Assembly (NCBI GenBank): GCA_051362555.1 | Contig: CM120645.1 | Coordinates: 11,160,001 to 11,224,000, forward strand | Origin: Lingula anatina | Taxonomy: Eukaryota; Animalia; Brachiopoda | Direction of reading: 5' to 3' | DNA length: 64,000 nt | Shown: one piece after another, positions 1-64,000 of the stretch | How the letters are laid out: each line of letters opens with the position of its first letter | Numbering within the stretch: the first letter of the stretch is position 1 | Translations under genes and position numbers: made by a program | Notes under the pieces: model-generated | What the model was told of the DNA's origin: nothing | The model's input: only the letters and a program-made list of their open reading frames with translations | Database searches by the model: none

Positions 1-344
1 CTACCAATTCATGACAGTATTCTCTGCTGGAGAAAAGTGCACATAATTAACCTGTGGTCCTGGTAGAGGGTAAGGTCATAATGGTGGCGGTATGATAGAT
101 CCCCTATATTGCCGTCTGATAATGGTATCGGTAGGGGTGACCGCAAGAAGAGGACTCAAGAAACTTTTGTGTCAAAAGGAACTTCTGATCTCTCGTCTCT
201 TTCTCCCAGTTTTTAACCCGAGTTCAATATGGTTCGTGAAAGACCACCAGGACGAACAAAATCTCAATATATCATGACGCTATTCAATTATTTTTTAATG
301 TACTTCAAATACCGTTTGACAACCGATACTCAACATTGTGCAAG

Positions 345-348
<4 letters not shown>

Positions 349-378
<30 letters not shown>
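349..378. repeat. (TC)n microsatellite
   Basis: Read directly from the sequence. Confidence 0.95.
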
Positions 379-381
<3 letters not shown>

Positions 382-3300
382 CCACCTCTCTGTCTCGTTC
401 CATCTATACCTCATAAAATTCGCATCACAGCACCGCACTGTTTTCAACATATCAACACATGTCATAACTTACACATAGCTTTTTTACTAATATAAATATA
501 TTTTTGCACGAACATGAAATATTCGTGTCTTCCACTCACACCTAATAAAAAGCCCATGGAGCTCGTCATTACAACCTCACTATTCAAAAAACATATCAAA
601 CATGCCATCAGAAATGCGCCTTTAAGGTAAAGCATTATCCCTGTGTACAGTGTGTGTTACAAACTTTCCTTTCATAAACAAAAGGCTCCTGTTTACAATT
701 CATCCCACGAAGGAAAAAGTCACAACCGCTTTCTATTCAGAACCCCGTCCCGTTGAAATATACGTCTTTCATGGCTACACTATTCCTTTATGAGGATTCT
801 TTCTTAACCTCGTACCAAACCCGCATGCCTACAATGTCAATTTTACCCAGGGACATCGTGGGAACAAATATCAAAACACTGTTAAAACCGCTCATGTGTT
901 GCGGTACCTTGTGATCATAATGCACGTAGTGTTAAGGCGCAGTGGTGTAGTAGAACTTTGTGAATTTTTCGTGTCAGGTTCACGTCAGGTTTATCTAAAA
1001 TTAGTGACGTCATCATGCAGGATTCAAATAGGCACAAGGCAGGTTTCTGCGAGCTCTGGTCACCGGTTGAAGTGAATTATATCCATTACTTCCGCGATGA
1101 CGTCGTGCCTTAAAAACTAGCTCAGTGAAACGCTACGAAATGACCGTCTTCCAAAGCCAATTTGAATCAAACCAAGGAGGTATAGGGCTTCCTTGATCAA
1201 ACAAAGCCCGCATATTTGAACTAGAGTTTAATTTTAGCATTACTTCTACTAATAGGGTTTATGCATTGCATTACATAATACAGCAGACAGTGTCAAGTAC
1301 AGTCTCTCAGTGAGCTCCAGTAATACCGGGGTAATGCCCCCAAAGTGTCCCCAGATTTCACGTAATACCCACATATGTAGCTGTCTGTATTTGAGGAACA
1401 ATGTAAAACCCGGTGCAGGTTATTTAATATATACATACCAGGTATTTGCAATATACTCGATGACCCTTACAGTCGACTGCAGGGGTTCGATGGACCCGTA
1501 CAATAATTGGTAACGTGCTTTGTTACTGTTGCGTAATATCAAGCAATGATTTTGTGAGTGGGCATCAGAAAATGTACCACCCCTGGACGCATAAACTGGC
1601 CGCTGACACGTACATAAAGTTCAAACATACACACACACATACACACACACCAAGAGCAAGACGCTTTTGGATAAAATTTTACGAAGAATTCTGCTGGCAA
1701 TGAATATAAATCACGCTCGAATGCTGTCTGTCTGACCAATTACAAATACCTAGCAAGGACACCTTAATATTCAGAGACCTTACTCTCTAACATAATTCCA
1801 CGCAAATCACACTCTTACACTACATCTATATCGATTGGTATACATTTAAGGACCACTATTCAGTGGTCAAGAGTCTAGATCTGTGACAATACTTAGCATA
1901 GCTGCTAGATGTGGACATGTCCTTTCTGTAGACTTCCAGACCTAATATTTTACTCGCAGCAGGCGCGAGACTTAAACCTATTTGATTTCACATTTAATAC
2001 GTCGCATAGGTACTGGGTACATGTAGACAATGTCATAAAGTTTAGACATGCCTTGTCAAGGGTCGGGAAGAGTACAGTTTGTCGACTTTTGGTCTTAGTT
2101 AGCCCTGTGCTCTGACTGGTATTTATATATGACTGTAAGTGGCAGAAATGATGTCAATCGAAAGATAATATCTGCCCTCTGGCATTTTTGAAAGCCGTCG
2201 ATTGTCGGCACACAGGATTTATTTTACTATATGTCGAGTGAGACGGCAAATTAACTCTTTACAGAAAAAATGAGACCTTGGTTGATTGATTTTATTCCGT
2301 TTTGGTGACAATATCGATGGCCTTTCGATCCTTGATTAAGTAAATCCTATCAATTAATAAAAGTCTAATCGATTTACAATTTTTCAGATTTACACCATCG
2401 TTGCACATTGCCTGAAATATAAATCAATAATGAACTGAATTATAGCTTGCTATCTTGATTTCCGTAAACTAGAGACCGCTAGGTAAAACCCCCACTAAAA
2501 AGGGCATGACACTTTCCTCCATTTCAACAGGGAAGTTAAAATACCATTTAATGTCTTTGTAAAAAAACTGAATAGCATTTACTGTTAAAGGCCCTTGTTT
2601 TTTTCTGGCAAATGAATTATCAGTAGCAAAATATTCAGTAAGCTCCGTTACAATTTTTATTGGCCTAGGTTGGACTTATTGGCATAACATTCAATTTTGT
2701 CGGAAGATTTTTGGGTGTATTGGCTTTAGTTATATATAGTTACTTGTACATGTTGGTATCTTTGCAGCAGAAAACGTTTTAACGACAAACATTACAAATT
2801 ACGTGTGCCACAGGTGTGTGTTTGTTTAAAATACAATATATTTTTCTTGAATAAATATTTCAAAAAATAATCGACTCTGACTAACAAATAAAATGCATAA
2901 TATCACGCAAAACGACAACAACAAAAACAAAAATACAACGACGCTTTCAATGATTACCTCCCTCAAATTATCGATGACCTGCATGTCAAAAGGTCATAAA
3001 AAAGAGGCGTTGTTTTCATTACAAAAGAAAACAGATCTTGCAGTTACGATTATTAAGTGAGTCAACATTCCTTTTACATTTATTATTTTGCGTTTCAATA
3101 CTTCCTGGGTTCGTCATGAGATAAAAATGCTCTGTAAAGTCAGGTACCTGAAAGAATCGACATTAAGCCTTGAGGGGTGCTGTTTCTTTTCACTCAGGGA
3201 GAAGTATTTTTCCTTTATTACTTCCTAATACTAAATTTTATTATCTCGATACGTAACGTGCTTTTTCAATGGCGCCGCCAAGTCAAGAAACACACCATAA

Positions 3301-6300
3301 ACACTTCCCCAGTGACGTTTTTCACTAAACCTTACAGCTTCCCTGTATTTGAGTAAATATTTCACTGTGGATATGGTCCTTTCGCATTTGATTTTTATCT
3401 CATAATGCCTCTGTTACGAATAACTTATTTTACCGTGGAAAGAGATACTCCAATAATACTAGGCATTATTTTGGTGTTATTCACACAAAACTCTGATAGT
3501 ATGGGATCGACGCCTCCGGACACATCTACACAATGATATCACGGAGCTTTAAATTTGCTTTGATTTTCGCCGACGTCGACAAGTACTGGGACATCAGATT
3601 TACTGAAAAACTACTGGTGAAGTGTGAGAAAAACACGCACTTAAAATATTACATATGTTATGATCATGTTTTATTTACTGTATGAGAGAGATTAAAGCTT
3701 TGCATTCGTTTTTGTTGAATTATTCACCGTTTTTGCCAGGAACACCACCAAACCGTGTAAAATGGTGGTTTTCCTGAATTTGAAATAATGATGACCTGTA
3801 TTACAAACATAAATGAGAACAAATTCACGACTTAAAACCTGAAACGAATAAATCATGTCTCGGGCTATTATATATTACAGACTGGTTATAACAACTGAAA
3901 TAATTTTACCCTTCGAAAAGACTGAGAGAAATAGTGCCTAATAATGCAATAGTTCACTCTTTAACGTATAGAAAAGGTATAATTTCAACGCTCATGTTGA
4001 GGTTCTCAACGCCACGCATCGATGCGCACCCAGTTTAACAAAAGAAGAATGCCTTTTTTAACTTTTAAGACTATCATTTGTAACAATTAGAGACAATCTT
4101 GCCCTAAACAGGACAACAATAATACCAGAATCACTCCTTTACAACAATACCTGTATACATTTCACCGGCGGGGACCCTTTAACCCGACAAAAAAGATATC
4201 AAATTAAGTCAAGAGATAGGGTGTTATTTTGAACGCTAAGAAATCCTTGCTGAACAAAGCTTTAAGGACGTTTTTTCTTGGTTCCTTAAACAGGGATAAA
4301 AGCCATGGCAAGGCGTCCCTGTCTCTAGACAGTGAATCAGTTCTAAGGATAAAGTAGAGCTTTAAAATAGAACCTTATACAAGGATATGATAGGCGTTAT
4401 TAAGGTTAAGGTTGGTGTTGGCTATTTCACTTTTATATATGTAGTTCCTAGAAAAATAAAACGTTCTTCGAATAAAAAGATCCAAGTACACTGAATGCTA
4501 AAAAAATTGCCTTGTAACTTTCCCAACAATTTTCATCCAGTGTAATAATTTGAGCACCGTATTTGACTGACAGCGATTGTGCAGGAAGTGCACTTGGAAA
4601 AACTTAATGTTGGTTTACCGTCTGGTATCTGATAATATTTGAACGAACGTCTATCTTGTCATGACATTTACTTAGTCTGCCATTTGTTCTGTGAAGTATA
4701 GGCTATTTGAAGTCTACATAAAAATATATTTCAGTTTTCTTTGTGCTAACAAACCAAGGACGTATATTCAATATACGTCCTTGTAACAAACCCAGTACAA
4801 TTCTTCTGACGTACATGTAATATGAGGTAGAGTTTCAACTGAGATCCCAGTTTCTACGAACGAACGCATCTGTTGAGAAATCGCCCTAAGTGCTCTATAA
4901 AAACTGGTTGGACTTTTGTCGCACTGTTCACTTACCCCTGTACGACAACAATTAAGTAATCGTGGTCTTTAAAAGCATTTTGTCGTTCTCATGTCGTCAG
5001 GTGACACATTAAACCTTCATGCAACCAATCATTAAGAACACGAAGACTGATATTTGCTGTAAGGGGAATCAATCACAGAAATACGCCACTTGGAATTTGA
5101 AATAAATCTTTCATATGATAGCATTTAAATCAGTGCATCATGCGACTTGCAGACATTACTAAACCATTGATTTAGTATAGTGATTCAGATTGGCATTTCC
5201 TGGTCTAGGTTAAGGTTTTGTTTCTTTTCTCTTTTTATATCGTATAATCTAGGCCCTAGGTTCTTTTAAATTTCTTTTGTTAACTCGCTGTGTTTTGAAA
5301 ATGTACATACTGTACTGCAGTCAAAGGGGTAACCCGCAAAGCAATGTATTTACGAATCTATAAAATGGCACAGAAGATGAGCAGAGGACAAAGACATCTG
5401 TTTATAGTTGCCACAAGGCATATATCAGTCACACAAAATACTTGAGATCAAATAATTCGTCTGTTCATCACGAAAACTTGGCTTCGCATAGTGCTTTTGT
5501 TTGTGTCAAGCGTTTGCCCTACGCTTTTATTCGTGTCATTTGTACATGTGTTGAATTAGATCACCATACATCTATGTTAGTGTTCTGCAGGAGTCTGTAA
5601 TTTAGAAAATACCTGTTTCCTGACACATTAGCCTTACAGTTGTACATCTACATGTGATATGACACTACCCGATAGCTTAATCTAAGATCTAATATACCAT
5701 TTATTAGATCTTAGGCTTAATAGACTAATTTGCGTTGCCGGAGGATTTTCCGTTACAACCTCTAATATTGGGGTGATATCATAGAAACTTTTGTTTCACA
5801 TCCCATACGTTTAACGTCAATGACGGATCCACCTAAAGGACTGCTCTTCCTCAGGGGCATTCATGAAAATTACTAAATTATATAAACTCTAATGTGAGTG
5901 TGTAAGAGGAAGAGAGGGAAGGAATGGAGAGGCGAGCGTCGCTTTACGCTGCGGTGTCATTTCCATCTCAGCATCATTTTCATGTTTTTCAAGGATTTTT
6001 TTAAAATCGTTGTTGATAACAATTCATTTTCTCAAAGGTAGCACTATTTAGTCATTTTAAAAGTATACAAATATCAAGTATACTGCAGTGTAGCATGGAT
6101 GGAATGGCATCACAATCACCAATAATGACAATAAAAATGTGAAACCTGAAAATCGTATAACTTTACTCTTTCATAAGATTGGACCTAAAATATGTTTACT
6201 ACGATCCGAGCGTCTACTCGAAATAAAAGTGTGTATAAAAAGGATCTTCTAATATAGTCTACCACTAACCATGTATTCAATATGTGCCTGAGGGGGTGGG

Positions 6301-9300
6301 TGTGACGTCAGATACAGGTGCACGAGGCCACATATTTAAGTAGTCATTACTCACACTTAGGAATGCGAGGGCAAGGCGACGCCGTACCACTGGGGATAGG
6401 AGTACAGCAGAGAACGCTACCTTCTCTATTAAAAGCATATTATGATGAAGTGAAACGATAAGATAAAAACGGCAATGCCATACATTGTTCGGCGTGTCTT
6501 GTTGGGTCAGGAGATCAATTGTTGGCGTTTATCGGGTGTAATTTGGACACCACTCCCCGTCATTACATTAACCGCGCGTCCGCCCGGTTAGCGGCTAAAT
6601 TTATTAGAGCATTTCCAAGTTTGACTGAAATTCACCGTGTCTATTTCAGTCTTATACGCTGATTTAGTAATGAAGTTTTCTTACCCCGTCAACGGATTTT
6701 GTTAACACACAAGTTTTAAAAACACCGGGAAGAGTATGTATTGTAATAGTCTGGTCAAGGGGTCATATCACGACAATAAAACCAACGGTCGTATTTGGAC
6801 AAGCGTTTCCTTTTATACTTGAGCCCAAAATTATTTGTATTCCTATTTTGACCAGCAATGGTCATTCAAAATAAATACGAATGTAATACGTAAAACATTT
6901 TGGGTACGTCAAAATATTTGACGGGCTGTGACATTATGTATGTCATAATGCAGAGCCTGTCCGGCACATTAAGCAGTGCACAATGGGATTTCGGTGGGTG
7001 GTTAAATGTTTTGTCTGGCCAAATCATAATGGTCATTTCGAGTATCAAATATACTGCAAATGTGCGCTACAGGATGCCTGCACAATGTGTCTGGGTTGTT
7101 AAATGAAGGTATGACGAGAAATGACAATAATGATAGAAATAAGAGAAATGACAGATACCACAAGCATTATCGTATTACTACAGTGTAGGCGGGTTGAGGT
7201 GTATAAAAGAATGCTGCAAAAATCTACATTTGTGACCACATTATAAAACGCATTTTACCAAAACAGGGTGAACAATTTTATAATCTACAAAGTTCCCAGA
7301 AATTTAACATGCCAAACCTTAGAACTGCGAGATCCTCAAAATCTTTCATTCCCAGGGTGATTCCATCTTTAAAGAAAATTTATGATTTTAGGAGCTGCAT
7401 TGATAAATTTCAATTTTATCTTGTTCTTGAAAATGATTTTAAAAAAAATATTTGATGCCCTTATACTGTTATAATTTTAGTATTATAAATGTACTGGTAT
7501 CATCCAAATTCAAATTGTACAATTGAATATTATCGTTTTATTACAAGGGGTTTTTGTTTCTGTACTGAGTGCAGTATACTGTATATAGGCAATTGTGAGG
7601 ATACTTGGACTAGCTTTAAAGTCTCTCCTGGTACTTTATGCACGAAGAGGGACAATGTACTTGTTCTCTATCAGGTGGGCGATGACGTCATTGGTGTAAT
7701 TCTGTGCAAAAATTCTCGCTGCGCATAATTAACTACGGTAATATTTGTGAATATGTAGTGGAAAATACTCTTTCTGTGGCCTTGGTAAAGGGTATACGGG
7801 TAAATGTAGCTGGGCAAACCCAGGGAAACACTTTAGGTTTTAAATTAAGGCCAAACAAGGAAAACGTGACACGCTGATACAGAGTGAAAGATATCCTACA
7901 AACGTGATACAAACGTCTTAATTTCAAGTGTCGTACATACGGGCTTATATTTCTATTACTGGTATGCCAAACCTCTGTGTATGCTCTACTGCGTTTATAT
8001 TCACCCCACAGTACTGGAATTGAATGGATTCACAAAATGGCAATAATGTTTACATTTATGCCACCGATATAGAACTGCCATTATAGTAACGTGTGTATTT
8101 CTCTTGCACCATTGCCCTCAAGTGTTATCTAGATCTCGCAACTCTGTAACGAATGTAATAATTACACGAGAAATATTATGATTATTCAATTGTTGTCTTG
8201 CAGGTGATCCAAATTTAAACAGAAACCGTCTGTGGGCGGAATACGAAAAGGAGAAAATAGGTGAATTTATTGAACTGAGAGGCGACCATTCTTCTCAATC
8301 AAGACATTCTGTGGCACAAAGGAGGTTTTCATTGTGTTATTCTTTCTTTCTGGGAGAAGAATAGATTTGCCGGTTAAGGTGATAGGTTGAGGTCAAATTT
8401 GAACAAGGTACGGTTACAGCCACAGTATAGGCTTATACATGTATAACTGGGCTATAGAGGGAAAGACCCCAATGAGGACCCAGACCAGTGGTATTTTTCT
8501 TCGTGCCTGTATTTCCCCCATTGTGCATTACACTGGTACACTTCTCTTACGTTATACCCACCCTCTACCAGGGCCACAGATTGACTTTTCACAGAATATT
8601 CACAGATATGCCTTTAGATAAATAGACGGTCATTGGTTTTCCCCATTTTTCCCTATATAATCTGCCACCCTGGTAAAGGGTACGTTATACCAACATTTCT
8701 GTCATTAATGGGTGTGAAGAAAGTTCACCAGACCACCCCAGTCGTGTGGTGGAAATTCGAGGGCCAGTGTTTTTATTTCTTCTTTTTTGTCTGTCAGGAT
8801 TTGTGGTCTGAGAGTGGACAGCCGATAGCTCGAGAGATAGAAAGCGGAGTGGCCAAGTCCCACTTCCTAACCCTCCCACACCCGTGTCTCTGAAAGCGGT
8901 CATCTTCTTCTTTTCTTAATGCCTTTCATGTGGTACTATCGAACTTTTGTTCGAAAAGGGCTTTTCTTGAACTCATCCCTCAAATTTGTTTGTGGGCACA
9001 TGTTTTATTATTATCATTACTATTATTATTATTATTATAGTATAAATTCCGAAAACCTATCACGGTGAGTCGTCGATGGAATGACGTGTGGGCTTGCATT
9101 CGATACACACTTTATAAAGAAAACATTGTTAACGTCGCGTGCTTTTTATCACGTTTACTACACATAAAACCATGTCCAATCTGGTCTTGTTGTTGAACTA
9201 TTGACAATAATCTTTCTTGTGTAAATAAATCTTTACTTCAAAAATGACCATTTCTTCATGTCAGGATGAAATCGCTGACCAGGGCAAATCTTTTCCCAAA

Positions 9301-9628
9301 TCAATTAAACCAATAGAAATTCCAATACGGGAGAAGGCGGAAGCTTTCTGATAAGGAACAACTAACAACAGGGTGTTGCAGTGTTTACTTTTCGCAGTCA
9401 GAAAATAATTCAATTTTGATTGATAAAAGTGGCCCACGATTTTTAGGATCAAGCCGTTAAAACCGTCATGCGTATCAATTCACATTATATTTAATTTTCA
9501 AAGCGGTCCTTGCTTTAGTTATGGATTTTACATACATGTCAGGGTATTTTTGAATTGCGTTTTCAAGTTTTAAAATACTGGATTATAAAATCTCACTCAG
9601 CCAAAAACAACATTTGTGTGAATGTGTG

Positions 9629-9631
<3 letters not shown>

Positions 9632-9665
<34 letters not shown>

Positions 9666-9708
9666 TAGAGTAGATGCTTGTGCACATACACATATCATAA
9701 ATGCCTGA

Positions 9709-9778
<70 letters not shown>
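9632..9778. repeat. (GA)n and (AT)n microsatellites
   Basis: Read directly from the sequence. Confidence 0.95.
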
Positions 9779-9781
<3 letters not shown>

Positions 9782-11035
9782 TTTCAACGTCCTCTACAGG
9801 GAAGATGATGGGGTAAGAAGATGGGGGAGGGGGGGTCTTTCCTTCCGCCTCTATCAACCCGAAGCCTGTAATAAACCGTAAACGTTCGTCCCACCATCAC
9901 TATTAAAGACATTATAATCACCCATGTTGTACGGTGTTATATGGAGCCTAGGGAAATGTGTGGTTATCAGGGGGGGCATCACCCCAAGGGCCTGGCCCCG
10001 CCCACTTCACACTCAACACATAGACAGATAGCTGGTACCTTTGTGGTGGACCTCGAGATTTAGCATGTGATAGTTCCCATTTCCTTTCCCTGTATAATAA
10101 TCTGCAGTTATTTGTATTGTACGTATTTGAAACTATGCATTCCCGTGTTTTCAGGTGCCATAACGTGAGATTGCTGATAACATCACGAACGATATATCAT
10201 CGTAGCTGGCGGAATATTTTGTCAACAACCCATTTTTGTAGTATGGGATACCTATACCAAATATTTGCGTGTACTTCACATAGGAAATTCTCAGAGTCGA
10301 AAAGATGATGCGAATAATTAATACTGAATATCCGGGTTTTATCTCTCGTCTCTAACAGTGACCCTTCTGCTTCGTTATTTGCAAATATGGTATATGGCAC
10401 ATGTACGTAGATCTTTCGTGATTCGAACAAGTTACCACGTACGTTGCTACTACTGAAGTTGTTGTTTAAAAGGGCTTACAGATCAAGCAAACTTAAAAAA
10501 AGATCTCACATTTTATTTGTGTTACTTTTTCGCTTTTTTTTCTTTTATCACAGGGAATAAAAAACACGCCTGGGCAGGAGGTCACAGCCACTTTGTAAAA
10601 ACTACCATTGGCACTCTGCTTGTACACGAAATCTGTGGCCAGTTAAAAGTAATAGCCGTTAATTTGACCAAAGGCAATCAGCTGATCGATGTTATTGGTA
10701 TTGGAATGGCCACATTGGCTCGAATGTTTTATTCAGATAGCCAAGAATGGGTTCAGCCACCATCTTATTGTAGGTCGTCCATTTTAATGGCAAAGCAATA
10801 CTTATGCCCTTAGGGTAAGATATTATTGTCAGATAAATACGGTAGACTGTGACTTGATGCATATTTTGAAAATTTTATCTAGTCACATCAAAAATGGAAA
10901 CGTTATTAACTGATTCTCAATTGTTGCTATTAGGGTGTATCCCTTAGATATTAAAAATCACATGTGTATACTCAGTACAAGGACTAGGGTGTGGTATATA
11001 GGGAATACCTGTTCTGTCAACTGAGTGGATCTTAC

Positions 11036-11182
11036 CTTAATCTTGTTGACAATCTCTGGATTCTCCGTCACATCTCTGTGTATTCCCACCACGAGGCCTT
11101 TGTAACCGTTATTAACCAACGTCACTTTGCTCTTTCTAGCGTCCGCGGCGAGAAACGCCGTGGTAAGTAACAAGAAAATCAT
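11036..11182 (-). CDS. CLCA: First coding exon of a calcium-activated chloride channel regulator (CLCA) family gene; no later exons identified in the window
   Basis: Encodes MIFLLLTTAFLAADARKSKVTLVNNGYKGLVVGIHRDVTENPEIVNKIK: a signal peptide plus the CLCA N-terminal L-N-N-G-Y-x-G-x-V-x-I motif. It ends at a phase-0 donor AAG|GTAAGA. An alternative upstream ATG lies at 11236. Confidence 0.85.
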
Positions 11183-11254
11183 AGTCACACGTGTACTGGT
11201 AGATATCCGCCTTGTCGTAGTCCCCCTCCAAGACATTGTTGTGACTTTCCCTCT

Positions 11255-11272
11255 CTTTATACAGTTTATACA
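11255..11272 (-). promoter_or_regulatory. Two tandem TATAAA boxes upstream of the CLCA exon
   Basis: The minus strand reads CTGTATAAACTGTATAAAGAG about 75-90 nt upstream of the ATG at 11182. Confidence 0.35.
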
Positions 11273-13004
11273 GTGTGTCCACATTGTCCGTGTTTGTACA
11301 CACTCCCGATCAATACATCCGTCGGGACCCTTCAGTCCAAGGCGACTGTCGCCTTAATCACGTCTCACTTCAGTATGGGTAACAGGTTAACGCTAGAACG
11401 TAACGTATTCACTCTCGCCCCACCTCTCCCTTGCAGCTATTTTACATGTACACCGATTTTATGTTAAAGTGTCGGATTCGCTAGGCTGACTGAACCATAC
11501 GGGCGTTCTCGCACAGTACTTATTTCTGTCAGTTTAAGTGGGCTATTCTCTAACCTGTCAGTCAAGCGTTCATAAGCCAATCTGCCCACTTGGTGTTTCA
11601 TTCCGCTGCCGTGACTCGCTAAGGATCATTGTCGTAAATCTCAATTGATTGTTTTACGCCGCTAGAGGGCGTTTGAGAAAAGTAACGTTTCACGTCTCGT
11701 GAATAAGCACGGAGTTAAAATTTAGGGGAAAAGGGGTCATTTTTGAAGCAAAGGATTTAAGAAAGTGAAAGGAGTTTGTCAAACTACATGTAACAAGCAT
11801 ATGAGTAAAATCACAATGCAAAACCTAGGCCAAATCAATTTCAATTGATTTTGTTAGGAAATGTGCATATTTGTATAGTTCTTTTATTTACACTTTGAGA
11901 AATTTTAACATACCAAAACAATAATAACGCTGTATTCATAATTATTTGATATGCTTTGCAAAAGAGCTGCCACACCCTCTATCAAACAAAGGCCTTTGCA
12001 AATGGCACCTACAACTTGAATTGATATTCAAACTGAATTACGCAAAAAGTCTTTTGGCCATTTCATTTACAGTATAACATCAAAATGACCATGCTCCCAA
12101 AAGAAAATAACCAATGAAAATGTCGATATGCACAGCCAACTAAACAATTGTATGGCCTAGACATTTCTGTGTAGGGTGGATGTATGTTGTTTCATTCAGC
12201 CAGTCAGCTCTAGAATACAAACAAGAAATAACCCCCAATAAATAGGCCTATACAAATTTCACAGGAGTTCGACTTCGGCGTGACGTGAATTACAAAAAAA
12301 TACTTGGACTTTCTGTTATAGCATAAAGCAATGATATGAATATGAATTCCAATTGCCCAAGCCCCAGCCAATGAACTTGACAGAATCAACACAATGATGG
12401 AGCGCCACGTAGGAAGCATTGTGTACAAACCCCTGTTTTATGTCAACATTGACATTTTTTCACTTGGCGGCTACGTGTATTGTACTGTCAAATGTCCCTA
12501 TATCGATTTCATAAATATGTTAGTTTGGAGGGTGGGCGCGGTGCGACAGGATTACTCTCATAATGACTGAAAATACTGAATCTACAGATAAAGATATGTG
12601 TAATAGCTATTATGAGTTGTTTTATATGTCTAAGACATTAAAGGGAAAGGCATAGTCAACTTCAAAAATGAATAGTTCTTTCATTCGCAACGTATCGACA
12701 CCATCTATTTAATACACTTAGCGCAAATGTTTTCTGTGGTGTGCGCTTATAACATTTATGTCATCAAAAATAATAATTCATATGAGAATTTGAGGCATCC
12801 ATGTTTACGCAATACACTGACCACTTTAAAGGTTAGGTGCTTTTGAGATTATTTAAACCTTTTTGAAGTCGTGACCGATACAGGGACCGATCCTTGCGCA
12901 TACCAATTAATGCTTTTAGGGGCAATATACACCCTCGAACTCCAGTTAGTCATGAGATTTCAAAGACTTTCATCACTGATAGAATATGGTCACATTTGAC
13001 ATCA

Positions 13005-13565
13005 AGGCCACATTCCCATCCGACACCATCGGTCCACGTGGATCGACCCAACTCCGCGGACACTCACGCTGAATGCAATCAGTTTAACGATTTATCGTGT
13101 GACCTCCTTGCGTTAGTCAGAATACAGAAAAGCCGGGCCCAGTTTTATAAAGGACGTTTAGCACTAACCAGTGTTTAACTTTAACCAGTGGATAAATTCT
13201 CCTAAACCCCGTTAACTAAACGACGGATGAAATTGTGTTTCATAAACAGTGTTTAAACAGACCGTTGCTTAATTTACCTTTAAATAATTATTTTATCCAG
13301 TTAAACACTGGCCAGTTAACTAATTGGCTATTTGAACACTGTGTATGAAACACAATTTAACCATCTTTTAGTTAATGGGTGTTAGGAGAATTTATCCACT
13401 GGTTAGTGCTAAACGTCCTTTATAAAACTGGGCCCTGGTGATTATATGCGAATGCGTTGAAACAAGAAGAGATGTGTCATTCAGTTAAGCTGATTGCACT
13501 CGGCGAGTGTCCCCGCAGAGTAGGGTGGAGCCACGTAGACCGATCGTGTCTATGGGAATAGGGTC
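13005..13565. mobile_element. Nested MITEs: a palindromic Harbinger-type element (13136-13434) inside an older TIR element
   Basis: Inner TIR GGCCCAGTTTTATAAAGGACGTTTAGCACTAACCAGTG with CCG/CTG flanks. Outer arms ATTCCCAT..ATCGGTCCACGTGG / CCACGTAGACCGAT..ATGGGAAT. Confidence 0.75.
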
Positions 13566-14578
13566 TATAAGAAACAGAAAACGTTTAATGTGATAAGTGG
13601 AAATTTATGTGATGCCGGCTGGCACTAAGATGAAACAGTCACAATGCAGGCGTAGTGAGTGACTGATGCTTTAATAATTTAATGGTATAATTTACGAATA
13701 AACGTAAAAAATTAATGGGATATTCTAATGGCACGACATTTAGAATTGCTGCAACCTATTTTGTCCTTTAGCCATTTTTATCAATCTAACTATTGATAGG
13801 TTAAGTTAGGCCATGCGATTATTTTTAGCTTTATTGATCTTTATAATTGAACAAAATCACCTCAACATAGAATAGAGTGCTGATTTAAACCTATCATTGT
13901 TAGTTAAAAGTCACTTTACAAAATCATGTTGAATGCATCGTTTTCCGATGGCGGCTATGTTGTTAATGTCACGGTGTTTTATACGACGCCAGATAAAAAC
14001 CGGAACGCGCTGCCGGTATTTGATGCAGGTGTGGTTAATTTTGCGGTTAAAATTTTGGAGAAAATCATAAAAAAACGGGAAGATATATCAGTGAAACAAA
14101 GGGCGTCAACAGCGGCCAAGAATGGACGAGCGACGCGAGAAGTCTTAATCTGACACGATTATCAATCGCGCCAGACCGTGGCTGATACTTTGCCCTTTTT
14201 TATAAACATACTCATATTTTTAAATAATGTCATTAAATATGTTATGAAAATCTCAGTGATTTGAAAGGAAGATCATTTGTCCCATGCCCAGTGAACAAAC
14301 ATAAAAGATTGGAGAAAATAAAGTCTAGATATCTAATTGATAAAATTTTAGATAAAGGATCGTCGCGCGTCAAGCGTTCGTAATTTATTACGACGGAAAC
14401 TGTTAAGTATCTGCTAGTGCGGACCTCTGACCACTAGAATTATCTTAAATAAAATCACCCCGTGGATCATCCAGATTCATAACCTTTGCCCATTACAGGT
14501 GGTCGCACGGTACATTAAGCAGAAGCATTAATTTTGTTTATATTGTTTTTATTGATATCATCCAAAAGAGAAGATTTA

Positions 14579-14804
14579 GACCCCATTTCCATAGATTTTT
14601 ACATCGATCTATCCCTGTGGGGAGTCTCACTAGATTACTGTCAGCTTAGCCGGCTTAAGCGTCTGTCCCGCCTACTAAAAGCTGTAAGGGGGTAATTAAC
14701 TATGGTGCGCGCTCGACTGACTGCAATTTAGCGTGAACCCCCAGGGAGCTAGGTCGATCTAAATCTAAATCTCTGGATCGATCTAAATCTCTGGGAATGC
14801 ACCC
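14579..14804. mobile_element. ~225-bp MITE family, copy 1
   Basis: GACCCCATTTCC...GGGAATGCACCC with TSD TTA and GATCGATCT motifs. Four copies in the window. Confidence 0.8.
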
Positions 14805-15474
14805 TTAGTGTGTATGCTTAATGCAAGTGACAATTTATTTGATTTTAGTGAATTAAAATTTTATTTCTTTTTACTAACAAAATATCCCTTTTATGTGTTC
14901 CTTACTTCTTTTTTCCCTTCGTAAGCGAATAAATAACCACACTTCAACAAAACTGAGAACAAAAGCTAAGCATATTACCCTTCAGCTACGCCAAGCTAAG
15001 AAATAGCGGGACTTTTAACGGTGCTTCGAAGCTTGCCTGTTTAAGAGATAGGCTATAATAGGTAATTATGGGTCTTCATCACATCTTCAAAACTTCCCCA
15101 GAGCAATGACAGCGTCACTGTCCCTGTCATTTAAAAGCGACAAATACAAAACATTTGTTCTCCACATTCAGTGAGTGGTGTTTAAAAATGTGTCAAACAA
15201 AACAAATCTCTCCTCGGTGTAAATTGTAGCGCTCGCACACCCTGGGGTTAGTTGTATTCATGTTGTATTTAAGGTTGACATTAAGGACCAGTTCAGTGAG
15301 GTTGTACTCCTTTTCCCGTTTGATATTTACGAGAAGCCAACTTCACTGTCCGTTTTGTTAATGACCAGCATCTGTGATGGACAGTTACAGTGACCAGCTG
15401 GCCGTCGCGGACGCCACAGCTTGATCTACTCCACTGGACAACCTTAAGAATCACTCACAACTGGGAATGTGACC

Positions 15475-15475
<1 letters not shown>

Positions 15476-15530
<55 letters not shown>
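15476..15530. repeat. (TAA)n microsatellite
   Basis: Read directly from the sequence. Confidence 0.95.
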
Positions 15531-17831
15531 TTTTACGTCTAAAACCCATCCATTTAAAATGTTCAGTAGACTTTACATAAAACAAGTTATTAAGAACACA
15601 ATTTGCCAAGACACGGAAAAATATATTAAGAACGATTAAGATTCTAGATAAAAACAGCCTAATATCTGTTCTATAATAACCAAAAAAAAAGTAAGAATAA
15701 CCTCAGCATGACGTAATGCATTTATATATAGAGAAATTATACTGACCAAGTCTGCAATAACACAAGTAATAGTGGTTTTAGTAATATTCTAAACTAAGCA
15801 GAATGGAGCCAAATGCACGAGCGACACAATCCCTCTGAAAGAGGAACACACAACACAACTGTCTCAACTACTGCAATAAAGTGATATCGGATTCATCTGC
15901 ATTTATTTACGCTTCTGCGCTATTTGAAAATGGCATTACATATAAAATTAATTTAAGAATACCGAATTCGAAGAAGAAAAAAAAAAAGCTGAAAGAGTAA
16001 ATCAACCAATATATTTTCTAAATATAAGCGTTTTCAAACTTCTCTAGAAACTGTCATAATTGTGGTGGTAAAATGGTCAGCTGTTTCTGTGGATACTAAT
16101 TTTTTTCATAAATCGCTATGGTGTAAAATGAAAACGGCCCTGCATTTACTCCTTTTTCTTAAGTCCCTATATAACGTCTTGGTGCCCTGCTTGGACTGTT
16201 CAAATCATCACGGAGTGCTTTTTTTTTTTAAAGATACATGTTATAATTTCCCTTCCTACATATAATAACCTGGATTAAGATGGGTGACTTACAAGTGCCA
16301 CGAAATGATAGCTGTGTGATAGACGTGTAAACGTCCCTAATGTAGTCTGTTTTACAAAGTACACAAAGCAAGCAATGTTTGATTGCCAATAATCTAGTGA
16401 TGATGCACCAATAGTGGGCCGAAGTTAGACTTCACATTTGTGCTGGGGCGGATCCAGGATTATTTGAAAGGGGGGGGGGGGTCCAAAGATGCGAAGTCGA
16501 CCCTCTCCCCCCTTGCATTGGCGTGGGGTTGGGGGGGGGGGGCGCTTAAGGGCCCTGAATTTTAGAGGGCGAACGATGCCATTTGGTACGGTTTAGAACT
16601 ATGATTCAGCTTGTCAAAAGTATAATTTCCAGCGGGGACCATTGGTGTGATCTTCTTTTTTTTTTTTAAATCAAGGGGGGGGGGGGGGGGTCAGGACCCC
16701 CCTGACCCCCCCCCCCCCCCCCCTCAAGATCTGCCACTGCAGTATATTATACAGTGCAGGTGCTTACATGAGTTGTTTGGGGGGGGGGGGGGGGGTAAAC
16801 GGTAGATCTAGACACTCGACACTAAGGAAAGGTTTGTTTAAATGTTTGCCCCTACCTCTGCCTTCAGTACATCGGGTCGGTCACTGTTACTTATAGGAAT
16901 TAACTTTCGACCATTCGATCTAGAAAATGCAACGATGTCACACATCAGCATTCTGAGACAAATCACTGACCTTGTCTACTTGAATAATACAACGTAAAAC
17001 CAAGGTTTCTATGTCCTTGGTAAAACCTCATAACAGCATTATAATCCACTGCACACGCAAGTTTATGATTTATGACAGAATACACGTAGTGCTTATTTTT
17101 AGACCTCTGTAAACTCATGATACTCTAAATTAAATGATATCTCAGTTTCATTATGACATTTAATGTGCTTCTTCCTGTTTCTTGTGTAACCCCCACATAT
17201 TTCCATCACTTCTGACTTACAGTATTTTCTTATCACATCATCCGTCCCACAAGAGCAGCACAAATATTCGCTTTCTATACCTGTCATGGTGTGTACACAT
17301 AAAAGTGCAGATATGCTAAAGTGCGTTGGCATAAAAATGACATTCTCTTCTAATTAATAAACCGGCCATTGTAGTTATATGAAAGTTACCACCCTAGCAG
17401 CAGCGCACTTTGTTAAATAAAGCGAAGGGTGCATTTTTTAAGACGAGTGACATCACATAAGTCGCTTCACCGCCCGTTCTATCTCAGTCCACGTGAACTC
17501 GTGTTTACTTGGAAACCATAGGAAATTAACAACGACAAACAGAAAAGGCGACAAGCACGCTGACCGCCTGACCTCGTGGGTTTATTTGTAAAGCTAGTCC
17601 CAATCTGCTAAGATTAAAGACGGAAGAATTTGAACAATAAATTCCTCTGCTATGAGGTTCATGAGGCACTGATGTCATAAAACCACCGTTCTCAGGTCTG
17701 TATGAGGGACGTCGCACCGGAGATTTCCTATGAAAAACTGTAAGAGGCGGTGATTGATACAGCAGACAGTCAAGTTTCATCAAGCAAAATATTCATCTGA
17801 TATTGTGAAAAGGTTTGAGACACTTCTTTAG

Positions 17832-17887
17832 ATGTCCGCAAGAAACGACGATGAAAAAAGAAACTCCCAATATGGCATTGGATGAAG
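17832..17887 (+). CDS. Single-pass membrane protein, coding exon 1 (probable ATG at 17851, MKKETPNMALDE)
   Basis: Acceptor cttctttag and donor G|GTAATG. The phase-1 end matches the next exon. An upstream coding exon cannot be excluded. Confidence 0.6.
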
Positions 17888-18242
17888 GTAATGATCTCTC
17901 TCTATCTCTCTCTCTTTGTGTGTATATATGTGTGTGTGCGTGCGTGTGCGCGCGCGTTCCCGAGTACGATTATCACATGTTGATGTCTTTCGTCGTCTCA
18001 GTACAGAAATGAGTTTGGCAGTATTAGCCTATATGTACCAGTGTTTGCTGAATGCTCGAGAATATGGCAGATATAAATCGCCAGATTCTTTCTTTGTCCG
18101 ACTTGAAGATAATTAGATGCCCTTTGCCATAGATGAAGCATCCTTAGAATGCTTTTTGATAAACTCTGAAACTGTTCATTCCTCTTTTCTATGACTTAAA
18201 GATTTTAAATGTACTAGTGAGTATTATTTTAAGTACATGTAA

Positions 18243-18466
18243 GGCTCTATTCCCACAACTTTAGATCGATCTATCACCGCGGGGAGTCTCACTAGATTAC
18301 TGTCAGATAATCCCCCTTAAGTGTCCGTCCCGGCCTACTACAAGCTGTAAGGGGTAATTAACTTTCGTGTCCGCCCGGCTGACAGCTATTTAGCGTGACA
18401 TTGCGTGAACCCCCAGGGAGTTAGGTCGATCTAAAATAGGACGATCTAATCTATGGAAATGGGGTG
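18243..18466. mobile_element. ~225-bp MITE family, copy 2
   Basis: Same interior as copy 1; TSD TAA. Confidence 0.75.
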
Positions 18467-18635
18467 TAAGTGTCGCTTTGCTGAGGAGCAAACCACTTTC
18501 ATTAAAATGAATAATGCGAGTTAACCGGACTTCTCTCGTAGCAAAACATATTGTTTTCATTATTAAAGACGATACGCCTACTCTAAATAAAAAGTCACTG
18601 GGCGGTAGTAAAGACAAAAAAACTTTATTATGCAG

Positions 18636-18795
18636 AATCGAAAGCAAACCTTACAAAGCCGGAAGTTGACTGTCCTGGCACGTGTGACCTGGACACCGGG
18701 GCAGTGGGGGCAGGTGTCGCTACTAGTGTCCTCTGTCTCGCTATCGTCGCAATATTTGCGTTACTTTGGTGGCGGCGGAGGGATTGTTTAAAGAG
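18636..18795 (+). CDS. Single-pass membrane protein, transmembrane exon
   Basis: Bounded by tatgcag| and AG|GTAAAA. Encodes ESKANLTKPEVDCPGTCDLDTGAVGAGVATSVLCLAIVAIFALLWWRRRDCLK, a hydrophobic helix followed by a basic stop-transfer signal. Confidence 0.8.
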
Positions 18796-19262
18796 GTAAA
18801 ATTCATATCATATGATTTGTTAGTCAGCTCCCATGTACTTAATTGTGACTACTTTTAAAATAATTAATTTTCGGAATACAATTACTGATAAATCGTCAAC
18901 GCATCTGAACATTGGGATGTTAATGTCCGATTTCTTTTATTATTTTAAGGAAAGTGAAATACCTTTTAATGATAATTGTTGAAAGCTGCTTAATATGGTG
19001 AAAGTAAAGTGAAATTTAAGTCATACAAACTTTATGACTTTGCTTCTTTTATTTTTATTTATTATTATTATTGCTTCTTAATACGTACTTTTCCTATCTT
19101 TAGAATTGAAAATGCAGAGTACGCTGCCTCATCGTTTTTCTCTTTTATTAATCATTAAGAAACTGAATCTTTACAGAATCATTTTAAATGTAATTTCACT
19201 ATGCAAATAGTTCTTTTAAAATCACTTCATCTAATTGTGCCTTTCCGGATGTTAAATTTCAG

Positions 19263-19317
19263 TTGTTTCAGAAGAATTCTGCCTACAGGGAGGAGAAATG
19301 CATCTACCGAGTTACCT
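19263..19317 (+). CDS. Single-pass membrane protein, juxtamembrane exon
   Basis: Bounded by tttcag| and |GTATGT. Encodes (S)CFRRILPTGRRNASTELP, phase 2 to 0, consistent with both neighbouring exons. Confidence 0.7.
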
Positions 19318-19863
19318 GTATGTATCGGGAAACAACAGATCTAAACGATCTTTAAAACATTTAACTATGCAAGGAGAGGAAATGAACATGAGTAACAATA
19401 GAAAATGAATAATAATAACAAGCATGAGTAAATAATCCGTATAACTGAGACCAGTTTCACTAAAGAACTGGAGTTATTATAACATTATACCTCTATTATA
19501 ACATTATACCTTTATTAATTTTGATTTCATTGGCTTCATTTACAACTTTCTCCACACAGCATAACTTATAAAATGAAAACTGTGGGTTGAGATTCACTTT
19601 CCTCTTCCCTCTGACTCCGCCTTTAAGGGTGTAAGGGCTCATGCTCAATCAAACTATCGGTCTTCATAGAATGATCCAACTCCGAGGGGACTTTCGATGA
19701 ATGCAATCAGTTTAACATATTTTTCTACTCAACGCCATGAGTTGAATAGTTTTTTTGGGAATGAGCCCTTGGTTTACATTGTATTTTTGATATTGCCCAA
19801 AATGCCTTTTGGGATGGAGTACACGAGCGAATGACTGTGACCTAAAATTTGTTATTTTTTCAG

Positions 19864-20520
19864 GATATTCCACACAGAGGGGACGGTAAAGGCCGTGAGG
19901 TGAGACTTCAGTCTGTTAAGGGACGACCAGCACAGACACCCATTTCAGCGCCCACTCAACCAAACGTGGGAGCCGTGGAAAAGGGTACACGTCATGGAAA
20001 CATACACGACAACACAAAACCAAATAAAGTGATGACAATAGTCCATATGCTGGAGGAAGGAATTACAACTAGTGACAATCGTGCAGCAAGCACGATATTG
20101 AGAGAAAACTCGCTATACACGCCAACAGACGGCGTTACATGCGCCTCAGAAATATCCACATTTCCCGCTCAGAGCGAGTCACGTGAGTGCAAAAAGGGCG
20201 GGGCACCTGTCCGTCAGACTGTTGAACCAATCAGTGACCAAGAAAATGAGCGTGAAAGTGACTGCTACGAGTACTCGTACGCGGGAAACCCAAGTCCGAC
20301 TATTTTTGGGGTTGTAAAACATTCTCCAAATACGGACCCAGACACCGCACAAACGAGCGAGTCAATATATTATTACAGTGACGTGTGCCAAATGACAACA
20401 GACCAGGCATTCTCTGGCGGCGATCGACAGATCTCTTGTGATGATTCTGAACCCTATTACCTTGAGCTTATTGGTAATTCCACTGACGGTAGAACGGACG
20501 CAGAACATATTTATGAATAA
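19864..20520 (+). CDS. Single-pass membrane protein, terminal exon encoding a disordered Tyr-motif cytoplasmic tail
   Basis: Longest ORF in the window. Acceptor ttttttcag. Contains the motifs CYEYSY, IYYYSDV, PYYLEL and C-terminal HIYE*. Confidence 0.8.
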   Translation, partial: DIPHRGDGKGREVRLQSVKGRPAQTPISAPTQPNVGAVEKGTRHGNIHDNTKPNKVMTIVHMLEEGITTSDNRAASTILRENSLYTPTDGVTCASEISTFPAQSESRECKKGGAPVRQTVEPISDQENERESDCYEYSYAGNPSPTIFGVVKHSPNTDPDTAQTSESIYYYSDVCQMTTDQAFSGGDRQISCDDSEPYYLELIGNSTDGRTDAEHIYE

Positions 20521-21191
20521 ATTTCACATAGGGAAAATTATTTTTTATTCAAACCGCATTTTTTCACAACGTTGCTTTGAGGAGCTGGTGATGTACTTTT
20601 CAATATATGACATGATTGCAACTGACGACCAGACAGTGAATTCTATTGCGCCCATTCTTATTTAGAATTGCAATCGCAATGTATTTATGGTGAAGGCATG
20701 GCGTCATTACGTCTGTTATGGTTAAAGGTCTGTCCACTTTAGAAAATGTCCCAAAGTCATATTTTCTTAATCAACACATCCATCATCCTTCTTTTGAACA
20801 AAATTATTTGATTTACAATAGTATGAAGAATGAATCCTGGTGCAGAGACAGGTCAAGCAAATCAGAAAAAAAAACTTTATTTTCAGGGAAATTTTGATTT
20901 GGCAGTTAATTCCAGATGGGACACTTTGAATACAATTCGTACAGTATAACATACTTCTCTAGTAATTGAGGAATTTCTTTACATCTGATCAACATATACT
21001 TGTGAGAGTTCCTTCAGCCTTTTTGCTTGACACTGTTAACAATGGGGTGCACACTGCCTCCAGCATAGAAAATAATTATCAACAGTTCAAGAGAATTTGC
21101 TTTAGCAAAGTATATGAAAACAGAATTGCTTGATTATTTTCATCAATTAATCACTAAATGAGCAAAAAGGTTCATTAGCTTGGTTGTTGGA

Positions 21192-21703
21192 TAAATATGA
21201 AAATTCTCAGACACAAGCCTAAAATTTTTCGTACCGTTAGCTTACGGCCAACCTGGTCGAAGGCCTTCATCAGACTGACGTGAGTAGTTGTTCACACTCA
21301 CTGACCGCTAGGTGGTATAGCGGCCAGGACCCTCTTATAAATGTGAGTGAACACAGGAAATCAGTGACTGTAGGCAATACCAGCTCTGCCATTTCTGAAT
21401 ATGTAATAGACACCGGCCACAGTATAGATTGGAATTCAACTAAGATTCTTGAATCTGAATCATCCGACATCCCGCGGAAAATACGAGAGGCTATCAACAT
21501 CAGCCGACACCAGGCACCCATGAATAGGGACCGGGGGGTTGATCTACCTGACATTTATAAGAGGGTCCTGGCCGCTATACCACCTAGCGGTCAGTGAGTG
21601 TGAACAACTACTCACGTCAGTCTGATGAAGGCCTTCGACCAGGTTGGCCGTAAGCTAACGGTACGAAAAATTTTAGGCTTGTGTCTGAGAATTTTCATAT
21701 TTA
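21192..21703 (+). mobile_element. Penelope-like element fragment (GIY-YIG C-terminus) with an inverted pseudo-LTR
   Basis: Encodes SEHRKSV..SAISEYVIDTGHSIDWNSTKILE..RKIREAINI..MNRDRG, a PLE endonuclease tail. Perfect 153-bp inverted arms at 21192-21344 and 21551-21703. Absent from the paralogous sites near 43850 and 54640. Confidence 0.9.
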
Positions 21704-21949
21704 ATTAATCACTAAGTTGATAAAATGTATTTATTTTCATAATAAATGCTAGTGAAAGGAAGGACTTCCGGTTTGTGAACCTTGGCTGCAAAGGCTGATG
21801 GTATTCAGTCAAAGTCAGACTTTTATGCCACATGCTGTGGACTCAGCAGGGTGTTTGCATTCAACACCATCTCGGCCAAGTAATACCACTAAACTGCACC
21901 ATTGGGAAGTCGAAATGGATCCTATCACACCTCTCATGTGGATAATTTC

Positions 21950-22640
21950 TCATATATTTTTATAAATCAGTTCATATTTTGGCACGTCCCTGGGGTCCAA
22001 GGGACTAGTCACCATCACTTTGCCCTTCATGGCCCCTCTGTATAATACCTCCACAACATCGATGAAGTCTTGTTTGGTCTTGAAGCTGCCGATGAACGTG
22101 GTATGATCTGGTGTGTCGAAAATAACAATGAATATTAACGGAAAGATTTAGATGCAAGTAACCTCATAAGCCACACATGTAAAAAAATATATTTTTACGT
22201 GACATTGGTTAGACAGCTCAGTCTAGGGTAGCCCTAGCATTTTTTTCAACTTAGCCAGATCACTACTTTTTCATCACTCTTTTCTGCAAATGGTTTGAAT
22301 TTGACTAAACCAAATAAAATAAATCCTATTTTATTTAGCCAATATAAGTCAGTTATAGCATTTATATCGGCGAGTGTTTCCCCTGCCCCAGCCAGTAAGA
22401 TTTTGTAACCCACTGTCTTTAGAAAAAGTCAGAATATATTATGATATGATTAGAAACCTTTCAACCCACTCAAATTCAGACCACTCACCCCCAGTCCACC
22501 TTCATGTGCTGTCCATTGAAGAAGAAAATGGTGGCAGGTATCAGAGTAATGTCAAAGTACTGCACATACACCGGGACCTCGTCCACTGCCACACAGTAGA
22601 TCACAGCCATTTTCCTCTTCTGCTCTGCAGTCTTTGATAG
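21950..22640 (-). pseudogene. TXNL4B: TXNL4B (Dim2) partial copy 1: exons 22640-22489 and 22115-21950, with the last acceptor mutated
   Basis: [51 protein letters not shown] / [32 protein letters not shown]...YKNI* matches TXNL4B. The acceptor reads ttttcGA instead of ttttcAG. No first coding exon was found. Confidence 0.85.
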
Positions 22641-22724
22641 CTGCAAGACAGAAGAAAGGCATCATTTTATTTTCTATAACTTTATTCATGTGTTGAATAG
22701 CACAGTTCTATATATTATACAAGA

Positions 22725-23133
22725 TTAGAAAAGCACTCCGGGAGCGCAGACATCCGACAAGGCAGCAAAGTCTTCACCCAATGCCGTTTCACCCCTAAAT
22801 TTTCATTCTATAATGATTTATTTTTTTGATTTTGATTATTGACTATTGATTGATTATTATTGATCCGGATCATCACCAAAAACCAATCATCTGTTCCTTG
22901 GCCCACTTTGACAGTTCCTGAAAATTTCATCAAAATCGGTCCATAGCTTAGTTTTTTAATTTTTGATTATTGATTGATTATTGCTCCAGATCACCACCAA
23001 AAACTAATCACTTCTACGTTAACCCATTTCTGACCTACCCTGAAAATTCCATCAAAATTCATCCTTAACTTTTTTAATTATGTTGATGACAAACAAACAG
23101 GGGTGAAAACATAACCTCCTTGGCGGAGGTAAT
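22725..23133 (-). mobile_element. Helentron-associated (HINE/DINE-like) non-autonomous element
   Basis: The minus strand begins TTATTACCTCCGCCAAGGAGGTTATG and contains internal tandem repeats. No TSD. Absent at the paralogous sites near 44910 and 55712. Confidence 0.6.
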
Positions 23134-23327
23134 AAAATGAACATTGATAAATGAATATGGAAATGAAATACAGAACTCAAATAAGGTTAAGTAATACATC
23201 TCAGGATAATTAACTTAAACTGCGGGCATGCTGAAAAGCACTCTATTCAATGAAATGTGACAGTCACTTATTCTATGATGGTCTTCCCACCTTCATATGT
23301 GCCGTCGCTGCAGTGGCCTAGCTTTTA

Positions 23328-23553
23328 GGGTGCATTCTCAGAGATTTAGATCGATCCAGAGATTTAGATTTAGATCGACCTAACTCCCTGGGCGTTCACG
23401 CTAAATTGCAGTCAGCCGAGCGTGCACCATAATTGATTACCCCCCTTACAGCTTTTAGTAGGCGGGACAGACGCTAAAGCTGGCTAAGCTGACAGTAATC
23501 TAGTGAGACTCCCCACAGCGATAGATCGATCTAAAATCTATGGGAATGGGGTC
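23328..23553. mobile_element. ~225-bp MITE family, copy 3 (inverted)
   Basis: Reverse complement of copy 1; TSD TTA. The empty paralogous site is near 51885. Confidence 0.85.
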
Positions 23554-25459
23554 TTATACATTGGAGCTGAGAAACAAGGTTATAAGATACATTTCAGGAA
23601 ATATATCTTTAAACTGCGGGCATGCTGAAATGAACTCTATTTGTCAAATGGATAGTGTAAGCTTAATGCTGAAAAAAAAAAAAATAAAAAAAAATTAAAA
23701 TCCAAAACCTTTCAAGGTAAATTGCGATCAACAAGGAGACATATATGCAAATGAACATGCCTGTTATTGGATGATTTCTCACGTGGCCCTCTGTTAATAG
23801 GCACACTGCAACACTGAAACAGCATTGAGTGAAACAGCCTTGCTACTGGGAGGTTTCATTGCCTGATCAGACAAGGTAAGTTTTTTTCACGACCCTAGCA
23901 TAGTATTAAATCAGGCCTTATAAACAGTTATGCTTTTGCTAACTTGAGCCTTAGAACACAAAGGCACGCCCCCTTTGAGTACTTATAAGTAAATGTAAAC
24001 AAAAAATCTTCCGTAGAGAACTATCCTTTTGTTCAACAGCTTCGCGCGTGCAGTGGATTATGTATATAGTGACACCAGCTAACTGCAGTTAAAGCTGTAA
24101 AAGCTGTTATTTGATTCATTCTGCTGTGTCGGACGTTGTGAACCAGCCCAATGGTTCATTCACTCATTCGTTTCTGAAGATTGGTGATGCAGATTTTCAG
24201 TGCTTAATTATTTACCCTCCTTCTTACAAGAGAAAGAAAAAGGGAGAGAAACAGAGAGAGTGTAAAAAATGGGTAAATGAGTAATACAATACATTAATTA
24301 AAGGGACTCGCTGTGGAAGAAACGATAGACTGTTTTGCATCAAGGTGATGGCCTATAACAGTAGGGATTATACTTTAAATACAGACTCATTAGCCATGAC
24401 GCAAAGCCACCAGAGTAACTGTTTAAATTTCAAAACATTCTATTTCGTTTTCTTCCTGATGTTTTTTTTATTATCAGTGGAAAGCTTTTCCATGTTCAAC
24501 TTCTCAAACGTGTACGTATACTATTCTGGACTATTTTATTTTATCCAACTACACATACAAATACCACTAACTGGCCCCCGCCCCCATAAACAAACACACC
24601 CCTCCTTGCTTATATTTTGCCGTTTCGCGTCACTTGTTGCACACGCTGAAGACCTAAGGCAAGTATGATACCATTCATTGTACGATAATTTAAGCTAGCC
24701 TTCACATTTTAACAGACAAAATTCTTCAGACCTTTCAACACTACCGGTCTCCTCGAGAATCTCCCCATTTAGGGACATATCTCCAGATTCCCCCGATTCA
24801 GCAAAAACACCCCCTGATTTATCAAACTAGAACGCGTTGCGAAAAAAGTGTCGCTAGATCTTGTAAACACTCAGCGAAATGCACCTAGTGACTACAGTGT
24901 ATATTCAATATGCCGTCACTTAATTGCTTTCTCGGTTTCATGAATTGACGATAGTAATTGCAGTAAAAAAAGGAGGAGGAAATGTGAAGACAAAACAACG
25001 TCGGGTCTTTGTGTGACTTTCTCCCTAAACACTTTCTATGTTGCTGTCAGAGAAAAAGGAACCGAGATAGCGATCATTTAAACCACCGCTGCTGCTTTTA
25101 CAGGTAGACTTCCTCGTTTATCATTTAAATGCCCCCCTCCCCCAGCAGACCCAACTGGAGGAATGTCATAGTAACTACAGTGCACTGTATATCAAACTTA
25201 TGTCCAAGTTATGAATGGTTTAAGCACAAAACGATAATTTGAGGGTATTTTTTCATTCAAGGCAAAATTCAGTATCTATGATGTGTGGGACTTTGTAGGG
25301 ACTTTACAAAGCTTTACGTGTACTTTAATATATTCCAGTAACATGTAAGGTTAGGCTAGCGACGTAATTGTACCTCAACCTGAGGTATCCCCGATGAAAG
25401 CACCAGGATGAACGTTGAAAAGCGGAGTACAATAATTAAATTTTTATGTACAGACACAG

Positions 25460-25463
25460 ATGT

Positions 25464-25507
<44 letters not shown>

Positions 25508-25514
25508 AAGAGAG
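25460..25514. repeat. (TG)n(AG)n compound microsatellite
   Basis: Read directly from the sequence. Confidence 0.95.
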
Positions 25515-25877
25515 ATGTAATATTTTATGAAAATTTAATTTATTTTTATTCTGGCATTTTCATTGTTAATTCTTATGAGCCTGAAGCCATATGCTAATTT
25601 TGTATTCTTCATCACCATATTACCTCTTGTGTATATCTAAATTTTGGTGTTGATTTTGCTGTACAGCCTTAATAATACGTAAAAATTGACAATTTGAAAT
25701 TAACTTATTTTGTGCATCAATTTTTGGCATTTATGTCTGTACATATGTAAGCTTTGTTGCCCTGTTCCATCTTTCAATGATTTAAAGATATCTTATTGTT
25801 GCTGAAGAAATTGGAGCAATTTGTTCATATTTTGTTTCATTTATAGCATTGTAAGCTACAAAGACAACAAATCATTG

Positions 25878-25941
25878 ATGGGATTGTTGCCGCTCCTTTT
25901 TCTGGTATTGATGGTGTGTGTCTCGGTCATTGACTCACAAG
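25878..25941 (+). CDS. Secreted EGF-repeat protein, signal-peptide exon
   Basis: Encodes MGLLPLLFLVLMVCVSVIDSQ followed by G|GTAAGT (phase 1). An acceptor ttatag at 25846 implies an upstream 5'UTR exon. Confidence 0.85.
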
Positions 25942-26319
25942 GTAAGTAGAGAGGCCAGACTGACGAATGACAGAGAAGAATATATTTGGAAGGAGTACAC
26001 TTAACTAGTGTAACAATCGACATACAATGTTCAACATAGGGATGCTAATAGTTTATAAGAAAATACAGGGTCAAAGATAGTAAAATGACCGTTTAATTAT
26101 CTAAATACATATTTGTGAATATCCTGTGAAAAGTCAAGCTGTGGCCCTGGTAGAGGGTAGGGAGACAACATGGGTTGGGACTAACCCATGTGTACTGCCA
26201 GGGCCTATAAACTGGTGGTGCAATTAATTCAAATACTCAAATTCTATACACATAAGCTACAAATGTAAACTGAAAGAGCATGCGTAACATGCAATTGTTT
26301 TTGCTAATTTTAGTTTTAG

Positions 26320-26430
26320 GCTCCTGCAACCCTAACCCTTGCCTCAATGGTGGGACTTGCACAATGTTAACTGAACATGCTTTCCAATGCACCTGTACCA
26401 ATCAATATTCTGGAGAATTTTGCACTGAAG
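26320..26430 (+). CDS. EGF exon A1 (canonical EGF)
   Basis: SCNPNPCLNGGTCTMLTEHAFQCTCTNQYSGEFCTE; phase 1-1, AG/GT, 111 bp. Confidence 0.9.
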
Positions 26431-26668
26431 GTAAAATTATAAAGACTATAACAGAAAATGGTTCAGAGTTTATATGCAGAAAAAAGTAATAAAAATAGAA
26501 TGTTACATTATTTCCTAATTTGCCTTTTTAAAAATGTGAAAATGAACTTTGTGACCTGTTATAATAAAATGCTGGCACATAAATATACAATAGAGTGAAC
26601 TGGAAGTGATAATAATTTCTTCACCTTAATATGAAGTCAAATCTTTGCAACTAAACCTGCACATCAAT

Positions 26669-26970
26669 GGACCAGATGGCCTTGTGGTCAAGGTGCCCGT
26701 CTCCAGAACGGGAGGACGTGGGTTCGACCCTGTACTAGGACATACCAGTCCTTTCTAAATGGTACCCGCTGTTTCTTTTTGCTTGGCACTCGGCACTCAG
26801 CTAAGTAGGGGTTGAGACGGGTAATTTCCAGATGTGACAGTGAGAGACATTGTGCCTGTATTAGTTCCGAGCACCTAATAGGGCAGTCGGACTCTTTTCC
26901 CAGGGAGGCAAGAGCATCTCCACCCAGTGTGTATATTGACCAGGTGCCCATTATATATCCATTATTATAT
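26669..26970 (+). mobile_element. tRNA-derived SINE (paralogous copies at 27868-28160 and 31814-32047+35374-35440; remnants near 41150 and 47160)
   Basis: A box TGGCCTTGTGG, B box GGTTCGACCC, anticodon arm CCCGT-CTCCAGA-ACGGG and an AT-rich tail. No proper acceptor stem. Confidence 0.75.
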
Positions 26971-27192
26971 ATTTCTTCACGTCCATGATACTGGGTAACA
27001 TCATTGGGACGTGGGCAACATGGCGTTGATTTTGGGAGCACACTTAGAATGTGCATTATATTGTGTCTTATATTGACCATCTTTGTTTTCATTTCAATCA
27101 CACTTAAGCCATAATAACATGAATGATGATAATAGAATGGGACATGTCTTGACCATGTTCCAATTTTACATTTTTTAAAAAATTGTTTTCAG

Positions 27193-27333
27193 CAAGGTGT
27201 GGGGAAAATGCCGTATGCATTTATGAACGTTTTGGGCTGCATTTTCCACAGATGAATGAGAGGTGCGATGAAAGATATGACTATCTGTGTGTTTGCAACA
27301 ATGGTTATGAAGGGGATGGATTTAATTGCATTA
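27193..27333 (+). CDS. EGF-like exon B1 (variable insert)
   Basis: RCGENAVCIYERFGLHFPQMNERCDERYDYLCVCNNGYEGDGFNCI; phase 1-1, ttttcag/GTAAGC. Confidence 0.88.
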
Positions 27334-27509
27334 GTAAGCATTATAAATTCTTCAGATTATTTATGAGGTTTGAAATCTGGGAGCATAAATAATAAAAATA
27401 AATAAAAAAAGTTCAGACAATTTTTTCATTTATTTACTCTAAATTAACAGTTGATTTTACCGTCTTATTCAATTTAATATGCAATTGTTTTTGCTAATTT
27501 TAATTTTAG

Positions 27510-27620
27510 GCTCCTGCAATCCTAACCCTTGCCTCAATGGTGGGACTTGCACAATATTAAGTGAACATGCTTTCCGATGCACCTGTACCAATCAATATTC
27601 TGGAGAATTTTGCACTGAAG
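27510..27620 (+). CDS. EGF exon A2
   Basis: SCNPNPCLNGGTCTILSEHAFRCTCTNQYSGEFCTE; phase 1-1. Not present in the ORF track. Confidence 0.88.
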
Positions 27621-28162
27621 GTAAGATTATAAAGAATTTGATAACAGAAAATGGTTGAGAGTTTATAGGCAGAAAAAAGTAGTAATAATAGATCTAGAAT
27701 GTTACATTTTTTCATAATTTGCCTTTTTAAAATTGTGAAAATAAACATTGTGACCTTTTATAATAAAATGCTGGCACATAAAAATACAATAGGGTGAACT
27801 GGAAGTGATAATAATTTCTTCACCTTAATATGAAGTCTAATCTTTGCAACTAAACCTGCACATCAATGGACCAGATGGCCTTGTGGTCAAGGTGCCCGTC
27901 TCCAGAACGGGAGGACGTGGGTTCGACCCTGTCCTGGGACATACCAGTCCTTTACATGGTACCTGCTCTCTCCCCGCTTGGTTCTCCGCACTTAGTTAAG
28001 TAGGGGTTGCAATGGGTAATTTCCAGGTGTGACAGTGACTTATATTGTTCCTGTATTAGTTCCGAGCACCTAATAGGGCAGTCAGGCTCTTCCCCAGGGG
28101 GGGTAAGAGCATCTTCACCCGGTGTGTATATTGACCAGGTGCCCATTATATATCCTATTATA

Positions 28163-28654
28163 TGTAACCGAGTGTTTTTTGTATTTTATAGCATGGCAAC
28201 AAAGTTGATTAGTTTTCCAAAAATTACCGTTTATTCAATTCAATTATGGCTTATAAAGTCATATGTAATAAAATGACATATAAAATGGCATATATAAGGC
28301 CCCCTGAAAAAGTACAAAGAGTATATTTTAATAAGGCCTATTTCATAAAGCTACATACGTACATACTGAAACTGAACGTGAGAAAAATATCGGTTTTCAT
28401 AAGACAACTACTATTACCCCTGTACTTACACTGTAACAACAAGATAGCGCTTGTATTCTCTTATATAATGTTATCTTTTATAATGAATAACTCTGAATAT
28501 GATACATTAATTATAAGTAAATACTAACCCTGACAGACAAATAAAAAAAAAGCCGAGAGCACAAAACACACGTGTCTCTTCGTCTCTCCACACACAGTGA
28601 ATGAATACTAAGGTCAAATTTACCGCGTGACTTCCGGCGTTACCGGAAGTTACA
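28163..28654. mobile_element. Probable solo LTR
   Basis: TGTAAC...GTTACA termini flanked by TATA on both sides, with an internal AATAAA. Absent from the paralogous introns. Confidence 0.55.
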
Positions 28655-28898
28655 TATATTCATGAGTGTCTTATCACTTGTCACATATATATGTCTGCAC
28701 GTCCACCATACTGGGTAACAACATTGGGACGTGGGCAACATGGCTTTGATCTTGGGAGCACGCTTTCCACTTAGAATATGCATTGCAACGTACTTAATAT
28801 TGATAATCTTTGTTTTCATTTCAATCACACTTAAGCCATGATAACATAAATGATGATAATAGAAGGGGACATGTCTTGACCAGGTGCCAACTTTACTT

Positions 28899-30723
28899 AG
28901 AGATTTCGAGAAGGCTTTCGATTCAATATCTTGGAATTTCGTATATAAAGTTCTGCATTATTTTAACTTTGGACCGGACTTAATACGACAGATAAAAACT
29001 ATGAACAAAAGTGTTAGCCTCTGCATAATTCCAAGCTGTGGATGCAGACAAGGCGATCCAGTTTCGTTCTATATTTTTTAATTTATGCGCCGAAATTTTA
29101 GCAATTTTATTAAGAAATAGTAAGGAAATTATAGGAATTATCATAAAGCAAAAAGAATATCTAGTATCACAGTATGCAGACGACACCGTACTATTTTTTG
29201 GATGGCACTGAAAAAACTTTTAAAAATGATCTGGACTTACTAATAAGTTTTTTAAATTTTCCGAACATTGTATTGAGCAAACTTAAGTGATTTGGTTGGG
29301 TTCGAAATGTAATGAAGATAAAACATTATGCACTGACTATAATATAGAGTGGACAAAAGGAAACTTCACAGTATTGGGAATCACATTTAATGCAGAGCTT
29401 CATAATATGGAGGAAATCAATTATAGGAATAAAATAGAGGCAATTGAAAAGGATATTAGCTCTTGGAATAGAAGAAATTTGACTCCCCTGGGAAAAATAA
29501 TAGTAGTCAAATCAATATTATTACCAAAACTCACTCATCTTTTTCTTTCTCCACCTAAACCTGAAGATAAAACTGTAAAGAAATTGGAAATTTTGTTCTA
29601 TGGATTTATACCTGTATGGAGCGGCAAGAGAAATAAAATAGCAAAAAAGGTCTTAGTTGAACCGCAGGAATATGAAGAATAAACAATGATCGACTAAGAG
29701 TATTTATAAAAAGTCTAAAACTAATCTGGATAAGGAGAATAATTATGAAGAAGGAAACCGAATGGACAAAACTATTCGAAGATTCTCAAAATATCAAAAT
29801 TGAAAATATATTTAAACTAGGCGATAGTTACCTAAAGAGATTTATTCTGGAAAGAAATAATTTGTAATTTAGCATAATTTCAAAAGGATATCGCGATAAC
29901 AGATAACACTAAGGATATTTTGAGAAAACCTTTATGGAATACTCCAGAAATCAGAATAGGTAATAAAGACATTTATTATAAGGCTTGGACAGATAAAGGT
30001 ATAACTATGATAAGTGAACTGCTTGATGAAGACGGACTCTTTTTAACGTTTGATAAATTTTGTAGACAATATCAGATTAATTGTCCCTTCACGGTATTTT
30101 AGGGGGTAAAAAACGCAATAACTAGTAAATGGCCTCAAATCGTGAATGTCAGGGATAGGACTGAAAGGCCCTTCCAGCCAAAATTTATTGAAATTATTTG
30201 TAAGGATTCAAAAGGATCAAGATCAATATATGACATAATTATTAAGAGTAATAAACCTTGTGAAGAATCGATATGGGAAACAATGTTCAACTTAGGAGAT
30301 AACTTCAACTGGAATTATACAGAAATATTTTTCAGTGCACTGTAGATACAAGTAAAAGGTGGTTGCAGTATCGAATAGTGCACATGATTTTAGCTACTAA
30401 CATGAATTTATATAAAATCAAGATAAAAGATAAATCACGTTGCACATTTTGGGAAGAGGGAGAGGAAACATTAAATCATCTTTTTTTTTTAATGTAAGGA
30501 GGTTCGGCCAATATGGCAAAAAAATGCAAAATCGGATAAAAGTCCAATATATATTAGTTAGATATCTTTTTTTGTCTCTAAGTATACTTTATATTATTTT
30601 CTTTATTATTTTATATCTGTTTCTCTCAATATGATCCTTTTGCCACTACAGGTATCGATAATTAATTATTTTATTAGTTGATTTACAATTGTATAGTTAT
30701 TCATTCTATTTTCTGCAATAAAA
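28899..30723 (+). mobile_element. 5'-truncated L1/Tx1-type LINE (decayed reverse transcriptase)
   Basis: Motifs DFEKAFDSISW, GCRQGDP and SQYADDT, plus a C-terminal Zn-knuckle remnant. Ends in AATAAAAA. 17-bp TSD AGGTGCCAACTTTACTT at 28882-28898 and 30724-30740. Confidence 0.92.
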
Positions 30724-30763
30724 AGGTGCCAACTTTACTTTAATTTTTAAAATCTGTTTTCAG

Positions 30764-30904
30764 GGTTTTGTGGGGAAAATGGCGCATGCGTTTATGAACT
30801 GTTTGGGATGCATGTTCCACTGATGAATGAGAGGTGCGATGAAAAAGACGGCTACCGATGTGTTTGCAACAATGGTTATCAAGGGGATGGATTTAATTGC
30901 ATTG
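30764..30904 (+). CDS. EGF-like exon B2
   Basis: FCGENGACVYELFGMHVPLMNERCDEKDGYRCVCNNGYQGDGFNCI; phase 1-1. Not present in the ORF track. Confidence 0.88.
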
Positions 30905-31455
30905 GTAAGCATTATAAATTCTTCAGATTATTTATGAGGTTTGAAATCTGGGAGTATAAATAATAAAGATAAATAATAAAAGCTCAGGCAATTTGTCCAT
31001 TTATTTACTCTAAATTAACAGTTAATTTTACCATCTTATTCCATTTAAAATGGGCAATTTTTATCTGTTACAAAAGAGTAAGTGATTTCATTCAGAGCAA
31101 TTAATTGTCTTGCTTGCTGTCAAGGGAACTTTGCTTGGGTCAGTGCCTGAGCAGTTATGCTTACAATTACCAACCGTGTAATCAACCTAGAGATTTCATT
31201 ACAGGGTGAAAGATAGTATAATGATCGTCTATTTATCTAGATACTTGTTTGTGAATATCTTGTGAAAAGTCAAGCTGTGGCCCTGGTAGAGGGTAGGCAG
31301 ACAACCTGGGTTGGGACTTACCTGTGTGTACTGCCAGGGCCTATACGCTGGTGGTGCAAATAATTCAAAGACTTCAATTCCATATACATAAGCTACAAAT
31401 GTAAACTGAAAGAGCATGCGTAACATGCAATTGTTTTTGCTAATTCTTTTTTTAG

Positions 31456-31566
31456 GCTCCTGCAATCCTAACCCTTGCCTCAATGGTGGGACTTGCACAA
31501 TATCAACCGAACACGCTTCCGTATGCACCTGTACCAATCATTATTCTGGACAATATTGCACTGCAG
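31456..31566 (+). CDS. EGF exon A3
   Basis: SCNPNPCLNGGTCTISTEHASVCTCTNHYSGQYCTA; phase 1-1. Confidence 0.88.
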
Positions 31567-32047
31567 GTAAAATTATAAAGACTTACATAACAGAAAATGG
31601 TTCATAGTTAATATGCTGCAGAAAAATGGTAATAACAGAATGTTTAATCTTTTCCTAATTTGCTTTTTTTAAATGTGAAAATAAACATTGTGACCTTTTA
31701 TAATAAAATGCTGGCACATAAAAATACATGTACAATAGAGTGAACTGGAAGTGATAATAATTTCTTCACCTTAATATGAAGCCAAATCTTTGCAACTAAA
31801 CCTGCACATCAATGGACCAGATGGCCTTGTGGTCAAGGTGCCCGTCTCCAGAACAGGAGGTCGTGGGTTCAACCCTGTCCTGGGACATACCAGTCCTTTA
31901 TAAATGGTACCTGCTGTCTCCCCGCTTGGCACTCGGCACTTTGCTAAGTAGGGGTTGAGACGGATAATTTCCAGATGTGACAGTGAGAGACATTGTTCCT
32001 GTATTAGTTCTGAGCACCTAATAGGGCAGTCAGGCTCTTTTCCCCAG

Positions 32048-35000
32048 GGCCCGGTTGCACCAACAGGGCGTAAAGGATGAGTGCGAATAAGGGGGTAAAA
32101 GTGCCCACTTTTGTACGTGAAAAATACATTGTAAATGAATGGAAAAAAATTGTTGCCAAATTAAAGTTGGGGTCTTACACTTTTATGATCCACTTAAAAA
32201 ACTTTTTTTATTGAATTTGAAATATAAAAAATTAATTTCAAAATGACCTTGTCAAATATTCATGAAAATGTGTGTTTTAGGGGGGGGGGGGGTCTGAGTT
32301 GCAATGCTACATATCTTTAGTTATAGTCGGGTGACAACTGTGAAATTTTGTAATTGGGTACAGAAGGTGCCCATGTAAAAAAGTAAGGCAATATGTGGCC
32401 AATCATTGTTTGTGATCAATATTTTCATTGCTTTATTTGTACATGTAGTGCTGATTGAAAGAAGAATCTTACAGTGACTTGAGGATAAAAGATGTTCATT
32501 TTCTATATGAGCCCCTGCCTCAGACAAGCTAATTATTCACGGTTGAAAAGACATGAATATAAGGAGAAATATATGTGAAAATCAGCTTGTCTGAGGGTTG
32601 GGCTCGATATGTACTCAAACTAAATAGGGACATTTTCAGTCCATATGCTAGCAGGCGGCCATGTTTATTCCTGCCATGAGGTAGCTTCTACATGCTTACA
32701 TAGGATGGCTAGGCAGATACAATGAAACTTGTGTACAAAAAGAACAACTCAAAATAAAATGTAGGTCTTTGAAAGGAAAATAGGGGTTAGAGTCAATAAA
32801 TTTTTTTCAATTACAACCAAAAAAAGAAGTAATTATCATGTAATGCATGCTATCAAAAAAATAAATAAATAAATAAAAGGGGAAATATGTATGGAAATAA
32901 GAGTCCAAATACAGAAAGTACATCTTACTTTCATTCTTATTTCTTAGGATTAAGAAAGATTAAATGTAAAATGTGCTTTAGATATTCGAAGTTATATTAA
33001 TTATCATAATAGCAGATGTACATTATGGTGGCTCCTACTTTATATAGAGACCAATGCTGTAATAGATCTCTACACATAAGGGTGGCCTGACCCAACCCCC
33101 TCTAATGGGCATGAAAGTACATTTTGTACAACCAAAATTGTTGTGTAAATGTCCCCTTTTATGTCTATTTTGCATAAAAAGTAAAAGAAAAGGCTCCATC
33201 ACACACACCCTAGTTTTGTTACTTATTACCCTGTACCTAATCTTCCACACCAGCACTATTCATAGTAGCTTTGCAGAGTTTTTTCTTCTTTTTTTCACCA
33301 AAATGCTATGAATGACTTCATTTGTCAAGGAAATCAGTGAAAACCTATTGACTTGGTAAATAGTCCATACAAGAGACCACCAGCCTATAATTAATACCAG
33401 AAGTTTACCAGATAAAGCAAGCTAGCCAATATACTGATGAGCATCTGCTAGATGGCCAGTTTGAAATCAGTGGTAAATGTGAGGTATCCAAACAGCCTTC
33501 TCCAAAACATAATTTTCGATTGTATCCCTGCCTCATGGCAAACCCCATATACCACAGGACTGAAGTGATATGTGCACAACTTCCAACTGTCTTGGAACCA
33601 GCTTTACACTGTCAGTACCAGCCACTGATGGGTCTAGTTTTTCTATGGGTGGTCTGAATCCATAATGTGTACTGGTGGCTAGATGTGTGAGGCAGGGATA
33701 CAATCGAAAATTATGTTGAGGAGAAGGCTGTTTGGATACCTCACATTTACCAAAATCAAGTGGTGACAGTATAAGTAATATACCACCCCTCCCTCTCTTC
33801 TCTAGGATTAAAAAAAAACAATAATTACTTTCCCATTTACTTGTGCCACACCACAATTATTTAACATATAACTCTTTTTACACCACAAAACAAGTTTCAT
33901 TAGAAAATCGTTTATGTAATATAAATGCTGAAACAAGTTGCTCTGACTGCATACAACAGGTAAATCCGGCTACCCCCCCAATATAACTCATTAAAAATAC
34001 TAAGTTACGATACCTCAAACCAAATAATATTTTTTCCATGCAACAAATATATGCATAAACTTTTTAACAGCAAATTATTTTTAAATTTTGACGATGGGCA
34101 CTTTGCCAATGGTTATTCGCACTCATCCTTTACTCGACTACGGCTGTCGTAAACCGCAACGCCTGGCGTCCGTGCGCCAGGTTTACTCTCCCTGCTTACG
34201 CCCGTTGCACCAAGACAAAAACTGATCGTCGCAACTACGCCCGAGTAACGCTCCGTTGCGTCACTAGCCAACAATACCTGGATGGTATAATTGGGCAAAT
34301 GAGGAGTTCTCAGCTGCAGTCATAATGGAATGATGACATAAATAAACACAAAAGGAGCATTTCAGTGACGGAGAAATTCATAAGCTAAATTATTCCATTT
34401 TGATTTAGAAATAAGAACGTTAAAATACGTTAACTTTGCTGTTGCCTTGGATATATAGCAATGAAATCGTAAATATATTCCGAATCAAAATATTATTATA
34501 GTGTGCTATGTATGCTATTATAGTATGCTGTTGTAAATGAGAAAAACGCGTTGGAGGCAGTGCGTATTTCTATTAATGGATTTGAACACCTTCACATTTG
34601 AAATCGAAACTATCGAGTCTGAAAATAATGCAAAAAAGCCAGCATTGCTTTCTTTTTATAATTTTACAACAGTGCCGACAATTTCATGACCTTTTTTATC
34701 TATGGTTACACCGTGAGGTACATATATCATCTAATTCAATCGATCTTACATCTTGGAGATTGAGAAATACAAGAGACCTAGCTAATACATATTATATGAG
34801 CATTAAAATGCTGATATTTTAAGCTTTCGTATCTATGTTTATATACAGTAAAATCTGAATGATATAAAATGTGAATAAAAATGACTATGGTTAGTTATGG
34901 TTTGTCAAAAATTGTGAAAAGAATTAAAGAAATTGTACTGCTGAGAGCCAAGGCGTGTCGACATGAGTGGTAAAATTTGATTTGAACACATGCTATTCAT

Positions 35001-35373
35001 GTACATGGCTACACACATAATGTATTTAATAATCACTTATATATATAATTAGTTTTTTAAAAACCAAGCTATGCAGACGGAAGTTTTGTGTAAAAAACAA
35101 ACAGATAACAACCCACATAATCTACGTTAACTACGATAATTGTCATCAAACTCTCTCTGTGCCAGCCTTGCCATAGTGCAAAACGAGCTACGACCGACTT
35201 ACTCCACCTAGCTGGCAGGCGTAAATTTACGACTAAGTTAAGACCGACGTAAACACTATTCCAGTTTGGTGCAACTGGCTTTTCTCGGGTGTAGCATTTT
35301 GCGCCCGCTTTACGCCGGCGCAACTCCTACAGGGGGGTACGCCTCACTTACGACCGGTTGGTGCAATCGGGCC
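32048..35373. mobile_element. PIF/Harbinger-like non-autonomous element splitting the SINE
   Basis: TIR GGCCCG(G/A)TTGCACCAAC and 3-bp TSD CAG. The SINE sequence resumes exactly after the element. Confidence 0.85.
32073..34130. mobile_element. Nested non-autonomous DNA transposon
   Basis: TIR AAGGATGAGTGCGAATAA / TTATTCGCACTCATCCTT with TA flanks. Confidence 0.8.
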
Positions 35374-35682
35374 CAGGGAGGCCAGAGCATCTCCACCCAG
35401 TGTGTATATTGACCAAGTGCCCATTATATATCCTATTATGTATGTCTGCACATCCATGATACTGGGTAATATCATTGGGACATGGGCAACATGGCCTTGA
35501 TTTTGGGAGCACGCTTTCCGCTTAGAATATGCATTGTGCTGTCCTTTATATTGATCATCTTTATTTTCATTTCAATCCCACTTAAGCAATAATTACATAA
35601 ATAAGGCAATAATTAAATAAATAATGTTTTGCGACATGTTTTGACTTGGTGCCAACTTTACATTTTTAAATTTTGTTTTCAG

Positions 35683-35817
35683 GGAGGTGTGGGGAAAATG
35701 GCGTATGCATGTATGGGCACCTGTATGTTCCACAGAGGAATATGAGGTGCGATGAAAGAGACGGCTACTTCTGTGTTTGCAAAAGTGGTTATGAAGGGGA
35801 TGGATTTAACTGCACCA
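35683..35817 (+). CDS. EGF-like exon B3
   Basis: RCGENGVCMYGHLYVPQRNMRCDERDGYFCVCKSGYEGDGFNCT; has a 6-bp in-frame deletion relative to B1. Confidence 0.88.
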
Positions 35818-36137
35818 GTAAGCATTATAAATTCTTCATATTATTTTTAGGATTTGAAATATGGGATTATAAATAATAGAAGCTCAATTTTGTTTCATTT
35901 ATTTACTCTAAATAAACAGTTAATCAGTACCACCAGTGTGTGGTTTTAGTCGTGACCCGTCTCGTACGGCTCCGTCGGTGGGCTGTGGCTCCACCGGCTC
36001 CGCCTTCTGGCACCAGATACAAGTCACCGTTACCGCTTCTCCTCCTAGACCGCAAGGACCAGTGTCTCTATCTCTTGGATTTAGGTCACATATAATCTCA
36101 ACTTGAACCCTCTGGTTTTTTGTCTCAGTTGGTGCAT

Positions 36138-36537
36138 CCCAGCGGGCAAATTATGTTGTTTTAACATTGAGACAACGCTGAACCATAACGTTGATAATAC
36201 GTTGAATAAACATTGGATTTGAAAGTTGACTCAACGTCAGGTAACAACATTGTATCAACCCCAGTTGTTAGACAACATTCTTGCATGAAAGACATTAAAA
36301 TGACCTGAATTGTTTTTATTTTGGATACAAAACTCAGGTACACAATTATAACGCACCACTGTCAAAACATCCAAGTGCCTGCTATGTCTGATTTTTTCAA
36401 CGCATTTAGCTCCTAAGCATGTTTTGCACCTAAGCATGGTACACCCTTTTAGCCTGGACGTGTTTAGCAGTAGGACATGTTCGACGGCTAAATACTTGTA
36501 GGGTATACATGTATGGCCTTTAAGTTATAATTTCCAA

Positions 36538-36596
<59 letters not shown>

Positions 36597-37065
36597 CATA
36601 GTAACAGTCACCTCAACCTGTTTATTTATAACAGAGTACCGAGAACTGTCAACTTTATTAACTTCACTCCATCACATTTACAGCAATTTATTCATCCTAG
36701 CGTTAGCTGACCTTGCAAGGAAGTTTATTGGAATGTATTTCTGAATAACAAGTTAAGAAAATTCACTAGTTCACCAAAGACACAAAACAACTGTCACTTT
36801 TACTTTAAAACACTTTTTTTATTATTTTGATAAAGTTAGTTACAGTATTGATAAACAAAGTATCACGTTTTCAATAAATATTTTAAATTACAATCCATGT
36901 CTGCTAGGTTGTGTCAATGACCAAAATACAAAGTTGAGTCAATGTCACATTATGACGGTGTTTTGACGTTCCTGTATCATTTTACGTTGAATTCACGTAA
37001 ATCAATGGCAATTCAACGTATCAACCTGTTTTCAACATTGATCCAACACGACTATGCCTGCTGGG
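36138..37065. mobile_element. Non-autonomous TIR element (EnSpm/CMC-like)
   Basis: CCCAGCGGGCA...TGCCTGCTGGG termini, a 2-bp TSD AT and subterminal (A)ACGTTGA repeats. Contains a (TA)n tract at 36542-36594. Confidence 0.6.
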
Positions 37066-39621
37066 ATTGGCCTGGGCGTGACGCTGGTTGAAACGCACCC
37101 TTGTCAAAATTTTTGAAAATTCAATGCCAAATATCTCCTAAACCAAAGGAATTATGGGACAAATTACTATAGAAGTCTGACTGAAAGTCATATGTGAAGA
37201 TTCCAAATATGTCCTTGGATTTTACCTTTGACCTTTATTTAAAGGTGAAACGGGCCAAAATTTTCTAAAAATAGGAATTTTTTGAAAAAAAAATTGTTTG
37301 TGCCAGTTTTCAGAAACTACACTGACCTAAGCTCTCACATTACAGTGGGAGCTTACAATAAGGGACTTTTTTCATTTTTGAAAGTTTGGGGTAAATCGGT
37401 GCATTTTCACTGGACAAGCAGCCATTAGATACCAAAACTGAAAACTCTCCCTAATTCGTGAACCGTAAATGCTGTAGACCTCAGGATTTTTGCAAACTGT
37501 AGAACTTGTCCAGTGCAATACTGAAGGTACTGTTCGTTTTTTAGTTTTTGATATGGTTTAGGAGTTGCGCTATATCAAAAAGTATAATGTCGCAATATTC
37601 AGTGATGAAAATAAAATGTGAAATACTTTTGAAATACTTTTGTGAAATAAATTAGCAGAGATAAGCCCATAGTTACTTATGAACTCAAATAGGAAGTCAT
37701 ATCCGGGCAATCTTACTGTGACTTGAAATTGACCATTGACCTACTTTTAACCATGAACTGAACTTTGCAAATTTTCTATCCCTTACATCTCCAAAACTGG
37801 CAGAGATGTGCCAATAGTTCCTACTGAATTTGAATAAGAAGTCATATACTAGCAATCTGTGACCTTGAAATTGACATTTGACCTACGGTTCACCAACGTT
37901 CCGCCTACGTTTCGCCTACGTTCAACCAACTTAATTAATTTTGCATATTTTTCCTCTCTTATATCTTTAAAACTGGCAGAGATATGCCTGGTGTTGCCCC
38001 TGGGTTTCAATGTCTACAAGTTGGCAGGGCAATTTAAGCTTCCAACAAAAGGGGATTCTCCCCTGGAAAATTGCTTATAACCAGGGGCAATTCGGTGTAT
38101 TTAAGGTTATTTGGAACAGATTTTTCAACATTTTATGTGGGACATATATGTCTTGTTGAAGATGAAAAGTGTGATGTAAATATAGCTCAGATGACCTTTT
38201 ATGAGTGAATAGATAATGCAGCCAATAATTAACATTGCATGCTTGACTTGTTAAATAGCCCTCAAAATGCACTCCCAGGCAGTCTACCACGTACACTGAA
38301 GTGTTAAAAACTAGGTGAACTCAGAAATGCTTGGGAGAAACAGTGATTGGCGCCACAATGTGTGGAGAGTGAAAAGTCCTCACTCTTGGTCTCTGTCTCT
38401 CAATATATATGTTTAGTACACTGCTTTTTTTAATTTACAGACACAGATGTGTCTGTACATATAGCTGTCACCTGCCTCTGTCGTCACCGTAGCCATCTGC
38501 CGTCACCACGCACTTCAGTGATAACACAATAAGTGGAAAATGGTTCTTTTTTCTTCAATCTTATGGAACTAATTTTTCTTAATAAAATACAGTTTGAAAA
38601 TGAGCATGATCGAGCCATGTTTTCAAAAGTCATACTGTTTTTTTCTTTTCTAGCATATATGTGTAACAGACCGATAGCTTGGGCTGATGTTACTTTATTA
38701 TTATTATTCAAATATCTGCAAATATCTGCAAAAGCAATATAAACAAATTAATTTCAAACAATTACATTAACAAAATTTACACAGACGAAAGACACGGAAG
38801 ACAGAACAAAGAAATAAAAATATAACAATGCCAAAATCACCATAAAAATAAATACATCAATTTAGAAATGTATGAATTTCAACTATGGATTGGGACCTTT
38901 ATTAAATATAGTTAAACTTACCTGCAAGATCACTGGAATAACTATTTCAGTTATTCAACCTGCATCTCCGTCCGACTTTCAGGAGGATATCAAATTTTAT
39001 GGGGCACGGTCTTTCAACCCGTGACCTCCACGTACACATACGAAAATACACGACACAGAACACAATCACCACAAACACAACAAACACAACAAACCTTACA
39101 TATGCAACACTGATAACACATTTCAAGGAAAACCAATGGGCCCATTGTCTTGAAAATCAAAGGGGTAATTAATGTTATGAAAATACAGGCTGAGTTCAAA
39201 TATCTGCTTGATCAAACCATTTTTACAAAGATTATCCAGTTTTTCGCTTCTTTTGGCCTATTTTGAGAACTAGTTTATTGCACTTTGTAGAGTTTGTCAA
39301 GCACAGCACTGTTGTTGTTGTTGGGGGGGGGGGGGGGGGGGGGAGGGTAGCGCTTACCCCTGCTGGTAGTACAATATCCGGAGGCGGTATAGCCTCTCTG
39401 ACCATCTAGTTTAACCATCTTATTTAGTTTAGAAGGGGCTATTTTTATCTGTCATAAAAGAGTAAGTGATTAAATTCAGAGCAATTAACTGTCTTGCTTG
39501 CTGTCAAGGGCACTTTGGTTTGATCAGTGCCTGAGCAGTTATGCAAATAATTACCAACCATGTAATCAATCTAGAGATTTCATTACAGTATCAGAGAGTA
39601 AAATGACCATCTATTTATCTA

Positions 39622-40840
39622 CACTGATGCTCATTGGTTAAGCAACACCACGATTTTTTTCAAAAGTTTCTTCTATCATGATCTTTATTTCATTTGTTAG
39701 TGGGATTATGCATATTTCTCTCATATTTTATAAATAACTTATTCAAGTTGAATATTTCTGTTAAAGAAATACACCACATAGCTTATTGTAATAACAAAAA
39801 TAACTTTATTAACCAAACGGTACCAAAATATGCCAAACCATGTGTCTAAAAAGTATGGTCACACAACAAAAAGTACGTGCTGATTAAAACAGCTTATAAT
39901 GGAAAAATAAAGTTCAATCATCTAACTATCTTTGAATTAGTTTTAATAAAAGAACACTGTTGATAATAGATGGTCAATCGTCCATTATGCAACGAATATT
40001 GGGTGTGGCTTCCCTGGTTTTGAACAACGGCTTCACATTGTCTCCTGCAATTTGCCACCAATTTCTGTCAATCTTGCTTGGGAGCCGGTTCCATTCCTTT
40101 GAGGCAAGGGTTGCCTGCTGGTGCTCTCTTATGTTTCCGACTGGGGGTTGTCTCTCATTTACTGCTCTGCATCCATACCGTAAGCATATTGGTGAATATG
40201 CAGGCCAATCCAAATTTGTGCTGCTGTAGTTCTTCCACAGACCGTGCTTTATGCATGGGCGGATTGTCCTGCACCAAAATGATTTTCCTTTCTGGATTTG
40301 CTTGAATACATGATTGTATGCACCCCAATGGTATTTTGTCTCCGTATCGTTGACCAGTGAACCTTCCTTGAATGACGTGCAGTACGTGGCAATTTTTCAT
40401 CATATGAGAAACCGCACCATCCTATGACGGATACTGTGTCACCCTGAACACGTGGGAGAACGCAATCATCCCGAAACGCTTGGTTTGGACCTCTTTCAGA
40501 CTCCTAGCCGGCCATCTGCATGCATCAAAGTGAATCTGCTCTCGTCAGTCCACACGACCCTTCGCCAAGTCCTGAGATTCCATCTTTCTCGGTATCTTGC
40601 TCATGCCAATCTTCTCTGCCTGTTTCTGTTGGTTGACAGTGGCTTTTCACGGGGTCTTTTAGATGAAAGTTCAGTTTGTAAAAGATGCATGTTGACTGTT
40701 TGCCTACTGATTCCAGCTTTTCATAATTTAGGCCAGATATTTCTCAATCGTTTGGCTGACATAAGCCTGTCCTAGCTGGTGGCATAGTCGAACAAAACAT
40801 CTTCTATCTCTTGCGTCGGTTAATATTGGTCTACCACCGG
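39622..40840 (-). mobile_element. Tc1/mariner transposon remnant
   Basis: Frameshifted DDE motifs WRRVVWTDESRF, ILVQDNPPMHKAR and DWPAYSP. One end (TA|CACTGATGC) is present; the other is lost. Confidence 0.88.
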
Positions 40841-40882
40841 CACTTAGAGAGCATTTACATCGAGAAGAGCCGACGTCTAGCA

Positions 40883-41123
40883 AGGCCGAGACCTTAATAT
40901 GGCAGACCTAAATGAAAGGAAAACCGCCTTGTCCTTTAATGGTCTCTCCGCCTCTCACACCCCTCCCCGCACGTCGTCCCTGCACGGGCACACTAATTAA
41001 ATCTTGGCTCAATTCAACTGGTCGAGGGACGATGCGTGGGGAGCCGTGTGTGAGGCAGAGAGACCATTGAAGGCTTATGCAGTCTTCCTTTCATGTAGTT
41101 CCGCCATATTTAGGTTTCGGCCT
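40883..41123. mobile_element. Palindromic MITE
   Basis: Long imperfect inverted arms (AGGCCGAGACCTTAATATGGC / GCCATATTTAGGTTTCGGCCT; AATGGTCTCT / AGAGACCATT). Confidence 0.65.
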
Positions 41124-41558
41124 CTTCTTAATGTAAATGCTCTGTTAGTTAAGTAGAGGTTAAAACAGGTAATTTCCAGATGTGACAGTGAGAGACATTG
41201 TTCCTGTATTACATTTTGTAGCTCTGAGCACCCAAAAGGGCAGTCAGGCTCTTTCCCCCAGGGAGGCAAGAGCATCTCCACCCAGTGTGTATATTGACCA
41301 GGTGCCCAATATATATCCATTATATATTTCTGTGCTTCCTTGATACTGGGCAAAATCATTGGGACATGGGCAACATGGCCTTGATTTTGGGGGCACGCTT
41401 TCCGCTTAGAATATGCATGCATTGTATTGTTCTTTATATTGATCATCTTTATTTTCATTTCAATCACACGTAGGCAATAATTACCAAAATAATGATAATA
41501 GAAAGAGACATGTCTTGACCAGGTGACAACTTTACATTTAAAAAAAAATTGTTTTCAG

Positions 41559-41684
41559 GGAGGTGTGCGGAAAATGCCGTATGCAATTATGAAAGCTTTG
41601 GGCCACAACCTCCACAGAGGAATGTGAAGTGCGATGTCTGTGTTTGCAAAAGTGGTTATGAAGGGGATGGATTTAATTGCACTA
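41559..41684 (+). CDS. EGF-like exon B4
   Basis: RCAENAVCNYESFGPQPPQRNVKCDVCVCKSGYEGDGFNCT; has a 15-bp in-frame deletion relative to B1. Confidence 0.85.
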
Positions 41685-41869
41685 GTAAGCATTATGAATT
41701 ATTTATAGGGTTTGAAATTTGGGAGTATAAATAATAAAAATAAATAATTTAAAATTTATTTACTCTAAATAAACAGTTAATTTCACCAACTTTGCTTGGG
41801 TCAGTGCCTCAGCAGTTATGCAAACAATCACCAACCATGTCATCAACCTAGAGAATTAATTCATTACAG

Positions 41870-42016
41870 GGTCGGTGAGGTGTGGGGAAAATGGCATTTG
41901 CATTTATAGACCGCTGGGGATATCTGTTCCATACATGAATGAGAGGTGTGATGAAATAATTGGCTACTATTGTGCTTGCGTCAGTGGTTATGAAGGGGAT
42001 GGATTTAATTGCAACA
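41870..42016 (+). CDS. EGF-like exon B5
   Basis: SVRCGENGICIYRPLGISVPYMNERCDEIIGYYCACVSGYEGDGFNCN; cattacag/GTAAGC. Not present in the ORF track. Confidence 0.85.
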
Positions 42017-44093
42017 GTAAGCAGTAAAAATTCTTCAGTTTATTTTTAGGGTTTGAATAATAAAAATCTATAATAATTTTTTTTTTTTCATTTATTTCAT
42101 TTCTTTAAATAAAATCTTTAATTTATCAACTTATTCAATTTAATGTCATAACATGACTAAATCTTCATGGTATCATATTGTAACTTTGATTACTAGTATG
42201 TTTATTTGACATGTTATGTAATGATTGGTGGTTTTCTTAATATATGAAAGCCTGAATTGGACTAACTTAAAAGATGTAAAGCAATACACTGAATACACTA
42301 AAATTTGATCATGCTGTTCATAATTTTTTTCGTTTTTACTATTTGAAGCAACCAGAGCTGCACAGATATCTAAGAATTACAGGAAGAAGGCTGATTTATT
42401 ACGAAAAACACTAACAAAATCATATTAGATTTCTGATTATTTTCAAGGGTAGTGCCAAAAATTTCTAAGCGTTACTTGGCAAACATTGCAAGGAAAGTGA
42501 ATTACCTTAGGAACAAGCTAATTGGGCCTTTCTTGTCCAGTTTAAATGATTTAGAAATGCTAGAAATAAGGTTTCAGGTATTCACTAGACTATTTTATAG
42601 CCATTAAAACCCAAGTTAACCCAAACCACAGTTGCTAGGCAGCATATAACCCTAGCAACAAGCATTTAAAAGTTGCATTAGGCTATTAAATAAGGGAAAT
42701 CGGGAATCAGGGGCAATAATATGTGGACCTTGACTAAAGGTTGATTAAAATGATAAAAGCAACTTCTAATCCCCTTTGGCAAAACATGATTCTATGAGTG
42801 TAATTCAGGAAAATCCCAGTATAACCCCAGATGAAACCCTATCACAACCGTTGTGGAAAAACTCAAAAATTGAAATAGTTGGTGTAAAAAAGGTATATTT
42901 CATAACAATAATATCATCAATGACGTTTGAAATGTCCTCCCTCCAGAGGAACTCAACAAAAAATTCAACTTTAACACTAATATTCTGGACTAATGCAGTA
43001 TCCAAAAGATTTTACCATCTCTTCCCATGGAAGGAAATTACCCATAAAACAATTGTTTTAATTTTTAAAAAAATTACCGAACCATCCAGATATTTTTTTA
43101 CCAACAAATCTGTTTTATCTGTCCCCAGATAAAAGTGTAGATGAATGGCACACAAATATTTAAGAAACAGATCACCCGAAACTGCCAAAGCTTCAATTCA
43201 GAATAAATCATGAATATTCAGTACTGATGTTTATCTTATTATTATTATTATTATTATTATTATTTTTTTTTTTTTTTTTTGAAAAAGAATCAGAACAGTG
43301 TGAATTTCGCAATTCTGCTAAGGAAATATTCTTCACGTTTTTTTTCTTTTTTTTTTTTTTTTGGAGTGCCCACACAGGCCTAACCAACTACCAGACTTTT
43401 CACCGAATGATCCCGAATTCACCAGTGGGTAGGAACACCCTACCTGTTTTCAATTTGTGTATCAGTACACATTTCACAGAATCATACCCTGGAACAAATT
43501 TTGAGATGAGATGTAGGCCCTACTACCGCCTCCGGGTATTGTACCACCAGCTGAAGTAAGTGCATTCATATATAAAAGAAAAAAAGGAACACCACCTCCA
43601 GTGTTGTGTTTGACAAGCTCTGCAAAATGCAGTAAACAAAACTTCTCAATTTTTTTATTGAAAATTACAGTTTAAAACAAAATCATAGGGAAAAGTAAAA
43701 ATTTAAATCCTAAATTGTGTAAATGATTCATGTACAATATAAAACACTTCTGTATTCACACTACCTCCAGCATAGAAAATAACAGGGAACTTGCTTTAGC
43801 CAAGCATACCTGTATGTAAAATAAAATTGCTTCATTATTCTCATCATTTAATCACTTAGTCTATAAAATGTATTTATTTTCATAATTAATACTAGTGAAA
43901 GTAAGGACTTCGTGTTTGTGAACCTTGGCTGGAAACACTGAGATGATATCCAGTCAAAGTCAGATCTCTGTGCCACATGTTGTGGACCCGACGGGGTGCA
44001 ATCAAAATCATCTTGGCCAAGTGATATCACTAGACTGCACCGTGGGACAGTGTAGGAAATGTAACCAAGCACACCTCTCAAGTGGATAATTTC

Positions 44094-44819
44094 TCATATA
44101 TTTTTATAAATCAGTTCATATTTTGGCACGTCCCTGGGGTCCAAGGGGCTGGTCACCATCACCTTGCCCTTCAGGGCCCCATGGTATAAAACCTCCACAA
44201 CATCGATGAAGTCTTGCTTGGCCTTGAAGTTGCCGATGAACTTGGTGTGACCTGGTGTGCTGAAAATAACGATGAATATTTAAGAAATGATTCATGTGCA
44301 TATACCTTATAAACCACATATATTTTGAGAAAATTTGTTCATAAACCATGAATTCAAGTCCTCAAACAATCAGTAAAAGTATACATTGTTACGTGACATT
44401 GGTTAGAAAACCAAGACTTGGGTAATGCTAGCAATATTTTCCGCTTAATCAAACCACTATTTTTTAAATCATTTTTCTCCTAATGGTTTAAATTTGACTA
44501 CAGTCAAACCAACCCAGCTTTGTTTAGCAAATGTAAGTCATTTTAAGCAATTATATATTGGCAAGTATAAGCGCTACCCCAGCCAGTAAGATATGTCTTT
44601 AGAAATAGTCAGTATATATTATGCCATGATTAGATCCTTTCAACCAAGTCAAATTCAGACCACTCACCCCCAGTCCACCTTCATGTGCTGTCCATTGAAG
44701 AAGAAAATGGTGGCAGGTATCAGAGTGATGTCAAGGTACTGCACATACACCGGGACTTCGTTCACTGCCCCACAGTAGATCACCGCCATCTTCCTCAGCT
44801 GCTCTGCAGTCTTTGATAG
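44094..44819 (-). pseudogene. TXNL4B: TXNL4B partial copy 2: exons 44819-44668 and 44259-44094
   Basis: Same two exons with intact splice sites, but substitutions at conserved residues (TPGHTKFIGNFKAKQ, LYHGALKG). No first exon was found. Confidence 0.8.
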
Positions 44820-47596
44820 CTGCAAGACAGAAACAAGGCAGCATTTCATAAATTATATTACTAATTTTATTGATGTGTTGAATAGGACAGTCCTATATAT
44901 TATACAAGATAAAATGTACATTGATTAATGATTATGGAAATGAAATAAAGAACTCAAATAAGGTTATTATATATTTCATGATATATATAACTTAAACTGC
45001 GGGCATGCTGAAATGCACCCTACTATATTTGTCAAATGGATTGTGTAAGCTTAATGCTTAACAGAAAAAATAGGTCTAAACCTGGCAAGGTAAATTCAGA
45101 TCAACAAGGAGAAATATATGCAAATGAACATGGTTGTGATTGGATGATGTCTCACGTGGCCCATCAAGAGGGACACTGCCACACTGAAACAGCATTGAGG
45201 GAAACAGCCTTGCTACTGGGAGGTCTCACTGCCTGATTAGAAAGGGTAAGTTTTATCACTACACTGGCACAGTATTAAATCAGGCCTGGAAAACAGTCAT
45301 GCTTTTGCTAATTTGAGTCCCAAATTAACAAATCTAGCTATGAATTAAGTGCCCCAACGAAAAATTAGTTGCCACAAGTCTGGAATGATTTTCACGAAAG
45401 GTTTACTTTTAATCGTAAGTAAACAGGTGAAATACAGGGTATCACAAAGCATAAGGGCGTTATGCTGCAAACAACCCATTTTGAACGCAATCGTCATCGC
45501 TGCCGAACAACCTGAAATCATGCCTATACAATATTAGGAGATGCACGTCGAGTAAAAGATTCAACACCTGGGTGCCCAGCACTATTATGAAAAGGAAAAA
45601 TGACTTGACGTTTCATGCACAATCATCATCGAAAGCCTTATATCAATATGCTGCATGCGCAGTCGATTTTTATCAAAATAAAAAGTGTGTTTCATACAAG
45701 CAAAATCTAACTTTCCTTTATAACTGTTACTGAACAGCGAAGAGTTACATAAACCCAGTTATAAAATTACAAATGTTATTATGAGGCTAATTTCTCTAAT
45801 GTGGAATGAAATATTTTGTTGGCTTTCAAATGGTAGGACACTCACTTTAATCTTAAAAGAAGTTAGTTAATGTGCTCGTTCCCCTAACGCGGTGCCAAAA
45901 GGTCCCATCAAATAACCAGATACACATCTGTCTATACTGGTAACTAGTGAAAATCTATCTGTGGCCTTTGATAATGGGTAGACACTCACCGCGTTAGTTG
46001 CGACAATGATTATTTCTTCACAGCGATTAAATCATTTAATTATTAAATCATAATATATTTATTACATTATTTGAAATAATTTACCTTTTTTTAATGATTT
46101 ATACCATCTAATTTTTATCTTTTTTATTTGATTCTTAATGTCATCTAATTATTTACTTAATTCTTTAAATAATTTATTTATTTATTTATCAAGCCCGTAG
46201 CCAGCAATTTCAAAGGGGGGGGGGGGGGTCTTTTTCTGAAAAAGTGGACCTTTTACCGAAAAATCCCCATGTACTTATGTCAAATTTTACCCAGAGTGGA
46301 CCTTTTTTCAGCAAAAGGGGGTTCTTTCGAACCTCTTGAACTCCCCCTGGCTGCGGTCCTGTTTATTTATTTATTTATTCATTTATTTATTTATTTATTT
46401 ATTAAGATTTTCTATTATTATCCTTTTACGGATTCGCTCTATTATTTTATATAAAATGTAACTTAATGTAGTAATTGAGGCAACACGTCAGCTTGTAATG
46501 TGAATAAATTGTTTTAATAATGTCTCTTTCTTTGTTATTTCTAAACAGTAATCTATTTTTACACAGGTCGCGATGATGAAAATTTGTGTACGGAGCATCT
46601 TTAAACTTTTTGAGACGGGGTGATTTGTTGATCATGCTGATGTACGATGCTGATGCATGTTTATCAAATTCAATTTTTGGCCACAGAACACTTCATATTG
46701 AATTGAATAACTGATACTAAATCAAACTAGCAGTTATCTTGCAAAACTTAAAACATGATCAGCTGCGCGTGCCAAGCTAGTGAACATAAGGATAGGTGGC
46801 CACGGGAGTGGCACGGGTTAGCATGGGTTCTAGCATCTTAAAGCTATAATCCTATCGCCGCAACAAACAATGGGCACCTTCTTGCTGATGTATCCTGCTG
46901 TTACTACACCAATTCACAGCGGATTGTCGCGCTCGCGCTGGACCACAGAAACAGGCGTCATGGGGTTCACTCGCCTAAGGTATTGTGTGTTATTACGCCT
47001 AAACTATTATGTTTTTGCGTTCGAATTTTGAAGGGATTAGACGGCTTTCCATTGTTTGTCCGCCCCCTTCTATTCACAGGATAGGGATTAAAACATTCTG
47101 ACGCTTTTAAAACGTCGTACAACGGAAACATAATTATTATTTCTACTGTACATGCTGTCTCCCTGCTTGGCATATGGCACATAGCATAGAAGGGGTTGAA
47201 ACGGGTAATTCCCGATTTGACAGTGAGGAACATTGTTCCTGTATTAGCTCTGAGCACCTAATAAGGCAGTCGGGCTGTGTTTTTTCCTGGGAGGCAAAAA
47301 CATCTCCACCCAATGTGTATATTGACTAGGTACCCATTATATATCCATTATGTATGTCTGCACGTCCATGATGCTGGGTAGCAACAGTGGGACATTAGCA
47401 ACATGGCGATGATTTTGGGAGCACGCTTTCTGCTTAGAATATACATTGTATTGTGCTTTATCATAGAAGTAGAGAAACTTCTATGGCTTTATATTGATCA
47501 TCTTTGTTTTCATTTCAATCACACTTAAGCCATAATAACACAAATGATGAAAATAGAAATGGACATGTCTTGACCAGTTGCCAGCTTTGCATTTTT

Positions 47597-48432
47597 AGGA
47601 TTCTCCATAGGGGAATACTATTGTTTTTCCTGTTCTTCTTCTTCTTATTATTTTTCGTCAAAAAATTTCTTTCTAAAATTCTGAAAAAATTCATACTGAT
47701 AGCCTATGAAAAGTTATTCCGGTCCACCTAATTTTTTTTACCTTGACCTAATTTTCAAGGTCACAGAGCCTTTTAAAGTGAACATTTTGCAAATTTCAAA
47801 ATGCAATATCTCCTAGAATTTTCAACATTTTGACAAATCCTTTCAAAGGTGAGGTCGCACAATGATTTTACATCATCTGACCTAATTTTAGGAAAAGTAC
47901 GTCAGGTCAAGGTCAACTTATTGCACGATATGCTCTAAGTGGTTGGCATTCGACAGGGGGTAAATCAGATGTCACAGAGCCACAAGGATGATGTAAAAGG
48001 TTGCCCTAGATATCTATCCAGTGCAGTCGCTAATAATATTGACTATTGACTGATTAGATATTTTAATATAGATTTTTTTAATATTAATAATGTCACAGAA
48101 ATGGTGACTTTGTCAATTTCTTCATGAAATATTGATTTTTTGTGATAACATGCTATAGTAAACTACCCCAAACATATACCCAACACCCTCAAATCAAATA
48201 TCAAATTTGACCTTGACCCTCCTTTTCAAGGTCAGTCGGCTATTTCATGAAGAAATATTGAAGTGGGCTAAAAGTGATGTTTCGTTGACCCCCCCCCCCA
48301 ATTCGCACATGCTCTTTCAGAATAAGGGATCAAATTTAACCCATGACCTTCACATGACCTTGTAAGAGCATTTCCACACCTATTTTGAAGGGGAATCTTC
48401 CGCCACTGGCTGTATCCAGTTGCAGTCTAGTT
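47597..48432 (+). mobile_element. HINE-like element inserted just upstream of the exon B6 acceptor
   Basis: GATTCTCC/GGGAATC subterminal inverted repeats, (TTC)n, a 3' hairpin ACTGG-CTGTAT-CCAGT, then CTAGTT. Absent in the paralogous introns. Confidence 0.55.
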
Positions 48433-48447
48433 TTAGTTTGTTTTCAG

Positions 48448-48588
48448 CTAGGTGTGGTGAAAATGGCATATGCACTCTTGAATCCCTTGGACTGCATTTT
48501 CCATTAATGAATGAGAGGTGTGATGCAAAATATGGCTACCGATGTGTTTGCAACTCTGGTTATGAAGGAGATGGATTAAATTGCACCA
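48448..48588 (+). CDS. EGF-like exon B6
   Basis: RCGENGICTLESLGLHFPLMNERCDAKYGYRCVCNSGYEGDGLNCT; phase 1-1. Confidence 0.85.
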
Positions 48589-48879
48589 GTAAGCATTATA
48601 AATTCTTCAGATTATTTATGGGGTTTGAAATCTGGGAGTATAAATAATAAAAATGAATAGTAAAAGCTCAGACAATTTTTTTCATTTATTTACTCTTAAA
48701 TAAAAAATTAATTTTATCATCTTATTCAATTTAGATGGGGCTATTTTTATCTGTCACAAAAGAGCAGTTGATTACATTCAGAGCTATTAACTGTCTTGCT
48801 TGCTGTCAAGGGGACTTTGCTTGGGTCAGTTATGCAAACAATTACCAACCATGTAATCAACCTAGAGATTTAATTACAG

Positions 48880-49026
48880 GACCAGTGAGGTGTGGAGAAA
48901 ATGCTATATGCATTGATCGATCTTTTGGGCAACAAATTCCATTCATGAATGAGAGATGCAATGAAAAATATGGCTACCGATGTGTTTGCGCCTATGGTTA
49001 TGAAGGGGACGGATTTAATTGCATCA
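48880..49026 (+). CDS. EGF-like exon B7
   Basis: PVRCGENAICIDRSFGQQIPFMNERCNEKYGYRCVCAYGYEGDGFNCI; attacag/GTATGC. Confidence 0.85.
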
Positions 49027-49339
49027 GTATGCATTTTAATTTCTTCAGATTGTTTATAAGGTTTGGAATCTGGGAGTATAAATAATGAAAATCAAAATCT
49101 TTATTTCATCAACTTATTCAATTTAATGTCATAACATGACTAAATCTTTATGGTATCATATTGTAACTTTGATTATGTTTATTTGACATGTTATGCAATG
49201 ATTGGTGGTTTTCTTTATATTTGAAAGCCTGAATTGTCTTCTTTGCTATCATCAATTCTAAAAAAAAACTTTAAAGATGTAAAGAAGTGTGTATTAAAAT
49301 GTGATCATGCTGTTCATAAAATGTTTTTCTTTTTTACAG

Positions 49340-49350
49340 GAAACACCTAA
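49340..49350 (+). CDS. Probable terminal exon of the EGF gene ((R)NT*)
   Basis: Strong acceptor tttttctttttttacag, an in-phase TAA, and AATAAA motifs immediately downstream. Confidence 0.55.
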
Positions 49351-50636
49351 TAAATCTCCCAAATAAAGCAATGTAATGAAAAATCTGCTAAAGAGGACGT
49401 CTATTTCAAGCAACCAGAACTACACAATTATCTAAGAATCACAGATGGAAGTTAGATTTATTCAGAGAAACACTAATAAAATAATATTGGTTCCACATTT
49501 AGTGCATCAATTTCATTTATACAGATGAAAATTAAAAAAAAAACTTGGCATTGCATGTGGTACTTTTTAAGTGATTCCTCATTGTCCGTAATATTATATT
49601 TATGAAAATTAAGCCATTATCCATATTGACAATATGTAAACATCTGACCTTACAGATCGATATGGGACAGCATATATTGTGGAAATTGCTTTGAATGTGG
49701 GACAAGCATTGAAGTTGGCACAAATGTTCTTTGGACTATCCTGATCATTTTCAAGGACAGTGGCAAAAATTTTGTGTCGCTTAGTTGCTAGGGAAGTGAA
49801 TAACCTTAAATCACGGTCACAACCGGTCTTCAAAACTATCACTAGACTATTTCAGGGCCATTAAAACCGAAATAACCGAGTACCGAGTAATAAATTGTGG
49901 ACCTTGACGAAAGGTGGATTAAAATGATAAAAGCAACTTCCAATCTTTGAGTGAAATGCAGGAAAATCCCAGTATAATCCAAGATGAAACCCTATCACAA
50001 CCATTATGGAAAATCTCAAAAATATAAATAGACGTAAAAACTGTTTTCGTAGTTTAAAAATTAATTGAAAGACTTTATTTTGTTTGCTTATATATAAAAA
50101 GTATAGTTACTAGCCAGTTACTTGCGATGGCTGATTTCAGTTTTTAATGCCTTAAAAGAGTCTAGTGATAGTTCTTATGGCCTGAAACATTATTAACAAC
50201 CTTTCCAAATCATTTAAACTGGAAAAAAAGTTCAAATTAGCTTGTTACTAAGGTAATTCACTTCCCTAGCAATGGTTGCTAAGCCACACTTTGGAATTTT
50301 TGGCACTACATTTGTTCCAAGTTTCATGCTTTTTCCACCTTCTGAGCAATTTTAATCACCAATCACATTCAATATTACTATTAGTGAATAGTGCTCAGTC
50401 TCATAGTCACACACATTAAAGAAGACTAGGGAGTGACCAAACGCTCAGTATAACTCATACATGTATAATGTATCAGTAATGTTGCAACCAACCTTTATGT
50501 TGCCTACCCTAATGTTGCAACCACCCGTATACATTTGAAAACCAAATATTGAAACAAAGTCGTCATCCGAGGAAATAATTCAAAACAACTGACAATTCAG
50601 AAGACTAGAATCCACTTTTTTCTTCATGTCAAGTAA

Positions 50637-51549
50637 AGCCTCGGTCACAACCGGACGCACGAATTTCAGGATCGTACGTCCCATGCGATTTTTGGGTGTA
50701 GCGGAGGCCGTTGAGGTCGAAGAGGTAGAGGAAAGTCTGACTTGCGAGTCGCAAGGGCCACATGAGATGTCTTTTCAAGCAGGGACACTAACTGCAAGGA
50801 GCGGTGGCCGTGGAAAGTGTACTCATTTCTTGAGTTTGTCTTGCTTCTTGTGCACGTGGCACACACTCACCACTTACGAAGGGAATGCAACGCACGGTGA
50901 AAGTAGTGCCCTTTTGCGTCCGTTTTGCTTTACACTTGCCTCACACATTTGTGGTGACGTACTGACGACTTACGTCAGTTGTGCTTCCTGTTCTCCTCTT
51001 CTTTCTCCTTCCTCCTCCCTTTTTTTCTAATATGTAAGCTTCTTTCTCTTGCCTTTTGGAGGCATATTAGAAACTAAATTGAGCAAAAATTTGAAAATTT
51101 TGATAATTGTTGTGCACAGTCGACGTTCATTGTAAAGACAGGAGCGTGCGTCGTGAGCATGCCTTTTATACACCAGGCGTGGGGGTGACGCACGTGCGAC
51201 GCATTCCCGGTGTGCTCTCCACTTTGTTCGTTAGTTATGAGGGCGTGCGCCTTACTCAACACGCAAAGGGCCCTTGCTCCTTTATTGCTTGCGACGTGCG
51301 TCTTGCACAACGTGCGTCTCTCTTGCTTACTCCGTGCGAGGGGAGCAAGTTACGATTGCGGCCTTGCTGTTCGCAGGCTATTTGTAGAATCTTTTGGACA
51401 TGCCCAACATCCTCTGCACGTGCTTACGTGCTGTCTGCGACCTCAAAATTGCTTAAGAAGGACCTGCCTGGCCAGGGACGTGAGATTTTGCGCAAAATTT
51501 GGACGTAAACAGCCAGTGAGAGCCCGTACGGCCAGTTGTGACCGAGGCT
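50637..51549. mobile_element. PIF/Harbinger-like non-autonomous element
   Basis: TIR AGCCTCGGTCACAAC, TSD TAA, and a GC-rich interior with CGTGC repeats. It explains the cluster of spurious ORFs here. Confidence 0.8.
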
Positions 51550-54500
51550 TAAGTGGGAGAAAGAGAAGGGGACTCGCTACTCATTTCGGTTCAGATAAGG
51601 TTTTGCTTTCAAACAGTTTTACCTATTTTTAATGCCAAATAACAATGCAGATAATATGTTGTAATCAAAGTTCCAATACTTATGTTGAGAGAAAGAGGAT
51701 GACAGATAACTGGTCAATAAGAGCATTTATTACAGCAGACTTGGGGCACATTCAGAACAGATAATCCAAGTACTAAATGGTCCGCCAACTAAATATGGTG
51801 GACCCCACTTCAAAAGAGATGCCACTTATTCCATGATGGTCTTCCCACCTCCGCATGTGCCGTTGCTGTAGTGACCTGGCATTTATACATTGGAGCAGAG
51901 ATTTAATTCATTTTAAGACACGTGTGGAGACGGACAGACTAGTGGGGAATCAGCGGCATCGCTTCTGAAGTGGGGTCTGCCATTTTTCTAGTTTCTATAG
52001 TTTGTTTTGTTTTGTTTTTTTTTTTTTTTTAATTTTTTTACTTATTTATTATTATTTTTTTTTTTTCTAAATTGATAATAAACCTAGGATGAACCTCACT
52101 GACAATCATTAGGATAATGAATATGTAAAAATTCCTGCAGGTTTGGAACATTTACATCTGCCAGAGAGGCTAGGAAAGAGCCTCAGAGACATTGCTTTCA
52201 AAGATGTCACCAAACATATATGTGACACTTGATTGTTCTTAACACCTTTGTCAATAGCTTAAGCAAATTTGGTGAGTTAACTTGCAATTCATATTTTATC
52301 TCATTTTATTGATGTGTTGATTAGCACAGTCCCATATAATAAACCACATAAAATGTACACTGATAAATGAATATAGTAATGAAATAAAGAACTCAAATAA
52401 GGTCAGACAATATATTTTAGGAAATATAACTACAAACTGCGGGCATGCTGAAATGCTCTCTATTTGTCAAATGGATAGTGCTGAACAGAAAATAGGTCTA
52501 AAAGGTAATTTGCGTGCAATAAAAAGACATATATGCAACTGAACATGGTTGTGATTGGAGGGTGTCTCACGTGGCCTTTCCATTAAGAAGGACACTGCAA
52601 CACTGAAACAGCACTGAGTGAAACAGCCTTGCTACTGGGAGGTCTCACTGCCTGATCAGACAAGGTAAGTTTTATCACTAAGCTGGCACAGTATTAAATC
52701 AGGCCTTAAAAACAGTTATGCTTTTGCTAACTGGAGCCTCAGATTTGTGACACAAATGCCCAAATTAAAAACTCTAGCCATAAATTCAGTACCCAAACGA
52801 AAAAGTAGAGGTTGAGAGAGGTGATACCGCCTCCTGGTATTGTACCACCAGCTGGAGTAAGTGCATTCGTATATAAAAGCAAACAAAGTGACACCACCTC
52901 CAGTGTTGTGTTTGACAAGCTCTACTAAATGCAGTAAACAAAAGTTTTCAATATTTTCATCGAAAATTACAATTTAAAACAAAATCATGGGGAAAAGTAA
53001 AAAATTTAAATCCAAATTTGTTAAGTGCGGTTCATGCTGAAAAGTAGGTCAAAGATCAATTTCAAGATCACAGTTAGATTGCCAGCATATGACTTCCTAT
53101 TCAAGTTCAACAGTAACTATGGGGATATTTCTGCTAATTTTGGAGATATCGCAGATAGAAATTTTGCAAGATTCAGCCCATGGTGACAAGTAGGTCTAAG
53201 GTCAATTTTAAGGTCAAAGTTGAATTATCAGTATATGACTTCCTATTCAAGTTCAATAGTAACAATGGACGAATCTCTGGGAGTTTTTTGAGGGAGTTAT
53301 TTCAGTTATTTGAAGGGCTGGTCACTGGGTCAGTTTAAAAAAAAATGGTGTTTTGGAGAACAAATAGTACCATTTGGTACGGTTTAGAACGATGGTTCAC
53401 CAAGTCAAATTTCTAGTTTCAAATGAGTAATAATAGTGTGCTTTATTTCAGAAATCGAAGGGGGGAGGAGGGTCAAAATCCCCCTGCTGCCCCTAAATTT
53501 GTCAATGTATACTAATGAAATACAGTTGGCTGGGTTAGCATTTAGCATTTTTTTTTTTTTTTTTTTTTGCTTGGCCAAATCACAATTTTTTTCATCAGTT
53601 TTTTTAATTTGACTTAAAAAAGCCATTTCAACCTTATTTTTGATTAGACACTTAATGTAAGTTTCAGCATTTGGCGAGTGTTAGCAAAACCCCAGGTTTG
53701 AATCAGAAAACCAGCCTGATTGGATCCCTTTTCTGGAAGTAATGCAGTTTTTCACATATTGGCATTTTCAATATGGGACTCAAAACTCCCACTCATATGA
53801 AGTCATATGGTAGTTAAACTTTCTAAATTTTTAAATTTCCATGCCAGGTTCAGCAGTGAATTAAAATTGCTGGTGATATTGCTTTTAACTATTATGCAAC
53901 ATTGCTTCAAAACTGACAAAGAAAAAAAAACTATTTTGTGCATTCTCACCACAAACACTATGAAAGGAAAACTTACTAGTATTTTTCAACTAACAAGAAT
54001 GATTTTTGGAATTGACATAAAGCTCAAATTAGAATACCAACTTGATGGGATCATTTTTCTTGAATTAATGCAATATTTTGTGAAATTTTAATTTTTCTCA
54101 TTCTGGCATTTTCATTGTGAACTCTTATGGGCCTGAAGCCTTATGCTAGTTTTGTATTCTTAATAACCATATTACCTCTTGTCAGCATAATAGTAATTTA
54201 AAACTGGCATTGACTTTTTTTTAAAATTTATGCCTGTACAATTGGCAGCTTTACTGCCCTGTTCCATTTTTTCAAGTAAGTTTCTTTTTAAATCAGGTTA
54301 CATAATACATTTCAGGATATATAACTTTAAACTGCAGTTCAAAAACAGGTCAAGCAATGCAAAGCAGAAAAAACCTTAATTTTCAGGGAAAATTTGATTT
54401 GGCATTTAATTCTAGATGGGACACCTTTAATAAGATTTGTGCAATATAAAATACTTCTGTAGTGAATGAGGAGTTTCTTTGTATCTGATCAACAGATACT

Positions 54501-54879
54501 TGTGAGAGCTCCTTTTTGTTTGCCACTGTTAACAATGGTGTGCACACTCCCTTCAGCATAGAAAATAACAGGGAACTTGCTTTAGCCAAGCATACCTGTA
54601 TGTAAAATAAAATTGCTTGATTATTGTTATCATTTAATCATCTAGTCAATAAAATGTATTTATTTTCATAATAAATACTAGTGAAAGTAAGGACTTCAGG
54701 TTTGTGAATCTTGGCTGGAAGCACTGATATGATATCCGGTCAAAGTCAGACCTCTGTGCCACATGTTGTGGACCCGATGGGGTGCAATCAACACCATCTC
54801 GGCCAAGTGATATCACTAGACTGCACCGTGGGGCAGTGTAGGAAATGGAACCAATCACACCTCTCAAGTGGATAATTTC

Positions 54880-55619
54880 TCATATATTTTTATAAATCAG
54901 TTCATATTTTGGCACGTCCCTGGGGTCCAAGGGGCTGGTCACCATCACTTTGCCCTTCATGGCCCCTCTGTATAATACCTCCACAACATCGATGAAGTCT
55001 TGCTTGGTCTTGAAGCTGCCGATGAACTTAGTGTGATCTGGTGTGCTGAAAATAACCATGAATGTTAAAGAAATGACGTATATGCATAAACCACATATAT
55101 TTTGAGACAAATTTGTTCATAAACCATAAATTCAAGTCCTTAAACAATCAATAAAAGTACACATTGTTACAATGTACGTGACATTGGTTAGACAACCAAG
55201 TCTTGGGTAATGCTAGCAATTATTAACGCTTAATCAAACCACTATTTTTTATCTCTTTTTCTCCAAATGGTTTAAATTTGACTACAGTCAAACCAACCCT
55301 ATTTTGTTTAGCAAATATAAGTCAGTTTAAGCAAACATATTGGCAAGTATAAGAGCTCCCCCAGCCAGTAAGATATTTCGCACATGTAACCCACTGTCTT
55401 TAGATAAAGTCAGTATATATTATGACATGATTAGATCCATTCAACCAAGTCAAATTCAGACACTCACCCCCAGTCCACCTTCATGTGCTGTCCATTGAAG
55501 AAGAAAATGGTGGCAGGTATCAGAGTGATGTCAAAGTACTGCACATACACCGGGACCTCGTTCACTGCCACACAGTAGATCACCGCCATCTTCCTCAGCT
55601 GCTCTGCAGTCTTTGCTAG
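54880..55619 (-). CDS. TXNL4B: TXNL4B copy 3 (best preserved): exons 55619-55468 and 55045-54880; first coding exon not seen, so possibly also a partial duplicate
   Basis: Encodes [51 protein letters not shown]|[54 protein letters not shown]. Canonical GT-AG intron; exons of 152 and 166 bp. Confidence 0.85.
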
Positions 55620-55828
55620 CTGCAAGACAGCAACTAGGTTACCATAGCATTTTATTTTATATTACTAACTTATTTGATGTGTTGAATAGGACAGTCCTAT
55701 ATATTATACAAGATAAAATGTACATTGATAAATGAAAATGGAAATGAAATAAAGAACTCAAATAAGGTTACATAATACATTTCAGGATATATAACTTTAA
55801 ACTGTGGGCTTGCTGAAATGCATTCTAT

Positions 55829-56043
55829 GACCCCATTTCCAGAGATTAACTCGATCTACTTTAGATCGACCTAACTCCCTGGGGGTTCACGCTAAATAGC
55901 TGTCAGCCAGGCGGACATGAAAGTTAATTACCCCCTTACAGCTTGTAGTAGGCGGGACTGACATTTAAGCCGGATTATCTGACAGTAATCTAGAGAGACT
56001 CCTCGCGGGGATAGATCGATCTAAAAGCTCTGGGAATACAGCC
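55829..56043. mobile_element. ~225-bp MITE family, copy 4 (inverted)
   Basis: Same family. Empty paralogous sites lie near 23640 and 52460. Confidence 0.75.
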
Positions 56044-57524
56044 CATTTGTCAAATGGATAGCGTAAGCTTAATGCTGAACAGAAAAAATAGGTCTAAAAT
56101 CTGCCAAGGTAAATTGCGATCAATAAATAGAAATATATGCAAATGAACATGGTTGTGATTGGATGGTTCCTCACGTGGCCCCTGCATTAAGAGGGACACT
56201 GCGACATTGAAGCAGCATCGAGTGAAACAGCCTTGCTACTGGGAGATCAGACGAGGTAAATTTTATCACTACACTCCCACAGTGTTAAATCAGGCCTTAA
56301 ATACAGTTATGCTTTTGCTAACTCGAGCCTCAGATTTGTGAGCACAAATGTCCAAATTAACAACTCCAGAATCAAATTCAGTACCCCAACTTAAAATTTG
56401 TTGCAACAAAACATGGCGTTAGATTACACAAACCGTTTATCTACTTATTAACCAGTTTGGTACACTCCATATGAGCAGAAGGTGGACGAAATGCATTGGT
56501 GCCGTATTAATACATCTCGTGATTAATAAGCACTCGTAGGGGGGTACATATACAGCCAGAAAGTGGATGGAAGTGGAAGTTTTTGTGCAATCAAATGCAA
56601 ATTTTAATCTAAGGCTCTTTTTAGTGTATGGCCATTATTGTTTATGAGGCCAGTAAGTAAAACTTGTTTTCCACTTGGAGGTCTTAGTCATTAATTTTGG
56701 CATTCATGCTCCCAAATCTGAGGCTCGCAAAAGCAAATAGCAATTATCACTTATGAGGGCTGTAAAATATAACTAAAATTAAATGCCCATAAGCTGCACT
56801 TTACAGTAAAGACGATCCTTTCAACTGCTATAGAGATTCCAGTGTTTGACGGTAAAAACTTGAAAAGAGGATATTTGCCAACGTTATTTTTTCATTTTGA
56901 AAATTTTGTCGAACTTGAAAATGGGCCACTCGATAATTTTGAAAAGTTCATCACCTAATATGGCCGCGTTTTCCAGCTCGGACATAAAGGTAAGCTGATT
57001 CAAGACAGATCAAATTCGACAGGTCATTAATTTTGCTTGTTTGTGAACTTGGACCATTTATTCATAAATGAGAAGTCCAATGTATTCGAGGAAAATCATC
57101 AGCAGGAGATCATTACCGATTATTTTAAACTTCTCCCCCTTTAAATTTTTTAAATATATATTTTCATTTTATCTTTAACCCGCACCCCCACACGGCACTT
57201 GGAAAGTTAGACTCCCTGGAATTTTTTTAGTAAGTTACAGTTGGTAATCAGGGGCGGATCCAGAGATATTTTCTGAAAGTCTTCCAGATTAAGTTTGTTG
57301 ATCCATCCTCCTGTTTTTACCATCTTCCAACAGAAAATAATTAGATACTTGTCAATGTTAACTTGAAAATCTGACCGTCTTCCGGAAGAACCAGAAGATG
57401 GTCTAATTACTAGTATGCCCCTGGTAATTGTAGTGACACCCAATCTGGGGAAAACCCTGCATGCAACAAATGTTACTATTTATGTGCATAATGCTAAATG
57501 TGCCATGTTCAATTTATTATGTGT

Positions 57525-57820
57525 CATCATCATCATCATCATTTAGAGCCTATAGTGTTCCACTGTTGGACAAAGGCCTCAGCATGCTTTTTCCATTGTT
57601 TCCTATCCTGAGCCTCAGGTTTCCAGTTTGGCCAAGGTTTCTTCTTCCAAGACTTCCAGTAGTCATCTAATTCATCCCTCCATCGTTTGACCGGCCTTCC
57701 TCTTTTTCTTTGTCCATACCTTGGGGTCCATTCTGTAAGCCTGATTGTCCACCTATTGTCCTTCATTCTTTTGACATGTCCTGCCCACCTCCATTTCATT
57801 TCTTTAACTGTGAGCAGTAC
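57525..57820 (-). mobile_element. 3' end of an RTE/RTE-X LINE
   Basis: Encodes KWRWAGHVKRMKDNRWT..WTP..RKRGRP..RWRDEL..AQDRKQWK, followed by a (GAT)n tail. 9-bp TSD ATTATGTGT. Confidence 0.9.
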
Positions 57821-60121
57821 ATTATGTGTGGCTGTATGTAATAGTATGTTATAAGCTTTTGCATGGAAAAGATTGAAACCACTCCGTCCTGTTACAACTG
57901 TTGACAACTTATATTTGACTGACAATAATAATAATAATAATAAAAAAACATTATACTATCAAGGTCAATTCTCAGCTCCAATCAAGACCTCTTCCAATCT
58001 TTATACCCAATATGTGAATAAGCTACATCAGAATCTAACTGGTTACTTGTGCCCAGCTTAACCAGACATGCTCTATAAAGATGAAACACTGCAGCAGATA
58101 TCCACAGCCAGCATATGAAAAAACAACAGCATTTTGGGGGTGAAAACTGTAAAACTGACTTTGCATAAAGCATCCCTCACCTGAAATGCTTTTTAAGGCC
58201 TATTTCATCACAACTCCAAGTCTTCGTGATTTGTACTGTGCATAGACAATGAAGAAACATAGCATCAACCAGTAAAAACACAAGAAAAGAAAACAAAACA
58301 AAATTAAAAAACAAGCACCTTTCATTAAGTCTGATTTTTACTGCAATAATATTAGCCTTATATTAACTGCTGTACCAAAAGTTGATGTAATGAAATTGAT
58401 GAAGAGCTTTTAGTCCAGCTACCAGTATGTGCCAATAGATTAGAAAGAGCAAAATGAAATGGGAAGGGGTGTGCCACTTAATTGGTTATGCCCTCATCCT
58501 GATTCAATTATCTTAGTGCAGTTTCACTTATTCCTCATGCAAAATTATAGATACAGGTAAAATGCTGTATTCAAAATTTTCAACATGATCTAGGATTTCT
58601 TGAAGGGGGGGTGGCATTTTGTTTAAAGGAATGAGAGGCCTTGGCCCCTTTGGCATGGGGTTCGATGCAGTTTTGTACAGTTTAGAACTATGATTCTGCT
58701 TGTCAATAAATGATGTGGTGCTATATCAAGAAAGCTACACTACAGTAACTGAATCAATTCAAGTTTGGTTGCTTTTACTGGCAAGCCCGCCTAAAACTTT
58801 CCTAGTTAGATGACTTTTATTTTCATTTTGCTTTACAATGCGATTACATTTGGCTTCACGTGGGATATTATAGAGCATGATGAGACCTTCGGGGGTTAAG
58901 TTTTGAGTAGTCTTTGCCATGTCAAATGTGGAGTGTAGAGTTGCCCTGGATACTGTATGACAGTCTTGATAAGCAGGGGCCCAAGAGGGGGGGGCATAAA
59001 AAAACAATGTTTGATTGAGTAAAGCCATAGTGGCGATGTGACTTTCAAAAAAAAAAAAAAAAAAATTCTTGCAGATTATCTCACTGAGAAGATACCACTT
59101 TTTGATGAAAGAACATGCAGGGGGCCATGCTGGGTTACCTATTGATTCAAATCAAGTTTGATCTGTGACCTAGCTGGTAAAGGATAGAGATCCCCACCTA
59201 CTGGTAAGTATCATTTTAAGGACTTTTAAGTGAAGAGAAAGGGAATATTATTTGGTACATTACAGTTTAGAACTATGATTCACCTAGTCAAATTTCTGAT
59301 TTTAAAAGGGGAATATTAGTGTGATTAATTTCAGAAACCAAAGGAGGGTTAGGACCCCCCTCCCCCCGGTACTGAAATACAGTTGGATGTGTTAGCAATA
59401 GCAATTTATTTTGCTTGGCCAAATCACTACTTTTTCAACATTTTTTTCCTCCAAATGGTATAAATTTGACTGAAACAAATCATTTCAGCCTTATCTTTGT
59501 TTAGCTATTTAAAGTTATTTTCAGCCTTTGGTGATTATTTGAATCAGAAAACCAGCTTGATTGGATTCCTTTTCTTGACGCAATGCAGTTTTTCACATAT
59601 TGGCATTTTCAATGTGGGACTCAAACTCCCACTCCCACAAAGTCATAAGGTAGTTAAATATTCCGAATGTCCAGGTACAGCAGTGAAATAAAAATTGGTG
59701 GTGATATTGCTATTAATCATTATGCAATATTGCTTCAAAACTGATACAGAAAAAAAAAAAAAACATTTTGTGCACTTTCACCACAAACACTATGAAAGAA
59801 AAATTGTTCCTTATTTTTCAACCTACAAGAATGATTTAGGATTTACACAAAGCTCATTTTAGAAAACCAGCTTGATAGGATCATTTTTCTTGAATTAATG
59901 CAATATTTTCATTTTTCTCATTCTAGCATTTTCATTGTGAACTCTTATATGGGCCTGAAACCTAATGCTAGTTTATAACCATATTACCTCTTGTGTATAT
60001 TTTGGCATTGATTTTCCTGTTAAGCATAATGTAAAAATTGACAAATTAACTTATTTTATCCATCACTTTTTTGCATTTATGTCTGTACATTTGACAGCTT
60101 TGCTGCCTTGTTCCACTTTAA

Positions 60122-63100
60122 AGGATGTCTTTCCGCTGTAGACGCTTAAATAGGCCTTTCTCTGAAACTTTGCCTATTTGATCCTGAACCCCAAAGCATA
60201 TCTCACACGAAACCGTTGAGAAAATAAAGGTCGAGGTATAGGTTTTTAAGATCACTTAAAGAAAAAAAAGCGCAGCATTTTTTTTTCGTCTAAACTTCTC
60301 GCCATTACTCCCCTACGCATGGAATTCTGGGACTTGCCTCAATTTGCATATGACTGAATACTACTGTTTACTACGCTCTGGAGAAGACCCGGATGTCACT
60401 GCAAACCAAGATGGAGGGTAGTCCGAGTACACGTGAGTTGAAAGAGAGAAGAATAACTCTACGGGACAATGAAAAAGGAAATAAAACGGGAAATGCAGAA
60501 GCAGAGGATGTTATTTTCATTGGCAGGCCGGTGAGGTAGACAAAGCAGAAGTAGGAAATAAAACTGACAAGCGAGAAACTGACAAAATTCTGCCGGATAC
60601 GGGTAGGTTATTTCGATCTCTTATCACGTCCGACTCTTTCATTGAGAACATATTCAGGAACCGTCTTCTGGTTCTTCCGGAAGACGGTTAGATTTTCAAG
60701 TTTTCATTGGCGGGTATATGTAATATTTCTGTCGAAAGGCGGTCAAAAATGGAGGATGGATCAACATTACTCGGAAGACTGTCAGAATAGACCTATATCT
60801 CTGGATCCGCCCCTGTTATCCCTGCTGTACGCAGAAAAGTTTATTATTCTTTAGAGCAGTCAGTACAAACAAGGATTGAGCTAGAGAAAAAAAAACAACC
60901 TTTCACTATTTACCTTATTCGAATTTAATTTAAATTAAAAGATTTAAAGCGAGCACATTAATTGCAGCATCTGATGGTAGTCAATGTTTATTCTCTGTTT
61001 ATGTTTTTAAAGTTGACTTCATGGGGAATCTCTGGAGAATGAGGATAATACACTGGTATATATATTTTTTTATCCAGGTAATATGCATGTGGTAACATCT
61101 ACCCCTACATCAGGTTCAAGGCCAACATAGAGCCAGAGCCAAAGTAAGTACCTGACACCCAGAATCCAAACACACAATAGCTGTTTATTTTACCATGTTC
61201 AGTACACCTTGCCATCAATATCAATCTAATGCATGTTAGTACTTGGAACAAAGCCATTTTATTATAAAGTTTAACACTGCCATGGCAGCTAGTCCTAGAA
61301 TTGTGACAAGCACAGGATATCAGTACTTATTGTGGGGAACATTATATAATAAATTGGATTTTGAAACAAATAATTTTGATAACCATGCTCTATTCAGTGC
61401 TGTTATGTCTGGCGTAGACATTACAGATAGTGGGTGCTATTAATTTCACAAAAAAATGCATTGAAGTCTTTCCAATAGTCAATGTTTTGTTTTTAGGTAT
61501 ACTAAGCAGCAAAGCAAGCACTCAAAATCATGGATGACAGTAAGACTTCAAGCTGTTACATAAACAATTAGCACAAATAAAGGTACATTCCAGTCTTACA
61601 AACCAGGAATTTGACATGGGAATTACAAGTACACATTTCTAAGCAGCCATGGTGCAGATGGAACCAAGAGACTCAAGGCACCGTGGTCCTTATATGTATA
61701 TAAGAATTTTTTTATCAAAATGATGATTACCTCACATAAACTGTTCTTTTATAAATCCATCCAGACATACATTATTTCCTTGTATGACATTAACTTTTAA
61801 AATGATTAATTTTATGAACAGATTGTGTACAGAGTTGCATTTTACTTTTGATATGAGAAAGGGATAAATGAAAGCACCTTGTTTTTCTATGCCTTTATTT
61901 TTTATGTTCGCTGAATGGTTGCACAAATTACAGTAGAATCCTTCTACTCAGTGACTTGCATATTACAGGTCTTATGAATGTTTGGTCAGTAAACTGATAC
62001 TCGTGGTAATAGTTATTCTGTGATTTTCTTCAAAGTGAAGTAATCCAGCAAATTCAACGGCAGTCAAAATGTAGGGGACATTACAGTGAGTGGGAGATGG
62101 GCCAGTCCCATCTCCACTGATGCTGAGTCATTGCTTGGTAAATTCTCTAGCAAAAGCATCTTTATATCCAGTGCAAGGCCAGGATTTCCATCACACTTGT
62201 CACAATGTATTCAGCACTTTCCTTGGCAACACCATCATTTTCTTGGCAACACCATCATGTATGCTCTGGTAATGATAAAAAATATATTCACTTTTATATC
62301 TGTCATTTCTGTTTTGATATGTACAATAGCTTACTTCAAAAATAAAATATTTGAAAATGTATGAACACTAAAACAACCAAAAGGACTGGATTTCACACCA
62401 CCAAATTTTATCGAATAAATTTACTTTGAAAATAAGAAGGAATATGAATGGTGTTTGTGTATTGTGAGAAACTTAGAATTTATCTTTTCAATAAAGATTT
62501 AATGAGTTTTATACCTCTTCTGTGAGTTACTGAATTCTCTTTTCATGTTCTTGAGTCAATCCTCCTGATCTCACACCTCTTCCAAGCCTTGTACTACTGG
62601 ACCTAGAAGTGCTATGTATCACTGCCAACTCTACTAAACCTTTATACAGGGCTTTTTTTCTAATGAGGCTGACATCACAAGATAGTATGCTGTAAAATAA
62701 TAATAAAACTAATAATAATAATAATTGGCACTGATTCAATTGCATGCTAGTAATAATATTGTGAACTGTTCAAAATGGGTTTCACTTCAATTAATCATTG
62801 TCCTGCACTCAAGCGTATCAATTGTTATCCCTAAACTATAAGATTTTTGTATGTGTGGATTATTACATGTGAATATAGGTGAGGGTAAGGTGGGTCCTAC
62901 ACATTACTATCAAAACTAAGGAATATGCCAGATTAACTAAAAGGCCTGTATTATTTAAAAATAACAGAAAACTCTTTACCTCAGGGAGCTCTTTACCCTC
63001 TAGTTCTGGACTGCTCTGACTGCTTGCCTCATCAACAATAGGCCTACTCTCGATCTGAAAAGTATAAAAACAGATCGACTAGAAAAGCAAGATAAGATAC

Positions 63101-63868
63101 GTGTGTGCGTAGCACAAAATTCAGGCACTCCTATTGACGATTTTGACATCTGCATGATGCTCACCACTACTGCCAGTAAGTATCAAAATCGTCTGGAACG
63201 CATTTGTAGTCCGTGCTACGCTGTGCGTGCAAATCGCGATGTCAAAATTGCGGCTCAGAAAGCATAGCAAACAACAAAAAAAGTAACAGTCGTTCATAAA
63301 TATCCAACCGAAAAGGGCTGGTTCAGTTGACCCGAAAAATATCACTGTCTCTAATCATGTCGCCGGTATATTTCCTGGTACAAGTTACTCATTCGGTGAA
63401 TCGGCATTGAGAATTACGGCATCAAGCACTGTTGACATAATAAGCTACACTCCGTCGTAAATATTTCCAAGCCATTCGTTGATTTTTGGACTATTTTAAC
63501 CGACGAGAAGTTAAATGAATTCTTTAAATGTTTAAGTGCACAAACCTGTTCACGAACAATGAAGGGAGAGAGTTTTAACTAACGTGCATCTGTAAACGAC
63601 TTACTTCGAACTCCACCGCGCCATATTTGTTTCTCCTAGTGTACGAGTGCTATTTTAGGCAACGCACTCTGATTGGCTAAAACCTTGCGGTGGTCGTCTT
63701 CTCTTTTTTGGGGAGAGGACGTTCTCCAATACAGACTCGAATGTGAAATAATTGATTATTTTGATTGCCGTCTACCTCAAAGGCGAATTTTGGTTTAGAT
63801 CGTGACCTTCATATATAAGAAAAAGTTTGGGATATGTTTTATTTTCCCTCATATCGGAAAGACCCCCT
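60122..63868. mobile_element. Kolobok-like DNA transposon (decayed)
   Basis: TTAA|AGGATGTCTTTCCG ... CGGAAAGACCCCCT|TTAA: an imperfect 14-bp TIR with a TTAA TSD. The flanks rejoin into the paralog of 25740-25890. A decayed + strand exon at 60411-60601 is reminiscent of Kolobok transposase N-termini (recalled, not searched). Confidence 0.75.
62085..63624 (-). pseudogene. Decayed four-exon gene inside the Kolobok-like element (exons 63624-63605, 63054-62980, 62689-62515, 62265-62085)
   Basis: Phase-compatible GT-AG exons give MARWSSK|SRVGLLLMRQAVRAVQN*RVKSSLS|ILSCDVSLIRKK...EKRIQ*LTEE|SIHDGVAK... There are two in-frame stops and a 20-bp duplication. A CCAAT box lies near 63672. Confidence 0.6.
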
Positions 63869-63987
63869 TTAAGTATTTTGTGGTGTTTTATTACTGCTGA
63901 AGAAATTGAAACAAACTGTTCATATTTTGTTTCATTCATAGCATTATAAGCTACAAAGACAAAATTGGTAAAATCAACCAATCAGTG

Positions 63988-64000
63988 ATGGGATTGTTGC
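63988..64000 (+). CDS. Start of the signal-peptide exon of another EGF-gene paralog (truncated by the window end)
   Basis: 63890-64000 aligns by eye with 25795-25890, including the acceptor and ATGGGATTGTTGC. Confidence 0.75.

Follow-up and report, generated by a model that had tools for sequence, protein, structure and literature searches.

The 64,000-nucleotide stretch of Lingula anatina DNA analysed here (contig CM120645.1, positions 11,160,001 to 11,224,000 of the forward strand; hereafter the window) contains an array of seven variant EGF exons belonging to a real and apparently undescribed, Lingula-restricted EGF family with strong hypervariability.

Architecture of the array

An earlier note had described seven open, phase 1-1 B exons with intact splice sites and quoted their loops; all of this was confirmed for 7/7 exons, and a six-frame scan gave exactly seven exons of the described frame at 27193..49026. 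Each is preceded by AG and followed by GT and has a length divisible by three, the donor being GTAAGC in six of them and GTATGC in B7. Alignment of the seven modules left 16 of 46 columns invariant, including six cysteines. Downstream of a signal-peptide exon, three ordinary EGF exons (A1–A3) alternate with B1–B3, and a three-codon stop exon follows B7. All ten internal exons (A1–A3 and B1–B7) are phase 1-1 with AG/GT ends, and the 12 exons joined in order encode 461 residues, free of stops and frameshifts and with intact splice ends. The prediction of a secreted EGF-like protein, likewise made earlier, agrees with the signal-peptide exon and with the EGF modules found in the family. The features of the array are:

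25847..25941, + strand: signal-peptide exon (ATG at 25878, phase-1 donor; 20/21 residues match RefSeq P0002)
26320..26430, + strand: A1, canonical EGF exon with O-fucose consensus (Pfam EGF 32.7 bits vs cut-off 21.5)
27193..27333, + strand: B1, variant EGF exon (alignment, splice sites; structure modelled)
27510..27620, + strand: A2, canonical EGF exon (splice sites, open chain)
30764..30904, + strand: B2, variant EGF exon (alignment, open chain)
31456..31566, + strand: A3, canonical EGF exon (splice sites, open chain)
35683..35817, + strand: B3, variant EGF exon, loop shortened by a 6-nt deletion
41559..41684, + strand: B4, variant EGF exon, 15-nt deletion in Cys24-Cys32
41870..42016, + strand: B5, B-prime type exon (acceptor 6 nt further upstream; extended linker as in RefSeq P0002)
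42290..42430, + strand: remnant of a terminal exon, acceptor deleted (self-comparison of 42339-42426 with 49401-49488)
44094..44819, - strand: copy b of the last two TXNL4B-like exons, within the array (several replacements)
48448..48588, + strand: B6, variant EGF exon (groups with module 3 of RefSeq P0001, XP_013415194)
48880..49026, + strand: B7, B-prime type exon (nearest to modules 2 and 4 of XP_013415194)
49340..49530, + strand: terminal exon and 3-prime untranslated part (stop 49348-49350; RNA reads of relatives cover it and splice it to B exons)
63940..64000, + strand: second copy of the signal-peptide exon, its start only, at the window end (self-comparison)

The acceptor of B5 and B7, 6 nt upstream of that of the other B exons, was created by a deletion junction; the RefSeq models agree with it, and no such joint was present in the RNA runs examined. 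The earlier statement that the 6 and 15 bp indels are in frame holds for the deletions in B3 and B4, but the longer one is not a loop indel: it lies between Cys24 and Cys32, where two residues remain in B4, possibly a degenerate module. B4–B5 and B6–B7 are duplicates of one unit. Since the array is broken up by a TXNL4B fragment and by transposons, it may comprise two genes.

Read-through past the B donor (27334-27400 for B1, and the corresponding position behind B2, B3, B4, B6 and B7) is open for 16-19 codons and ends at a common stop in 6/7 copies, with AATAAA close behind in 6/7. A tail resembling this read-through terminates RefSeq isoforms of distant paralogs; in the RNA runs examined, about one read covers the read-through. 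It is either an alternative short C-terminus or a conserved start of the intron.

Cysteine spacing and predicted fold of the B module

Scanned alone, none of the seven B exons passed any EGF-clan cut-off in Pfam (best scores 25.8 vs 26.6 for cEGF and 24.7 vs 28.5 for EGF_3), and the matches fell mainly in the C-terminal half; A1, the one of the three A exons scanned, exceeded the EGF cut-off. The module starts C-x5-C and lacks the canonical six-cysteine spacing, i.e. the first cysteine and the short C3-C4 hairpin. Among 1,278 modules ending in the motif of B, the usual spacing was C2-x5-C3-x8-C4; a C3-C4 gap of at least 11 residues occurred in nine, seven of which have the Lingula spacing.

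The AlphaFold model of B1 (pLDDT 73, about 60 in the loop) has strands at 6-12, 15-19 and 30-34. Superposition on the EGF domains of NELL1 and nidogen-1 matched 31 of the 46 residues on an unbroken 31-residue stretch with an rmsd of 1.4-1.6 Å. The best structural match had a Z of 3.8 (rmsd 3.4, 35 aligned) and the next one 3.4 (rmsd 1.6, 31 aligned); all 11 aligned chains are EGF-bearing, drawn from a Foldseek-preselected set. In a wide structural search, Z reached at least 2 for three of 48,161 chains. Foldseek gave no match at E 0.001, a search of PDB sequences returned C-terminal-half matches only (best E 0.008), and Atlas searches returned generic EGF clusters only, at 0.85-0.91. The structure model of P0002 was poor (pLDDT 54). 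As the Z values are low (2-3.8) and low-confidence stretches had been trimmed beforehand, the fold of B stays a prediction.

The 31 superposed residues equal the length of a canonical domain measured from immediately before C2 to immediately after C6, and the other 15 residues are therefore read as an insertion. The model thus suggests that the B module is an EGF domain without its first cysteine, plus a 15-residue hairpin insertion carrying a new one. Canonical EGF disulfides connect C1-C3, C2-C4 and C5-C6. With the first cysteine missing, also directly after the signal peptide in XP_013415194, the invariant Cys24 is the sole free partner of Cys8 (C3). Cys24 of the insertion would then replace the lost first cysteine and pair with Cys8, and the variable loop would consequently be closed by a disulfide. 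Alternatively, B may be a canonical EGF whose loop between C2 and C3 measures 15 residues. In a distant B module (P0088 module 2 and P0163 module 2), a seventh cysteine is located inside the loop and could link chains.

Loop variation and selection

All seven loops differ, and 10/11 same-length modules from the window and RefSeq carry different loops. Across the seven B exons the nucleotide difference was 0.323 in the loop, 0.291 in the Cys24-Cys32 segment and 0.136 in the scaffold, and that of the introns 0.118 downstream and 0.115 upstream where alignable (4/21 pairs). The introns had been judged by eye to be more alike than the loops; the loop exceeded the downstream intron in 21/21 pairs and 2.7-fold overall, the local alignment used somewhat flattering the likeness of the introns. 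The picture of a variable loop on a conserved scaffold was right about the loop but incomplete, as the Cys24-Cys32 segment, a further patch beyond the loop, is nearly as variable. Positions 18 and 21 have stayed conserved, as has the loop's end.

Purifying selection on the cysteines is clear, with 42/42 Cys codons kept (omega 0). For the loop we consider positive selection probable. Loop and scaffold had pairwise dN/dS values of 1.06 and 0.55, respectively. Likelihood models based on exon silent sites gave an omega of 1.3-1.6 for the loop, which was picked for the tests because it is visibly variable, vs 0.52-0.54 elsewhere; the loop value is not significantly above 1 (p 0.08-0.28), and a faster loop with omega 0.7 fitted better than the loop-omega model (p 0.04, 0.008). 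M2a was favoured over M1a at p=0.004 and gave an omega of 2.5-2.7; the sites concerned are 9, 11, 12, 15, 16, 17 and 19 in the loop and 6, 28, 31, 35, 36 and 46 outside it. This result held at p<0.05 on three other trees and in 6/7 drop-one sets (p 0.19 without B5, p ≤0.03 for the others). Allowing a loop rate changed p to 0.010, allowing doublet changes to 0.011 and allowing both to 0.074, and under a null with loop rate and doublets but without positive selection the observed statistic was reached in 7/29 simulations.

Calibration on 542 intron columns raised the loop omega to 2.8-3.9 (p ≤1.5e-6). Equal intron and silent rates were rejected (LRT 4.1-11.6), the introns evolving 0.43-0.49 times as fast as exon silent sites, and with the intron rate left free the loop omega was 1.4-2.0. 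Duplicates of TXNL4B in the window differ by 0.06-0.15 at silent sites vs 0.08-0.21 in introns. As silent sites do not outrun introns there, either the introns flanking the B exons are unusually conserved or the B silent sites are carried along. Silent differences at unchanged residues were alike in loop (17/128 codon pairs) and scaffold (48/401), the pairs not being independent, and the loop excess thus sits in residue-changing codons; of the 165 residue-changing loop pairs, 91 involve changes to two or three bases. A recombination test, weak in itself, gave no signal (p 0.12-0.28). The mean omega of 0.9-1.0 at non-Cys codons counts against the selection reading, as relaxed constraint gives the same value. 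In short, the diversifying selection proposed earlier is backed by the intron contrast and M2a, but neither by the exon-only omega nor by the null simulations.

CpG hypermutation was rejected as a cause of the loop variation, each loop containing 0-1 CpG. In the A exons (26322-26429, 27512-27619 and 31458-31565) the changes are mostly at the amino-acid level (9/11 variable codons alter the residue) and clustered between the third and fourth cysteines, the place of the B insertion.

Family and distribution

A profile of the seven B modules (38 matches among 292 candidates) placed two L. anatina RefSeq proteins far ahead, with E values of 3.5e-94 and 1.7e-41. Scanning 1.84 billion representatives gave 487 matches; among the best 150 of these the whole module was found in three, all from L. 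anatina, and a further search (45 matches among 2,187 candidates) yielded no new full-module relative. The B spacing was found in 6/228 fetched proteins, all six from L. anatina and from four loci. Within reach of these searches, full-module relatives are confined to L. anatina, in line with the earlier view that the module is not a described family. A literature search for five RefSeq and one UniProt accessions found no citing paper, most subscription papers lying outside its scope; likewise, neither an EGF without first cysteine plus insertion nor a hypervariable secreted EGF exon array was found in the literature. The relatives XP_013415194, XP_013385403, XP_013418649-51 and XP_013389479 carry automatic names only. 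The automatic names in the family are adhesive plaque (matrix) protein 2, crumbs, jagged, stabilin and pro-EGF, five wrong labels that hide one family.

These relatives share the signal peptide, A and B modules and the cysteine spacing with the window array, XP_013415194 and XP_013385403 being 68-85% identical to it per module. Conversely, XP_013415194 has four B and one A module and the window seven B and three A, and order and loops differ. The nearest XP_013415194 modules differ from B1, B6 and B7 at 7-9 of 44 residues, and B6 groups with module 3 of this protein at 96/91 support. XP_013415194 and TXNL4B (XP_013415111) are each on a scaffold of 859,253 bases, and TXNL4B exons flank the window array; the shared scaffold length, which does not imply adjacency, suggests that the window holds the locus matching XP_013415194. 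In a distant subfamily, one identical module is common to two genes and the adjacent module differs in loop and second patch. One paralog has an exon-skipped isoform.

Expression

Six of nine RNA runs of the same species label, with 9.5-12.4 million records each, were examined. Relatives 80-95% alike were spliced in three of the six, all from one study (P3). Joints between signal-peptide and A-type exons numbered 56 (run X7) and 59 (X9) in ~11 million reads, A-to-B joints 7 (X7) and 6 (X9), and B-to-terminal joints 30 (X7), 13 (X8) and 35 (X9). At least five different B-to-terminal joint sequences occurred in P3, with several variants co-expressed in single samples. Neither X1 nor X4 had family joints among the joints listed, and X2 had zero depth on B6, B7 and the terminal exon. 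Reads 99% alike on the window exons numbered 0 in the three P3 runs, and a B6-to-B7 joint was absent from the joints listed. As the reads are mostly 80-95% alike, they show relatives spliced in array order and patchily among samples, not the window copy. Neither of two findings that had been named as speaking against the earlier proposal, loop divergence equal to that of the introns or a lack of transcription, was observed.

Surroundings of the array

The last two exons of TXNL4B are present in three minus-strand copies:

21950-22640, - strand: copy a, last acceptor lost
44094-44819, - strand: copy b, between B5 and B6 and opposite in strand to them
54880-55619, - strand: copy c, closest to RefSeq

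The first exon of TXNL4B was not found in the window. Identity of the TXNL4B exon is 98% to its L. anatina counterpart and 91% to that of the next named species. While the B-exon Cys codons are kept, the TXNL4B duplicates in the same segments decay. Uncollapsed haplotypes were rejected as an explanation of the duplications because the duplicated introns differ by 8-20%, vs the 1.6% heterozygosity reported for L. anatina in the available part of PMC4595640. A truncated LINE at 28897-30720 comprises a reverse transcriptase remnant and a ~17-base target-site duplication just before B2. This insertion accounts for the gap between A2 and B2, where a lost B exon was considered and rejected. Between A3 and B3, a 3.3-kb insertion with terminal inverted repeats occupies 32046-35374.

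Each A-B intron harbours a tRNA-like element (26668-26760, 27867-27942 and 31816-31890), scored as tRNA-Trp by ARAGORN and with 30.1 bits by Rfam at 27871-27937. It is probably a SINE, and run X1 contains stranded reads of a related sequence in very high abundance. Upstream lies the 3-prime part of a membrane protein gene (17820-20520, + strand) with a transmembrane exon at ~18576-18797 and a 219-residue tail exon. The tail has several tyrosine motifs of the kind present in signalling or immune receptors; a scan of 45 of 97 plus-strand frames in 1-21,000 yielded no ectodomain family. A CLCA-like gene begins its coding sequence, with a signal peptide, in an exon at 10958-11125 on the minus strand (Pfam CLCA, E 3e-4). 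Probable first exons of another gene, directed towards the array, lie at 62980-63625 on the minus strand, with a start near 63623 and a small exon at ~62981-63060; a Pfam search of the frame scanned gave no match.

Candidate functions

Our preferred reading, held tentatively, is a secreted EGF-only Lingula protein in which disulfide-closed hairpins form a binding surface selected against a changing, most likely microbial, partner. A string of small disulfide-locked modules would be secreted, each with its own hairpin tip and, next to it, a variable patch. Duplication of phase 1-1 exons would grow and shuffle the modules into multivalent proteins with different tips, with a putative role in defence at the body surface or in body fluid. 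Defence is favoured because many variants per genome and per RNA sample fit a repertoire against a varied foreign partner. More doubtful is the wider proposal that the rewired EGF with its disulfide-locked loop constitutes a germline repertoire of multivalent secreted non-self binders, new in Brachiopoda.

Gamete recognition is rather unlikely, yet it ranks close behind defence. Here, a secreted egg-coat or sperm protein would set compatibility by repeat number and variable surfaces, like oyster bindin or HrVC70. The repeats of oyster bindin, one to five in number, owe their diversity to selection, recombination and splicing, as described in the available part of PMC5712786; module number also differs between the window and XP_013415194, expression was observed in the three runs of one study but not in three runs of two others, and exon skipping in a paralog fits the same picture. 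Conversely, the RefSeq relatives lack a ZP module or membrane anchor (no ZP module was found in P0001, P0002 or P0088, and the window array closes with its three-codon stop exon), and read counts are modest (56-59 signal-to-A joints in ~11 million reads). A structural, mucus or adhesive matrix protein, of which only the cysteines and few core residues matter while the loops drift, is less probable again. EGF-only secreted proteins such as Perna Pvfp-5 match weakly, automatic naming in RefSeq gave adhesive plaque matrix protein 2, and both the non-Cys omega near 1 and the non-significant loop region test would be expected. Still, Tyr (5.2-9.3%) and Lys (3.4-4.8%) are far from the 18.8% and 9.4% of Pvfp-5, and drift alone does not give a loop change 2.7 times the intron level, unless the introns are constrained or converted. 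No small EGF-only protein appeared in the parts examined of Lingula shell proteome tables 25-26 (PMC4595640), whose gene ids cannot be mapped to RefSeq, and the available part of the PMC13425148 supplement gave 0 matches to family accessions.

In toxin and inhibitor families, fast exons and conserved introns go together with a frozen cysteine frame, and this combination is also seen here. A secreted inhibitor or deterrent, whose disulfide-closed loop is substrate-like towards proteases or receptors of parasites or predators, is nonetheless improbable: the seventh cysteine in the loop of one distant module would suit it, but no fixed position of the loop carries a basic or aromatic residue conserved among the modules, and neither sequence nor fold gave a useful-score match to inhibitor or toxin structures. 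Least probable by far is a decaying segmental duplication with most copies devoid of current function. Three partial TXNL4B copies, the transposon insertions and the lost terminal acceptor mark the region as unstable, the B4 deletion is drastic, and reads 99% alike on the exons are missing from all three P3 runs; against this stand the 42/42 retained Cys codons and 12 exons free of stops and frameshifts with intact splice ends.

Under the preferred defence reading as well as under a reproductive one, few molecular handles on non-self recognition in brachiopods were found, and the family offers a small one, with modules of 46 residues, a variable surface that is defined and a locus whose module number differs between genomes. 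If the cysteine rewiring is true, it would be a new way of building a variable loop on an EGF scaffold.

Comparison with known systems

The B family can be set beside several known systems, among them the domains of cEGF/EGF_3 type (nidogen, NELL, uromodulin, MSP1-19). These domains share with B the spacing C2-x5-C3 and C4-x-C5-x10-C6 and the GY.GDG motif, and their core superposes on the B model at 1.4-2.5 Å over 30-31 residues. In contrast to them, B lacks the first cysteine and first loop, and C3-C4 spans 23 residues with an extra Cys instead of ~8. An indel in an EGF loop is reported for a nemertean egg protein in the available part of PMC11673550. Ascidian HrVC70 varies between the third and fourth cysteines (PMC9265791, available part). 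The likeness of the B family to ascidian HrVC70/HaVC80 is convergent at most, HrVC70 deriving from a ZP-module precursor with 12 repeats and the B family being without ZP. Mussel mfp-2/Pvfp-5 are likewise small, secreted and EGF-only, and their repeats resemble the A module (E 2.8e-7), but they are Tyr/Lys-rich with canonical spacing, neither of which applies to the B family. Oyster sperm bindin is secreted; exons encode its one to five repeats, and selection together with changes in repeat number has diversified it, both repeat number and binding sites varying (PMC5712786, available part). Its fold is that of an F-type lectin, whereas the Pfam matches of the B family are to the EGF clan only.
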